DNA of 64,000 nt from Nitrospinales bacterium (GCA_965205835.1 OZ242182.1:2150759-2214758); one strand, 5' to 3'. Counted from the first letter of the stretch, positions 1 through 64,000 are shown. A program made the numbers and translations. Notes: a model not told the origin generated them from the letters alone.

Positions 1-2
1 TG

Positions 3-191
3 ATTATCAGGACCAGCGGAGAAAGAAGGATCAGTAATTTTCTTCTGTACCAGAGTGCTTATACCGAATTGCACTATAACAATGTGTTATGGCCGGACTT
101 TTCGGATGGTGATTTCCTGAACGCGATCATTGATTTTCAAAGCAGAGAGCGACGCTTTGGAATGACGCAAGGACAAATTGTCAAAGCCTGA
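3..191 (+). CDS. uppS: Undecaprenyl diphosphate synthase, 3' end (partial)
   Basis: Manual translation [25 protein letters not shown]...LWPDF...RERRFG..TGA matches the cis-prenyltransferase C-terminus; lies upstream of cdsA and dxr. Confidence 0.95.
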
Positions 192-282
192 CCTCAATCA
201 TTGACATTTCTATTGAGAAACCCGCATCCGTGATCTTAAACGTTCTCACAAGGATTCATAAAAACCGAACAGGACCTGACTC

Positions 283-1077
283 TTGAAACGCGTTGGCAGT
301 GGAGCCATAGGCATTCCTATTGTGCTGGGAATTGTGTTGTACGGCTCTTCTCTCCTGTTCTTTGGTTTTGTTGCGGCGATTGTTTTGCTCGCCAGCTACG
401 AATACTTTGCCATGACTTCTAATGTGGGTGTGGAGGGCTTTCCCATTGAGGGTGGGGTGTTGAGTTTCTTGCTTTTATTGGGTTTCTATCTGGGCGCCCA
501 GTTTTTACTTTTATTCGTAGTCCTGTTTCCCGTCATTTTGTTCGCGACTTGGTTCTTCAGGGAAAATAATGTGAAAGTGGCTTTGGATCCGATCGCTTAT
601 ACGGTTCTCGGGGTTTTTTATATTGCGGGATTGGGCGGGTACTTTCTGTTGATCCGTAATTTGGAAAGCGGAAGCCAGATGATCGTGTTCCTTCTGCTTC
701 TGATCTGGGCTGGTGATACGGTAGCCTATTACGTCGGCCAAAACCTGGGTAAACACAAACTCATGCCTGTGGTCAGCCCCAATAAGACGGTGGAAGGGGC
801 TATCGCCAATGTGCTGGGAACCCTTTTGGCCGCGTTAATCATCAAGTCATGGTTTTTTCAGGAATTTTCGCTAATGCATTGTTTGATTGTGGCCTTTATA
901 TGCGGTATCATCGGTCAGTTTGGGGATTTTTCGGAATCGCTGATAAAAAGAAATTGTCGGGTGAAAGATTCGGGCTCATTGATTCCCGGTCACGGCGGTT
1001 TTCTTGATCGTATTGACAGCCTGTTGTTCGCCGGCCCGGCTTTCTATTGTTATTACCAATTGTTCCTAGGGACATAG
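283..1077 (+). CDS. cdsA: Phosphatidate cytidylyltransferase
   Basis: Multi-TM protein with SPNKTVEG and KDSGSLIPGHGGFLDRIDS motifs. Confidence 0.95.
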   Translation: MKRVGSGAIGIPIVLGIVLYGSSLLFFGFVAAIVLLASYEYFAMTSNVGVEGFPIEGGVLSFLLLLGFYLGAQFLLLFVVLFPVILFATWFFRENNVKVALDPIAYTVLGVFYIAGLGGYFLLIRNLESGSQMIVFLLLLIWAGDTVAYYVGQNLGKHKLMPVVSPNKTVEGAIANVLGTLLAALIIKSWFFQEFSLMHCLIVAFICGIIGQFGDFSESLIKRNCRVKDSGSLIPGHGGFLDRIDSLLFAGPAFYCYYQLFLGT

Positions 1078-1100
1078 TCAAACCTCGTCAGTACAACTTC

Positions 1101-2255
1101 ATGAAAAAGATATCCCTTCTGGGCTCAACGGGTTCCATCGGCATCAACACGCTGGACGTTATAGAATGCTATCCCGAAAATTTTCAGATTTGTGCCCTCT
1201 CTGCCGGAAGCAATGTAGAACTATTTGCCCGTCAGATTCGAAAATTCAAGCCCGCGCTCGCCGCCTTGTTTGATTCCACCAAAGTGGATGCATTGAGGGA
1301 ACTGGTCGCCGATTTGGATGTGGAAATCGTTTTTGGTCAGGAAGGTTTGGTTTCCGTCGCTTCTTTTCTGGAAGCCGACCTGGTCGTTTCCGGAGTGGTA
1401 GGAGGTGCCGGACTGCTCCCGGCCCTTGCCGCACTCAAAGCTGGTAAGAACCTGGCGCTTGCCAATAAAGAAACGCTCGTCATTGCTGGTGAGCTAGTGC
1501 TGAAAGAAGCCGCGCTTACCAATACTAAAATTATTCCTATCGACAGCGAACACAGCGCGATTTTTCAGGCTTTGAACGGAGAGAAAACAGAACGCATCAA
1601 AAAAATTATCCTGACCGCATCCGGTGGACCTTTCAGAACTTTCAGCCTCAAGCAGATGGAAAACGTTACGGTGAGTGAGGCGCTCGATCATCCCAACTGG
1701 AGTATGGGAGCCAAAATCACCATCGACTCTTCCACCATGATGAACAAAGGCCTCGAATATATAGAAGCCAAATGGCTGTTTGGCGTGGAGACCAACGTCG
1801 AGGTCATCGTCCATGCGCAGAGTATCATTCACTCGATGGTCGAGTTTGTCGATACTTCCATCATGGCGCAGCTGGGTATTCCCGATATGCGGGTTCCCAT
1901 CGCTTACGCCCTGACTTATCCGGACCGGTTTGAAAGGGAACTGCCTTCTCTGGATTTGGCAGCAATGGGTGACCTGACCTTTGAGGCTCCCGACTTCGCA
2001 AGATTTCCCTGCCTGCAACTGGCTATGGATGCGATGGAAATGGGCCAGACCCTGCCAGCAGTCCTCAACGCCGCTAACGAAATCGCGGTGCAGGCGTTCC
2101 TCGATGAGCTGATCCCCTATAAAGATATCGCGGAAATCATTCGTATGGTTATGCAAAACCACCGCCCGGTTCCCCTGCGGGAACTGGAAGGTGTTCTGGA
2201 AGCCGACCGCTGGGCCCGTGAAGAAACCACAAAACTCATCACCGTCACCCATTAA
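1101..2255 (+). CDS. dxr: 1-deoxy-D-xylulose 5-phosphate reductoisomerase
   Basis: LGSTGSIG, LANKE, PIDSEH, HPNWSMGAKITIDS motifs; ATG at 1101 preferred over ORF-track start 1047. Confidence 0.97.
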   Translation: MKKISLLGSTGSIGINTLDVIECYPENFQICALSAGSNVELFARQIRKFKPALAALFDSTKVDALRELVADLDVEIVFGQEGLVSVASFLEADLVVSGVVGGAGLLPALAALKAGKNLALANKETLVIAGELVLKEAALTNTKIIPIDSEHSAIFQALNGEKTERIKKIILTASGGPFRTFSLKQMENVTVSEALDHPNWSMGAKITIDSSTMMNKGLEYIEAKWLFGVETNVEVIVHAQSIIHSMVEFVDTSIMAQLGIPDMRVPIAYALTYPDRFERELPSLDLAAMGDLTFEAPDFARFPCLQLAMDAMEMGQTLPAVLNAANEIAVQAFLDELIPYKDIAEIIRMVMQNHRPVPLRELEGVLEADRWAREETTKLITVTH

Positions 2256-2352
2256 CATGGGAGGCAAATAGCAATAGCTTTAATTGGCGAGACAGTTACC
2301 TCGGCATAAGGGGCTATTGCCATATTCCCACCGGGCGTTGCCCGGTTTATCT

Positions 2353-2844
2353 GTGAGATCATCTGATATTCGCATCGGCAATGGTTATGATGTGCACCGT
2401 CTGGTTGAGGGCAGAAAACTCATCCTCGGCGGAGTCGATGTTCCGCATTCGATGGGACTGGACGGGCACTCTGATGCCGATGCCTTGGCACACGCTTTGT
2501 GTGATGCCCTGCTGGGAGCTCTTGGGGCAGGGGATATCGGTATCTATTTTCCGGACACCGACCCGAAATGGAAAGGCATCTCCAGCTTGTTACTGCTCAA
2601 AGAGGCCATGCGCATGTGCCGAGAAAAAGGGTTTGAGCTTGCTAATGCCGATTCCGTGATCGTGGCGCAGAAGCCTAAACTTTCTCCGCATCTGCCGGAA
2701 ATGAAAAAGAATATTGCTGTGGCACTCGATGTAGAAACGAACCGGATAAATACTAAAGCCACTACAACTGAAAAGCTTGGGTTTGCCGGGCGGGAAGAGG
2801 GCATCTCCGCCTACGCGGTCGCTTTACTGGTAAAAAATGTTTAA
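2353..2844 (+). CDS. ispF: 2-C-methyl-D-erythritol 2,4-cyclodiphosphate synthase
   Basis: RIGNGYDVH, GHSDAD, KATTTEKLGFAGREEG motifs; GTG at 2353 is the likely start (uncertain). Confidence 0.95.
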   Translation: MRSSDIRIGNGYDVHRLVEGRKLILGGVDVPHSMGLDGHSDADALAHALCDALLGALGAGDIGIYFPDTDPKWKGISSLLLLKEAMRMCREKGFELANADSVIVAQKPKLSPHLPEMKKNIAVALDVETNRINTKATTTEKLGFAGREEGISAYAVALLVKNV

Positions 2845-4090
2845 CCTTAACGAGCGCGTCGTAATCACAGGAATTGGGTTGACCTCCCCAAACGGTAACA
2901 ACCTGAAAGAATTCCGACAAAACCTGCTGAACGGAGTTTCAGGGGCGCAACAATTCGAAACCCGCTATATGGGGAAGGTCCACGCCGGGGTCTGCGATTT
3001 TGATGAACTGAAATACCAAAAAAAAAAGGAACGCCGTCGCGGCACCCGTGTCGGTTCCGTTGCCATCTATTGTTCGCAGGAAGCTATTGCCGATGCCGGA
3101 ATCGATCTCGAAGCAATCGACCGCTCAAAAGTTGGTGTCTATCTCGGTGTGACTGAGCACGGCAATGTCGAGACCGAGAACGAAGTCTACAACATCAGCC
3201 AGTATGGCTATGATACCAAGTTCTGGTCGCACCATCATAACCCCCGCACGGTGTCCAACAATCCGGCCGGCGAAGTGACCTTGAACATGAAAATCACCGG
3301 GCCGCATTACACCATTGGCGCGGCCTGTGCCGCCGGGAATATGGGGGTCATTCAGGGCTTGCAGATGTTGCGGCTGGGCGAAGTCGATCTAGCGTTGGCG
3401 GGCGGGGTGTCTGAGAGTATCCACACCTTTGGCATCTTTGCCAGTTTCAAAAGCGAGGGGGCTTTGGCTGAGCACGAAGACCCGACCAAAGCCAGCCGTC
3501 CGTTCGATAAAAACAGGAACGGCATCGTCTGTTCAGAAGGTGGTGCCGTCTATACGCTTGAACGATTATCGGACGCGCAAAAACGTGGCGCAAAAATCTA
3601 CGGTGAAATCGTTGGTTACGCCATCAACTCCGACGCAATCGATTTCATCCTCCCTGATCCGGGCCGACAGGCTCAGTGCATACGCATGGCACTGGATAGA
3701 GCCGGACTCAAACCGGGCGACATCGATATCCTCAATTGCCATGCCACCGCAACGCAAATGGGAGATATTCAGGAGGCCAAAGCCATCCGCGAAGTGTTTG
3801 GCGATAACAGTAAAACGCGCATCAACAATACCAAAAGCTTTATCGGTCACACCATGGGTGCGGCGGGCACGCTGGAACTCTCGGGTAACCTGCCAGCTTT
3901 CGACGACCTCATGGTCCACCCCACCATCAACCTCGACAACCTCGATCCGGAATGCGCCTTGAACCACCTCGTCGCCAATAAACCGGAACAACTCTCCTCT
4001 GTCGACCTCATCATGAACAACTCGTTCGGCATGTTCGGCATCAATTCTGTCCTCATAGTGCGGAGTCCCTCCGCTGGGAACTTGCAATAA
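2837..4090 (+). CDS. Beta-ketoacyl-ACP synthase (FabF/FabB family), divergent
   Basis: Catalytic Cys (GAACAAG), His (NCHATAT), His (KSFIGHTMGAAG); SRPFD motif; start overlaps the ispF stop. Confidence 0.92.
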   Translation: MFNLNERVVITGIGLTSPNGNNLKEFRQNLLNGVSGAQQFETRYMGKVHAGVCDFDELKYQKKKERRRGTRVGSVAIYCSQEAIADAGIDLEAIDRSKVGVYLGVTEHGNVETENEVYNISQYGYDTKFWSHHHNPRTVSNNPAGEVTLNMKITGPHYTIGAACAAGNMGVIQGLQMLRLGEVDLALAGGVSESIHTFGIFASFKSEGALAEHEDPTKASRPFDKNRNGIVCSEGGAVYTLERLSDAQKRGAKIYGEIVGYAINSDAIDFILPDPGRQAQCIRMALDRAGLKPGDIDILNCHATATQMGDIQEAKAIREVFGDNSKTRINNTKSFIGHTMGAAGTLELSGNLPAFDDLMVHPTINLDNLDPECALNHLVANKPEQLSSVDLIMNNSFGMFGINSVLIVRSPSAGNLQ

Positions 4091-4227
4091 CTCTTCCTGG
4101 CAGGTGAACAGTCTTTTTTGCCCGTTGAGATATAACTATTTGCCTTCACGGCGAGCGGATTTAGGCTTGAAATTGGCCCTATCTTCTACTAAAATCGTGG
4201 TTACTGGAGACTTGGGAGAGGAAAGCA

Positions 4228-4491
4228 ATGACGATCGAAGAAGTACGGCAGATTATTCTTAATATCTTGGCCGATATTGCCCCGGATGAGGATATCAGCT
4301 CTATTGACGACAACACCAAATTGCGTGACCAGATCGACTTGGACTCGATGGATTTCCTCGATATCGTCATGGAACTCAGAAAACGCTTCAACATAGAAGT
4401 ACCGGAAAAGGATTATGAACATCTGGCTACTATGGCCGGTTGCATCACCTACCTGCAACCGCTTTTAAAAGACAGGCTCGCCTCCGGTTAG
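4228..4491 (+). CDS. Acyl carrier protein
   Basis: Small acidic protein with DLDSMDFLD phosphopantetheine attachment motif; GAGG SD upstream. Confidence 0.93.
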   Translation: MTIEEVRQIILNILADIAPDEDISSIDDNTKLRDQIDLDSMDFLDIVMELRKRFNIEVPEKDYEHLATMAGCITYLQPLLKDRLASG

Positions 4492-4622
4492 ATTTTCATC
4501 CCCCCCTTTATTGGTTCTAAGTTACATACATACCCAATTCAATTTATTGAAATCGAGAAAACCTTTGTTCGTCAGAAAGAATGGCTCATTCGATCCAACA
4601 TCACGCTGACTTCTGGTGAGAG

Positions 4623-4631
4623 TGGTATAAT
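4623..4631 (+). promoter_or_regulatory. Putative extended -10 promoter (TGGTATAAT) 6 nt upstream of ATG 4638
   Basis: Perfect TGnTATAAT; no SD before the ATG, compatible with a leaderless transcript. Confidence 0.45.
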
Positions 4632-4637
4632 CGATTT

Positions 4638-6020
4638 ATGCGTTACGACACTATTGTTATCGGTGCAGGGTTATCAGGATTGGCCGCTGGCATTCGCTTG
4701 GCCATGTTCGATAAAAAGGTCTGTATTGTTGAAAAACATGTTGAATTGGGCGGACTAAACTCTTTTTATGTGAGAAAAAACCGCACCTTCGATGTTGGGC
4801 TTCACGCCATGACCAACTTCACCCCCAAGGGTGTCCGCTCCTCGCCTTTGGGCAAACTTCTCAAACAACTGCGATTCAGTCATGACGACTTCCGCCTGTG
4901 CCAGCAGGAGATGTCGGAGATACGCTTCCCGGAGAAATCCCTCCGCTTCACCAATGACTTTGAGTTCATGCGCCAGGAAGTGGCGGAACAGTTCCCCGAC
5001 CAGATAGACGGATTCAACAAGCTGGTGGAAAAAATTCTAACTTTTGACGAACTGAACCTTGATGATAGCGACCATCTTTCTTCCCGGCCTGTGTTGGAAT
5101 CACTCATCAGCGACCCGGTGTTGATCGACATGTTGTTTTGTCCGCTTATGTATTACGGCAGTGCCCGTGAAGGCGACATGGATTTCTATCAGTTTGTTAT
5201 CATGTTCAAGAGTATTTTTGTGGAAGGATTTTCCAAGCCGGAAGGGGGCATGCGCTACATCCTCAACCTCCTGGCCGAGAGGTTCAAGAAACTGGGTGGT
5301 GATTTGAAGATGGGAAACGGGGTACAAACCATCAACGCCAGCAGGAGAACGGTTGCTTCGGTGACGCTGGAAAATGAGGAACAGTTGGCCACCGAGACAG
5401 TGCTTTCTTCCATGGGTTATGTTGAAACGCTGAACCGCTGCCAGCCCGCTCCCGACGAAGTGGGAAGTTGCGAAACCGGGCAGGTCTCGTTCATGGAGTC
5501 GCTTTTTGTGGTGGACAAGGAACCCTGCGACCTGGGTTATGACCAGAGCATTGTCTTTTTTTCTACCCGACAAAGGTTTGACTACAAGGTGCCGGAGGGC
5601 CTGGTTGATATTTCCAGTGGCGTATTGTGTTGTAGCAACAATTTCAAATACCCGAAACCGCTTGAAGAAGGGTTAATTCGGCTGACCAATCTGGCTAATT
5701 TCGGGAAATGGGACAATCTGGTGAGAAAAGATTATATTGCCGCAAAAAAAAAGTGGAGAAGCTGGGCCTTAGAGGAGTTATTCACATTTTTCCCAAATTT
5801 TAGCGATAATGTGGTATTTTTGGACTCGTTTACGCCTAGGACCATAAAGAAATATACAGGCCATATTAATGGGGCCGTCTATGGATCGCCGGAGAAGATT
5901 AAGAACGGAAGAACCCCTGTCAAAAACCTGTACATATGTGGGACGGATCAGGGGTTTTTAGGTATTGTCGGGGCCACATTAAGTGGAATATCCATGGTCA
6001 ACCTGCATCTTTTACGATAA
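4638..6020 (+). CDS. FAD-dependent oxidoreductase, phytoene desaturase (CrtI)/retinol saturase-like, copy 1
   Basis: N-terminal IGAGLSG..EKH..GG dinucleotide fold, FDVGLHAM, C-terminal TPRTIKKYT..GAVYG and NLYICG. Confidence 0.85.
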   Translation: MRYDTIVIGAGLSGLAAGIRLAMFDKKVCIVEKHVELGGLNSFYVRKNRTFDVGLHAMTNFTPKGVRSSPLGKLLKQLRFSHDDFRLCQQEMSEIRFPEKSLRFTNDFEFMRQEVAEQFPDQIDGFNKLVEKILTFDELNLDDSDHLSSRPVLESLISDPVLIDMLFCPLMYYGSAREGDMDFYQFVIMFKSIFVEGFSKPEGGMRYILNLLAERFKKLGGDLKMGNGVQTINASRRTVASVTLENEEQLATETVLSSMGYVETLNRCQPAPDEVGSCETGQVSFMESLFVVDKEPCDLGYDQSIVFFSTRQRFDYKVPEGLVDISSGVLCCSNNFKYPKPLEEGLIRLTNLANFGKWDNLVRKDYIAAKKKWRSWALEELFTFFPNFSDNVVFLDSFTPRTIKKYTGHINGAVYGSPEKIKNGRTPVKNLYICGTDQGFLGIVGATLSGISMVNLHLLR

Positions 6021-6032
6021 TCAACCGCATCA

Positions 6033-7481
6033 ATGAATGAACCAAAGAGAGACTGGTTGAAGGGTGTTTTTTCGGCTTACGATACGGTCGTGATTGGGAG
6101 CGGTCTGGCGGGAATGACGTCGGCCAATCTTCTGGCCAAGCTTGGACACAAGGTTTTGCTGGCCGAACATCATTATAATATGGGGGGCATGGCCACTTGG
6201 TTCAAACGCAAGGGCGGGCATATTATGGATATCTCCCTGCACGGGTTCCCTCGTGGGATGATTAAGACCCTCAGAAAATACTGGACCCAAGACATCTCGC
6301 ACAGGGTCATTCAGCTCAAAAAAATTCGTTTTGACAACCCACAGTTCTCTCTCAACACCTCTTTCGACAAAGTAGATTTCACCCGTATTCTGCGTGAGCG
6401 TTTCGGTATCCTGAAAGAGGTGGTCGACGATTTCTTTTTGACCGTCCGCGACATGAATTTTTATGACGAAGTGGTCATGACTACCCGCGAGCTTTTTGAA
6501 AAATACTTTCCCGGTCGCACTGATGTCTGGCGTTTTCTCATGGAGCCGATCACCTATGCCAATGGTTCCACCCTTGATGATCCGGCAATAACTTACGGCA
6601 TTGTGTTTTCCAACTTTATGGACAAGGGAGTTTTTACCTACCAAGGTGGCACCGATCATTTGATTAAGGAAATGAAGAAGGAGCTGTTGAAAAACGGCGT
6701 AGACATTCGCACTCACTGCATGGTCGAAAAAATTTATGTGGACGATAAAACCGTACAGGGTGTCCGCGTCAATGGTCAGGATATTCAGTGCAAGTCGGTA
6801 CTTTCCAACTCCAACCTGTTGACCACCATACAACAGCTGACTGGCGAGGAACATTTTGATGCTGAATTTATCAAAGAGGTCAAAAAAGTTCGGCTCAATA
6901 ACTCCAGTTGCCAGGTTTATATGGGAATTAAAACGGGTGAAACCGCGCCGAATGTAGGCGATCTGCTGTTCTCGTCTGTGGCGGATGAATACTGCACAGA
7001 TCAAATATTGAGTAAAGATGTTACCAGCCGCACGTTTTCATTTTATTATCCGAGAATCCGCCCGGGTACCAATCGCTACTCCATCGTCTCTTCGACCAAC
7101 GCCCGCTACCAGGACTGGGCCAACCTGACCGAGTCCCAATACAAAAAAGACAAGCACGATCTGGAGCAAACAACTCTCGATGTGCTGGAAAAATATGTTC
7201 CGGGCATACGCAAAAAAGTGGATCATGTGGAAGCCTCAACCCCAAAAACTTTCAAGCGTTATACCTTGCACCCCTCGGGCACTTCGTTTGGAACCAAGTT
7301 TGAAGGACTCAAAATAAGCCGGGATCTCCCTAAACAGATCAATGGGCTGTTCCATGCCGGCTCGGTGGGGATCATCATGTCGGGCTGGCTGGGAGCGGCG
7401 AACTATGGGGTCATTGTCGCCAACGAAGCCGATAAATTCCTCCGCCAGTTGAGTCCGAGCTTGGTGACGGCATCGGCCTGA
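6033..7481 (+). CDS. FAD-dependent oxidoreductase, phytoene desaturase (CrtI)/retinol saturase-like, copy 2
   Basis: IGSGLAG..EHH..GG, DISLHGF, C-terminal [15 protein letters not shown] and GLFHAG. Confidence 0.85.
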
Positions 7482-7528
7482 ACACCTTTCTTCTTTCCTG
7501 AAATTCAATTTATATATAACATAGCGCA

Positions 7529-8272
7529 ATGGAATTTGACTTTAAAGGGCAAACGGCTCTGGTCACTGGCGGTACGCGCGGCATAGGCCGGGCTATTTCC
7601 GAGGCGTTTCTTGAAACCGGAGCAAAAGTCATCGCTACTTATCTGGGCAACGATGAAGAGGCGGAAAAATTCAAACGCGCTAATGCCCGCCACGCCGACT
7701 GTCTCGATATTCATAAATTCGATGTCACCGACTATGAAGCGGTGGAAAAGTTTTATAGAGCTATTGAAGCGAAATATAAAAACCTTCATATCCTCGTTAT
7801 TAGTTCGGGCATTCGGTCTGATTCCATTGTTGGCATGATGAGAGCGGAAGATTGGAACCGGGTCATCGATACCAATCTGACGGGAACGTTCAATTTATGC
7901 AAGCTGGCTGTACAGGCAATGATGCGCCAGAGGTACGGACGGATCATCACTTTAACGTCTCCCGTTGGCAGGTTCGGGTTTGCTGGTCAGGCCAATTACG
8001 CCGCGTCAAAGGCCGGACAGGTGGCATTCACACAATCCCTTTCCAAGGAAGTGGCGAGTCGGGAAATAACAGTGAATTGCGTATCGCCAGGCTTCATTGA
8101 TACGGATTTCATTGGCGATCTGCAGGAAGAGCAAAGAAAATCCTATAAAGACCAGATTCCCCTGAAACGTTTCGGGACTCCGGAAGATGTCACCTACCCG
8201 GTGCTGTTTCTGGCCTCAAAAGAATCTTCTTACATCACGGGCTCGGTGCTAGAGGTAACCGGGGGACTATAG
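7529..8272 (+). CDS. fabG: 3-oxoacyl-ACP reductase (FabG-like SDR)
   Basis: TGGTRGIG, GQANYAASK, VNCVSPGFIDT. Confidence 0.88.
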   Translation: MEFDFKGQTALVTGGTRGIGRAISEAFLETGAKVIATYLGNDEEAEKFKRANARHADCLDIHKFDVTDYEAVEKFYRAIEAKYKNLHILVISSGIRSDSIVGMMRAEDWNRVIDTNLTGTFNLCKLAVQAMMRQRYGRIITLTSPVGRFGFAGQANYAASKAGQVAFTQSLSKEVASREITVNCVSPGFIDTDFIGDLQEEQRKSYKDQIPLKRFGTPEDVTYPVLFLASKESSYITGSVLEVTGGL

Positions 8273-8273
8273 A

Positions 8274-8699
8274 ATGCCACAGGATTTTCTTCAATACATT
8301 CCCCATCGTCCTCCTTTCCTGTTTGTCGATCAGGTGCTTGAAGAAAGTGACGATACCATTAAGACGGAAAAAAAGATCGATCCGAAAGAACCTTTTTTTG
8401 AGGGACATTATCCTGGAAGACCGATCATGCCGGGAGTATTGATCTTTGAATCTATTTTTCAGTCTGGTGCAATCATGATGGGCAAACGCATCGCCAGGGA
8501 AGGCAGGATTCCTGTTCTCACCCGGGTCAACAACATCAAACTCAAGCACGTCGTCCATCCCGGAGATACCATGCAGATTGAGGTGACCCTCAAAGACCTG
8601 GTCAGCAGTGCTGCTTATATGACGGGAAAAGCCAGCGTCAACGGTAAAACCGCGGTCACCCTGGAATTCTCCGCCATGTTGGTTGAGGAGACACAATGA
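8274..8699 (+). CDS. fabZ: 3-hydroxyacyl-ACP dehydratase (FabZ family)
   Basis: [10 protein letters not shown] and [19 protein letters not shown] hot-dog fold motifs. Confidence 0.88.
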
Positions 8700-9499
8700 G
8701 TTTTTTGGATTTGGAAAACAAAAGCATCTTAGTGACTGGAGTGGCAAACAGGAAAAGTGTTGCCTGGCATATCGCAAAGACGCTGGAAGAAGAAGGCGCA
8801 AAGGTCATTTACAGCGTCCGCTCCGAAGACCGCAAAAAATCACTGGGAAAACTTCTGGCAGGTAAAACCGTCGTCGTTTGTGATGTGGAAAAAGAAGAAG
8901 AGGTTGAACGTTTAAGGGCTCAGGTTGCTGAACACCGCAAGGTTCTGCACGGACTCGTCCACTCGATAGCTTTTGCCAATTATTCAGAGGGCTGGAAGCC
9001 GTTTCATGAAACGCCGAAAAAGGATTTTCTACAGTCCATCGATATCAGTTGTTATTCCCTGATCCATTTCGCCAACGTTTTTAAGGACTTGTTTCACCAG
9101 CAAGCTTCTGTGGTCACGGTATCGATTTCGACTACGCGAATGGCGGCGGAAAATTATGGCTATATGGCCCCGGCCAAGGCAGCACTCGATTCCACTCTCT
9201 GTTTCCTGGCAAAATCGTTCAGTGCTTTTTCTAAAGTTCGGTTCAACTCCATCAACCCCGGCCTGCTCAAGACATCAGCGTCAGCGGGCATCCCCGGTTA
9301 TGTCGACTCCTACCTGCATGCCGAAAAAGCAACGTTGAGGAAAAAGGCTCTGACCACCCAGGAGGCGGCCAATGCGGCGGTATTTTTATTGAGCGAACGC
9401 GCCAGCGGTATCAACGCTCAGGGCCTGGTTCTTGATGCCGGAATGTCCATCAACTATTTTGATCAGGAATTGATCAAACCCGCTCCCGCCTCTTCGTGA
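8696..9499 (+). CDS. fabI: Enoyl-ACP reductase (FabI family)
   Basis: [26 protein letters not shown] (YxxMxxxK). Confidence 0.87.
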
Positions 9500-9599
9500 T
9501 ATTCATGCTTTGGAGAAATATGTCATATTCAACCAACTCGGACATCATCTCCATAGTATGATACAACGGTCAAAGACTCGCTGGAGATGACTAAATCTT

Positions 9600-10946
9600 A
9601 TGAATAACTTTTTCGCCACTTTTGCCCAATTGGTGTGGGGGCCTTGGTTGCTCTTGCTTTTGTTGGGCACCGGTTTCTGGCTGACGATTCGGCTTCGGGG
9701 GATTCAATTCCGCAGTCTTTTCTATGCTTTGCGTTTGACATTTTCGAAGGAGCGGCAAGGACAAGGCGATATCTCTCACTTTGCCTCTTTGATGACAGCT
9801 TTGGCCGCAACGGTCGGGACTGGTAATATAGCCGGGGTCGGCACAGCCGTTGCCTTGGGCGGGCCTGGTGCTATCTTCTGGATGTGGGTCACGGGTCTGG
9901 TGGGCATGGCGACAAAATACAGCGAAGGTTTTCTGGCTGTTAAATTTCGCAGGGTCAATGACAAAGGCGAAATATCTGGCGGGCCGATGTATTACCTTGA
10001 AGAGGGTCTGAAAAGTAAATGGCTGGCAATGTGTTTTGCCGTGTTCGGTGCTTGCGCGGCTTTCGGTATTGGCAATATGGTGCAGGCTAATACTACCGCT
10101 ATCGCGGTGGAAGACACCATCGGGGCCAGTAAAATGGTCGTAGGCACACTCCTCGCGCTTTTAATCGGACTGGTGGTGATTGGCGGACTTAAACGAATTG
10201 CCGAAGTCGCTTCCTATCTGGTTCCGTTCATGGTCGCGATTTATTTTGCTGGTGCCTTGATCGTTATCTTCAATCACCTGGACCAACTGGGTTCAGGAAT
10301 GAAGCTGGTGTTTGAGCATGCTTTTACGGGAACTGCCGCGACCGGAGGGTTTGTGGGAGCTTCTGTAGCGAATTGCGTTCGCTACGGTGTGGCCCGCGGA
10401 CTTTTTTCCAACGAATCCGGCATGGGGAGCGCGCCCATCGTTGCCGCCGCCGCAAGAACCAATCATCCCGGCAAACAGGCCTTGGTTTCCATGACCGGAA
10501 CTTTTATCGATACCTTGATTGTTTGCTCCATCACCGCGATTGCGATCAGTTCTACCGGGGTATGGACCTCAGGTGCGACCGGCGTGGCGTTGACCGTTCA
10601 GGCTTTTACCGCAGGGCTTCCCATGTGGGGGGAACATCTGATCGCTCTGGGTACCATTACCTTTGCTTTTTCCACCATTCTTGCCTGGGAATATTATGGT
10701 GAAAAGTGCTTTGAATATATTTTTGGGGGGAAATATACCCCTTTATATCGTTACGCTTGGGTGATTTTTGTGTTTGTCGGTGCCCAAATCGAACTGGAAC
10801 TGGTTTGGAATCTTTCAGACGCGCTGAACGCCTTGATGGCCGTGCCCAACTTGATTGGGCTCATCCTTTTAAGCGGAGTTTTGTCCCGTGAGACCAAAAC
10901 TTACGAAACGGGGGTCCGTGATGGTTCTATTAGTAAGCTCGACTGA
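9600..10946 (+). CDS. Sodium:alanine/glycine symporter (AGCS family)
   Basis: ATVGTGNIAGV, GGPGAIFWMW, GGPMYY, RGLFSNESGMGSAP. Confidence 0.93.
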   Translation: MNNFFATFAQLVWGPWLLLLLLGTGFWLTIRLRGIQFRSLFYALRLTFSKERQGQGDISHFASLMTALAATVGTGNIAGVGTAVALGGPGAIFWMWVTGLVGMATKYSEGFLAVKFRRVNDKGEISGGPMYYLEEGLKSKWLAMCFAVFGACAAFGIGNMVQANTTAIAVEDTIGASKMVVGTLLALLIGLVVIGGLKRIAEVASYLVPFMVAIYFAGALIVIFNHLDQLGSGMKLVFEHAFTGTAATGGFVGASVANCVRYGVARGLFSNESGMGSAPIVAAAARTNHPGKQALVSMTGTFIDTLIVCSITAIAISSTGVWTSGATGVALTVQAFTAGLPMWGEHLIALGTITFAFSTILAWEYYGEKCFEYIFGGKYTPLYRYAWVIFVFVGAQIELELVWNLSDALNALMAVPNLIGLILLSGVLSRETKTYETGVRDGSISKLD

Positions 10947-12391
10947 TGAAAAACACTTGGGAGCCGCCGATCGTGTACAAAGTCTGCCTAACTAAAAGCT
11001 TCACTATTACTGTGCTCTTCTTTCTGATTTTTATCACTGCGGTTAGCCCTGCAGGACAAGCCTATGGTGAGATAGAGTTGAGTCTTTTCCCCAATACACT
11101 TGACAAGTTTTCTGTGGATGGCCAATTTCATGTATTTTCCCGGGACGATAGTAACCCGTCTTACGGAGCGTCGGCGGATACAAGGGGACGGGCGGAAACG
11201 ACTTTTGGGGAGACAGTGGCCAAGCTGGGTTTCACGTTTGAGAAAAGGTTGCCGTGGGCGGTTTTGGAAGGCCGTGTCAGCGGGGTATTAATGTCCACTA
11301 TCAACGCGGATGTATATGGAATTGCCGATAACGAAAGCCAGGGTGATCTCAATGAAGGCTTTTTGCTCCTCAAAAAAATCAATCGATCCCCTATAGACAT
11401 CAAGGTCGGTCGCCAGAATATCTTTATTGAAAAATCCTTTATTTCTGGAGATGCGAACCCTGAAGACGCTGCGATATGGATTTCCGCACATAAAAGTTTT
11501 CCGTTTGCCGTAAGAGTAGATGGAGATTTTGGAAGGTTAAAAACCCTTGCTTTCTGGGCCGATACGGAACTTTACTCGCAACAGAGTGATCAGCGAGAGG
11601 CCGGAAAAAGAGGAAAGGAGGGTGTCTCCTTTACGGGAATAAATATGCATTACGATTTTTCAGAAACCGCCTATTTATATGGGGGATATTACAGGAAAAT
11701 AGATGAGAGCAATATTACCTTTGCCAACTTTTCTCCCGGAGGGAAAGACCTGTTTTCTGAAAATAACACTAATGCGTTTGATATAGGGCTTGACGCTGCG
11801 GCTGGGTCTTTTCACTTTGCTGGAGAATTTGTTTACCAAACGGGAGATGCCGGACGCCTCGCAGGACAGAAATTAAGTCGGAACGCCCATGCCGGTTTTG
11901 CTCAGGCTCGATATAGTTTCAACCATTCCGTAAACCCTTACCTGAAATTCATGTACGTGTTCTTTTCCGGGGACTCGGACCTTGAAGACGATGAGGCAGA
12001 AGATTATGACCCCATGTTTATCACCAGCAGGGTTTGGAATGAATGGTTGATCGGGCAACATGTTGGTGAGGTTCAACTTCCGAATACGAATAAGTATGCT
12101 TTCATTGTAGAAACCGGCTTTTCGCCAATGCCGAGAATGCAAATAGCTTTTATGTTTCTAAAGCATTATCTGGATGAGCGGTACCTCGGAGTCTCAAGGG
12201 GAAGAAAACTCCTGAGTAGCGATGATTATGCGGATGAATGGAATTTGCTGATCGACTACGAAATCAATAACCATGTGTTCGCCCATGTTGGGGCTGGCTA
12301 TGTTATTCCGGGAAAGGCGGCGGAAGAATTTTTTGACAACAATGACAACAATAATTTTTTCACCCAGGTGTGGTTAAAGTTTCATTTTTAA
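10946..12391 (+). CDS. Putative outer-membrane beta-barrel (alginate-export-like porin)
   Basis: Hydrophobic N-terminal segment, KVGRQ motif, alternating aromatic beta-strands, C-terminal WLKFHF; TGATG coupling with the symporter gene. Confidence 0.65.
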   Translation: MKNTWEPPIVYKVCLTKSFTITVLFFLIFITAVSPAGQAYGEIELSLFPNTLDKFSVDGQFHVFSRDDSNPSYGASADTRGRAETTFGETVAKLGFTFEKRLPWAVLEGRVSGVLMSTINADVYGIADNESQGDLNEGFLLLKKINRSPIDIKVGRQNIFIEKSFISGDANPEDAAIWISAHKSFPFAVRVDGDFGRLKTLAFWADTELYSQQSDQREAGKRGKEGVSFTGINMHYDFSETAYLYGGYYRKIDESNITFANFSPGGKDLFSENNTNAFDIGLDAAAGSFHFAGEFVYQTGDAGRLAGQKLSRNAHAGFAQARYSFNHSVNPYLKFMYVFFSGDSDLEDDEAEDYDPMFITSRVWNEWLIGQHVGEVQLPNTNKYAFIVETGFSPMPRMQIAFMFLKHYLDERYLGVSRGRKLLSSDDYADEWNLLIDYEINNHVFAHVGAGYVIPGKAAEEFFDNNDNNNFFTQVWLKFHF

Positions 12392-12691
12392 AAGCTCAAA
12401 AAAATTAACCAATCTTGGAGCTTGCTTATCAGGCGACTTCCTGCCAAGCCAGATAAGAGCCCGCTTTAGACACCTCTTAAAAGAGGAGACCTCTAAGAGA
12501 GAGGAAGTGCTGTTAAACCAACCCACCCACTTTTTTTATGTAGAAGTCTCAGTCCGGTTTTTTGTGTCAGTCAGCCTTTTTTGCGAGGCATATGGCAGTC
12601 CTGACAAGCATTTGCAACCTGTCATTTTTTAAGAGTTTTCTGGTGGTGGGGCAGGAGAGTGCCATGCCGATAGATTCCGGTGGTTCGCTGG

Positions 12692-13729
12692 TCAGAATTG
12701 TTTGAGAAAGCGCAGGTCGTTTTCAAAAAACAAGCGAATATCGTTGATGCCGTACTTCAGCATGGCGATGCGTTCGATGCCGAGTCCAAAAGCAAACCCG
12801 GCCCATTTTTCTGAATCGTAGTTGACGCATTTTAATACTGCCGGGTCGACCATTCCACAGCCGAGGATTTCCAGCCACCCGGTTTGTGAACAAACCCGGC
12901 ACCCTTTGCCGCCGCAAATCACGCATTGAATATCAACTTCCGCGCTGGGGCAGGTGAAGGGGAAGAAACTGGGGCGGAACCGGATTTTTGTATTTTCTCC
13001 GAATACTTCCTGGAGGAAAATATTCATAATGCCTTTGAGGTGGCCGAAAGAAACATTTTCATCGACCATAAGTCCTTCGATTTGATGGAACATTGGCGTA
13101 TGCGAGACATCGGAATCGCAACGGTAGACTTTTCCCGGCGCGATAATGCGCAATGGCGGTTTGCGGTTTTCCATCACATGAATCTGCACCGGTGAAGTGT
13201 GGGTCCGCAAAACAGTTCCCCCTTCAACATAAAAGGTGTCCTGCATATCGCGTGCGGGGTGGTCTCTGGGAATGTTCAAGGCTTCGAAGTTATAATAGTC
13301 CGTTTCAATTTCGGGTCCCTCTTCTACCTGGAATCCTAGTCCCATAAAAATAGTGGTGATCTCCTCCATCACCTGGGTAATGGGGTGCAGGGTTCCGGTG
13401 GTTTCTCTTCGTCCTGGCAAAGTGGTGTCAAAGGTTTCACTTTTTGAAGGTGGGCGTTTGGCGGATTTGCTCAGTTCTTCCTGCTTTTCTCCCAGCAGGC
13501 TCTCGATATGCTGCTTGAAGTCATTGATGAGTTTACCCTGTTGCCGTTTCTCTTCCGGAGAAGCCTGGCGCAGGCCTTTCATGAGAGCCTGAACACAGCC
13601 TTTTTTCCCGAGGAAATCTATACGAAGTTGTTTGAGGGATTCTTGATCTGAAATAGCACTGATGCGAGAGTCGAAATCTTGCTGGTGCTTTTCGGTGGTT
13701 TCGATCATGAGTGTGCTAAATAAAGGCAA
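12692..13729 (-). CDS. pheS: Phenylalanyl-tRNA synthetase alpha subunit
   Basis: HPARDMQDTFY, LRTHTSPVQ, FRPSFFPFT, GFAFGLGIERIAMLKYG; true start may be ~13708. Confidence 0.97.
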   Translation of the reverse strand: MPLFSTLMIETTEKHQQDFDSRISAISDQESLKQLRIDFLGKKGCVQALMKGLRQASPEEKRQQGKLINDFKQHIESLLGEKQEELSKSAKRPPSKSETFDTTLPGRRETTGTLHPITQVMEEITTIFMGLGFQVEEGPEIETDYYNFEALNIPRDHPARDMQDTFYVEGGTVLRTHTSPVQIHVMENRKPPLRIIAPGKVYRCDSDVSHTPMFHQIEGLMVDENVSFGHLKGIMNIFLQEVFGENTKIRFRPSFFPFTCPSAEVDIQCVICGGKGCRVCSQTGWLEILGCGMVDPAVLKCVNYDSEKWAGFAFGLGIERIAMLKYGINDIRLFFENDLRFLKQF

Positions 13730-13774
13730 AAAGTTTGCCCGTGAAAAACCTTTTAGCTCAAAGGGTATTACTTG

Positions 13775-14143
13775 CTAGCCCCGCGCCTGGCGGAGTTGGG
13801 TGCGCGCGGTTTTGGTCAGGGCTTTGAAGGAGTCTTGATTGTGAATCGCCATATCAGAGAGAACCTTTCGGTCGAGTTCAATGTCGGCTTTTTTCAGTCC
13901 ATACATGAACTGACTGTAGTTCAGGCCTTCAGCCCTGACTGCGGCGTTGATCCGGGCAATCCAGAGTCGGCGAAACTCGCGCTTGCGGTTTTTTCGATCG
14001 CGATAAGCGTAGCACAAGCCATGCTCAACAGCTTCCCGGGCTTTGCGGAAAGCGGTGCTTCGTACACTGCGATAGCCTTTGGCCAGTTTTAAGATTTTTT
14101 TTCGTCGTTTGCGGGATACCGTTCCGTTTACTGCTCGTGGCAT
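13775..14143 (-). CDS. rplT: 50S ribosomal protein L20
   Basis: [32 protein letters not shown]. Confidence 0.97.
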
Positions 14144-14178
14144 TTCAAAACTCTCCTTGTATTCAGTTGACCTGTGGT

Positions 14179-14373
14179 TCAGTAAGGCAACAAAGTCTTA
14201 ATGCGCTTTGCGTCTCCAGTTGCCATAATGCTGGCTTTTCGCAGGTTTCTTTTTCTTTTGGTGGTTTTACTTGTCAGAATATGGCTGGTGAAAGCGCTAT
14301 TCCGGCGAATTTTTCCGGTGCCTGTTTTGCGAAACCGCTTGGCGGCACCTCTATTGGTTTTCATCTTCGGCAT
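14179..14373 (-). CDS. rpmI: 50S ribosomal protein L35
   Basis: [18 protein letters not shown]. Confidence 0.97.
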
Positions 14374-14393
14374 TTTAAATTAACTCCGTCTAT

Positions 14394-15011
14394 TTATTTT
14401 TGCTCGGGTTTCTCGGCGGGTACTACTGCTGGTTCCGTGACAGGCACTTTTTCCGGTTGTGCAACCGGTTTTGTTTTAACCGAGCCTCCTTTTTTGGTTT
14501 TGGAGTTTTTGGGAGTCAGAATCATGACCAAGGTACGCCCTTCCTGCTTGGCCTGTTGTTCAATGACCGCTGTCTCTTTGGTTGCATCGGCAACCCGCTC
14601 CAGCACTTTCATTCCGAATTCGCGATGCACGATCTCGCGGCCCTTAAAGAAAATAACCACTTTAGCTTTGTCACCGTTTTCCAGAAACCGTTGCACATTC
14701 CGCAATTTGAAATCAAAATCATGCTGATCGGTATTGGGCCGAAACTTGACTTCCTTGACATGAATAATTTTTTGTTTTTTCTTAGCTTCGTGCGCCTTTT
14801 TGCTGGCCTTGTATTTGTGCTTGCCGTAATCCATGATGCGGCAAACAGGTGGATTTGAGTTAGGGGAAACTTCTACAAGATCCATATCCTGATCTTGAGC
14901 CATGCTCAGAGCCTCTTCTGTGGGCAGAGTGCCAATGGGTTCTCCGTCATCACCAATCACGGACACTTCCCGTACCCGAATCATCTTATTGATACGCTGT
15001 TTTTTATTAAT
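14394..15011 (-). CDS. infC: Translation initiation factor IF-3 (ATT start)
   Basis: PPVCRIMDYGK, KEVKFRP motifs; the frame extends upstream of ATG 14984 to ATT at 15011 (INKKQRINKM), preceded by an in-frame TAA, with GGAGGT SD 9 nt upstream. Confidence 0.93.
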   Translation of the reverse strand: MNKKQRINKMIRVREVSVIGDDGEPIGTLPTEEALSMAQDQDMDLVEVSPNSNPPVCRIMDYGKHKYKASKKAHEAKKKQKIIHVKEVKFRPNTDQHDFDFKLRNVQRFLENGDKAKVVIFFKGREIVHREFGMKVLERVADATKETAVIEQQAKQEGRTLVMILTPKNSKTKKGGSVKTKPVAQPEKVPVTEPAVVPAEKPEQK

Positions 15012-15035
15012 TTAAATACAACCTCCCATAAAAAA

Positions 15036-16784
15036 TTAATTTTCAGATTCAATCAGCCGGGAATCTATGCCGGATTTCAGTTCGTTCAGAAAGGTCTCAA
15101 AATCGAGGGTCCGGGTTTCTTTGAAACGCCGCTTGCGAACACCCAGAGTCTGGGATTCAACTTCTTTGTCCCCTAAAACAATCATATAGGGGATTTTCTG
15201 TAGTTGAGCCTCGCGTATTTTGAACCCAATCTTCTCATTCCGCAAGTCTTTTTCTACCCGAATATCCGATTCTTCAAGCCGTTGGGCCAGTTTTTCAGCA
15301 TATTCGGCGTGATTATCGGTGATCGTGCAAAGAATGACCTGCACCGGGGCCAACCAGAGCGGGAACGCCCCGGCATAATGCTCGATCAAACAACCAAAAA
15401 AACGCTCCAGCGAGCCCATTAAGGCGCGGTGGAGCATGATTGGCTGATGGCGTTGCCCATGTTCCTCAATATAACTTATGTTAAAGCGTTCGGGAAGGTT
15501 AAAATCGACCTGCACCGTCGAAACCTGCCAATATCGGTTCAGGCTATCTTTGATTTTGATATCGATTTTCGGGCCATAGAAAACCCCTTCGCCTGGGTCG
15601 ACCTCGAAATCCAGCTTTTTGTTGTTCAGCGCATTTTCCAAAGCTTTTGTCGCGCTTTCCCAATCCTCATCCGCGCCGACATATTTGTCCGGCTTGGTGC
15701 TCAAATAAATTTTGTATTCAAAGAATCCGAACGACCGCAGAATATAAACGATCAAATTGAGAACCTTTGTGATTTCCTCTTCAATCTGCGACGGACGGCA
15801 GAACAGGTGAGCGTCATCCTGCGTGAATCCGCGTACGCGTAAGAGACCGTGCAGAACTCCGGATCGTTCGTAACGGTAAACTGTTCCCAACTCGCCAAAC
15901 CGCATTGGTAAATCACGGTAACTCCGCAACTTGCTTTTGTAAATCTGGATATGGAAGGGGCAGTTCATCGGCTTCATGACATACTCTTTGCCCTCGATAT
16001 CCATATTGGAGAACATGTTTTCCTTATAGAATTCGGTATGGCCGCTGGTCTTCCACAGGTCGATCTTCGCGGCATGCGGGCTGATCACCATCTCGTAACC
16101 GTTTTTGAAATGTTCCTTCTTCCAGAAATCTTCTATCAGGTGGCGAACGCGCGCGCCTTTCGGGTGCCAGAGAATCAGTCCGGGTCCGATTTCGTCTGAT
16201 ACAGAAAACAGGTCGAGCTCTTTACCGAGTTTGCGGTGGTCGCGCTTCTTGGCTTCTTCCAACCTTTTAAGGTGGGTTCTCAATTCCTTTTCCGTGTTCC
16301 AGGCGGTGCCATAAATTCTTTGCAGAACCGGGTTGCGCTCGTCTCCGCGCCAGTAGGCGGATGAAGTGTGCAGAAGCTTGAAAGCCTTGATTTGTCTGGT
16401 CGACTCCACATGTGGTCCACGGCAAAGGTCGGACCAGTCGCCTTGTGAGTAAACGGAGATAGGCTCGTCTACAGTATCGATGATCTCCACTTTGAACTTC
16501 TCGCCCATGTCGGTGAATTTTTTTATGGCTTCATCGCGGGGAATTTCAGTGCGCACGATCTCTAAATCTTTCGCGGCAATTTCTTTCATGCGTTTTTCGA
16601 TTTTTTCCAGGTCTTCGGGAACGAAAGCCTCGTCGCGTGAGAAGTCGTAATAGAAACCGTCTTCGATCACAGGGCCAATGGTAACCTGGGTACCGGGGAA
16701 CAGTTCCTGAACCGCCTGTGCCATCAAATGCGCGCAACTGTGCCGTAGCGTTTCCAAGTCTACCTGGTTTGGATTGTTCGACAT
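15036..16784 (-). CDS. thrS: Threonyl-tRNA synthetase (lacks the N-terminal TGS domain)
   Basis: RHSCAHLMAQAV, DLCRGPH, RDHRKLG, KPMNCP, FYGPKID. Confidence 0.97.
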   Translation of the reverse strand: MSNNPNQVDLETLRHSCAHLMAQAVQELFPGTQVTIGPVIEDGFYYDFSRDEAFVPEDLEKIEKRMKEIAAKDLEIVRTEIPRDEAIKKFTDMGEKFKVEIIDTVDEPISVYSQGDWSDLCRGPHVESTRQIKAFKLLHTSSAYWRGDERNPVLQRIYGTAWNTEKELRTHLKRLEEAKKRDHRKLGKELDLFSVSDEIGPGLILWHPKGARVRHLIEDFWKKEHFKNGYEMVISPHAAKIDLWKTSGHTEFYKENMFSNMDIEGKEYVMKPMNCPFHIQIYKSKLRSYRDLPMRFGELGTVYRYERSGVLHGLLRVRGFTQDDAHLFCRPSQIEEEITKVLNLIVYILRSFGFFEYKIYLSTKPDKYVGADEDWESATKALENALNNKKLDFEVDPGEGVFYGPKIDIKIKDSLNRYWQVSTVQVDFNLPERFNISYIEEHGQRHQPIMLHRALMGSLERFFGCLIEHYAGAFPLWLAPVQVILCTITDNHAEYAEKLAQRLEESDIRVEKDLRNEKIGFKIREAQLQKIPYMIVLGDKEVESQTLGVRKRRFKETRTLDFETFLNELKSGIDSRLIESEN

Positions 16785-17045
16785 TTTTTGAATTTATTTC
16801 CCGTGGGTGTTGTTTGCCGCTTAAATAGTTTTGAAAACTTGATTTACTGAATCTGGAAGCTCAATGGTAAGAATTGCTCAATCCGGTAAAGACCAGTTTC
16901 CCTCGGACGATGTCCGGAAAATGAAAAGGCACCGTACGCACTGGCATAATGCCCAACTTAGGTCGTTGAGGCCGGTAAAAATCAAAAATTTCGCATAAGG
17001 CGTAAGCGACAAACAGGCTAAAGGTTATACAAAGCCTTATTGAAA

Positions 17046-17117
17046 TAGGCGCGGGCGGCTTCGAACCGCCGACCCCTTGCATGTCAAGCAAGTACTCTAC
17101 CCCTGAGCTACGCGCCT
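17046..17117 (-). tRNA. tRNA-Val(GAC)
   Basis: Reverse complement folds as a cloverleaf: AGGCGCG/CGCGCCT acceptor, CTTGC-TTGACAT-GCAAG anticodon arm, GGTTCGAA T-loop; CCA not encoded. Confidence 0.95.
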
Positions 17118-17244
17118 GAAAAATCCGATGAAAGCTATTCTAAGTGCTATATGAAAATTGTCAAGAGAAGGGGAAACGGCGACTCGATTTTTACTTGGTA
17201 ATTAACGCTCCAGTTATGATAAAAGGCGGTGGCAGTCTGTATCC

Positions 17245-17364
17245 TCAGTCTACTTTAACCTGGCACGGTTTTGGCTTGGTCCGCTTATGCGGCTTGACCG
17301 TCACCGTCTTTGAGCCAGGTTTTCTAGTGGCCCGAACGGTTCGCTTAACTTGTTTACAAGCCAT
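17245..17364 (-). CDS. Putative 39-aa Lys/Arg-rich small protein MACKQVKRTVRATRKPGSKTVTVKPHKRTKPKPCQVKVD
   Basis: ATG..TGA ORF below the ORF-track cutoff, AAGGA SD 8 nt upstream, co-oriented downstream of the fic gene. Confidence 0.6.
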   Translation of the reverse strand: MACKQVKRTVRATRKPGSKTVTVKPHKRTKPKPCQVKVD

Positions 17365-17485
17365 AGCGGTATTCCTTTCAAATATACCCGGCAAGTTGGG
17401 TTTTCTGCCCTTGAGGCACCACTGCCTTCCCTAATTAGGCTCAGGGCTCAATGGGGAAAATGGTGACGGTCACCACCCACATTTT

Positions 17486-18667
17486 TTACCTTAAAAATGA
17501 ATAACCTTTTCCTTTTGGGAGGTCCTTTATGTTCTGGAAAAACTCAGTCTCAGTAATTTTTGTGGGCCAATCCAAATTAACATTCAACATATGTCCCTTG
17601 TCAATTTTTTTGGCGCTGATTGCTTTAAGTCCAATCAGGTTATTTAAATCTCTTATCAAAGCTGGGTAGGGTGAAGCTAGCTTGCCATAATAAATCAGTG
17701 TTCTGTCCATCACTTCATCAAGTGCCAATGGTCCGTCCAGCAAAACTTGGAGGACATTTAGCTGGCGTTTAGCAAGTACTCTTTTTTTCTTTGAACGGAG
17801 CCGTTTAAACAAGGTGTATCCCATGCTCATAAAAAGCTCCTTGGAGACTTCTTTGCTAATTTGAGAAAGCAGACGTTTGCTCTGAACTTCTATGCCTTTT
17901 AATCCAAAAACCAAGAAAGAAGTTAAATCAAAATCTTCGGACCGGGTTTTTGTCAGAGTTGCCAAGTAATTATTTTTTTCTTCATAATAATAATTCGACA
18001 TGGCAATGAAACAGGTGCCATGCAGACCCGCCCTTTGTAGCATCAATGCTTCCAGACAACGTGCTGTCCGGCCATTTCCATCCATAAATGGGTGCATTGA
18101 AGCCATGTGAAAATGAGCGGCAAGGGCTTGGACCAAAGGGTCGTGGTCCAGGTATTCCTGATTAATTGCTTTTACTAGTAAAGAAAAAGCGACATGACAC
18201 GCTTCCCCCCCATCTGCGCCACGATGCATGGGTGTTCCAAAATTTACATTCTGATCTTTGGATCGAATCACTCCAGGAGGACAATGATCATCATCGGCTC
18301 CGGTCACTACCAGTCGGTGGATATTAGTTATCAATTTTTCGTTTATGGGTTTTTCATCGGGAACCGTAGCGATCCATTGATAGGCTTTATGAGCGGCGCG
18401 GGCCTGCCGTTGTGATCTGGTGATTAGCCCTTCAGGGGATTCCCGTAGCGCATCCTCTAATTCACCTTCGGTAAAATCCGCGCCCTCAATTCGGGAGGTC
18501 CCAGCCACTTCCCGTTTCAATTCCATTCTTTGTAAAGAATCTACCCATCGTTTTTGGTATGGAATGGTGCCCAAAGAAATAACGGCGGCTTTGGCATTTA
18601 TCAGGGCATTTGAAATGGCTGGCAGATCGTAGTTGATCCAGTTTTCGGGCTGCCTATAGTTAATCAT
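17486..18667 (-). CDS. Fic-domain protein (putative AMPylase with intramolecular inhibitory helix)
   Basis: HPFMDGNGRTAR Fic motif; TSRIEG matches the (S/T)xxxE(G/N) inhibitory motif N-terminal to the core; visibly AT-rich. Confidence 0.9.
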   Translation of the reverse strand: MINYRQPENWINYDLPAISNALINAKAAVISLGTIPYQKRWVDSLQRMELKREVAGTSRIEGADFTEGELEDALRESPEGLITRSQRQARAAHKAYQWIATVPDEKPINEKLITNIHRLVVTGADDDHCPPGVIRSKDQNVNFGTPMHRGADGGEACHVAFSLLVKAINQEYLDHDPLVQALAAHFHMASMHPFMDGNGRTARCLEALMLQRAGLHGTCFIAMSNYYYEEKNNYLATLTKTRSEDFDLTSFLVFGLKGIEVQSKRLLSQISKEVSKELFMSMGYTLFKRLRSKKKRVLAKRQLNVLQVLLDGPLALDEVMDRTLIYYGKLASPYPALIRDLNNLIGLKAISAKKIDKGHMLNVNLDWPTKITETEFFQNIKDLPKGKGYSFLR

Positions 18668-18958
18668 ATTTAGTACTATAATTGTTCTTTCATATAAAAA
18701 TCAAAATTTTTTAAACTATCTATTTTTAATAGTTTATATTATAAAAATATAATATAAATATTTTTTAAATTTAAACTAAATGTTTAGCCAATAGAAAACC
18801 TTAAAGTGAATTTAGATGGGAACAATTTATGTTAACTAGGGGAATATCCCTTATATTGCTAAGGTAGATAGGAGGTTTTTTGGGGGGAGGAGGGTAATTT
18901 TTAACATTCCCTTACCTCCCAAAAACTGAGAGGGAAGGGAATAGTTTGTGGTTGGTGG

Positions 18959-21556
<2,598 letters not shown>

Positions 21557-21567
<11 letters not shown>

Positions 21568-22339
21568 TCAAGCCGTCCAGTGGACTGCTGGCTGAGGCAT
21601 ACAGTTTCTTCGGGATGCGTCCGGCTTCATAAGCCATACGACCGCATTCCACCGCCATTTTCATAGCTTGTGCCATTTTTAACGGGTCTTTGGCGCTAGC
21701 GATGGCAGTGTTCATCAAGATTCCTGAAACCCCCAGCTCCATGGCGCGGCTGGCGTCGGAGGCGGTGCCGACCCCGGCATCGATGATGACCGGAACCTTG
21801 ACCGCTTCTAAAATCAGTTTGATGTTATACGGGTTGCGAATGCCGAGACCGGATCCGATCGGTGCTGCCAGTGGCATGACCGCGGCGCAACCGATGTCTT
21901 CGAGTTTTTTGCAGAGCACGACATCATCGGCGCAATAAGGCAGAACATGAAAGCCGTCTTTGACTAAAAGTTTAGAGGCTTCCAGCGTAGCTTCGTTATC
22001 GGGGAACAGGGTTTTCTCGTCACCGATGACTTCTACCTTAACGATGTTTCCCAGTCCTGCTTCCCGTGCCAGTTCGCAGGTCATCACCGCTTCTTTCAGC
22101 GTGTAGCATCCTGCCGTGTTGGGAAGAAAAGTGTATTTTTTGGGGTCGAGGTGATTGAGTATGGAGTCCTTATTTTTGTCCAGCTCAATGCGGCGAACAG
22201 CAACCGTTACAATTTCGGCGCCGGAAATTTCGATAGCCTGTCGGGTTTCGTCGAAGGATTTATATTTCCCGGTCCCTACAATCAGCCTGGACTTGAAAGT
22301 CTTGTCGCCAATTTTCATGAATTCTTTTTTTATGGCCAT
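21557..22339 (-). CDS. thiG: Thiazole synthase
   Basis: [29 protein letters not shown]. Confidence 0.97.
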
Positions 22340-22363
22340 ATTCGTAGTTTTAAAAAATTAAAA

Positions 22364-22567
22364 TTATATCCCGCCACCGACGGCATGCACAATTTCAACC
22401 TCGTCGTTTTCCTGAATCGAGGTCGTGGCGTATTTGGATTTTGGAACAACTTGCCGGTTAAGGGCCATGGCGAAATTGGGCGCCTGGATATCCAGCTCGC
22501 GAGCCAGGTCCTCAAGGTTTTGGCTTTTCAGGATTTCACGGTTTTCGCCATTAATCGTAAGTTTCAC
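22364..22567 (-). CDS. thiS: Sulfur carrier protein ThiS
   Basis: INGE..., DEVEIVHAVGGG; upstream of thiG. Confidence 0.93.
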   Translation of the reverse strand: MKLTINGENREILKSQNLEDLARELDIQAPNFAMALNRQVVPKSKYATTSIQENDEVEIVHAVGGGI

Positions 22568-22626
22568 AGGAGTCTCTTTTATGCGATAATTTTCTCTCAG
22601 GCCACTCGCGGGCCCTTATTAGCAAG

Positions 22627-22793
22627 GATATCTTTAGCATAACCCGAGATTACCCCTTCGGGGCACGAAGGTTAAGGGAAAAATCACACCTTCGTCATTT
22701 TATTCTTCAGAATGACAAAATAGCCCTGTGTTGCCATTCTGAACGCAGTGAAGAATCTCGTTCTTCTGTTTTTTTGGCTTACGCAAAAGCCTC
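22627..22793 (-). mobile_element. MITE-like element, copy 1 (in the thi leader)
   Basis: Imperfect terminal inverted repeats; near-colinear with 50646-50836 on the opposite strand; flanked by ATTAGCAAG (22618-22626) and ATTAGCAGG (22794-22802). Confidence 0.75.
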
Positions 22794-23011
22794 ATTAGCA
22801 GGGCCCGATCATGGACAAAGCAATTTTTAAAGATGCCCGCAAGGGAAACGCTCCAGAAAAAGGACAAGGTTTAGTCCAAAACAGCCTTTAAATCAAGGGG
22901 ACAAAAGTATAATCGCGGATCCAACTCAGGCGGGATTCTTGGGAAGGGCAGGCACAAAAAAGGCCTCGTCCCAACCTTTGAGGAAATGTAGCGAGTCTAT
23001 TACAGATGGCT

Positions 23012-23096
23012 TCACTTCCCTTCGCTGGTATGATCCAGATCAGGTTCAAAGGGTCGTCCTTTTTCAGGACTCTCAGTCGAAAAACGCCCCCAGTGT
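23012..23096 (-). ncRNA. TPP riboswitch upstream of thiSGEC
   Basis: Reverse complement: GGGG..CTGAGA..ACCC.TTGAACCTGATCTGGATCATACCAGCGAAGGGAAG, the THI-box consensus; possible weak terminator hairpin plus U-run at ~22956-22983. Confidence 0.93.
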
Positions 23097-23169
23097 TCGT
23101 GGCAGGTCTAGATTATTTCATATTTCCCACAAGTCAACAATTATTGACGTAAAAATAAAAAAGAGTAAT

Positions 23170-24030
23170 ATGCGCATTATGTTTCTCGCACTCCTGTTGT
23201 GCGTTTTGTTGATGGTTTTCCTTTTTTGGGTCAGTTGGTTGCGTCACCCGCTCCGTGCTTGTAAATCCTCATTTTGAGATGCCACCTGAGAACCTGCCTA
23301 AAGCTCAGCTGGAGCTGTGTAACCGTGCCATGGCGCGAATAAAAAACAATCAACTCGACAACTCGATCGATCTCTGGAAACAGTTTTTGCAAAACAACCC
23401 GAGGTCGTTCAGAGGCCATAACAACCTTGGCATGGCGTTTTATTCCAATGACCAACTGGCACTTGCCGTGACGTCTTTTGAAACCGCTCTGGCTCTGGAA
23501 CCTTTTGACACTAAGATCAAGGATAACCTGAAAAGGGCATTACCGTTCCAGGCCACAATTTTTCGAGAGAACAAGGATTTTGAAACAGCTATCGAGCATC
23601 TCAAAAGGGTGAAAAAAATCACCGAGACCTTGTCTACGAGCGGGTCAATACGCTGGAAGATTATGAAGCGTTTGTGGCGAAATATCCCGACAACCCGAAA
23701 AACTCTGATGAGGCCCAGCGTCTGATTGCCAGGATGAAGCAGCAAGAACCCCTGTCAGGAGAATTTTCGGAAATGCGGGGAGACATGTTGCCCGACTCCG
23801 CGCAACGAACCACTCAGCATCAGGAGGAGGTTTTTGTCTCTGAGCCGATGGAGAGCCACGTTCCTGTTGTCTCTGTGCCTGTGTGCGGGGAATCGATAGA
23901 AATCGTGGTGGAAACAAAACAGTCTATTGATGAGGAAGAGTTTTTCGAAGAGGCACTGGATGAAAGGTCGGAGCCTGTGATGGAAGGAGTTGTGCCAAAA
24001 TTGTCAGTGATGGAGGGGCCTTCTCAGTAG
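23170..24030 (+). pseudogene. TPR-repeat lipoprotein, split by two frameshifts
   Basis: Signal peptide MRIMFLALLLCVLLMVFLF in one frame, lipobox SVGC plus TPRs in the next (T6 at 23222-23227), then TLEDYEAFVAKYP in a third frame (near A7 at 23612-23618). Confidence 0.6.
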
Positions 24031-24076
24031 TCTGCCAGTATGCAGATAATTTAATTATCAAACTATTTGGAAAACT

Positions 24077-25045
24077 ATGACAACGATTGACAAGGAAGAA
24101 CTGGATACATTGATCCAGAGTGAGTGGGATTATCTGGAATCCAAAAGAGGCGAGTGGAGCCTCCTCGAAGGGAAACAGGATATGGAAGTGCTGGAACATG
24201 TCTTGCGCTGTATCCTGCATATGGATTTGACCGAGGAAAAACGCCGCGAATTCAAAGAGTGCGTCAAAGTGCAAAACCCGGATGGCGGCTGGTCTAAAGA
24301 ATCCCACACCGAAAAAACTTCGATGTGGATCACGACTTTTGTTGGGCTAAAACTCTGTCGAGGTAATATGGCTCTCAAAGATCCGGAAATTCAAGCGACC
24401 GTTGACAAGACTCTGGAATATGTCCTGTCCACGCAGGAAGAAGATGGGCATTGGTCCGATGCTGAATGGTCTCATCTGGATACGACCTGTTCTGTCACGT
24501 GCTTTTTGACCATTTATCAGGTTACTCAGGACAAGACCGATGACGAACGTATCAGCAAGGCCCGCGTTAGAGGCTTCGAGTTTATCAAGGAATGGCAGAA
24601 AGATTCAGGACTCTGGAAAGATGAAACGTTCCATCCGGCAGGTATCGAAACCACAGCACATTTAATGCAGTACACTCTGGTTCCCGCCTACTTCATGGAC
24701 AAAATCGAGTATGCCGGCAAAATGTGCATGCAGGCGGCCGACTCTCTCGTCGCCGAACAGGCCGCAAACGGCAGTTGGGATAATGAAAATAACGACCACA
24801 CCATGGATGCCTGTCGTAACCTGATGCTGGTGTCGGACACCTTTAAGGATAAGGAAAAATACACGCCGATTATTGAAAAAGGGGTGCGCTGGCTGATTGA
24901 TACTAAAAATGAGCAGGGCTGGGGAGACTTTCCCGAGGAACCGAGCAACGTGGAACGCAGCGCAGATGGACTCGACACCCTGCTCAAATACCGGCGTTTC
25001 TGTTCCCGGAAACCGATGTCCCATTTCTGGGCTTTTTCTAAATAG
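24077..25045 (+). CDS. Prenyltransferase/squalene-cyclase QW-repeat protein
   Basis: QNPDGGW, QEEDGHW, QKDSGLW, QAANGSW, KNEQGW repeats; single-barrel length; no DxDD. Confidence 0.8.
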   Translation: MTTIDKEELDTLIQSEWDYLESKRGEWSLLEGKQDMEVLEHVLRCILHMDLTEEKRREFKECVKVQNPDGGWSKESHTEKTSMWITTFVGLKLCRGNMALKDPEIQATVDKTLEYVLSTQEEDGHWSDAEWSHLDTTCSVTCFLTIYQVTQDKTDDERISKARVRGFEFIKEWQKDSGLWKDETFHPAGIETTAHLMQYTLVPAYFMDKIEYAGKMCMQAADSLVAEQAANGSWDNENNDHTMDACRNLMLVSDTFKDKEKYTPIIEKGVRWLIDTKNEQGWGDFPEEPSNVERSADGLDTLLKYRRFCSRKPMSHFWAFSK

Positions 25046-25061
25046 CCACCAGGCGTGAGGC

Positions 25062-25104
25062 TGTGATGCCCTCTTCATTTGCCTTCATGCCTCGAAGGGA
25101 TACA
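25062..25104 (+). repeat. Dispersed ~43-bp module TGTGAT..TTCRTGCCYCGNAGGGGTA
   Basis: Similar copies at 26930-26971, 29779-29821(-), 50776-50813, 22651-22690(-), 50966-51005; partial copies at 34134-34157 and 44705-44722. Confidence 0.7.
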
Positions 25105-25197
25105 ACCGGCAATTGTGTTATTCGGCGAGCAAGCGTGCTCGTGGCTTTAAAGGCCATCGAAATTTGAATCCAGCGTCATGCTGGAAAAACTTTACGG

Positions 25198-25968
25198 GTG
25201 CTCATTTTGGAAGCAATCATATTACTTGCCGGTTACGGCTCGCGTCTGGACCGACAGGATATTCCTCATAAAGCACTGTTGCCTTTCGGCGGGGAGACAC
25301 TGCTTTCCCGCCACTTGAAATGCCTCAAGGCCCTGGGCATTCAGAAAACCCATCTCATCCTGGGTCATAATGCTCCGGTGCTGAAATCCTATGTGCGGGA
25401 GCTCAACCTTGATCTGCCGGTCCATTTCATTGACAACCCGGCTTACCGCACCACCGGCAACACCTTGTCAATGGTGATGGGACTCAAACACTGCCAGAAC
25501 GAAACATTGATTCTCGATGGCGATGTTTTGTATCCGTCCGAGGCTCTGCTCAACTATGTCCAAAAAGCGTCACGCCCTTCATTTGCGTTGATACCTGCTG
25601 ATATCAACGACGCTGAATGCGCGAAAGTATTATTGAACCCATCAGGAACCATCCACGCTTTCATCACCAAACGAGAACTGACCGACGAGGAAAAATCCAG
25701 TTTTAATTTCGGTGGCGAGGCGATCGGGTTTTTCATGTTGCGCCAGGAAGACGTCTCTCGGTTTGTCGCCCTGTATGAAAATAATGAGCCCGCCTACCGA
25801 CCCGTTCTTTGGGAAATTCCGTTCACCGAGTTTGCCAGGAACACCTCTTTGCATCACTGGAATGTTGAGGAAGAAGGCTGTTCTGAAATAGACACTCAGG
25901 AAGACTATTCCATCGCTTTGCAGCGCTTCCGGTCCTACCCGGATCAATACCAACTCCCAGTGCTGTAA
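25198..25968 (+). CDS. Nucleotidyltransferase (LicC/phosphocholine cytidylyltransferase-like)
   Basis: ILLAGYGSRL..HKALL, LDGDV, EIDTQEDY. Confidence 0.8.
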   Translation: MLILEAIILLAGYGSRLDRQDIPHKALLPFGGETLLSRHLKCLKALGIQKTHLILGHNAPVLKSYVRELNLDLPVHFIDNPAYRTTGNTLSMVMGLKHCQNETLILDGDVLYPSEALLNYVQKASRPSFALIPADINDAECAKVLLNPSGTIHAFITKRELTDEEKSSFNFGGEAIGFFMLRQEDVSRFVALYENNEPAYRPVLWEIPFTEFARNTSLHHWNVEEEGCSEIDTQEDYSIALQRFRSYPDQYQLPVL

Positions 25969-26001
25969 AATTTAGTAAATGCTATTTCTTGAATTCAAGT
26001 T

Positions 26002-26134
26002 GTAAGCGCGACTCTTCGTGTTCGTAGAAAGGTAAGCTACGGTAACATTGTGGCTTTCTCACCGATAAAAGCAAGAAGACACCTGTGAGCGGCTACGCTT
26101 AGCTTACTCAGGGGCAACTATTACAAACTCCCCT
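26002..26134. ncRNA. Candidate structured intergenic RNA of unknown family
   Basis: Nested complementary segments forming a three-way junction plus a 3' hairpin (see findings). Confidence 0.4.
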
Positions 26135-26182
26135 CATGGACAACATACAAGGGATATTGAGAGGGTCGTAACTTTACTCTCA

Positions 26183-26707
26183 TTAACTTTGAAGTGCTTT
26201 AGAAACTTTGATCAATTGGTCCGACAACTTGCGAATGCGCTGTTCGATTTCAGGGTCAGCCAGGTGATCTCCTTCAAAAGCCTCACCTGTAGCGTAAACG
26301 AATCGGGGCAGGATGATACATCGAAAGTCCAGCATCAGGCTGTTAGCCAAGCTCATGATGGACATATAGCTACCTTGTCCTCCAGCGGCACAAAGAAACC
26401 CCACCACCTTATCTTCCCAGCTCTTGCCAGTCAACTCGATCAGATTCTTTGCGACGGCATTGGCATCGTAGTTATAAATGGGGACGGAAAGCAAAATCCC
26501 CTCAGCTTTTTTAATCCGTTCAGCAACAGATATTACCTCCGGTTGCGCATAAGCCGAATCCCCATCACAAAGAGGTAAGGGAATATCCTTTAGAGACATA
26601 AAATCTACCATTGCGCCTGTTTGATGGAGTGCTTCTTTGGCTTGTTGTGCCAGGACCCGGCTACGGCTTTCAGGGTTGAGGCTACAGGCCACAGTTAAAT
26701 AGGACAT
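26183..26707 (-). CDS. NADPH-dependent FMN reductase
   Basis: CSLNPESRS, PIYNY, flavodoxin-like; start at ATG 26707 rather than 26887. Confidence 0.88.
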   Translation of the reverse strand: MSYLTVACSLNPESRSRVLAQQAKEALHQTGAMVDFMSLKDIPLPLCDGDSAYAQPEVISVAERIKKAEGILLSVPIYNYDANAVAKNLIELTGKSWEDKVVGFLCAAGGQGSYMSIMSLANSLMLDFRCIILPRFVYATGEAFEGDHLADPEIEQRIRKLSDQLIKVSKALQS

Positions 26708-26929
26708 TTGTTTCTCCAGACTTAAAATGGCTATAACAATGTGGTTGAACTTCCAGAAAATTTTTTCACGGTTGACTATTTTTTTGCACTCGGATTCTAC
26801 AGGTTTGGCTTGGGGAATGGAAGAGGGCGAGGGGAAAGGCGAGATGCTTCGACATACTTCTTTGGAGCATGAAGGCAAAGGTCTCATTATGAGAGGGAAG
26901 CTAAGCCTTCCACTATATCTATCCGTGTT

Positions 26930-26971
26930 TGTGATACCTCATCATTAATTTCATGCCTCGCGGGGGGTACA
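26930..26971 (+). repeat. Dispersed ~43-bp module copy
   Basis: tgtgatacctcatcattaatttcatgcctcgcggggggtaca resembles 25062-25104. Confidence 0.65.
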
Positions 26972-27059
26972 CCTGTGGTTAAATTTAAAACCCTTCCCGG
27001 CTTTTATTCCATCAAACAGGTTGCTACTATTAAAGCTTAACTTTACCTAAGGGGAACTT

Positions 27060-27755
27060 TTGCCTTTATCGTCCTATAAAGCGGTTTTTTTTGATGTCGG
27101 GGGGACTCTGATCCACGTTCACCCGTCGGTCGGGGATGTCTATGCCCGACACGCCCGTTCCTTCGGCTATTTGGGTTCTGCCGAAGTTTTAAACGAAGGA
27201 TTTCGTGAGCATTGGAAGAAAATGGGAGGCATCGAGTCTTTGGGTAATCAGAGCGGAATCGAAGCGGAAAGAAATTTTTGGCATGAGTTGGTTTATGAGG
27301 TGTTTCAACCGCTGGGAGGGCTTGACCGGTTTGAGGAATATTTCGATCTTATTTTTGAGGCGTTTCGAGAGAAATCCAATTGGCGAGTTTATGAAGATGT
27401 GATCGAATCAAAAATTCTCGATACTCTGAAAGAAAGGGGTGTGGTGCTAGGGGTCATTTCTAACTGGGATTCGCGGTTGACCTCCACCCTGGAAAATATT
27501 GGTCTCGCACGTTATTTTGATTTTATCCTTCCTTCTGCTGTTGTCGGTTCGGCAAAGCCCGATAAAAAAATATTTGAGGAAGCGTTAAGGTTGAGCAGAG
27601 TCGAAGCCCATGAAGCCTGCCATGTTGGCGATGAAATGCGAACGGATGTAGATGGGGCCCGGGCGGTTGGTATACACCCTGTCCTGTTGGACCGGGATAA
27701 CCGTTTTGACAGGGTGGGGGTGACGAAAGTCGCTTCCCTTAGGGAGCTAAATTAG
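27060..27755 (+). CDS. HAD-superfamily hydrolase
   Basis: FFDVGGTL, ISNWD, KPD, HVGD...D. Confidence 0.9.
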   Translation: MPLSSYKAVFFDVGGTLIHVHPSVGDVYARHARSFGYLGSAEVLNEGFREHWKKMGGIESLGNQSGIEAERNFWHELVYEVFQPLGGLDRFEEYFDLIFEAFREKSNWRVYEDVIESKILDTLKERGVVLGVISNWDSRLTSTLENIGLARYFDFILPSAVVGSAKPDKKIFEEALRLSRVEAHEACHVGDEMRTDVDGARAVGIHPVLLDRDNRFDRVGVTKVASLRELN

Positions 27756-27795
27756 TTGACTGAATCGTGAAGCGCGGAAAGTAGATTGGCAGATT

Positions 27796-28022
27796 TCAAG
27801 CCTTATGCCCTTTTACGTCATCCATTTTGGCGTTTTTAAAGCTGACATCTTTAGTATCGGCTTTAGTTAAGTCCGCTTTGGAGAGGTCTGCTCCATGAAA
27901 AGACACGGTGTTGAGGTTGGCCTCCTCTAAATCGCAACCGACCAGAGACGCGAAGGTCATGCCGGTCTTTTTGCGTTTTGCCTGGACCAGTTTGGCCTCG
28001 TGCATTTTGGCCTGACTGAATA
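27796..28022 (-). pseudogene. Pentapeptide-repeat protein fragment
   Basis: A(D/N)LXX repeats (ANLNT, ADLSK, ADLTK, AKMDD); no convincing start or SD, and the longer ORF overlaps the upstream gene. Confidence 0.5.
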
Positions 28023-28048
28023 GTGGGTGTAATTTTAATACTTTCGAA

Positions 28049-29572
28049 TTAACCCTTTTTGCCGAAATGCTCTGCCTGCTGTTTTTGCTTTTGGCTTTCC
28101 CGGAATTCCAGAGCCAGTAAAAAATAAAATGGGAGATATTCGACCCAGGGAATCCATAGGCTGAATGGTTGGAGTTCTTGATAATCAAAATAAAAGTCAA
28201 GATAATAAAGGCCCACCAGTCCGGTCAATATCATCCAAGACCGCGCGGGAAATACGCACAAAAATGGTACCACCCAGCAGAGATACCATGGGTTCTGCAC
28301 GGGACTCAGGAGAAAAACCAGAGCCATGATCCAGAAAAGTCCGCGAACAAATTCTACGGGTTGTTGAGTAAGAGAGGCCCCCTTGTACAGCAATCGGAAT
28401 AAAACCACGGTCAAAGTAATGGCTACTGTAAATTTACTCAGGAAAATCGGCAAAGGATTGGAAAGAATCATTTCATTTGCGAACCCGCCTGATACACTTT
28501 TAAAGATGAAAACCAGAATAGCAAAAATGCTGTCATTGCTCTGCCAGTACAGGGTGAAGGCTTTGAGTCCATCAAACATCTGCGGTCCGATTCCCATAAA
28601 AGGAAGATACCCCAAAACGACCACTCCGAAAAACAGACCGGCATTGCCGAAAGCAGTCAGCCATGACTTTTTTCCTGCCCGCCGCATTTTTTCATAACAG
28701 GCTTTGAGGTACAGGGGGAGCAAAATCACAGGATACAGTTTCCCCAGAAAGCCAAAGGCCAGAAACAGGGTCGCCAAGGTATGGCGGTGATAAAGCAAAA
28801 AATAAATGGAGCCAGTGAGCAGGGATATACCGATGATATCCAAATGGGTCGAGTTAAAAGTTTCCTTGATGATGAGAGGACTCCAGAAGTAAATCAGGCA
28901 AGCGGATTTATCTATCCCCAACCTCGAAAGGATGCCAACGATAAATACTAAAGTCATGATGTCGAAAATTAAAAACCCGGAACGCAGAGCGATAATGCTG
29001 TCGGGTTTTATTTGGTGTGTCAGGCGGAACACAAACTGCGCCATCGGCGGGTAGATGGTCGACACATCCGGGTGGTTCACCCGTTCCAGATATTTAAGGG
29101 ATTGGGGAGATGCCCATTTCAACGCATCCAGTTGTTCCAGCTCGCGCTCGTTGCGCTCAACATAAGTTTCATAATAGTTTTCTGGATTCTGGATCCTTAG
29201 TGCCTTGAAGTTGTGTACTTCGGCGGGGGCGTATTCAAATGGATTGATTCCATTCGCGAATACTTTTCCATCCCATAAATAGCGATAGACGTCATCTTCT
29301 TGAATCTGCTGGGAAGGGAGGATGGTGGCACGAAACAACAGGCCGAACACGATGACCATCCAAAAATTGCCTGGGTCTCTAGGGTGCTTGCGCACGAAAA
29401 ACCAGGTGAGGCCATAAAGCATACACAGGGAAAAATAAACAGCAAGATAGGTGAGAAGGGGTCTTTCTGAATAGCCTTCTCCCCAGTTGAATTGGCGGGA
29501 AAGCTGGGTCAGGAACCCATAAAGCAGGAGGCTGGCTATCCCCGTTAATAGGATAGGGAGTCGGGAACGCAT
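28049..29572 (-). CDS. GT-C fold membrane glycosyltransferase (GT87/DUF2029-like)
   Basis: EDDVYRYLWDG..NPF, TIYPP, PWY motifs; multiple TM segments. Confidence 0.75.
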   Translation of the reverse strand: MRSRLPILLTGIASLLLYGFLTQLSRQFNWGEGYSERPLLTYLAVYFSLCMLYGLTWFFVRKHPRDPGNFWMVIVFGLLFRATILPSQQIQEDDVYRYLWDGKVFANGINPFEYAPAEVHNFKALRIQNPENYYETYVERNERELEQLDALKWASPQSLKYLERVNHPDVSTIYPPMAQFVFRLTHQIKPDSIIALRSGFLIFDIMTLVFIVGILSRLGIDKSACLIYFWSPLIIKETFNSTHLDIIGISLLTGSIYFLLYHRHTLATLFLAFGFLGKLYPVILLPLYLKACYEKMRRAGKKSWLTAFGNAGLFFGVVVLGYLPFMGIGPQMFDGLKAFTLYWQSNDSIFAILVFIFKSVSGGFANEMILSNPLPIFLSKFTVAITLTVVLFRLLYKGASLTQQPVEFVRGLFWIMALVFLLSPVQNPWYLCWVVPFLCVFPARSWMILTGLVGLYYLDFYFDYQELQPFSLWIPWVEYLPFYFLLALEFRESQKQKQQAEHFGKKG

Positions 29573-29778
29573 ACCTGGCTACTGGCTAGGGATTGCGGGC
29601 AAAAGAACTCTGCCCCTCTAGGGTTCCCAACTGGTCGATCCGCCGTTCCATTTTTTTCAGCCGTGGATATGTAGATGGTAGTGTGTCTTTGTTTGTGTTT
29701 ATGGTCGACACCGATTAGCAGGAGAGGTAGCTTTAAGGTCTGGATAACTCTTTGCCAGCAAATGACGCTATCGCTCAT

Positions 29779-29842
29779 TGTACCCGTGCAGGGCACGAAT
29801 AGCAATGAGGAGGTCATCACATCCACTGGCCTCACGCCTGGT
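29779..29842 (-). repeat. Dispersed module copy with CCACCAGGCGTGAGGC leader
   Basis: Reverse complement matches 25046-25104. Confidence 0.65.
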
Positions 29843-29939
29843 GGTGGCCAGGGGGAGAAATAACTTTAACTTAGCCGCTAAGGTAGCTAAAATGTGATAG
29901 TGAGTCGAACCCGTTTCTCCGTTTCCCGATACCTCGTTT

Positions 29940-30260
29940 ATGGACAGAAATCTAAAACAAAGTTCAAGCGGAAACTGGTCAGAAATAAGGTCGGTTCTTT
30001 TTCAGTCTCTTCCCGATGAAATGTTTTCCAAGGCGAATCAACAGGAATGGTTGACCTATCATTGGAACCTGGTAGTGGGAAAGGAAATTTCAAGGGTCTC
30101 CACCATTGACAAGGTGGTGCGAGGGATCCTCCATGTGCGGGTAGAGGGTAAGGAGTGGGTGCCGGTTTTGGATCCGTTAAAAAGCAAAACCATACAGGAA
30201 ATAAACAGTAGGGCAGGTAAACCGTTGTTAAACAGTATTGTGTTTAAGGCGGTAGTCTGA
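29940..30260 (+). CDS. DUF721/DciA-family protein
   Basis: W..VVG..IS...GIL.V.V....W...L pattern; ~100 aa. Confidence 0.7.
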   Translation: MDRNLKQSSSGNWSEIRSVLFQSLPDEMFSKANQQEWLTYHWNLVVGKEISRVSTIDKVVRGILHVRVEGKEWVPVLDPLKSKTIQEINSRAGKPLLNSIVFKAVV

Positions 30261-30348
30261 TACACTACGTTAGGGCAATGATGAAAGCTATAGTCCGTGA
30301 ATTAAAGTCCACTTGCGTAGTATTTTTCCTTGGGCTTCGTGCTTGGAA

Positions 30349-30517
30349 GAGACCTTTGCGTAAGTCAAAAAAAGGGAAAGACGAGATTGCCTGTTCCGAG
30401 CACGAAAGCTTAAGTGAAACATCACGTCTTCACCGCGTTCATAATGACACGGGACACCGGTTTGTCGTCCTCGAGGAGCCGAAGGCGACGAAGGACCAGG
30501 GGTTATGCCAAGGTCTC
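30349..30517 (+). mobile_element. MITE-like element, copy 2
   Basis: Terminal inverted repeats GAGACCTTTGCGTAA / TTATGCCAAGGTCTC (13/15); internal similarity to the other copies. Confidence 0.72.
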
Positions 30518-30601
30518 GCCCCGGAGATGTACAAATTGCAATATTTTCCCCTAGCTAGAAATGATTTTCCCGGTTGGACAAGCCATCGTCCAGTTGCTTC
30601 C

Positions 30602-32401
30602 ATGGTTGGTGGGCGGGGAGCCTCCGTTGCAGGGTTATTCATGCTCTTGTTTCTGGCGAGTTGCACGACAATATCCAGAGTCCCGGATTCAACGACTACT
30701 GACTTGTCTTCTTCCTACGCGGTTTTGTCGTTCGAAAAGAAAAAACAACTTTCAAGGAAACTGGATACGCGGGACCCTCGTTCCTATTACCACTACCTGA
30801 TGGCCCTGAAGGCGGAGAAGGGCTATCAGATGGAGCAGGCCGCTTTGCATTACAAGGAAGTTGTCCGGCATGACCCGGAAACAGAAAGATTTCATGAAAA
30901 ATGGGTTCGCCTGTTGCTTCGTACTGGTCAACTGGATGAGGCCGTTGAGGCCGGTCAAAATGCGCTAGCCCGTTTTCCCGACAACGAGGAAATTTTGATG
31001 GTTCTGGGGGATATTCTAGCCAGTCAGGGAAAGGTGGAAGGGGCCATCACGTATTATGACCATATTGGCCGGGCTAACTCTGGGAATGCCCGGGCTTCGC
31101 TACTGAAGGGGTTCCTGTTGGAGGGATTGGAGCGATTTGACCAGGCTTTTGGAGAGTATAAAAAAGCGGCGTTGATAGAGTCCAAAAATCCTTTGGTGCA
31201 GTTTTATTTGGGTCGGGCCTATTTGCGGGCCAACCAGTTGCCGGAGGCCGAAAAAAGTTTCGAAACGGCGGTTTCCCTGAAGCCCAACTTTATCCACGCC
31301 CGACACCATTTAGGCTGGGCGCTCGAACGCCAAGGCAGAACTGTTGAAGCGTTGAAAGAATATGGGCTATTGTTAAAACTGACACCAGATGACGAGCATA
31401 TTAAAAACCGGGTTTCACAGCTTCACTCTTCGGGTTCTTTAGGTCAGAATACCTCGCGGGGTTCTCAAGCCATTCCCTCCAGCCTGGCAAAGCAACCCGA
31501 TATCCATATGCGCATCGCAACGATATATTTTGAGCAAACTCTGTATATGAGAGCGTTGGATGAGCTTCAGCTTGTTCTGGCCAAACACGATTACAAAGAC
31601 CCGCATGTTCTCATGGCCCGGATTTATGAAACTCACGGTCGTCTGGACAAAGCCGTTGAGGAGTTTGAAAAACTCAGAAGACTGGAACCGCAATCCATAG
31701 ACCTTCTCCTTTACACGGCTCGGCTCTACAGCTTGATGAAAAAGACACAGAAATCGGTAGCCCTGCTCAATGAGGCCGTTGCAATAGAACCGGAGAACGA
31801 CCAGCTTCATCACTCTCTGGCGCTGGCCTACATGGCCCTCGATAAAAATGAAGAGGCTATTGCAACCATGCGCAAAGCTTTGGCTTTGAACTCTCAAAAA
31901 GATTCTTACTATTTTGAGTTGGGTGCCCTGATGGAAAAGGCCGGGGATTACAAAGGGGCCATTGCGAATATGAGGCAGGCAATTGAGTTGAACCCTCTGC
32001 ATTCCAACGCGCATAATTTTTTGGGGTATATGTACGCGCTGGAAGGACGCGACCTTGACCAAGCCCTAGAGCATTTGAAAAAGGCCCTGACCCTCCAGCC
32101 CCGCAACGGCTATTTCCTGGACAGCTTGGGTTGGATTTATTTCAAAAAAGGCGAATTGGAAAAAGCTTTAACGCAAATTCAGAAGGCCTTGATCTACACC
32201 GAGCCGGACCCGGTTCTTTATGACCATCTTGGGGATATTCTGTTCTCTCTGGAAAATTACGCCGAAGCCAATGGGGCGTGGAAAAACAGCCTGTTCCTCA
32301 CTGTGAACCCAAAAGACGACTTGGGTGGAGAAGCACCGGACCCGCAAGTGCTTAAGAATAAAATCAACAAAGCGAAAAGTCTTTTGCAACAGAGCTATTA
32401 A
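30602..32401 (+). CDS. TPR-repeat lipoprotein
   Basis: Lipobox LASC, many TPRs, NFLGY..A / YFLDSLGWIYFK C-terminus typical of the TPR gene upstream of lolB-ispE; start uncertain (ORF is open from 30278). Confidence 0.85.
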   Translation: MVGGRGASVAGLFMLLFLASCTTISRVPDSTTTDLSSSYAVLSFEKKKQLSRKLDTRDPRSYYHYLMALKAEKGYQMEQAALHYKEVVRHDPETERFHEKWVRLLLRTGQLDEAVEAGQNALARFPDNEEILMVLGDILASQGKVEGAITYYDHIGRANSGNARASLLKGFLLEGLERFDQAFGEYKKAALIESKNPLVQFYLGRAYLRANQLPEAEKSFETAVSLKPNFIHARHHLGWALERQGRTVEALKEYGLLLKLTPDDEHIKNRVSQLHSSGSLGQNTSRGSQAIPSSLAKQPDIHMRIATIYFEQTLYMRALDELQLVLAKHDYKDPHVLMARIYETHGRLDKAVEEFEKLRRLEPQSIDLLLYTARLYSLMKKTQKSVALLNEAVAIEPENDQLHHSLALAYMALDKNEEAIATMRKALALNSQKDSYYFELGALMEKAGDYKGAIANMRQAIELNPLHSNAHNFLGYMYALEGRDLDQALEHLKKALTLQPRNGYFLDSLGWIYFKKGELEKALTQIQKALIYTEPDPVLYDHLGDILFSLENYAEANGAWKNSLFLTVNPKDDLGGEAPDPQVLKNKINKAKSLLQQSY

Positions 32402-32410
32402 GAATATCCG

Positions 32411-33226
32411 TTGAATTCCTGTCTGTTAATACGTGCGACCAACCTCCATTATTTTTTCAGATTTCTTGTTTTTGTTTTGTTGGCTTGGGGCTGTCAGCCT
32501 CGTGTCGAACCGATCGCTCCGCATTTTTTAAAAGGTTCAATCACTACTGATTACGTTTTAAAAAGGCAGGTAGACCGGTCGGGACAAATTAAAAACCTCA
32601 AATCATTCACCCGTACCAGCTTTTTAGGTCCTAAGCTGAAGCAAAGTTTCCGCCAATCTATGTTGGTTCAGGATAATCGGTCTATCCGAGTGGATACCTA
32701 TAGTTTATTTGGCCAAGCCTTAGGGGTCTTTACCCATCATGAGGGCAAGACGACATTTTTTGATCCGGCAAAAAGCAGGATTTATTCCGGGGCAGAAGTG
32801 GAGTCCTTGATGGAGAGAATGCTGGGGACACAAGTGGACTTTCGCGAGCACCTCAGAATTTTTGTTGGCCATATTCCAAGACTTGAGGCTCTTAGGGTTT
32901 TAGAAGCGCGTTTGAATTCAGATCGGATGCGATACATCCTGCAATTGACCGACATCCTGCGGGGTGGTCGCGTGACTCTGCAATTTTCCGCCACGACTTT
33001 GCTTCCTCTTGCGATGACCCGCTATCTGGAAGGGGGGCGCGTCGTCTATTCGGTTGCATGGCAGGAATACGCTAAAGTGGGGAAGCATGACTTTCCTCAT
33101 CGGGTGACGTTAACATTTCCTGAAAAACAGGAAACGATCAGGGTGAAATATAAAAATCCGATCATCAACAAAGGGTTGCCCGCAGACACGTTCCGACTCC
33201 CCTTATCTTCCTCGAAAAGTCGATGA
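32411..33226 (+). CDS. LolB-like/DUF4292 lipoprotein
   Basis: Lipobox AWGC; beta-rich; occupies the lolB position between the TPR gene and ispE. Confidence 0.6.
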   Translation: MNSCLLIRATNLHYFFRFLVFVLLAWGCQPRVEPIAPHFLKGSITTDYVLKRQVDRSGQIKNLKSFTRTSFLGPKLKQSFRQSMLVQDNRSIRVDTYSLFGQALGVFTHHEGKTTFFDPAKSRIYSGAEVESLMERMLGTQVDFREHLRIFVGHIPRLEALRVLEARLNSDRMRYILQLTDILRGGRVTLQFSATTLLPLAMTRYLEGGRVVYSVAWQEYAKVGKHDFPHRVTLTFPEKQETIRVKYKNPIINKGLPADTFRLPLSSSKSR

Positions 33227-34122
33227 CGGTGTCTGGCATTTCTTTTAAGACCCCGGCAAAAGTGAATCTCGGGCTCCATATCCTTGGCAAACGTGAAGAC
33301 GGTTTTCATGAACTCGAAACCCTGTTTCAAATGGTGAACTGGTGTGACGAGATTAAGTTGGAACGTCTTTCGCGTGGATTGGAGCTGGTCTGTAACCAAC
33401 CGGATATTCCTGCCGATGAAGGCAATCTGGTTATAAAAGCTGCCCGCCTGTTAGAAACGCGCTGTCCTGACTGCTGTAAGGGTGTAAGAATCCACTTAAA
33501 GAAAAACATTCCACATGGGGCTGGGCTGGGGGGAGGCAGTGGCAATGCTGCCGGGGTTTTGCTGGGACTTAACTTTTTGTGGGATTTGAAATTAAAACGG
33601 GGAGACCTGATTCTGCTGGCTTCCGAACTGGGTTCGGATGTGCCTTTTTTTCTGCTTTCTCCCTGCGCCATAGGAAGGGGGCGGGGAGAAATTCTCGAAT
33701 CAGTTAAAAGTTCCATTAAATTTTATGTTTTAATGGTTTGGCCAGGTTTTGCCGTGTCCACGGCAATGGTATACGGAAATCTAAAATTGAATTTGACAAA
33801 GCGGGAAAATAATATTAACATTTTGAAAAATTTTCTCTTGCAGTCGGAGTTTGCCCAATTGGGGGCGGCGTGGTCCAATGATTTGGAACCTGTTGTATTC
33901 CAAGAGCATCCTGGCATTTCTGGAATAAAAAAAGAGATACTTGCTTTGGGAGCAAAAGGAGCACTCCTTTCAGGAAGCGGCTCGACTGTCTTTGGTATTT
34001 TCGACAATCCCGAAACAGCGAAAAGTGCGTATGCCCAGCTGGAGAGAGGGGAATTCAGGCTGTTTTTAGCTGAAAGTGTTGTCGGTTTATCCGAATTATA
34101 TCCTGAGGAAATGTTGCGTTAG
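33223..34122 (+). CDS. ispE: 4-diphosphocytidyl-2-C-methyl-D-erythritol kinase
   Basis: PAKVNLGL, KNIPHGAGLGGGSGNAA, LGSDVPFF, SGSGSTVF. Confidence 0.96.
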   Translation: MTVSGISFKTPAKVNLGLHILGKREDGFHELETLFQMVNWCDEIKLERLSRGLELVCNQPDIPADEGNLVIKAARLLETRCPDCCKGVRIHLKKNIPHGAGLGGGSGNAAGVLLGLNFLWDLKLKRGDLILLASELGSDVPFFLLSPCAIGRGRGEILESVKSSIKFYVLMVWPGFAVSTAMVYGNLKLNLTKRENNINILKNFLLQSEFAQLGAAWSNDLEPVVFQEHPGISGIKKEILALGAKGALLSGSGSTVFGIFDNPETAKSAYAQLERGEFRLFLAESVVGLSELYPEEMLR

Positions 34123-34348
34123 CGGCCACCCTCGCCTTCATGCCCTGCAAGGGGTATGTGGTGATTCTTCATTTCCCTCTTCACGAGTCTGCCTATGTCC
34201 CCTCCATAAGTTTCATGCCCTGTGTGGGGGGATTGGGAGGGGCAGATCAAATTTCTAAGGGTGTGAGTTTTCTTACTTGGAAGTGAGGCAGGGGAGTTGG
34301 GAGAGCAGAGAGCCTCGGCGCGTTGGTGCGGATTAGGTTTTTATACTT

Positions 34349-34424
34349 TGGGGCGTCGTCAAGTGGCTAAGACACAGGATTTTGATTCCTGCATTCGGAG
34401 GTTCGAGTCCTCCCGCCCCAGCCA
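34349..34424 (+). tRNA. tRNA-Gln(TTG)
   Basis: TGGGGCG...CAGGA-TTTTGAT-TCCTG...GGTTCGAGTCC...CGCCCCAGCCA. Confidence 0.96.
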
Positions 34425-34449
34425 GATTTTTACGGGGACTTTTTGGAGA

Positions 34450-35415
34450 ATGAATTCCAGCGATAATGGGCGGTTGCTTGTTTTTTCAGGTAGAGCCAAT
34501 CCGTCTCTGGCGGAGAATATTTGTGAATATCTCAAAGTTTCTTTAGGAAAAACGGTGGTCTGTGATTTCTCCGACAAGGAGATTTATGTGCGGATCGAAG
34601 AGAATGTTCGCGGCGGAGATGTTTTTGTTATTCAGCCGACTTGTTATCCCGGCAATACCAATTTGATGGAATTGCTGATTATGATCGATGCCTTGCGCCG
34701 GTCATCAGCAAAAAGGATCACGTCGGTGATCCCTTATTATGGTTACGCGCGCCAGGATCGCAAATGCGAATCCAGGGTGCCAATCACCTCCAAGTTGGTT
34801 GCCGATTTGCTGGAAACGGCTGGAACGGACCGGATTCTGACTCTCGATCTTCATGCCGGACAGATACAGGGTTTTTTCAATATTCCCGTGGATCACCTGT
34901 TCGCCATGAATGTTCTAATTGACTATATCCGCACACTCGATTTACCAAATTTGATTGTTATTTCACCCGATGCGGGAGGGGTGGAGCGGGCCAGGGCATA
35001 CGCCAAAAGGTTGAATACCTCTTTGGCCATTATCGATAAGCGTAGGGATATCCCGAACGAAGCCAAAGCCATGAATATTATTGGTGACGTGAAGGGCAAG
35101 GTAGCGTTTATTGTAGACGATATGATAGATACTGCGGGAACCCTCATGGAAGCGACCGATGCGTTGCTGGGGGCGGGTGCTAGCGAGGTTCATGCTTGTT
35201 GTTCTCATGCTGTTCTTTCCGGTCCGGCAGGGGAGCGGATCAGTAATTCCCGGATCAAGTCGGTGGTGACGACAAACAGCATTCCCTTAACCAACGGGTT
35301 GGAGAGAAACCCGAAGATCAAGGTGCTCACGGTTGCGCCGTTGTTGGGGGAGGCTATTTTAAGAATTCACGAAGAAACCTCGGTCAGTTCGCTATTCGAT
35401 TCAACCCGAGAATAA
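34450..35415 (+). CDS. prs: Ribose-phosphate pyrophosphokinase
   Basis: [32 protein letters not shown]; start at ATG 34450 after GGAG SD (the ORF-track extension runs through the tRNA). Confidence 0.97.
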
Positions 35416-35487
35416 AAAATCAGGCTTTGGTGTTGTATATTTTGTGTAGTGCGCTCATAGCTTTTATCTAATGGATGGGAGTATAGA

Positions 35488-36135
35488 ATGTTAGTTTTAG
35501 CGGGAAAATTAAGAGAAGTAACCGGTAAGTCTGCCACACGAAAACTTAGAAACGATGAGACCATGCCCGCGGTTTTGTATGGATTGAAAGACAATCTCAG
35601 CCTGACGGTTAACCCTAGGGAATTGAGAAAGCTCCTTGAAGCAAAGGGTCGCAATGCTTTGATTGAACTCAAAATTGAAGGTGGCTCGAAACGTGACGTG
35701 GTGGTGAAAGAATATCAATCCCACCCTTTAAGGTCCGGTTGGGTGCATGCGGATTTCCTGGAAGTGGACGTTACTAAAAAAATCAAGGTCAAGGTTCCCG
35801 TTGTGCTGGTGGGTAATTCCCCCGGAGAAAAAATGGGTGGGTTGGTCAACCACATCCTTCGCAATATTGAGGTGGAGAGTATTCCCATGAACATCCCTGA
35901 AAAAATTGAGGTGGAGATGGATGGGGTGGAACTCAATGATGTGGTCCATATTTCCGATCTTGTGGCGGGTGAAGGTGTGGAGATTCTCAATGACCCTAAG
36001 GATGCGGTGGTGACGGTCCATGTTGAGAAGGTGAAAGAAGAGACACCTGAAGGCGAGGAAGATGTGGAAGGCGGAATCACTGAAGCCACCGCCGATGCAC
36101 CGGCGGATGTTGCCGGTAAAAAAGAAGACGGTTAA
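35488..36135 (+). CDS. rplY: 50S ribosomal protein L25/Ctc
   Basis: PAVLYG, HADF, VPV.L.G; acidic tail. Confidence 0.95.
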   Translation: MLVLAGKLREVTGKSATRKLRNDETMPAVLYGLKDNLSLTVNPRELRKLLEAKGRNALIELKIEGGSKRDVVVKEYQSHPLRSGWVHADFLEVDVTKKIKVKVPVVLVGNSPGEKMGGLVNHILRNIEVESIPMNIPEKIEVEMDGVELNDVVHISDLVAGEGVEILNDPKDAVVTVHVEKVKEETPEGEEDVEGGITEATADAPADVAGKKEDG

Positions 36136-36142
36136 ATAAACA

Positions 36143-36700
36143 GTGTTCTTGATTTTAGGTCTGGGCAATCCCGGGCCACGCTACGAGTTGACACGGCACA
36201 ACGCGGGTTTTCGGGTGGCGGATAACCTAGCCGATAAATATAACATCCGGCTGGGGTGCCACAAATATTTCTCCTTGTATGGAAAAGGAGAAGTAGATGG
36301 ACTCGAAGTTGTTATAGCGAAACCTATGACCTATATGAATCAAAGCGGAAAAGCGGCCAAGTCGTTGCTTTCCGCTTTTAATCTTTCACCAGAGCGAATG
36401 CTGGTGATTCATGACGACATTGATCTTCCTCTTGGCAAGGTTAAGAAAAAGTTTAAGGGCGGCGATGGCGGACAGCGGGGAATTCGATCAACGATCCAAT
36501 CCATACGGACCGGTGAATTTGCGCGGGTTCGAGTGGGGATCGGCAGGCCTGAAGATAAAGACGATATTGTTGATTATGTGTTGTCCCCATTTGACGAAGA
36601 AGATTCGGGCATGATAAATGAAACTATGGAACAAGCGGTGCAGAAGGTAGAAGCGGCACTCAAAGAACTCATTAAACGATCTAAATCTACGGAGGATTGA
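36143..36700 (+). CDS. pth: Peptidyl-tRNA hydrolase
   Basis: GLGNPG..Y..TRHNAGF, KPMTYMN.SG, HDDIDLP. Confidence 0.95.
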
Positions 36701-36705
36701 ACGGA

Positions 36706-38781
36706 ATGTTAACGGAACATAAAGGTGAAATGGTTTTCATCGGGTTTGCCATGATCTTGTATCTGGTGATGGCCGCTTTTGATGTGTCGCAGAAATTTGT
36801 TTATCTGGCGGTCTTATTTGGATTATTCGGGCTTGTCATCGCCTGGAAACTTTTTGAAAGCGTGGATGATGAACCGGCCGGCAATGAAAAAATGACCGAA
36901 ATTGCCGATGCCATCCATGAGGGAGCAATGGTTTTCCTCTCCAGGGAATATAGAATTCTGGGTTATTTCGTGGGAGGAGTGTTCCTTCTACTACTGGTTT
37001 TGATTTCTGTACAGAGTGGTTTGTGGATCGGCCTGTGGACAGCCATTGCTTATGCGGTAGGGGCTGGGTGTTCCATGCTTGCCGGGTTTTTCGGCATGAA
37101 CGCGGCGACCACCTCCGGGGTACGAACTTCTCAGGCCGCTTTAGATGGCGGTCAGGCTAAAGCCCTCAACATCGCTTTCAACGGCGGTGCGGTAATGGGA
37201 CTTTGTGTAGCGAGTTTAGGCTTGATCGGGGTTGGCGGATTGTTCACCCTGTTTGGCCGTGGAGATTCTATCGGAGTCATCAGCGGATTTGCCATGGGTG
37301 CCAGCTCCATTGCGCTGTTTGCGCGTGTGGGTGGAGGCATCTACACCAAGACTGCCGATGTCGGTTCTGATCTTGTCGGTAAGGTGGAAGCGGGAATCCC
37401 GGAAGACGATCCTAGAAACCCGGGGGTTATTGCTGACAACGTCGGAGACTGTGTGGGTGATACTGCAGGTTTGGGAGCGGATATTTTTGAGTCCTATTGC
37501 GGTTCCATGATCGCCGCCATTGCTCTCGGTGCGAGCATGGCGACCATGAAGTTTGAATACATGGCACTACCGGTTCTGGTGGCCATGGTCGGCCTGGTTG
37601 CATCTGTCCTGGGAATCCGGGCCATGAGCGCTTTGGGAAACATGGACCCTTCCGCGGCACTGCGCAATTGTACTTTTATCAGTGCCGGGGCCATGTTGTT
37701 CGCCACCTTTTTTCTGATTAAGGTTATGGGACTGCCTTCTGGCATTTTCGTCGCCTTGTTGTTTGGTTGTCTGGCAGGTATTGGTATTGGCCTTATCACC
37801 GAGCATTACACGGCTGGCAAGCCGGTTGTCCGCATTGCAGAGTCAAGTAACACAGGTGTTGCGACAGTAATGATCACGGGTCTTGCGGTCGCGATGGAAA
37901 GTTGTGTTGTGCCTGTGCTGATTATTGTTTTAGCGATTTTTGTCAGTGCCGAATTTGCGGGTCTTTATGGTGTGGCTCTTGCTGCGGTTGGAATGCTGGC
38001 AACGGTAGGTATCACTATGTCGGTCGATGCTTACGGACCGATTGCGGATAACGCGGGCGGAATCTCTGAAATGGCTGAGCTGGGGGAAGAAACTCGTAAA
38101 ATCACAGATGGGTTGGATCAGGTGGGCAATACCACTGCCGCTATTGGTAAAGGTTTCGCCATCGGTTCTGCGGCTTTGACAGCACTGGCTCTGTTTGCGG
38201 CATTCACCCAGGCGGCAAATATTGATTCGATTGATATTACTAAAACGGCAGTCATCATTGGTGTTTTTCTGGGCGGGGTGATTCCCTTCTATGTTGCCGC
38301 TCTCACCATGACTTCTGTGGGTGATGCGGCCATGAAAATGGTTGAAGAAATCCGTCGCCAGTTCCGCGAGATTCCTGGCCTGATGGAAGGCACGGCAAAG
38401 CCGGATAGTGCCCGTTGTATCGATATTAGTACCCAGGCAGCCCTGAGAGAAATGATTGCTCCAGGTGTGGTGGCTTTCCTCACGCCGATTATTGTTGGTT
38501 CTTTGCTTGGTGCAGAAGCCTTGGGCGGTATGCTGATGGGGGCAACCCTGTCGGGCGTTTTGCTGGCTTTGCTAATGTCCAATGGTGGCGGTGCCTGGGA
38601 TAACGCAAAAAAATATGTGGAAGCAGGTAACCTGGGTGGTAAAGGTTCCCCTGCTCACCACGCTACCGTAGTTGGAGACACGGTTGGGGATCCACTGAAA
38701 GATACATCGGGCCCGGCGATGAACATCCTGATCAAACTGATGTCTATCGTCTCCCTGGTGATAGCGCCGTTTTTCCTCTAA
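36706..38781 (+). CDS. hppA: Membrane-bound pyrophosphatase, K+-dependent type (probably Na+-translocating)
   Basis: [43 protein letters not shown]. Confidence 0.95.
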
Positions 38782-38788
38782 CTGAAAT

Positions 38789-39589
38789 ATGGTTTTAAAG
38801 GGAGCCTGTCCTTTGTTGTTGGGAATTCATGACTTTATAAATTCACAACCCCTGTTGGGGTCTTTGAGGAAACGAGGGTTGGCAATCCGCACCGATTCCC
38901 CGGCGCGGCTGGCCGATCAATTGTCCGGCGGAGAACTGGATATTGCAATGATTCCCTCCATTGAATATTTAAAGCAGGCCGACCGGTTCCGACTCCTTCC
39001 GAACATTTCCATAGCCTCCAGAAACAAGGTGGGAACCGTTTTGCTGATCTCCAGAGTTCCTCTTAACGCTATCCGCTCTTTGGCGCTGGATGACCGGTCA
39101 AGAACCTCTGTTGCGCTGCTTCAGGTACTTTACTCGAAAGTATTTGTGAGCGGAATCAAAATGGAGAGTCAGGAGCCTGGCCCTGAAAAGATGCTCGAAA
39201 ATCATGATGCCGCATTGATCATTGGCGATCAGGCTCTGGGGTTTTCCAGAGAAGGCGTGTCAGTCTGTGACCTCAGCGAAGAGTGGTTCAACCAGACAGG
39301 CAAAACTTTCGTTCACGCCGTGATGGCAGTTCGGGAAGGTATCAAGGTGGAGGATGGAATTATTCAAACCTTGCTGGACGCAAAGCAGGAAGGAATAGAA
39401 AACCTGGATATGACTGCTGAGAATCAGGCAAAGAAAACTGATCATCCTGTGACTTTATTGCGGGATTATCTCAAAAATAAAATTCGTTACGACCTTGGTG
39501 AAGAAGAGACAGAAGGGCTCGTGCATTTTCAGTCCCTTTGCCACGAGGTCGGCCTGATTCCGCAAAAATTTTCCTTAAAGTTTGTTTGA
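38789..39589 (+). CDS. mqnA: Chorismate dehydratase MqnA-like (futalosine pathway)
   Basis: INSQPL, SRTSVALL, LIIGDQAL, DLSEEW...FV.AV. Confidence 0.85.
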   Translation: MVLKGACPLLLGIHDFINSQPLLGSLRKRGLAIRTDSPARLADQLSGGELDIAMIPSIEYLKQADRFRLLPNISIASRNKVGTVLLISRVPLNAIRSLALDDRSRTSVALLQVLYSKVFVSGIKMESQEPGPEKMLENHDAALIIGDQALGFSREGVSVCDLSEEWFNQTGKTFVHAVMAVREGIKVEDGIIQTLLDAKQEGIENLDMTAENQAKKTDHPVTLLRDYLKNKIRYDLGEEETEGLVHFQSLCHEVGLIPQKFSLKFV

Positions 39590-39606
39590 GGATGGGATCC
39601 GAAAAT

Positions 39607-40476
39607 TTAACTCAGCTTTTGTTTTAAATAATCCCAACTCCAATCAAACCCCTCTTTAATCAACTGGCCAAACTTCTGTACGGAAGATTCAATGAAGTCG
39701 AGATAAGCCTGGACAGCTTCGGTGCGTTGTAGTTCGTCTGGCTCTAATAATGACGAAGGTTCTGGAGGAACGATTACTTCAGCCACCACTTCCTCGGCTA
39801 CTTTTTGTTCCATAGTCGGATCGGGTTCTTCGAGGCTTGTGGTTTCCTGCGGTTCTTTCGCCACATCCTCCTCTGAGGAAGGTTCTGGAGGAGCGATCAC
39901 TTCGGCCACCACTTCCTCGGCTACTTTTTGTTCCATAGTCGGATCAGGTTCTCCGAGGCTTGCGGTTTCCTGCGGTTCTTTCGCCACATCCTCCTCTTCA
40001 GGAGTCCGATCAAAATCGTTGCCGGGGAGGCGGACTGGTGATGTGGACGGTGTACCGCTGGGACGTGTTTCCTGTATTCCAAGAGGCGAAATGGCGGCAG
40101 GCTTGGTAATTACAGGCTCGGGAACCTCGGCGGGTTCGGGAATTTCAACATCCATCTCTCCCATAAAGGGTGGTGTTGGGGTGACCAATGCCAGCGGTTT
40201 GGAAGGAGCTGGTTTTTGGAAAACAAAATTTGAAACTTCAGCCGGAATGAGGTTGTTGAAATACAGATAGCCGCCCGAACCTGTCAAAACAAGGATCAGG
40301 AGTAATAAGACTTTCCCTGCCCAGGATTTTTTCTTCTCCTCCGAAGGCAGAAACTTCTGCTCCTCAAACTCCGGGTCGGATTCAGTGGAGTTTTCCGGCA
40401 TCTCTTCCGCATCGGGGAGATGTTCTTCTTCACCCAGAGAGTCTTCCGGTTTTTCCGACTTGGTATTTTCTTGCAT
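39607..40476 (-). CDS. Hypothetical acidic Glu/Pro-rich single-pass membrane protein
   Basis: TM segment VLLLLILVLTGSGGYLYF; low-complexity linker; start uncertain (40476-40530). Confidence 0.7.
   Translation of the reverse strand: MQENTKSEKPEDSLGEEEHLPDAEEMPENSTESDPEFEEQKFLPSEEKKKSWAGKVLLLLILVLTGSGGYLYFNNLIPAEVSNFVFQKPAPSKPLALVTPTPPFMGEMDVEIPEPAEVPEPVITKPAAISPLGIQETRPSGTPSTSPVRLPGNDFDRTPEEEDVAKEPQETASLGEPDPTMEQKVAEEVVAEVIAPPEPSSEEDVAKEPQETTSLEEPDPTMEQKVAEEVVAEVIVPPEPSSLLEPDELQRTEAVQAYLDFIESSVQKFGQLIKEGFDWSWDYLKQKLS
39751..39996 (-). repeat. Tandem duplication, 2 x 123 bp (41 aa)
   Basis: EEDVAKEPQET(A/T)SL(G/E)EPDPTMEQKVAEEVVAEVI(A/V)PPEPSS occurs twice. Confidence 0.93.
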
Positions 40477-40586
40477 AAGACCATTTGCCGTGGTGGGGGC
40501 AGCTGGAAAATCCTTCATCCAGAAGCGCAAAGACTATGATGGTTCGTTCCACAACATTCTGACCATTTCCCAGCGGCGGTGCGCCG

Positions 40587-41465
40587 CTAGTGGATGATTT
40601 TGTTTAAGGGGTATTCTACGATATCTTCGGCGCCGGCGTCTTTAAGGTCAGGAACAATATCCCGCACCAGTTTTTCTTCTAGAATGACATTCACGGCAAC
40701 CCAGTTTTTATCGCTGAGTTCGGAGATGGTGGGTTTTTTCCCCGATGGAAAAATTTTAATAATGATGTCAAGATTATCTTTCGGGGCGTTCAGCATCATC
40801 CCTACCCGGCCATTCGCTACCATGGCTCCCTGCAACATCAAAACAAGGCGATCCACTTTATTTCTTTTCCACTTGTCCTGGCTTGCTTGCTTGTTCATGA
40901 TAAAGCGGGTTGTCGATTCCATCAAGGTGTCCACAATGCGCAGGTTGTTAGCTCTCAAAGAAGACCCGGTTTCGGTAACTTCAACAATGGCATCCACCAG
41001 TTTAGGAGCTTTAACTTCTGTCGCCCCCCAAGAAAACTCAACGTTCGCGGTCACTCCCTTGTCTTTCAGCCAGTCGGTGGTCAGGTTCACCACTTCGGTG
41101 GCGATGCGTTTGCCCTGAAGGTCTTGAACGGACTGGATGGCAGAATCGTTGGGGACGCACAGCACCCAGCGTACTGGCCGGGCGGAGACCTTTGAATAAA
41201 CCAGAGGTGCGATCTCTTCAACATCGGCGCGATTCTCAAGAATCCAGTCTTTGCCCGTCAGACCGGCATCGAGCACACCATCTGCCACATAACGGGCTAT
41301 TTCCTGGGCACGGATCAGCATGCATTCGATCTCGCCATCATCGATGCTGGGAAAATAGGACCGACTTCTAATGGTGATGTTATAACCCGCGCGCGCGAAA
41401 AGTTTAACGGTTGCCTCTTCCAAGCTTCCTTTAGGAATTCCTAACTTCAATACATTACCACTCAT
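40587..41465 (-). CDS. hisG: ATP phosphoribosyltransferase (long form)
   Basis: [27 protein letters not shown]; C-terminal regulatory domain. Confidence 0.95.
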
Positions 41466-41506
41466 GGATTGGCTTCTTTCTTGAGAAAAATTATTTAAAG
41501 AGGCGG

Positions 41507-41878
41507 TTATTTTTTATAAACTTTTTCCGGATCAAAAACTTTTTCTTCGATGACTTTCACGTCGCCGTTGACTTTTCTGAAAAAACAACTGTTGTAACCC
41601 TTGTGGCAGGCGGCCTTGCCGACCTGCTCGACCTTCAGCAGAACTGTGTCGTCATCGCAGTCGACAAAAACTTCCTTAACGATCTGCACGTTACCGCTTT
41701 CTTCACCTTTCATCCATTGTTTGTCGCGCGAACGACTGTAAAACCAGGCTTTTCCGGTTTCCAGGGTTTTCTCCCATGCAATGGTGTTCATGTATGCGAG
41801 CATCAGAACCTTGCCGGTTTCCGCATCCTGAATGATGGCCGGAACTAAACCGCCCATCTTGTCAAAATCCAATTTCAT
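41507..41878 (-). CDS. hisI: Phosphoribosyl-AMP cyclohydrolase
   Basis: YSRSR..W.KGEESGN, DCDDD, ACH.G..SCF. Confidence 0.95.
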
Positions 41879-42190
41879 AAAACTTCTCCAATACATGATA
41901 ACGCGGTGAAAACGCGCTTAAATTTGAGACTAATTAGAGGCCAGAATCTAAAACCCTGAAACCTCTCTAGCATGGAGGAGGACTAAAATGACACATTCAT
42001 TTTATCGGGTAAAAGTTCCAGCAAATACTGGCTCAAGGAAGCCTGAGAATTTAAAATATAATTGATTTTATGTCAACCTTATAATAGCCTGTTTGAAGCC
42101 GAATTAATTGTTTTTTTTGTTTGTTTTGCGACATCTCCCTGTTGAATTTATGGGAAGTTAAACGATTTGATCCTATTTGAAAGAGGTCTT

Positions 42191-42811
42191 ATGCCTTCGA
42201 TCACTCATTTTGAAATCTATAAACCTGCGGAGCCGTGTAGTTATACCGGTGAAAAATTGCGGGAAATCATGGCGAAAACAATCTCGGAAGTGCTCACTCC
42301 AGACGGTAAAGACTTGAACTTGAAAGGCTATTGCATTGGCCCGAATGGCATGACGATCATTACCCGTGACGAACGTGTTGCCAAAGTGCGGCGATTGAAC
42401 TTGGGGGGCAACCGCATTGGTGATGCTGGGGTCAAGCTGTTGGCTGAAGCGGAGTTGTTTTCCAAGGTCAACTGGTTGGAGCTTGGGGGGAACGATATTG
42501 GGCCGGAAGGCATCCGTTCTCTAGCAAATTCGAATGCATTGAGAAAGGTCAAATCCCTCAATCTTTACCGTAACTATATTAAGGATGAGGGAGCGATTAT
42601 CCTTGCTAATGATAACCAGCTGGAAAAAGTTGAAGATCTGGATCTGGCCCAGAACGAAATCGGGGATGACGGCATTTTGGCTCTTTCCCAGTCGAAAAAG
42701 TTTCCTGAGCTGGTGAGTATCGCTTTGGATAATAATTTTTCTTCTGTTGAAGGAAAAGAAGAGGCTAAAGTCGGCCCTAACTTTAAAAAGCTCCAGTCCC
42801 TTAACCTGTAA
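42191..42811 (+). CDS. Leucine-rich-repeat protein (ribonuclease-inhibitor/GALA-like)
   Basis: Repeated L.L..N.IGD.G...LA units. Confidence 0.88.
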   Translation: MPSITHFEIYKPAEPCSYTGEKLREIMAKTISEVLTPDGKDLNLKGYCIGPNGMTIITRDERVAKVRRLNLGGNRIGDAGVKLLAEAELFSKVNWLELGGNDIGPEGIRSLANSNALRKVKSLNLYRNYIKDEGAIILANDNQLEKVEDLDLAQNEIGDDGILALSQSKKFPELVSIALDNNFSSVEGKEEAKVGPNFKKLQSLNL

Positions 42812-42822
42812 TTTGAAATACT

Positions 42823-43395
42823 ATGTCAGAAGCCAACGAAGATTATGGGAAAGGTCATTTTCTGATCGCCAATCCTGTTTTGCCGGACCCTAATTTTTCC
42901 CGAACAGTGGTGTTGTTATGCAATCATGACGACCAGGGTTCGTTTGGCTTGGTGATTAACCGATCTGCCCCTGCCCCTGCCAAGGAGATTTTTGGGGAGA
43001 TGGGCGTTTCAAATTTTCCCTCAGGGAAGATTTATATCGGTGGGCCCGTGTCCCCCTCGCAGGTGTTTTATCTTTGTCATTCAAAAACCCCTTTACTGGA
43101 ATTGGATGCCATTTGTGATGGGGTTTATCTGGGAATGAGTTGGGAACTTCTTAACAACTTAATGACGCGGGTTGAAGATCCGGAAAAAAATATTAGGTTT
43201 TATATGGGCTATTCCGGCTGGGGCGCGGGTCAGCTTGTGGGCGAGATGACCCGGCTCAGCTGGTTGACTTGTGAAGGGCGGAGCGAATTTGTATTTCAGG
43301 AAAATGAAGAGAGCATCTGGGAAAATGCCGTGAAGTCCATGGGCAAAGATTACGAATACTTGATTAAAGCCCCCGTAAACCCACAATGGAACTAA
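42823..43395 (+). CDS. YqgE/AlgH (UPF0301) family protein
   Basis: DPNFSRTVVLLC.H...GSFGLVINR, GGPV, GYSGWGAGQL. Confidence 0.9.
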   Translation: MSEANEDYGKGHFLIANPVLPDPNFSRTVVLLCNHDDQGSFGLVINRSAPAPAKEIFGEMGVSNFPSGKIYIGGPVSPSQVFYLCHSKTPLLELDAICDGVYLGMSWELLNNLMTRVEDPEKNIRFYMGYSGWGAGQLVGEMTRLSWLTCEGRSEFVFQENEESIWENAVKSMGKDYEYLIKAPVNPQWN

Positions 43396-43641
43396 CCGCA
43401 AACCGCCCACCAGCCATACGGGCAGATAGTGATAACTTTTTCCGCGATCGGGAGATGTACGCGGCTTAAGGAGTTTTTGCCAATTTACCCCTGTGAGGCA
43501 CGAAAGTTTTGGGAGAATATCACCCACCAGGCGTGGCCCAGTGAATTCACTTCACTGGGCTCTGGCAACCCCGCGGATTTATAAATCCACAATTCCTCTA
43601 CAGTTTCAATATTTTTGGGAAGATTTTGATAGAAAAAGTCT

Positions 43642-44685
43642 ATGAACTTACCGCGATCATTACTTGTTTCGGATTCACCCGCGAGCCAGGGAAAACTGAT
43701 AGTGTGCGCCAGGAGTCCTTTTTGGCTGGCTCCCATGGCGGGGATCACCGATGTCTGTTTTCGCCGGTTGATGGATGAAATGCAGGCCGGTGTTTTGATT
43801 TCAGAGCTGGTATCAGCAAAAGGGCTCTTTCACAATTCCGAGAAGACCCGAAAAATGATGCGCATTCATAAAAACCCCGGAACCCTTGTCGGGGTTCAAC
43901 TTTTTGGTGAGTCGGCGGAAGATATTGTTCAGGCGGCGAGCGTGGTTGAAGAGACGGGGGCAGATTTTATCGACATCAATATGGGTTGCCCGGTAAAAAA
44001 AGTGACCAAAAAAGGATGCGGGGCGGCATTGTTGCGCGACCCGGCTTATCTGGAAATATTTTTGACTACGATTAAAAAAGGTATTCGTCTACCTCTCACT
44101 GTCAAAATGAGAACAGGTTGGAATGAAAATGAACTGACCATTCATGAGTGTGTCGAAGCGGCTTACCAGTCAGGTTGCGAGTGGGTGGCCATTCATGGAC
44201 GTACTCGTGCTCAGGGTTATGAGGGTAAAGCAGACTGGGACCTTATTGCTGAAGTCAAACACCGGGCGAAATTACCGATCATTGGTAACGGAGACATCCG
44301 CAGTGCCGCCCAGGCAAAACAAAGATTGCGGGAAACCGGAGTGGACGCGGTGATGATCGGTCGCGGAGCTTTGCGGAATCCCTGGATTTTTAAAGAATGT
44401 GTCGGCGTGTCTGTCCAGCGTGCCGGTCTCGAACTTCTTAACCACTATTTAAATGGGTTGCGCGAAAATTACGATTTACGATCGACGCTGATTTTGTTGC
44501 GCAAGTTTTCGTCCTGGTTGGCGTTCGGCTATCCCGGCGCGGCGAAGTTTAGAAAAAATATGTTCGAGTGCCATACCGTGTCAGAGGTCATGCGACAGGC
44601 GGAAAACTTTTTCAGCCAGGTTGCCGAGCTTCCAGTTCCGGCATTTGAAGACAGTGAAGAATTTATGATGGGGGGTCATGGCTAG
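43642..44685 (+). CDS. tRNA-dihydrouridine synthase (DusB-like)
   Basis: LAPMAGITD, DINMGCP, HGRTR, GNGDI, MIGRGA..NPW. Confidence 0.92.
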   Translation: MNLPRSLLVSDSPASQGKLIVCARSPFWLAPMAGITDVCFRRLMDEMQAGVLISELVSAKGLFHNSEKTRKMMRIHKNPGTLVGVQLFGESAEDIVQAASVVEETGADFIDINMGCPVKKVTKKGCGAALLRDPAYLEIFLTTIKKGIRLPLTVKMRTGWNENELTIHECVEAAYQSGCEWVAIHGRTRAQGYEGKADWDLIAEVKHRAKLPIIGNGDIRSAAQAKQRLRETGVDAVMIGRGALRNPWIFKECVGVSVQRAGLELLNHYLNGLRENYDLRSTLILLRKFSSWLAFGYPGAAKFRKNMFECHTVSEVMRQAENFFSQVAELPVPAFEDSEEFMMGGHG

Positions 44686-44763
44686 CGGCGAGTAGCCACC
44701 AAGCCTGCCTCGAAGGGGTACAACGAGTCATTGCTCTGATATTTTTTTTTCAGAGGGAAGTAA

Positions 44764-45582
44764 TTGAGCCAGAGAACGACAACCTATGAAAAAACGTATC
44801 CCGACCGGGTGCGTAAGCAGTATAAACAGCAGGAAGAGTTCACCCTCTATGGCTGGAACTCCTGCATGAGTGCGTTTAAGGCGAGACCGAAAAGTCTTTT
44901 GCGAGTGTTCTTCAGCCGCACCCGTTCCGCCCAGTTGAAAGAGATCAAGGCTTTTTGCGGAGAAAATAAAATTCCCTATCGTCAATTGGATCAGGAATCC
45001 CTCAATAAAGTTGCGTCAGGTGTTCACCATGAAGGAGTGGTGATGGTTGTCCGGCCTCTTCTGCCGGAATCCGCGCATCGGCTGATCCGGGGGGAAATGC
45101 CCGACAAGGGACTAGTCGTGGCACTAGATGGAATTGATAACCCGCATAACCGAGGAGCAATTTTGCGGACCTGTGCTTTTTTTGGTGTGCGGGGGTTGCT
45201 GGTTCCCGGAAATGGAAAGATTGTTTCCTCTTCTGCCGCGAGAATGGCAGAAGGAGGGTTGGAAGAGGTCCCAATATTTACCAGTAGTGACCTTCCTTCC
45301 GCGTTAAGAGACTGTAGGGAGCAAGGTTGGTTTGTGGTGGGCGCGGACCCAAATGTGAAAGAAACCCTCTTCGACGCTGTAATCAGCTTTCCTGCTGTGG
45401 TGGTGATGGGAAATGAACAGGAGGGACTTTCGAGTCGAGTCAAACAAAAATGCGATAAGGTGGTCCGGGTTCCCGGAGAGGGTTCCCTGCAATCCCTCAA
45501 TGTATCGGTCGCGGCCGGAATCATTCTGGCGGAAATTGACCGCCGGAGAAAAACCCGCACAAAAATCAAATCTGGTTCATGA
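44764..45582 (+). CDS. TrmH/SpoU-family RNA 2'-O-methyltransferase
   Basis: HEGV, DNPHNRGAILR, GNEQEG, SLNVSVAAG. Confidence 0.9.
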   Translation: MSQRTTTYEKTYPDRVRKQYKQQEEFTLYGWNSCMSAFKARPKSLLRVFFSRTRSAQLKEIKAFCGENKIPYRQLDQESLNKVASGVHHEGVVMVVRPLLPESAHRLIRGEMPDKGLVVALDGIDNPHNRGAILRTCAFFGVRGLLVPGNGKIVSSSAARMAEGGLEEVPIFTSSDLPSALRDCREQGWFVVGADPNVKETLFDAVISFPAVVVMGNEQEGLSSRVKQKCDKVVRVPGEGSLQSLNVSVAAGIILAEIDRRRKTRTKIKSGS

Positions 45583-45998
45583 CGTTCTTCGCAAAACTTC
45601 ATCCCGCGATTGTTCACTTTCCGATGGGTTTGTTAACCAGCGGAGTGGTGTTTGAAATTTATGGAGTGCTTCGCAATGATGAGGTGGTTGAAACCGCGGG
45701 CCGGTTTAACATCCGGCTTGGGTTCTGGTGCCTGTTTCCGGTTCTGCTGGTAGGGTTTCTGGGGATGATCAGTCTGGAAAACACGGAAAAGTTCAGGGAC
45801 TTTCTGTCCAGCCATTTGAAGTTTGCGTTCACCACAACGGGAGTATTTATTTCGGCTATGCTGGTTTCCAGATATTTACGCCAACCTTGGGGCAGGGTTT
45901 TGTATTTCCTGATTATTGCCACAGGAGGAATTTGTGTTCTCACCACAGGCTACTTCGGTGGAGAACTTGTTCATCGCTTCGGAGTTTCCACGCGCTGA
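45579..45998 (+). CDS. DUF2231-like membrane protein
   Basis: LHPAIVHFP, TM helices with a conserved His, TGYFGGELV. Confidence 0.75.
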   Translation: MTFFAKLHPAIVHFPMGLLTSGVVFEIYGVLRNDEVVETAGRFNIRLGFWCLFPVLLVGFLGMISLENTEKFRDFLSSHLKFAFTTTGVFISAMLVSRYLRQPWGRVLYFLIIATGGICVLTTGYFGGELVHRFGVSTR

Positions 45999-46043
45999 GC
46001 GAAGGAACCCCGGCTCGACGAGCACCTATCGGAAAATCTTCCG

Positions 46044-46424
46044 CTAAAAGACCAGTCGGTAGCCTGAAAACAGGCAGAGGCCCATTACCAGAAGTCCTGC
46101 CATATAAAACCCTGTCGCGGTTCTGGAGAAGGTGTTGGTGTAGGCGTAGCCGGCAGAGAATCCATAGAGGATGGTAAACAAAAAAGCATAGCCTTGGTGC
46201 CCCTCAACATCCATGACGGCGCGCAGGTTAATGTCGACAGAGACCATGCCGGAAAAATCGGCGACCACGGCAGCTAGAAGGCCCAGGCTCAGATTAAAAG
46301 CCCCCGCGGCTTTTAATTTTTCATCATTTTTTTTGTGGGCCAAAAAAAGCAGAGCTAGTCCGGCAACAAACAAGGCGGGAGAAAAATGGGAAATGAAAGG
46401 GTGGAACGATACAGAGCTGATCAT
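46044..46424 (-). CDS. DUF2231-like membrane protein (convergent second copy)
   Basis: FHPFISHFSP, TM helices, GHQ, SGYRLVF. Confidence 0.65.
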   Translation of the reverse strand: MISSVSFHPFISHFSPALFVAGLALLFLAHKKNDEKLKAAGAFNLSLGLLAAVVADFSGMVSVDINLRAVMDVEGHQGYAFLFTILYGFSAGYAYTNTFSRTATGFYMAGLLVMGLCLFSGYRLVF

Positions 46425-46540
46425 TGCGTGAGAAACTTTTGATTGGGTAGGTGGTGGAGCAGGGACTCATCCAGTCGAGATAATTTTGTGACTACCGGAT
46501 AAAGTGGTTGCCTACTGGTCTCACACCTAGTGCGCGCCGG

Positions 46541-46837
46541 TCAGTCGTCTTTTTTTCTCAGGTCGCCGACAATATCAAGGTCGGCTTCTGAAAGGTTGAC
46601 ATCCACGTCCACTTTGGTGGCGGCACTGATATCCTGTTCCAGGGCATCGACGTTGACGGTTTGTTTGAGCCCTTCCGCCTCATCCATGACCTCCTGTTTC
46701 AGGCCGCTGAAAGTTTGTTGGAATTCGCCCCAACCCTTACCAATGGCTCTTGCGAGCTTGGGCAGGTTCTGCGGGCCGATCACCACAACGGCAATGCCCA
46801 TAATAATCATCAGCTCAAAAAACCCGATATCAAACAT
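46541..46837 (-). CDS. tatB: Sec-independent translocase TatB/TatA-family subunit
   Basis: MFDIGFFEL...GPQNLP.LAR..G. Confidence 0.8.
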   Translation of the reverse strand: MFDIGFFELMIIMGIAVVVIGPQNLPKLARAIGKGWGEFQQTFSGLKQEVMDEAEGLKQTVNVDALEQDISAATKVDVDVNLSEADLDIVGDLRKKDD

Positions 46838-46986
46838 TCAAACGCTCCGTGATTATCGATTATCGCGACAGGACTTATTCTAACAGATCAGAGGCATAAA
46901 TGCATCAGGCTGGAATCAGGATTTTCCCGGGTGATTTCCCGCTGTTCTTGAATAATAAGTGGTTTGGGGTAGTATAAGACCGATTT

Positions 46987-47916
46987 ATGAGAATTATTCG
47001 AGGAACAAAAAATATAACTGGTGCCATCCCTTATCCTGTTATGGCAATTGGCAATTTTGATGGAGTGCATGTGGGCCATCAGACCCTGTTCCGCAAAACG
47101 GCAGAGTTGGCATTGGTGCGTGAGGGCACTGCCGTTGCCTTCACCTTCGAGCCGCATCCCTTAAAAATCATCGCGCCAGAAAAAGTACCCCCCCTGCTGA
47201 CCAATTTCCATAAAAAGATGGAGTTGATGGAATCCTTTGGAATCAATCTGGTCATTTGCGCCGATTTCACCCGGAAATTCGCGGACCAGCGACCGCGTGA
47301 TTTTTCCGAAAATATTCTTTTTGAAAAGATAGGCGTGAAGGAGGTTGTGGTCGGGTTTGACTACGCTTTTGGTCGTGGAAGGGAGGGGACGATTCCATAC
47401 CTCAAAAAGATGGGAGAGGAATTTGGGTTTCAGGTTCATGTGGTGGAGCCTTTCAAGCTCGGCGGGCATACCGTGAGTAGTTCCCATGTACGGGAACTGA
47501 TAGAGGCTGGGCAGATAGAAACAGCGAGTCAATTCCTGGGCCGGGATTACTCCATTACAGGTCCGGTTGTTTCCGGTTATAAAACCGGGCAGGCTATCGG
47601 GTTCCCAACCGCTAATATTGATACCAGCAAGGTCCAGATACCGGGAACGGGGGTGTATGCGGTTCGGGTTGTCCACGAAAACAAACCTTATGACGCGGTG
47701 GCGAATATCGGGTTTAATCCAACCTTTAATCGCGACCGACTAAGTGTCGAGGTGCATATCTTTGATTTTAATCAAATGATCTACCACCATGAAATTGAAG
47801 TTCAGTTTGTAGAGCGCATTCGCGGTGAAATAGCCTTCAAGTCCGCCGCCGATCTGGTCGTTCAGATTAAGCGCGATATTAATAAAGCTAAAAAAATACT
47901 GGAGAGGACAAATTGA
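46987..47916 (+). CDS. ribF: Bifunctional riboflavin kinase/FAD synthetase
   Basis: GNFDGVHVGH, SSS.VR, GFPTAN, GVYA, EVHIFDF. Confidence 0.96.
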   Translation: MRIIRGTKNITGAIPYPVMAIGNFDGVHVGHQTLFRKTAELALVREGTAVAFTFEPHPLKIIAPEKVPPLLTNFHKKMELMESFGINLVICADFTRKFADQRPRDFSENILFEKIGVKEVVVGFDYAFGRGREGTIPYLKKMGEEFGFQVHVVEPFKLGGHTVSSSHVRELIEAGQIETASQFLGRDYSITGPVVSGYKTGQAIGFPTANIDTSKVQIPGTGVYAVRVVHENKPYDAVANIGFNPTFNRDRLSVEVHIFDFNQMIYHHEIEVQFVERIRGEIAFKSAADLVVQIKRDINKAKKILERTN

Positions 47917-48083
47917 AAAAAGCTCGTCAGTTCTTGATGGGTCCCGCCGTTGCGGCCGGAGCACTTGTTTGACCTGGCCTTTCTCTTGATGTTGTTCGCA
48001 TTGGCCTTTGTGGTCAAGGTAGTTAATAAGCATTTAAATTCTATAAGAATTTGTTACAATACGCCCCTCAATAAGGAATGTAT

Positions 48084-48170
48084 GCCGAAGTGGCGGAATT
48101 GGTAGACGCGCATGATTCAGGTTCATGTGTCCGAAAGGATGTGGAAGTTCGAGTCTTCTCTTCGGCACCA
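48084..48170 (+). tRNA. tRNA-Leu(CAG)
   Basis: GCCGAAG...CATGA-TTCAGGT-TCATG, long variable arm, GTTCGAGT, CTTCGGCACCA. Confidence 0.96.
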
Positions 48171-48492
48171 TTTTTCAATTAATTGGACTGTTGGCTCCCC
48201 CGAGTAATTGTTCAGCGAAAGTTTGACTTGTTTTTTTCGATGAACTGGAGAATTGATCCCTGCTTGATTGTCCAGATTATGAATGTCTCGTTACGGACCC
48301 TCTGAATGGTTGTAAACAGGGCATCTCAAAAAATTCCTTTTGTGCCTCTATGGGGCATGAAAGCTGATGAAGAATATAACAGCCACGAGTGGTACTTTCG
48401 TAAGTAAGGGTCCGCGAGTTGCCTTGGAGGAAATCACCGAATAAATAGAGGTTTTTTGCGGTAAGTTCATTCACCAGTCTGGTTTAAACTTG

Positions 48493-50373
48493 ATGAAAAT
48501 GGTTGATGTAATTGTTATTGGCGGTGGGCACGCGGGTTGCGAAGCGGCCTTGGCTTCGGCGCGTATGGGGTGTTCCACAATGATGATCACCCTGGAAGCG
48601 GACAAAATCGCCTTGATGCCGTGCAATCCCGCAATCGGCGGAGTGGGCAAAGGCCATATTGTGCGCGAAATAGACGCGCTCGGGGGTGAGATGGCCAAAA
48701 TTATTGACGAGACGGGAATCCAGTTTCGGGTGTTGAATGCTTCCAAAGGGCCGGCGGTCCACGGTTACCGGGCTCAGGCCGACAAGGACCGTTACAAAAA
48801 TGCCATGCGCCGGGTTCTGGAAAATACTGATAACCTCGCCCTGCTCTTTGAAGAAGTCGATGAACTGATTATTGAAAACTCCACCATTAAAGGAGTGAGG
48901 ACCGCTACAGGGACCGAAATTAAGGCCGTATCGGTGGTCATCACTACGGGAACTTTTTTGAACGGGCTCATCCATCTTGGACTGACAAGCCGACCTGCCG
49001 GCCGGGTGGGAGAGAAACCGTCCACCACATTATCGCGATCGTTTCTGGCGGCGGGCTTTGAACTGGGTCGTTTGAAAACGGGAACTCCGCCACGTTTGAA
49101 ACGCGACAGCATCGATTTCAGTCGTTGTACCCCACAGCCTGGGGATGAGGTGCCGCGACCTTTTTCGTTTTCGACTCATGGCATTGACCAGAAACAGGTG
49201 CCCTGCCATCTCACCTCCACCAATGAACAAACCGCGCAGGTCATCCGCGACAATATGCGTTTGTCCCCGTTATACAGCGGGGTGATAGATGGAGTCGGCC
49301 CACGCTATTGTCCTTCCATAGAGGATAAGGTTGTTAAGTTTCCTGATAAGAATTCGCATAATATTTTTCTCGAGCCGGAAGGTTTGGAGTCGGACTGGAT
49401 TTACCCGAACGGCATTTCCACCAGTCTTGCTGAAGAAGCGCAGTTGCTGTTTGTGCGCACGATCCCGGGTCTGGAGCAGGCCGAGATTGTTTTACCGGGT
49501 TACGCCGTGGAATACGATTATGTCCCGCCCACGCAACTCACTCCTGCTCTGGAGACCAAACGGGTGAGCGGGTTGTTCCACGCGGGCCAGATAAACGGCA
49601 CTTCCGGTTATGAAGAAGCGGCGGGCCAGGGCATCATGGCGGGGATCAATGCCGCCCTCAAGGCGCAAAAGCGAAAACCGTTTTTGCTCACCCGCATGGA
49701 TGGTTATATCGGTGTGCTCATTGATGACCTGGTGACCAAAGGCACATTGGAACCTTACCGCATGTTCACCTCACGCGCTGAATACCGGTTGATCCTAAGG
49801 CAGGATAACGCCGACGAGCGGCTGATGGGAAAGGGCCATGAACTGGGTCTGGTGAATAAAGTCCTGCTTGAAAAATGTATGGGGAAATACCGTGCGGTGG
49901 ACAGAGAGATAAAAAGGCTGGAAGAGACACCTGTCGCGCCTAATCCGGAAACACTTGTACGGTTGTCCAAACTGGGTATTCAGGAACTGAGGAATCCCAC
50001 CACCTTGGGGGGTCTGCTCCGTCGCCCGGAAGTGACGCATGATAGTTTGCTAAGAGCTTTTGATGGCTGTGAGGTTCCGCGATTGGTCGGCGAGCAGGTA
50101 GAGATTCGCGTGAAGTATGAAGGGTTCATCAATCGGCAGAACCAGATGGTGGCCCGGCAAAAGAAACTGGAGCACTACCGCATACCTGATGAATTTGAGT
50201 ATCAGGGAGTACCCGGACTTTCCCATGAAGTGGTGCAGAAGCTTGAGGAAATTCGCCCGGTCACATTGGGGCAGGCAGGGCGTATCTCCGGAGTCACTCC
50301 TTCCGCCATCAGCCTGATCATGATACTCCTGGAAAAACTCCACTCCAGACCAGCCTGCTGGCGTGGGAGGTGA
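48493..50373 (+). CDS. mnmG: tRNA uridine-5-carboxymethylaminomethyl modification enzyme MnmG/GidA
   Basis: [38 protein letters not shown]. Confidence 0.97.
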
Positions 50374-50375
50374 GT

Positions 50376-50609
50376 ATGCATACCGATTCTATTCAGTGGC
50401 AGATCGAAGTCGATAAAAAAGACATCGCGTATATTGTCAGCATTTTTGAGGGATACGATGATCTGGCAGTGGTGCGAACGCTGGATGCCTCTCGTGGGCT
50501 CATTGAACTGATAATCTCTCCCGACTATTTGGAAAATACCCGTTGCCTGGTGGAGTCGCTCTCCAAGGAAATCCCTTTCCGCCAACTTTCCCCTGTGAAG
50601 GGGGATTGA
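50376..50609 (+). CDS. Small DUF4911-like protein
   Basis: I.Y...IFEGYD.LA.VRTLD pattern; directly follows mnmG. Confidence 0.65.
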   Translation: MHTDSIQWQIEVDKKDIAYIVSIFEGYDDLAVVRTLDASRGLIELIISPDYLENTRCLVESLSKEIPFRQLSPVKGD

Positions 50610-50981
50610 GGGGGTTGAGGTTGTCATGCTGAGATAGTGATATTTGACCCTTTGCGTAAGTCGAAAAAAACAGAAAAGCGAGATTCTTCACTACGTTCAG
50701 AATGACAGGAAACGATTGCTCGGAATGACAGGAGACGCTGGTTTGTCATTCTGAGGAGCCAGAGGCGACGAAGACGTGATATTTCTCCTTAGCCTTCGTG
50801 CCCCGAAGGGGTAATCATGGGTTATGCAAAGGTTTCCCTGTGAAGGGAGGAAGGAATTCTGCTCTTTCGTGATGATGACTTATGCAAAGGCCTCTTGCCA
50901 GGGAGGGAATTGATTGTCCCCCTGACAAGGGGGATCGAGGGGGTTGGGGTTGTCATGTTGCGCTAATGATATCTGACCTTT
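50591..50981 (+). repeat. Composite repeat region: ~63-bp imperfect direct repeats (50591-50653, 50918-50981) bracketing MITE copy 3
   Basis: ccctgtgaagggggattgagggggttgaggttgtcatg..gatatttgacccttt versus cccctgacaagggggatcgagggggttggggttgtcatg..gatatctgaccttt. Confidence 0.75.
50646..50836 (+). mobile_element. MITE-like element, copy 3
   Basis: CCTTTGCGTAAG...TTATGCAAAGGTTTC ends; a second right-end-like TTATGCAAAGGCCTC ends at 50894. Confidence 0.72.
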
Positions 50982-51064
50982 GAATTCTTGCCCCGTAGGG
51001 GGTATTTCGACTTTGGAAGCTGGACTTTGGCCCTAGCCCAACAGTATCGTGTGGACGCGGCCCT

Positions 51065-51604
51065 TTAATAATGAATCATGGAGTGAACGGGGGTATTTTT
51101 GAGTTTTCCCCGGCCTTTCAGGAAGTCCAATTCGATCAGAAAAGCGGCTTCTACAACTGTTACATTGCTAAAATTTTTCCGGATCAGATCGAGGGTGGCG
51201 GCTAGGGTTCCTCCGGTGGCCAGCACATCGTCAATGACGAGGATATTTTGTCCTGACCGGAACGCGTCCTGATGGATTTCGACGATATCGGTTCCGTATT
51301 CGAGGGAGTAGGTTTCTTGAAAAGTTTTGTAAGGCAGTTTGCCCTGTTTTCGAACCATGACCACTCCGGTGCCCAACGCGTAGGCCAAGGCTGAGGCAAA
51401 GATAAACCCCCGTGCTTCCACACCGACCACCACGTCTACCCGCTTGTCTGCGTAACGATCCTTCAGGGAATTAATGGTTTTCTGGAAGGCGGCAGGGTCG
51501 CCCAGAAGCGGTGTGATATCTTTAAAGATGATCCCCTCTTCGGGGAAGTCCGGAACATCGCGGATGATTTGTTTCACAGTGGTCTTACCTTGCTTAAAGT
51601 TCAT
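51065..51604 (-). CDS. apt: Adenine phosphoribosyltransferase
   Basis: PDFP..GI.FKDITPL, EARGF, LEYG, IDDVLATGGT. Confidence 0.96.
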   Translation of the reverse strand: MNFKQGKTTVKQIIRDVPDFPEEGIIFKDITPLLGDPAAFQKTINSLKDRYADKRVDVVVGVEARGFIFASALAYALGTGVVMVRKQGKLPYKTFQETYSLEYGTDIVEIHQDAFRSGQNILVIDDVLATGGTLAATLDLIRKNFSNVTVVEAAFLIELDFLKGRGKLKNTPVHSMIHY

Positions 51605-51661
51605 ATTTGCTCTGAGTTGTAATCTTGGCTTTTTATCAAAGATTTGTATAAAAACAAAACC

Positions 51662-52369
51662 TTATCTTTTAAGAGGCAGGTATTTTATCGGGTCTTTGGG
51701 GTGCGTGTTGTTTCGCACTTCAAAATGGAGATGAGGGCCGGTGGATCGACCGGTGCTTCCCATCAGAGATATTTTTTGTCCTTGCTTGACCCGGCTTCCC
51801 TTTTTAGCAATGAGTTTTGAGTTATGTGCGTAAAGGGTGGTCAGGTGATGCTTGTGTTTGATGATAACTATTTTCCCATAGCCAGTAGGCCCCCAGCCAC
51901 TAAACACTACTTCACCCGCGGCGGCGGCATGCACAGGGGTTCCCTTGGGCGCGGCAATATCGATTCCTTCATGCTTTCTCCCGTTTCGCGTCCCAAAGCG
52001 GGACGTCAGGGTTCCCTTCGTCGGCCAGATGAGGAAACCTTTGCGGGGTTTGACGGTGGGCGATGATTTCTTTTTTGCAGAAGGGGGTACAAATTTGTGG
52101 GGTATCTTTAAAACCCGGCGGGCTCCCGGTATCCATAACCGGATTCCTTCCCGGATTTTTGCGGGTTCTCTTATGCGGTTGGCGCGCCGCAGAACTTCCA
52201 CATTCAGTTTATAGGTTTTGGCAATCCGGTACAGGGTCTGGCCCTTTTGTACCGTGTGGTATACCCCTGTCCCCTTTTCGGGCCAGGGATCGAATTGGAA
52301 ACTCTGACATCCCGTAAGGAACAAAATGATAATGAAAAAAACTGATTCGCGAGAAGGATGGCAGGACAT
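51662..52369 (-). CDS. LysM + M23 peptidase lipoprotein (NlpD-like)
   Basis: Lipobox LTGC, LysM HTVQKGQTLYRIA, HEGID and HLHFE. Confidence 0.9.
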   Translation of the reverse strand: MSCHPSRESVFFIIILFLTGCQSFQFDPWPEKGTGVYHTVQKGQTLYRIAKTYKLNVEVLRRANRIREPAKIREGIRLWIPGARRVLKIPHKFVPPSAKKKSSPTVKPRKGFLIWPTKGTLTSRFGTRNGRKHEGIDIAAPKGTPVHAAAAGEVVFSGWGPTGYGKIVIIKHKHHLTTLYAHNSKLIAKKGSRVKQGQKISLMGSTGRSTGPHLHFEVRNNTHPKDPIKYLPLKR

Positions 52370-52494
52370 TTTATAAAGGCTTGAATATGCTATAACTTGT
52401 TGAAAATTGTAGCATTTTTTCAAATTCATTTACAAGTTTCGAGGCATCCTGTATAACCCAAAAATCGTTATAACTCAGAATCGGAAAAACTACG

Positions 52495-53643
52495 ATGAAA
52501 AGGTCTGCTCGGTTGGATATGAAAATTCTGGTTTCTTTGTTAGGGGCGCTTTTTTTGTTCGGTTGCGGACAAAACCAGCCTGCTCCGGATTTGTTCGCCC
52601 TGCCGGTTTCTTATATGGTCGGGAAAAAACCCGAAGTGGTGTTGGCCCACGACATGAACAACGATGAGTTCCCCGATCTTCTGGTGGTCAACTCGGGGAG
52701 CGATTCCCTGAGCTTCCTGGAAGGTGTCGGGGACGGCACTTTCAAAGGCCCGCAGACCATTGAAACCGGGCGTGAACCTTTTGCCCTGGATGTGGCGGAC
52801 TTCAATGGCGATCGCGTTCCCGATATTGCTTTATGCGATTATGGTGATGGAAATGTTTCCATCATTCTCGGACAGAAAGACGGACTGTTCAAGCTGAAGA
52901 CCAATGTGAAGGTTGGGCGGCTTCCCATCGCGATTAAAGCGGGTGATTTTAACAACGATGAGAAAACCGACCTCGCCGTGACTTTGCGCTTCAATCAACT
53001 GATCATTCTTCTTGGAGTGGGAGATGGTACTTTCAAAGTCGCTGAGGCCTATCAGGCCGGTCCTACTCCAGCATACATTACCGTTGACGATTACAACAGC
53101 GATGGCAATCTGGATATTGCCATGGCACTCAACGCGGTCAAGGTGAGGCATATTAAAATATTTTTAGGCAATGGAGACGGCACTTTCCTCCCGCCTGAAA
53201 AAATTCCCGGTGGTAACCAGTCCTCGTTCATCATTCACCACGATATGAATCTGGATGGAAAGACAGACCTGATCGCGTCCAGTCCGATGCGGGACAGCCT
53301 CTCTATTTATATTGGAGATAAAAAAGGCACGTTCTTCAAACTGGAAGACTTTGCTGGAGAAAAAGGGCCGCATAATATTGTGGCGGGGGACTTCACTGGC
53401 GACAAGGTTCCAGATATTGTGGTATCCAACCGTAGAGGGGGGACCATATCCGTGATTCCAGGGAGAGGTGATGGAACATTTGTATATCCGCATTTTAATT
53501 ATGTCGTGGGTTCCCAGCCCCGTTCTATCACCGGTGCGGACTTTAACCGTGATGGCATGATGGATATTGCCGTCGTGCTTTACCAGAAACAAATTCTTGA
53601 GGTTTTTTTAAGGAAGACCAATGCCCCGCTGAACGACGTGTAA
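52495..53643 (+). CDS. FG-GAP/VCBS beta-propeller lipoprotein
   Basis: Lipobox LFGC; seven D.N.DG..D-type repeats with G.GDGTF. Confidence 0.88.
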   Translation: MKRSARLDMKILVSLLGALFLFGCGQNQPAPDLFALPVSYMVGKKPEVVLAHDMNNDEFPDLLVVNSGSDSLSFLEGVGDGTFKGPQTIETGREPFALDVADFNGDRVPDIALCDYGDGNVSIILGQKDGLFKLKTNVKVGRLPIAIKAGDFNNDEKTDLAVTLRFNQLIILLGVGDGTFKVAEAYQAGPTPAYITVDDYNSDGNLDIAMALNAVKVRHIKIFLGNGDGTFLPPEKIPGGNQSSFIIHHDMNLDGKTDLIASSPMRDSLSIYIGDKKGTFFKLEDFAGEKGPHNIVAGDFTGDKVPDIVVSNRRGGTISVIPGRGDGTFVYPHFNYVVGSQPRSITGADFNRDGMMDIAVVLYQKQILEVFLRKTNAPLNDV

Positions 53644-53872
53644 ATGAGCCTCTCTTCTTTAACAATCGCGAACGAACCAATCTGAGCGTGTTTTACCACA
53701 GATGAAGACGGATGGACACCGATAGAAAATTCCTCCTATGGTAAGGGGAGGCTGGGGGGTGGGTTTTAATTGTCTCTCGCGTTTTTGTCTTACGGTGTTC
53801 GCCATTTGTATTTCTTTTTGAACTCGGCCAGAGTTTTACATCTGTCCCGGGGAGTTGGTCTCAAGTTAGTAG

Positions 53873-54205
53873 TCATAGACGGTCTTGTTCAAGAAGAATA
53901 TCAATCGTTTGTTTGATAGCTTTGATATGGTTTTTTGCGGAGAGTATGCCATCGTGGTGCGGGTCTTCCTCTTCCAGAGAGATGATGCCGGGGCCAAGGT
54001 AGTTACAGTAAAACGTTCCCATAGGGCGAAACTTTTCCATCGGTTCATTTTCCGGGCGGGAGTTGACGACAACTGTTGTTACTATGCCGTCCGGATCAGG
54101 ATAAACCTCGAACAACCCGCCCTTCCGGATCGTGTGTTCCCGGCAGTATGCGACAACGCGTTCGACGTCTTCGGGAGCAAGTGCCTTGTAAACGGTGTGC
54201 AACAA
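53873..54205 (-). CDS. Hypothetical protein
   Basis: 110-aa ORF with GGAG SD before TTG; globular-looking composition; no recognised motif. Confidence 0.6.
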   Translation of the reverse strand: MLHTVYKALAPEDVERVVAYCREHTIRKGGLFEVYPDPDGIVTTVVVNSRPENEPMEKFRPMGTFYCNYLGPGIISLEEEDPHHDGILSAKNHIKAIKQTIDILLEQDRL

Positions 54206-54506
54206 TCATCTCCTGTTTGGGTTTGACTTCTGTAGTTTATCAGAATCCATCTTGGGTTTCTCAGTTATGGGGATGGGGTGAGTTACCGCAAAGATATAGA
54301 ATCGGTTCGGCGTGGGTTCGATGATTTGAAATAAACACACATTCACAGAAGGACAGATAAATGTTAGAATTTGGAGTAAGCCCACACAGAACTAATGGAC
54401 TCAAAAGTTAATGGGCTTGACAAGGTCAAGTACCCAATAATCTCACCGGCTGTATCGAAAGCCTCAGTTAAATTAACATTAAGGCGTTGCTGGTTTAAGG
54501 GGATTT

Positions 54507-55619
54507 ATGAAAGCCCAATTGACAAAATTTTCTATTTCAGGTTTTAAAAGCATTCGTGTTTTAAATGGTTTCGAACTAAATAAAATAAACATTTTAATTG
54601 GATCGAATGGGGCAGGAAAATCCAATTTTATTTCTTTTTTCCATTTAATGAACTGGATGATGGCTTCTCCGGGGAATCTTCAGGGGTATATTTCACAATT
54701 AGAGGGAGGGAATGCGGTTTTATTTGACGGAGCCCAAACTACAGAATCAATTAAAGCAGAGCTAAATATTCAAACTCAACTTGGGAGAAATGATTATTCT
54801 TTCCGGTTGACTCATGGCGGGGGGGATGTTTTGAGGATAATGGAGGAACGTTATCGTTATTCGAGTTTTGACCTTCCTTCGCAAGCAGATTGGAGAGATT
54901 TGGGGGCAGGACACTCAGAAGCAAAAATTATTGATATCGCAAAGACTGATAAGACGGCCAACACAATTTTGAACTTACTGAGAGGTCGCGTAGTTTATCA
55001 ATTTCACAATACTTCTTCAACATCACGAATACGTGGGAAGTGGGATATAGAGGATAGTTACTGGTTAAAAGCAGATGGGGCTAATATCGCGGCCTTTCTA
55101 TTAAAATTACAAAGTCGTGAGCCAAAGTACTATTTGAGAATAGTGGAAACAATTCGTTTGATACTCCCGTTTTTTGCTGATTTTGAATTGGTTAATGAGT
55201 ATGGAAAAATATTATTGCGATGGAGAGAGCTTAATACGGATGTGGTTTTTAACGCTGGTCAAGCTTCTGATGGGATGTTGCGGGTAATCGCTCTTGTTGC
55301 TTTATTGGGGCAACCAGAACAACACTTCCCTGATGTCTTGGTTTTGGACGAGCCGGAGCTGGGCTTACACCCTTATGCCATCGAGATTATTTCTGGAATG
55401 CTTAGATCGGTTTCGCAGTACTCCCAAATTATAATTGCTACCCAGTCTACAGCACTTGTTGATTATTTTGATCCTGAAGATATTGTTGTTGTGGATCGAG
55501 ATAAAAGAGAATCTAATTTCCGAAGACTTGACCCAAGTCAGTTGAAGGAGTGGTTAGAGGATTACACAATGGCTGAGCTTTGGGAGAAAAATTTAATTGG
55601 CGGGAGACCTGCCCATTGA
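54507..55619 (+). CDS. ABC/AAA_21-type ATPase (COG4637-like)
   Basis: Walker A GSNGAGKS, ASDG signature, Walker B LDEPELGLHP, ATQS; AT-rich. Confidence 0.88.
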   Translation: MKAQLTKFSISGFKSIRVLNGFELNKINILIGSNGAGKSNFISFFHLMNWMMASPGNLQGYISQLEGGNAVLFDGAQTTESIKAELNIQTQLGRNDYSFRLTHGGGDVLRIMEERYRYSSFDLPSQADWRDLGAGHSEAKIIDIAKTDKTANTILNLLRGRVVYQFHNTSSTSRIRGKWDIEDSYWLKADGANIAAFLLKLQSREPKYYLRIVETIRLILPFFADFELVNEYGKILLRWRELNTDVVFNAGQASDGMLRVIALVALLGQPEQHFPDVLVLDEPELGLHPYAIEIISGMLRSVSQYSQIIIATQSTALVDYFDPEDIVVVDRDKRESNFRRLDPSQLKEWLEDYTMAELWEKNLIGGRPAH

Positions 55620-56287
55620 TTCGGCTGAACTTGGTCGTCGAAGGCTCAACGGAGTTAGGATTTGTTGATGGAGTGCTTCAACCCTATTTAGCGGGGAAAA
55701 ATATTTTTGTTCATGCGAGGTGTGTTGAAACAAGCCGAAGCAGACGGACAAAGAAAATCTACAAAGGGGGGCTTTCAAAGTACTGTAAGGTTAAGGCTGA
55801 TTTATTGCGCTGGATCAAAGAAGATCAGAATGTGGAGGCGTATTTTAGTACAATGTTTGATTTATATGCTTTACCTCCTGATTTTCCTGGCTTCAAAGAA
55901 GCTCACAGGTCCAATGATAAATATAAAATTGTTGATGAGCTAGAAATGAGCTTCAGTCATGATTTGAACGAGCCAAGATTTCTTCCCTATATTCAATTGC
56001 ATGAATTTGAGGCATTGTTTTTATGTGACCCTGTTAAATTTGAAGATTTTTTTATAGGTCAAGAGCAAGCTGTCCAAGATATTTCGAGTCAAGCTAGCAA
56101 GTTTTCAAATCCCGAACTCATTAACTTGGATATTCCTCCGTCAAAGTTAATCATAGATAAAATCCCTACGTACGAGTTTCAAAAAGCAACGGTTGGCCCA
56201 ATTGTCGGTAAAAAAATCGGAATAGAGTTGATGCGCAGAAAATGTCAGCATTTTGATAATTGGCTGAATAAACTAGAAGATTTGTAA
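55616..56287 (+). CDS. DUF4276-family (TOPRIM-like) protein
   Basis: VVEGSTE, STMFDLY, YIQLHEFEALF, CQHFDNWL; TTG start overlaps the ATPase stop (TTGA). Confidence 0.8.
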   Translation: MIRLNLVVEGSTELGFVDGVLQPYLAGKNIFVHARCVETSRSRRTKKIYKGGLSKYCKVKADLLRWIKEDQNVEAYFSTMFDLYALPPDFPGFKEAHRSNDKYKIVDELEMSFSHDLNEPRFLPYIQLHEFEALFLCDPVKFEDFFIGQEQAVQDISSQASKFSNPELINLDIPPSKLIIDKIPTYEFQKATVGPIVGKKIGIELMRRKCQHFDNWLNKLEDL

Positions 56288-56415
56288 GGCTTCCTGCTTC
56301 TTGTTTATTCTTGAATTCGGGCAATTATTTTTGACGGGAGATAATTTATTTCCCGGATATTCATCGTAGATAAGTTTGACTTTTTTTAGAGGGATTTTGA
56401 TACACCCGGACGGCT

Positions 56416-57303
56416 ATGCATTTTCAAGACATCATTCTCAACCTGCAAAACCACTGGTCATCCAGGGGATGCGCCCTGCATCAGCCCTATGACATTGAAG
56501 TGGGCGCGGGGACGTTTAATCCCTGCACATTTTTCCGGGTATTGGGTCCGGAACCTTATAGCGCGGCCTATGTCGAGCCTTCACGCAGGCCCACCGATGG
56601 CAGGTATGGGGAAAACCCCAACCGCCTTCAGCATTATTACCAGTTTCAGGTCATCTTAAAGCCATCGCCCGAAGATGTGCAGAACCTTTATCTCGATAGC
56701 CTGGCTTCACTGGGGGTGGACCCGCTTCAACACGATATCCGTTTTGTGGAGGATGATTGGGAATCCCCTACTCTTGGGGCCTGGGGTTTGGGATGGGAGG
56801 TCTGGCTGAATGGCATGGAGATCACCCAGTTTACTTATTTCCAGCAGGTTGGAGGCATAGACCTGAAACCGGTCACGGTCGAGTTGACGTATGGGCTGGA
56901 ACGCGTCGCCATGTATCTACAGGATGTGGACAACGTTTATGACCTTAAATGGAATGAGAATATTTTATACGGCGATGTCCATCTTGAAACAGAAAAACAG
57001 TTCTCGCGTTACAATTTTAAAGCGTCGGGTAAGGAGCGGTTATTTCAATGGTTCGATATGTATGAAGCGGAAGCAAAAAATTTACTGGGGCAAGAACTGG
57101 TTCTGCCCGCGTACGACTACACTTTAAAATGTTCACATGCCTTCAATCAGTTGGATGCCCGCGGAGCGATCAGTGTTACGGAGCGAACCGGGTTCATTGG
57201 CCGGGTGAGAAACCTGGCCCGGTTATGCGCTGAAAACTATGTGCGGCAGAGAGAGGCGATGGAGTTTCCCTTGCTGAAAAAGCGGGGCAACCTGCAAGCC
57301 TGA
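56416..57303 (+). CDS. glyQ: Glycyl-tRNA synthetase alpha subunit
   Basis: [38 protein letters not shown]. Confidence 0.98.
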
Positions 57304-57479
57304 AACATCCAACCTCAGACCATTCATCCATTTTTAGCCAAGGTCAGGCACCGCTTCCGCTGCGCTTCTCCCTGGGTTTCCCTTTGCTGACGGTTGACTT
57401 TATGGGTATTTATTCGATAATGCTCGTTTTTCCTTGGATTTGTCACCTTTTGTCGTCGCCTTAAATTGGACGGTACAAT

Positions 57480-59795
57480 ATGCCAGAGTTTTTTCTAGAA
57501 ATTGGTTCCGAGGAAATCCCTTCGGGGTATGTTCAGCCTGCCCTCGAATATATGCGTGAGGAGATTTCGGCCTTTTTTGCTCGCAACCGGATTCAGGCCG
57601 AGGCTCCGGAAGTTCTAGGTACGCCCAGAAGGTTGGTGGTATCGGTCAAAGGAGTGCGGGCTTTGCAGGAAGATTGCGTGGATGTTTTTCATGGCCCCAG
57701 TGTCTCTGTGGCTTATGACGAACAGGGGAAACCCACTAGGGCAGCGATTGGGTTTGCCCGGGGAAAAGGTTTGGATGTTTCTGCTTTAACCCGTGAGAAC
57801 ACCGCCAAAGGGGAAGTGGTCTGTGCTCATGTGGAAAAAAAAGGTCGTCCCACTCCTGACCAACTCAATGAATTCCTGCCGCGGTTCGTGGGCAATATCC
57901 CCTTTCCAAAAAAAATGCGCTGGCAAAATAAGACCCGTCCCTTTGCACGGCCTTTACATTGGATCACCGCGATATTTGATGGCAAGCCTTTGCGATTCAG
58001 TTTCGATGGTATCGGGTGCGGTGACTTTTCTCTAGGACATCGGTTTTTAAAGCCCGATAAATTCCAGGTACAAAGTTTGGCTTCCTACATAGAGCAAAGT
58101 GCCAACCATTTTTTAATGGTCGATCCGGAGCTAAGGAAACAGAAAATTCTTGAACAGGCGCAAAACCTTGCCCAGGAAGCAGGCGGGTTGGTGGAAAACG
58201 ACCCGGACTTATTAAATGTCGTCAATTATCTGGTGGAGTATCCGGTAGCCATCCGGGGAGATTTTGATCCCGGTTTTCTGGAATTGCCTAAGGAGCTATT
58301 GGTGATGACGATGAAGTATCACCAGAAATATTTTCATGTTTCTGATGGAAAAGGAAATTTACTGCCCTGCTTTATCACGATCAGCAATATGCCTGAAGGT
58401 CCTAAAATAAAAAGTGGTAATGAGCGGGTTTTGCGTGCCCGGTTGGAGGACGCCAGGTTCTTCTATGATGAAGATAAAAAGAAAAAGCTGGATGATTTTG
58501 TGGACGCGTTAAAAGGCGTTGTGTTCCAGAAAAAACTGGGAACGCTGTATGAAAAAATGGAAAGAATTTGCGGTCTTGCCGGAGTTTTGTCTGCTCATGT
58601 CTGTTCAGATAAGAAATCCCAGGCATTGAGAGCCGGGCGTTTGTGCAAGGCCGACCTGATGACATTGATGGTTTATGAGTTTCCGGAATTGCAGGGCATA
58701 ATGGGCGGATATTATGCGTCTCATTCTGGAGAGACGCCCGAAGTCTCGCAGGCGGTCAAAGAACATTATCGTCCTGCTTTTGCCGGAGACGCTCCTCCCA
58801 AAAGTGAGTTGGGAGCGGTCATAGCGGTCGCGGACAAGCTCGATACTATTTTAGGTTGTATCGGGGTGGGCTTGATCCCCACTGGTTCTGAAGACCCGTA
58901 TGGTTTGAGACGAAACGCGCTGGGCATCATCCAGATTTTTCTTAACCGGGGTTGGCAGATGTCGCTAGGCAGTCTGGTGGAAGAAGGTCTGCGCTTGATG
59001 AGCTCTAAGCTCAAACTGGAATCCGAAGCTATCAAAAATCATGTGATGGATTTATTTTCTCAGAGGTACAAAACCCATTTGAACGCCGAGGGGTTTCCCT
59101 ATGACGCGATTGATTGTGTATTGTCCACGGGCCTGGATTCCATTGTCGATATCAGGAAAAAGGTTTCTGCTTTTTCCGATTTGAAGAAGCGGCCTTACTT
59201 TGAGCCTTTGGTTATTGCTTTTCGCCGGGTTGCCAGCATCCTCAATGATGAGGTTGAGGGCGAAGCGGGCCCTAGATTGTTAGCGGGCCCTGGATTGTTA
59301 AATGAACCTGCCGAAAAAAAATTATTCGAAGCGTACTCGAAGATTCGAGGTCCGGTGTTCCGGCATATTCAAGACAAGGAATTTGATCAGGCTCTGGAAA
59401 AAATTGTAGAAATAAAACCTGCTGTGGACGGGTTTTTTGATGAGGTCATGGTTATGGTGGAAGATGTTTCATTGCGCGATAGCCGACTTCACCTTCTTTA
59501 TCAGATTTCCGGTCTTTCTTCAGGGCTTGGTGATTGGTCCCGGCTCATTCTACCTAATTACTTGGTGCTAAAAGTTGACAAAACCCGCCCCGCCCGGTCT
59601 CATAAGCCGATGAAATCGACTAAAGATCCTAAGAAGGCTGCCAATTTCAAAGATCAGGCAGACTTGGATGCTCAGCTAGCCAAATTTGGCTGGGAGAAAG
59701 AAAATGTTCGCCGGGGTTACACCCTGCTCTCAATGGACGGAGTACATTTGGCAGTGACTAAGGCCTCAAAGGGTAAAATAAAGAACAAAGGGTAA
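57480..59795 (+). CDS. glyS: Glycyl-tRNA synthetase beta subunit, with C-terminal extension
   Basis: LEIGSEEIP, TPRRL, EFPELQG.MG..YA, PTGSEDPYGLRR. Confidence 0.95.
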   Translation: MPEFFLEIGSEEIPSGYVQPALEYMREEISAFFARNRIQAEAPEVLGTPRRLVVSVKGVRALQEDCVDVFHGPSVSVAYDEQGKPTRAAIGFARGKGLDVSALTRENTAKGEVVCAHVEKKGRPTPDQLNEFLPRFVGNIPFPKKMRWQNKTRPFARPLHWITAIFDGKPLRFSFDGIGCGDFSLGHRFLKPDKFQVQSLASYIEQSANHFLMVDPELRKQKILEQAQNLAQEAGGLVENDPDLLNVVNYLVEYPVAIRGDFDPGFLELPKELLVMTMKYHQKYFHVSDGKGNLLPCFITISNMPEGPKIKSGNERVLRARLEDARFFYDEDKKKKLDDFVDALKGVVFQKKLGTLYEKMERICGLAGVLSAHVCSDKKSQALRAGRLCKADLMTLMVYEFPELQGIMGGYYASHSGETPEVSQAVKEHYRPAFAGDAPPKSELGAVIAVADKLDTILGCIGVGLIPTGSEDPYGLRRNALGIIQIFLNRGWQMSLGSLVEEGLRLMSSKLKLESEAIKNHVMDLFSQRYKTHLNAEGFPYDAIDCVLSTGLDSIVDIRKKVSAFSDLKKRPYFEPLVIAFRRVASILNDEVEGEAGPRLLAGPGLLNEPAEKKLFEAYSKIRGPVFRHIQDKEFDQALEKIVEIKPAVDGFFDEVMVMVEDVSLRDSRLHLLYQISGLSSGLGDWSRLILPNYLVLKVDKTRPARSHKPMKSTKDPKKAANFKDQADLDAQLAKFGWEKENVRRGYTLLSMDGVHLAVTKASKGKIKNKG

Positions 59796-59804
59796 AATAA
59801 AGAA
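59767..59804 (+). repeat. Perfect 19-bp tandem duplication spanning the glyS stop
   Basis: CAAAGGGTAAAATAAAGAA occurs twice. Confidence 0.9.
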
Positions 59805-59914
59805 CAAATCGAAAAAAGGTTGAAAACCCTTTTGCCATCGGATAGTCTAGCGCGAATCCACTTGTATGCTGTTTTAGCCCTTGTTTTCAGTTGGTTGAGA
59901 GGTCAGGTTTTTTT

Positions 59915-62545
59915 ATGGCACAGAAATATGTTTATGCTTTTGGCGATGAAAACTCCGAAGGCAGAGCAGGAATGAAAGACCTCCTGGGGGGGAAAGGCGC
60001 GAACCTTGCTGAGATGGCCTCACTGGGAATACAAGTCCCTCCTGGATTTACCATAAGCACAGAAGCCTGTGTTTACTATTTCAAACACAAAAATACTTTC
60101 CCTTCTAAATTGTGGGACGAAATTCTTGCCCGTCTGAAAGATCTGGAAAAGGCTCTGGGAAGAAAATTTAGCGACCCGGTCAACCCTCTTCTTGTTTCGG
60201 TGCGATCAGGAGCAAGGGTTTCCATGCCCGGCATGATGGATACCGTGCTGAACCTGGGGCTAAATGACGCAGCCACCAAAGGTTTGGCCAAGAATACCAA
60301 GAACGAGTGGTTTGCCCTCGACTCGTACCGCCGTTTCATTTCCATGTTCGGGGATGTGGTGCTGGGGGTTCCCGGAGAGCGGTTTGAGACTATCCTCACC
60401 AAGAAAAAATTAAAACGTAAAATCGAATTTGATACGGAGTTCACCATTCAGGAGCTGAAAGTGCTCATCCGGCAATTCAAAGCTCTGGTGGTCCGTGTGA
60501 CGGGAGAAGAGTTTTCAGAAGACCCTATGCGGCAACTGCGCATGGCGGTTGAGGCGGTGTTTAACTCATGGAATACGGAAAGGGCACGAACATACCGAAG
60601 GTTGAATGGTATCCCGCATGAATGGGGCACGGCGGTCACTGTTCAGTCCATGGTGTTTGGCAACATGGGAGAGACTTCCGCCACTGGTGTCGCGTTCACC
60701 CGCAACCCGGCTACAGGAGAAAAGAAATTCTATGGTGAATATATGATCAATGCTCAGGGCGAGGATGTCGTCGCGGGAGTCCGGACACCCAGTTTGATTG
60801 AAATGCTGGAGCAGGATATGCCGGAGGTGTATCAGGACCTGGTGAGGGTTTACCAGAAGCTGGAAAACCATTACAAGGATATGCAGGATCTGGAGTTCAC
60901 CATCGAAAACCAGAAATTGTTTTTATTGCAGACCCGGTCTGGCAAGCGCACGGCAGCCTCGGCCATCAAAGTGGCGATTGATATGGTGAATGAGGGGTTG
61001 ATCAGTAAACGGGAAGCCTTGATGCGGGTTCCGGCCAACCAACTGGATCAAATCTTTCATCCGATGGTTTCCCCCAAGGCGAAATTAAAATTATTGGGCA
61101 AAGGTTTGGGTGCCTCCCCTGGCGCGGCCGCGGGGAAGATTGTATTCACTCCCGAGCGTGCCCAGGAAATGGCTGAGAAAAAAGAAAAAGTCATTCTTGT
61201 CCGCATGGAGACATCGCCGGAAGATATTCATGGAATGAGTGTGTCACAGGGAATACTGACCGCCAAGGGGGGCATGACTTCACATGCCGCGGTGGTGGCC
61301 CGGGCCATGGGCAAGCCTTGTGTGTCCGGAGTCGGCACCCTGGATGTTAACGTGAAAAGAAAAAAATGTACGCTTGGGGATATCCAGCTTAAGGAGATGG
61401 ATTCGATCACTCTGGATGGAACGACAGGCAAGGTGATCCAGGGGGCGGCACCTTTGGCCCAATCCCGGCTGACCAGTAACTTCACGCGCATGATGACATG
61501 GGCGGGGGAAGTCCGATCTCTACAAATTCGAGCCAATGCTGATACCCCGCACGATGCCTTGATGGCACGGGATTTTGGAGCGCAGGGGATTGGGTTGTGC
61601 CGTACGGAACATATGTTCTTTGATAAGGAACGCATCTTCCTGGTACGTAAAATGATCGTTGCCGAGGACGGCAAAGTTCGCGATGAGGCTCTGAAGAAAC
61701 TGCTTCCCATCCAACGCGGGGATTTTATCGAAATTTTTAAGGTGATGGAGGGACTTCCGGTAACGGTGCGGTTGCTGGATCCTCCTTTACACGAATTTCT
61801 GCCCAATTCTCCGGCGGACATTAAAAACCTGGCCAGGGAGATGAAAGTGTCGTCGTCGGCTTTGGGTAAAAAAATCGAAACGATGAAGGAAGTCAACCCC
61901 ATGCTTGGGCATCGCGGTTGTCGGCTTGGAATCACCTTCCCGGATATTTACCGAATGCAGGTTCGGGCGATTGTTGAGGCCGCCTGTAGGCAGGCCAAAA
62001 AGGGCATCAAAGTTTTTCCGGAAATTATGGTGCCGCTTGTAGCGCATGTTAATGAATTTAAAATTGTTCGTGAGCTCATTGTCGAAGTGGCTGAGGGCGC
62101 GATTGAAAAAGCTGGTGTTGGTCTGAATTATAAAGTCGGGACCATGATTGAGCTCCCCCGGGCCGCCATGATGGCAGATGAAATTGCGGTGGATGCGGAT
62201 TTCTTTTCCTTCGGAACCAACGACCTGACGCAGACCGCCTTCGGGCTCAGCCGGGATGATTCCGGAAGTTTTCTGAACGAATATCTCGACAAGGGCCTGC
62301 TGACGCATGACCCGTTTGTGACGGTGGACCAGGAGGGGCTGGGTCAATTGATTAGTATTGCGGTTGAAAAAGGCAGAAAGGTCAAACCCAATATTCACTT
62401 GGGGGTGTGCGGAGAACATGGAGGGGACCCTGCATCGATCAGCTTTTTCAATAAATCAGGTTTGGACTACGTCAGTTGTTCCCCTTATCGGGTTCCCACC
62501 GCCATACTCGCCGCTGCCCAGGCCGTTATTCAGGAAGACAGTTAA
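59915..62545 (+). CDS. ppdK: Pyruvate, phosphate dikinase
   Basis: LLGGKGANLAEM, SMPGMMDT, GGMTSHAAVVAR, SFGTNDLTQ, GVCGEHGG. Confidence 0.98.
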   Translation: MAQKYVYAFGDENSEGRAGMKDLLGGKGANLAEMASLGIQVPPGFTISTEACVYYFKHKNTFPSKLWDEILARLKDLEKALGRKFSDPVNPLLVSVRSGARVSMPGMMDTVLNLGLNDAATKGLAKNTKNEWFALDSYRRFISMFGDVVLGVPGERFETILTKKKLKRKIEFDTEFTIQELKVLIRQFKALVVRVTGEEFSEDPMRQLRMAVEAVFNSWNTERARTYRRLNGIPHEWGTAVTVQSMVFGNMGETSATGVAFTRNPATGEKKFYGEYMINAQGEDVVAGVRTPSLIEMLEQDMPEVYQDLVRVYQKLENHYKDMQDLEFTIENQKLFLLQTRSGKRTAASAIKVAIDMVNEGLISKREALMRVPANQLDQIFHPMVSPKAKLKLLGKGLGASPGAAAGKIVFTPERAQEMAEKKEKVILVRMETSPEDIHGMSVSQGILTAKGGMTSHAAVVARAMGKPCVSGVGTLDVNVKRKKCTLGDIQLKEMDSITLDGTTGKVIQGAAPLAQSRLTSNFTRMMTWAGEVRSLQIRANADTPHDALMARDFGAQGIGLCRTEHMFFDKERIFLVRKMIVAEDGKVRDEALKKLLPIQRGDFIEIFKVMEGLPVTVRLLDPPLHEFLPNSPADIKNLAREMKVSSSALGKKIETMKEVNPMLGHRGCRLGITFPDIYRMQVRAIVEAACRQAKKGIKVFPEIMVPLVAHVNEFKIVRELIVEVAEGAIEKAGVGLNYKVGTMIELPRAAMMADEIAVDADFFSFGTNDLTQTAFGLSRDDSGSFLNEYLDKGLLTHDPFVTVDQEGLGQLISIAVEKGRKVKPNIHLGVCGEHGGDPASISFFNKSGLDYVSCSPYRVPTAILAAAQAVIQEDS

Positions 62546-62793
62546 ACGCTGGGTTTCCTGCTGGACGAGTGAAGTGCCGGGAAAAAAGTTGACTTCGTTT
62601 TTGCCGGTCACCATAATGAAAAATTCTGTAATTTGAAGGTGTCTCTAAAAATTCCTTTTGGCTATGGCCAGCCCCTATAAATAAGGGCTGGCGAATTGTC
62701 TACATTAGAAGTCTTCTTAAAAGACTGGCTGCTTGTTCCATTGAGGGGCCAGTGCCATTTTAAATAACCAGTTACTCCGTCTGGAGGTTAGGA

Positions 62794-63732
62794 ATGAAAA
62801 TAGCGCTCACCGGTATTACCGGAATGGTGGGTTCCCATCTTATTAAAAAACTTGTTGAAGAAAATCCGGAAGGTTCTCCCTACAATATCAAGGCTTTGAT
62901 CCGCGAAGGTAGTGTGGTGGAACATTTAAAGACCTTTGAGGATGTGGATTATATCATCGGAGGTTTGGAGGACCGGGAATCCCTTGCAAAGCTCGTGCAG
63001 GACGTGGATGTGTTGTTGCATCTGGCCCATTTCCCCGGTCCGGTTCAGGCCATTGATGAATTGGCCAAGGTCAACGTCAACGGCTCCTTCGATTTGCTGG
63101 AAGAAGCTAAAAAGGCCAAGGTCAAGCAGGTGGTGTTCATGAGCTCGTGCACCGTGTTTGGGCAAATTCTTCCCACGGTAGATCAGGAACACCCGCTGGA
63201 TGAAAACCACCCTGTTTGGCCCAGTAGCCTTTATGGTTCGGTCAAGTCCTCGATTGAAGGGTTTTGCCACTATTACCACAAAAACCGGGCGTTTGATTTA
63301 ACCATCCTGCGACCGGTCACTGTGTATGGGGTGCGGCCTCAGATTGATAAGTCCGAATGGTTTCAAACTATTGACTACCTCGCTACAAACTACAACGTCG
63401 ACCTTAAAGGCAGTACCAAATATGTCGCGGTAGGCTCGGTGGTGCAGGCGATACAGAAGGTCATGGGAAATGCGGAGGCATCTGGAAAAACCTACCATTT
63501 GATTGACGGGCATATTCATAATCTGGCTCTGGGAAAACTGATTGCGGAAACCATCGATTCTTTTGGCGAGTGCGAAGGTGTCATGGGGGAGGATGGCGTA
63601 CCGATGTCCAATCAAGCGGCTAAAGACCTTGGAGTTGAGTTTCCCGGTCAAGAGCGCATTGTTGAATATATCAAACTTATCCATAAGCTTCAGGGGGAAT
63701 ATGGTGGAGAACGAAACATTCAAAACTGGTAG
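62794..63732 (+). CDS. NAD-dependent epimerase/dehydratase (extended SDR)
   Basis: TGITGMVG, HLA, SS, YGSVK, RP..VYG; GGAGG SD. Confidence 0.85.
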   Translation: MKIALTGITGMVGSHLIKKLVEENPEGSPYNIKALIREGSVVEHLKTFEDVDYIIGGLEDRESLAKLVQDVDVLLHLAHFPGPVQAIDELAKVNVNGSFDLLEEAKKAKVKQVVFMSSCTVFGQILPTVDQEHPLDENHPVWPSSLYGSVKSSIEGFCHYYHKNRAFDLTILRPVTVYGVRPQIDKSEWFQTIDYLATNYNVDLKGSTKYVAVGSVVQAIQKVMGNAEASGKTYHLIDGHIHNLALGKLIAETIDSFGECEGVMGEDGVPMSNQAAKDLGVEFPGQERIVEYIKLIHKLQGEYGGERNIQNW

Positions 63733-63743
63733 AGGAATCAAAC

Positions 63744-64000
63744 GTGTCGTCACTCACATCCCGGACTTTCATTGACCGGTTGATCAGGGAAAACTTTAAA
63801 TTTTTTACCGGAGTTCCCTGCTCGTTGTTATCGGGCCTGATTTCATGTCTGGAAGAAGTTGAAGAAGCTAAATATATTCCATCAGTGCGAGAAGATGTTG
63901 CGGTCGGTCTGTGCGCGGGTGCTTATCTTTCTGGCTCCCTGCCTGTCCTGCTGATGCAAAACTCAGGACTGGGTTATTGTCTCAACGCGTTCACCTCGCT
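63744..64000 (+). CDS. Sulfopyruvate/phosphonopyruvate decarboxylase alpha-like (TPP enzyme N-terminal domain), partial
   Basis: Not in the ORF track; translation MSSLTSRTF...FFTGVPCSLL...REDVAVGLCAGAYL...LMQNSGLG; GAGG SD; runs off the window. Confidence 0.85.
   Translation, partial: MSSLTSRTFIDRLIRENFKFFTGVPCSLLSGLISCLEEVEEAKYIPSVREDVAVGLCAGAYLSGSLPVLLMQNSGLGYCLNAFTS

Follow-up and report, generated by a model that had tools for sequence, protein, structure and literature searches.

This locus raises the question of what a second set of type II fatty-acid synthesis genes, with two CrtI-like flavoprotein genes in its midst, makes in a marine Nitrospinales bacterium. Using Pfam and NCBIfam profile searches, we assigned the genes at positions 1-16800 of the window, the whole 64,000-nucleotide stretch of DNA under analysis. 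Seven co-oriented + strand open reading frames (ORFs) form the cassette, as an earlier note made from the sequence had described. The first encodes a divergent FabF-like beta-ketoacyl-ACP synthase with the N and C ketoacyl-synt domains (KS, 2837..4090), followed by the cassette's own acyl carrier protein (ACP, 4228..4491, 87 aa, a PP-binding protein with Ser40 within DSM) and two CrtI-fold FAD flavoproteins with Amino_oxidase/NAD_binding_8 domains (FP1, 4638..6020; FP2, 6033..7481). These are succeeded by a FabG-type 3-oxoacyl-ACP reductase (7529..8272) and a FabZ-type 3-hydroxyacyl-ACP dehydratase (8274..8699), both the genome's second copy, and by a FabI-type enoyl-ACP reductase (8696..9499). 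From KS to FabZ the ORF list gives intergenic gaps of 137, 146, 12, 47 and 1 nt, and FabZ and FabI overlap by 4 nt; the last five genes are thus less than 50 nt apart or overlapping. The profile searches place cdsA, dxr and ispF upstream of KS, whose first 8 nt lie within the 3' end of ispF (2284-2844), an overlap missing from the earlier note. Within 1-16800 they returned no FabD, FabH, PlsX, radical-SAM, crtB or second KS, in agreement with that note.

The arrangement is conserved well beyond this genome. FP2 relatives were present in 594 of 597 candidate stretches, with at least 594 genome matches, and the cassette was found in Nitrospinota, Dehalococcoidia, Nitrospirales, Phycisphaerae and Planctomycetia. 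Among the best 80 FP2 loci, all seven genes recur in order in 13, spread over three phyla, so the gene order is not due to chance; 3 have the six genes other than FabG, and 51 have one or more partners next to FP2. Outside Nitrospinota, identity to the genes in the window is 63-72% for KS, 62-67% for FP2 and 60-67% for FabI. Co-occurrence persists even when the genes are dispersed: in five of five Planctomycetota genomes with FP2 standing alone there is a single FP1 (47-53%), a single KS of the cassette type (67-70%) and a single FabI of the cassette type (64-67%), as well as a second FabI-like gene of ~30% identity. Loci of other phyla include an Sfp-type phosphopantetheinyl transferase (PPTase) and FabD within the cassette. 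Metagenomes further contain FP1-FP2 fusions (P0274, P0275), an FP2-FabZ fusion (P0122) and a fusion of FP2 with a FabI-like domain (P0277), all matching the cassette gene order, though each is a single predicted metagenome-contig protein and possibly a sequencing or gene-calling artefact.

Is the cassette distinct from housekeeping fatty-acid synthesis? A canonical plsX-fabH-fabD-fabG-acpP-fabF operon is located elsewhere in the genome (FabF, at 647 bits, and AcpP, at 121 bits, each exceed the cut-off), together with a second FabZ at C1:2004723-2005091, and the cassette is therefore a second, non-housekeeping set, as the earlier note had proposed. Housekeeping type II synthesis shares its folds, catalytic residues and reaction cycle with the cassette, but the sequences differ: the cassette KS is 34% and 30% identical to the other two of the genome's three KS, FabG is 42% identical to the canonical FabG, and FabZ is 36% identical to the other FabZ. 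The cassette also differs in its private ACP, its two flavoproteins and its patchy distribution across genomes. Against the fabF model KS scores 333 bits (cut-off 494), and its orthologues in other phyla are 63-93% identical. ACP reaches 36 bits for PP-binding and 43 bits for the best ACP model (cut-off 66), with weak ACP matches only among PDB sequences, and FabI reaches 176 bits against cut-offs of 362-391, every best PDB sequence match being an enoyl-ACP reductase; KS, ACP and FabI thus all fall under the housekeeping equivalog cut-offs. FabG scores 281 bits with TIGR01830 (equivalog cut-off 298) and 255 bits with the subfamily model NF009466, over its cut-off of 222, and FabZ scores 123 bits with NF000582, over its cut-off of 113. 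The translations contain Cys164, His302 and His338 in KS, Ser40 in ACP, His45 and Glu59 in FabZ, and Tyr154-x6-Lys161 in FabI, residues that presumably hold the roles known for their families.

The separation is nonetheless incomplete. Apart from the cassette FabI, no enoyl-ACP reductase is recognisable in the genome (runner-up matches ≤48 bits), and FabV was not found there; an NMO match considered as an alternative reductase was rejected, the protein being PyrD. The same gene must therefore serve housekeeping synthesis too, which makes the cassette partly housekeeping and not fully private. With FabD having to be borrowed and no Sfp-type PPTase found in this genome, the earlier description of the cluster as self-contained was wrong. 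The shared reductase also favours a reading in which the whole cassette is a housekeeping branch, with a FabB-like KS and with FP1 and FP2 replacing the FabA/FabM isomerase to make the usual monounsaturated fatty acids of the membrane in an O2-independent manner. Consistent with this, ispF and KS are translationally coupled, with cdsA and dxr further upstream, profile searches of the genome returned FabZ-type dehydratases only and no FabA, and nearly all genomes of five Nitrospinota families (75/80) have the cassette. A housekeeping branch, however, would have no need of a private ACP, nor of the private Sfp-type PPTase and FabD seen in other phyla. Of the genomes sampled, just 30 of the 151 Planctomycetota and 3 of the 101 Dehalococcoidia contain FP2, the cassette-bearing Planctomycetota retain their second FabI-like gene, and two membrane desaturase-family genes are available in this genome for aerobic desaturation. 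As this reading also leaves unexplained the distribution of ole genes and PfaA described below, we regard it as improbable.

The two flavoproteins FP1 and FP2 are 22% identical to each other, their AF2 models have pLDDT values of 89.8 and 88.6, respectively, and FP1 orthologues in other phyla are 47-55% identical. The FAD-binding GR2/amine-oxidase fold is held in common with CrtI, CrtD, CrtISO and PDS: for the predicted FP2 fold the best matches were CrtD (4rep, TM 0.71) and PDS (5mog, TM 0.69), with 4dgk at TM 0.57, whereas identity to these solved relatives is only 11-17%. Flavoproteins able to desaturate or isomerise acyl C=C bonds include UfaD (furan fatty acids), the Propionibacterium polyenoic fatty-acid isomerase and Helicobacter FabX, the last of which works on acyl-ACP. 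None of these is known to be accompanied by a KS and ACP of its own or to neighbour ole genes.

The fold, the identity of the best family models (CrtD, CrtISO and CrtI family) and the presence of the MEP genes dxr and ispF directly upstream in Nitrospinota could instead indicate that FP1 and FP2 are carotenoid, squalene or polyprenyl desaturases, isomerases or saturases, placed here by their isoprenoid neighbours. This we consider highly improbable. The scores against those models are 57-96 bits, far below cut-offs of 238-587, and no CrtI-family protein over cut-off is encoded anywhere in the genome. The dxr/ispF adjacency is limited to Nitrospinota (of the best 80 loci, 7 have ispF and 6 have dxr), whereas adjacency to KS, ACP, FabZ and FabI spans phyla, and the fusion partners are FabZ and a FabI-like domain, not isoprenoid enzymes. 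Across phyla the flavoproteins are co-conserved with this KS and ACP, as the earlier note's reading anticipated, and not with carotenoid genes; their gene partners are fatty-acid enzymes with no crt context. Anammox phytoene-dehydrogenase (PD)-like proteins kuste3336 and kuste3607, candidate counterparts of FP1 and FP2, did not substitute for CrtI in E. coli (PMC4790861).

A destination for the product is suggested by the neighbours of the cassette in other genomes. OleA-, OleC-, OleD- or OleB-like genes adjoin it in 12 of the best 80 loci, with OleC-like neighbours scoring 668 bits with PRK09274 (cut-off 478) and 575 bits with the olefin beta-lactone synthetase model, OleD-like neighbours 410 bits with NF042422, and OleA-like KSIII neighbours 448 bits with PRK09258 (cut-off 285). 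All four types are present in this genome, unlinked to the cassette and split over three loci 0.8-1.4 Mb from it: an OleA-like gene (C1:989685-990830) adjoined by an OleB-like, haloalkane-dehalogenase-like hydrolase (C1:988825-989691), an OleC-like gene (C1:1333832-1335451) and an OleD-like gene (C1:717981-718976). The best PDB sequence matches of the OleA-like protein (242 bits) are 3s21, 3row and 4ku5, which we take to be Xanthomonas OleA; FabH matches reach ≤78 bits, and both the Cys and the Glu of LEPST are conserved. The OleC-like and OleD-like proteins score 563 and 342 bits against NCBIfam equivalog cut-offs of 900 and 580. In the OleABCD pathway of Xanthomonas, Shewanella and Micrococcus, as set out in PMC7158056, the same four protein types are found that this genome holds at separate loci and that flank the cassette in other phyla. 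The literature searched held no report of an olefin from Nitrospina. The earlier note missed the ole link; the ole genes lie outside the window.

Cassette and ole genes are also co-distributed across genomes. Of the 54 OleC-positive genomes among the 151 Planctomycetota, 29 carry FP2, 24 have PfaA matches without FP2 and 1 has neither; OleC is thus present in 29 of the 30 FP2-positive genomes, and the two genes are ≤10 kb apart in 14 of the 29 that have both. PfaA matches occur in 30 Planctomycetota, and the sole overlap with FP2 (G153) is a partial PKS match of 370 bits, under the cut-off. Among 92 Nitrospinota, FP2 was found in 76, OleC in 73 and both in 68, and the one genome in which PfaA passes the cut-off (G240) possesses OleC but not FP2; the genome studied here has no PfaA match. 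Cassette and PfaA are therefore mutually exclusive among ole-bearing genomes. Discordant genomes comprise 8 Nitrospinota with FP2 only, 5 with OleC only, and the Planctomycetota G008 and G075, many of the discordant genomes being incomplete MAGs. In a rapidly built OleC tree with 36 rows, 13 Pfa-linked OleC and that of G075 form one clade (SH-aLRT 99), with 22 cassette-linked OleC on the other side of the split, so that the complementarity of FP2 and PfaA amounts to roughly a single evolutionary split plus G240 rather than repeated independent events.

The association is not without exceptions, and these bear on whether the cassette might make a specialised lipid that is no olefin precursor, its ole association being lineage-specific and secondary. 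At E≤1e-60, OleC is absent from three of five cassette-bearing genomes examined, two from Dehalococcoidia and one 'Deltaproteobacteria' MAG. OleC was found in none of the 101 Dehalococcoidia sampled, 3 of which have FP2, and the full cassette of this class is accompanied by an OleA-like KSIII, PPTase and FabD. The olefin pathway thus cannot be the cassette's only sink, and five PfaA-matching Planctomycetota without OleC indicate that such acyl-supply systems can have other sinks. Candidate products would be polyunsaturated or very-long-chain (hydroxy) membrane fatty acids, or long-chain ketones formed via OleA alone; C28-C35 (omega-1)-hydroxy fatty acids are reported from planctomycetes in PMC6995999 and PMC7534041. 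The lack of linkage between ole-like genes and cassette in this genome points the same way. Given the FP2-OleC co-occurrence in Planctomycetota and Nitrospinota, the adjoining ole-like genes and the exclusion of PfaA, however, we judge this alternative to be rather unlikely.

We therefore lean, with modest confidence, towards the cassette being a dissociated (type II) equivalent of Pfa synthase whose unsaturated acyl chains go into olefin formation, a reading based on gene content, synteny, ole co-distribution, PfaA exclusion and gene fusions. Pfa (pfaABCDE) with OleABCD, described for Shewanella and Geobacter bemidjiensis in PMC4882568 and PMC3098273, is likewise found next to ole genes, and it is the alternative in cassette-less ole-bearing genomes. 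Both systems supply KS, ACP, KR, DH and ER, and in other phyla the cassette adds PPTase and acyltransferase. Unlike Pfa, the cassette consists of monofunctional type II proteins with no PfaA-type protein, has a FabI-type ER, lacks a recognised FabA-like dehydratase/isomerase domain and possesses two CrtI-fold flavoproteins that are absent from Pfa. The same sources report that C31:9 derives from Pfa-made 16:4 plus OleABCD (PMC4882568) and that ole genes accompany pfa-like clusters (PMC3098273), and n-C31:9 is described as common among planctomycetes (PMC7534041 and PMC6995999).

The earlier note called the pathway undescribed, which holds only in part. Rattray et al. 2009 (PMC2649909) had already proposed that PD-like genes within FASII clusters may make PUFA or polyunsaturated hydrocarbons, with Desulfotalea psychrophila producing C31:8 and C31:9 from a genome with such clusters and no PKS route; the paper does not draw the oleABCD link. 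Among KS, ACP and FabZ genes, as here, lie the CrtI-like/amine-oxidase flavoproteins of D. psychrophila (DP1860, DP2405, DP2406) and Kuenenia stuttgartiensis (kuste3336, kuste3607), for which acyl-chain desaturation is proposed and which may be counterparts of FP1 and FP2 (Rattray 2009, Javidpour 2016 and Dietl 2023). As described there, the flavoproteins in those clusters are accompanied by radical-SAM enzymes and methyltransferases, by several paralogues of KS, and by a membrane protein and a CoA-ligase, while FabI is encoded outside the cluster; the present cassette has FabI inside and no radical-SAM gene.

The individual catalytic steps, what FP1 and FP2 act on and what is finally made are all inferred. 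The private ACP would receive its phosphopantetheine presumably from the cell's general PPTase, housekeeping FabD would supply malonyl units, and KS, FabG, FabZ and FabI would carry out the elongation cycles. FP1 and FP2 may take enoyl or acyl intermediates on the ACP as substrates so that C=C bonds are kept, shifted or introduced, taking over the job of PfaC's FabA-like dehydratase/isomerase domains; the chemistry we favour is flavin-dependent isomerisation or dehydrogenation during elongation, which could proceed without O2. The unsaturated chain put forward in the earlier note is retained as the best reading of the cassette's product. In Nitrospina this chain would pass to the OleA-like thiolase and then to the OleD-, OleC- and OleB-like enzymes, two chains being joined head to head into a long-chain olefin. 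The cassette would thus probably furnish an unsaturated, and probably polyunsaturated, acyl chain bound for long hydrocarbons.

The seven open reading frames of the cassette all lie on the (+) strand, in the order KS (ketoacyl synthase, 2837–4090), ACP (4228–4491), the flavoproteins FP1 (4638–6020) and FP2 (6033–7481), FabG (7529–8272), FabZ (8274–8699) and FabI (8696–9499). The intergenic gaps are, in gene order, 137, 146, 12, 47 and 1 nt, followed by a 4-nt overlap between FabZ and FabI. At the upstream edge, the stop of ispF (2284–2844) and the start of KS overlap by 8 nt, with dxr and cdsA upstream of ispF; downstream of the cassette are genes for an amino-acid carrier and an outer-membrane protein. 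A promoter and terminator scan of 1–12600 was uninformative for the limits of the operon, returning 16 and 13 sites as compared with 12.9 and 15.8 in shuffled sequence. The gene labels proposed in an earlier note were borne out by Pfam and NCBIfam, though the proteins are divergent from the family models: KS scores 333 bits against the fabF model (cut-off 493.75, or ∼494), ACP no more than 43 bits against the best ACP models (cut-offs 66–71), FabI 176 bits (cut-offs 362–391), and FP1 and FP2 57 and 81 bits against the CrtI-family model TIGR02734 (cut-off 238). All of the best PDB sequence matches to FabI are enoyl-ACP reductases (ENRs). Reading the translations, we found every catalytic residue expected for the cassette enzymes, and we take the roles of these residues to be those familiar from the respective families.

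These scores place KS and ACP below the FabF and AcpP equivalog cut-offs that would mark a housekeeping type II fatty acid synthase. The candidate ladderane clusters of anammox bacteria are marked by a B12/radical-SAM enzyme, a KS pair and amxFabZ next to the phytoene-dehydrogenase-like gene. A radical-SAM gene and a second KS are both missing from positions 1–16800 of the window; for the radical-SAM gene, the Pfam and NCBIfam searches of this interval agree with the earlier note. An aryl-polyene or type II polyketide system, which would have a KS/chain-length-factor pair and tailoring genes, is likewise not indicated, as there is a single KS only, which reaches 237 bits against the polyketide KS model PRK07103 (cut-off 445).

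The genome holding the window is 2.45 Mb and 98.65% complete, and the close relatives of its proteins bear the names Nitrospina or Nitrospinaceae. The earlier note had proposed looking elsewhere in it for a separate canonical fab operon, and one is present: plsX-fabH-fabD-fabG-acpP-fabF-rnc at 1.023–1.029 Mb of the window's contig (C1), whose FabF (647 bits) and AcpP (121 bits), the real ones of this genome, lie at C1:1.023–1.025 Mb. A second FabZ is encoded at C1:2004723. On whether the cassette is the organism's only fab set the picture is mixed: KS, ACP, FabG and FabZ have second copies, FabI has none. No second ENR was found in the genome: the next FabI-model matches score 48 bits or less, the best of them being a glucose-dehydrogenase-like SDR, and a genome-wide search for FabV was also negative. 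FabK was considered as a hidden ENR and rejected, the NMO-family match being a dihydroorotate dehydrogenase. The cassette is a second set, but because no second ENR was found in the genome its FabI must also serve bulk synthesis.

Nowhere in the genome does a CrtI-family protein score over cut-off; there are two membrane desaturase-family genes and only three stand-alone KS genes. The third KS is FabF-like (455 bits, cut-off 494) and lies 4.5 kb past the end of the window at C1:2219286–2220518 (7281–8531 of the fetched locus L007), followed by two ORFs without an NCBIfam match (L007:8608–8976 and L007:9420–10865). Within the window itself, an AAA_21 ATPase and a DUF4276 protein adjoin at 54507–56287, in the patch of lowest GC (0.41), and have the appearance of a small acquired module that may serve in defence. 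A 322-aa ORF at 24077–25045 has a partial match to the squalene-hopene-cyclase C-terminal repeat (42 bits) and is too short for a cyclase.

The cassette recurs well beyond this genome. At E ≤ 1e-30, 179 representative relatives of FP2 were found, and 594 of 597 candidate stretches from species-representative genomes encode one. When the best 80 FP2 loci were compared with the window's proteins, 13 carried the seven genes in order (7 Nitrospinota, 5 Dehalococcoidia and 1 Nitrospirales) and 3, from Phycisphaerae and Planctomycetia, carried six genes without FabG. FP2 was accompanied by at least one cassette partner in 51 of the 80 loci and stood alone in 29, mostly from Planctomycetaceae and Pirellulaceae, some on short contigs. 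Identity to the window's proteins remains unusually high outside Nitrospinota, at 63–72% for KS, 62–67% for FP2, 60–67% for FabI and 47–55% for FP1. In five of five genomes in which FP2 stood alone, exactly one FP1 (47–53% identity), one cassette-type KS (67–70%; other KS paralogues ≤38%) and one cassette-type FabI (64–67%) were encoded elsewhere, along with a second FabI-like gene at ∼30%. We did not count the FP2-bearing contigs L048 and L055, labelled ‘Candidatus Kuenenia sp.’, as evidence for anammox, as the label is doubtful (the genome behind L048 is 8.5 Mb).

Flanking genes were annotated first in eight long loci, and the screen was then extended to all 80. An Sfp-type PPTase follows FabI in 14 loci and FabD lies beside the cassette in 2, while 12 loci have beside it at least one of an OleA-like thiolase (KSIII), an AMP-ligase, a 3-beta-HSD-type reductase and an alpha/beta hydrolase. 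The flanking ligase scores 668 bits against PRK09274 (cut-off 478) and 575 and 533 bits against the models for the olefin beta-lactone synthetase OleC (cut-offs 900 and 850), the flanking reductase 410 bits against the 2-alkyl-3-oxoalkanoate reductase OleD (cut-off 580), and KSIII 448–454 bits against PRK09258 (cut-off 285). Among these loci, three from Dehalococcoidia (L043, L059 and L082) show a tandem duplication, KSIII-KS-ACP-KSIII-KS, in which both KS copies are 66–72% identical to that of the window. L082, from a Dehalococcoidales MAG, also encodes a third amine-oxidase-family flavoprotein of 521 aa (12592–14157, (−) strand), just downstream of its cassette/PPTase/FabD block and on the opposite strand.

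One orthologue each of KSIII, ligase and reductase is present in the window's genome, unlinked: KSIII at C1:989685–990830 (PRK09258, 454 bits, over the cut-off of 285), an OleC-like AMP-ligase at C1:1333832–1335451 (OleC models, 563 and 540 bits against 900 and 850; PRK09274, 685 against 478) and an OleD-like reductase at C1:717981–718976 (OleD, 342 bits against 580). The latter two are under the equivalog cut-offs, with OleC and OleD still their best-named matches. OleB resembles haloalkane dehalogenases, and directly downstream of KSIII lies a haloalkane-dehalogenase-like hydrolase of 288 aa, which scores 174 bits against the haloalkane dehalogenase model (cut-off 241) in model libraries that hold no OleB model. 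The best PDB sequence matches of KSIII are 3s21, 3row, 4ku5, 5vx* and 6b2* at 237–242 bits, with FabH entries at 78 bits or less; the PDB listing names the former 3-oxoacyl-[ACP] synthase III, and we take them to be Xanthomonas campestris OleA. The active-site Cys is conserved, as is the Glu of LEPST, presumably OleA Glu117. On these sequence comparisons, the KSIII of this genome is a predicted OleA-type thiolase distinct from FabH. Directly upstream of the KSIII/hydrolase pair, and overlapping the KSIII ORF, is an MsbA-like ABC exporter (C1:990733–992502; 568 bits, cut-off 602), which may export or flip a lipid product.

In known systems the Ole pathway can draw on a multidomain polyunsaturated fatty acid (Pfa) synthase. 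The polyunsaturated hydrocarbon C31:9 is described as arising from Pfa-derived 16:4n-3 joined by OleABCD, with pfa and ole in tandem in Geobacter bemidjiensis (section of PMC4882568), and a passage by Shulse and Allen suggests that pfa-like clusters feed olefin synthesis (PMC3098273). We searched one sample of 151 Planctomycetota genomes for FP2 (E ≤ 1e-80), OleC-like proteins (E ≤ 1e-80) and PfaA (TIGR02813, E ≤ 1e-100) and compared them by genome, finding FP2 in 30, OleC in 54 and PfaA in 30 (22 over cut-off). The 54 OleC-positive genomes comprised 29 with FP2, 24 with a PfaA match without FP2, and 1 (G075) with neither; of the 97 OleC-negative genomes, 1 (G008) had FP2, 5 had a PfaA match without FP2 and 91 had neither. 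OleC was thus present in 29 of 30 FP2-positive genomes, G008 being the exception. The sole genome with both FP2 and a PfaA match, G153, was counted as FP2-positive, its match being a partial one (370 bits, under cut-off) in another PKS. In 14 of the 29 genomes a single contig carries FP2 and OleC within 10 kb of each other, and pfaA and oleC are likewise neighbours in many PfaA genomes.

Among 92 Nitrospinota genomes, 76 have FP2 and 73 have OleC; the two occur together in 68, 8 genomes have FP2 alone, 5 have OleC alone and 11 lack both. Sorted by family, both are present in f1–f5 and both absent in f6, f7 and f9. The one sampled Nitrospinota genome with PfaA over cut-off, G240 of family f8 (1.4 Mb, 87% complete), has OleC and lacks FP2; inside this phylum, it represents a natural exchange of one acyl supplier for another. 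Multidomain PfaA (KS-MAT-ACPn-KR) is absent from the window's own genome, which has no TIGR02813 match. In a quick maximum-likelihood tree of 36 OleC-like proteins, 13 Pfa-linked proteins and that of G075 formed one clade (SH-aLRT 99), and 22 of 22 cassette-linked proteins, from Nitrospina, Nitrospirales, Phycisphaerae and Planctomycetia, fell on the other side. Because the label changes only once on this tree, there are two ole lineages, with a different acyl supplier accompanying each. The split supports functional coupling, yet it represents few independent events.

The association with OleC does not extend to every cassette. OleC was not found at E ≤ 1e-60 in three of five cassette-bearing genomes (two Dehalococcoidia and one ‘Deltaproteobacteria’ MAG), and in a class-wide sample of 101 Dehalococcoidia genomes FP2 occurred in 3 and OleC in 0. 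The OleC-less Dehalococcoidia cassettes carry an OleA-type KSIII and may yield a compound that is not an olefin.

FP1 and FP2 share 22% identity. They score 77 and 96 bits against CrtD models (cut-off 550) and 74 and 94 bits against CrtISO models (cut-off 587), such that all of their scores on the curated CrtI, CrtD and CrtISO families (57–96 bits) fall below the cut-offs (238–587). Their AlphaFold models are confident (pLDDT 89.8 for FP1 and 88.6 for FP2). The best structural matches to the FP2 model are CrtD (4rep, TM 0.71) and plant PDS (5mog, TM 0.69) at 11–17% identity, and TM is 0.57 against 4dgk; FP2 is therefore predicted, from its model, to have the FAD-binding CrtI/PDS fold. Sequence searches of solved structures with FP1 and FP2 gave only weak matches to CrtD, CrtI and 3ka7 (≤36 bits), and the nearest ESM Atlas clusters consist of unnamed ‘phytoene desaturase family’ proteins from Verrucomicrobiota and Planctomycetota and offered no functional lead. 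Prediction of an FP2+FP1 complex scored 0.00 in both runs, which weighs neither for nor against binding. On activity towards phytoene or carotenoids there is an indirect negative: the anammox phytoene-dehydrogenase-like (PD-like) proteins kuste3336 and kuste3607 are described as failing to replace CrtI in Escherichia coli (passage in PMC4790861).

A search for longer relatives, together with one of FP2's 179 representative relatives, yielded four predicted metagenome proteins that join cassette genes in cassette order. Two are FP1-FP2 fusions: P0274 (988 aa), whose residues 1–463 share 45% identity with FP1 and whose C-terminal half aligns with 97% of FP2 at 63% identity, and P0275 (1020 aa). 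P0122 (625 aa) is an FP2-FabZ fusion and P0277 (950 aa) joins FP2 to a FabI-like domain. Each comes from a metagenome contig and is the only member of its cluster, such that artefacts are possible; if real, the fusions would connect FP1 and FP2 with one another as well as with the dehydratase and reductase steps on acyl-ACP.

Taken together, we lean modestly towards reading the cassette as a dissociated counterpart of Pfa synthase that feeds unsaturated acyl chains to the Ole pathway; it would work like a Pfa synthase, but we do not claim it as a Pfa member. The cassette would carry out elongation on a private ACP, with FP1 and FP2 setting the double bonds, and the Ole pathway would be its main sink in Nitrospina, Planctomycetota and Nitrospirales. 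Isomerisation is usually beyond FabZ-type dehydratases, and methylene-interrupted chains need two distinct double-bond operations; for these reasons we favour isomerisation or dehydrogenation of enoyl/acyl-ACP during elongation as the action of FP1 and FP2, with saturation as the alternative. A broader claim, which we put forward tentatively and hold to be somewhat doubtful, is that the cassette constitutes a third route to methylene-interrupted polyunsaturated acyl chains besides O2-dependent desaturases and Pfa, namely a dissociated type II synthase whose two CrtI-fold flavoproteins would place the double bonds on ACP-bound intermediates with no need for O2. Close to the present reading is the proposal of Rattray et al. 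(2009) on PD-like genes in FASII clusters of Desulfotalea psychrophila, which is described there as making C31:8 and C31:9 without a PKS route; the text of that proposal differs in not connecting the Desulfotalea PD-like genes to oleABCD (section of PMC2649909).

Our literature search, which covered few subscription journals, returned no characterisation of FP1 or FP2, no stated link between the cassette and ole genes, and no report of olefins for Nitrospina. How C31:9 is synthesised in bacteria without a Pfa synthase has been an open question since 2009 (as framed in part of PMC2649909), and the cassette is a concrete, small and expressible candidate for such Pfa-independent synthesis. If the third route is true, it would explain C31:9 in pfa-less planctomycetes, Verrucomicrobia and Desulfotalea, and Nitrospina, a widespread marine nitrite oxidiser, would be an unrecognised source of polyunsaturated long-chain hydrocarbons. 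Should FP1 and FP2 place double bonds on acyl-ACP, this would be new enzymology for the CrtI fold and would bear on the PD-like genes of candidate ladderane clusters. Engineered hosts could then be given a compact set of genes for making polyunsaturated chains or olefins. There would also be a predicted lipid biomarker for marine nitrite oxidisers and for several other lineages abundant in the ocean.
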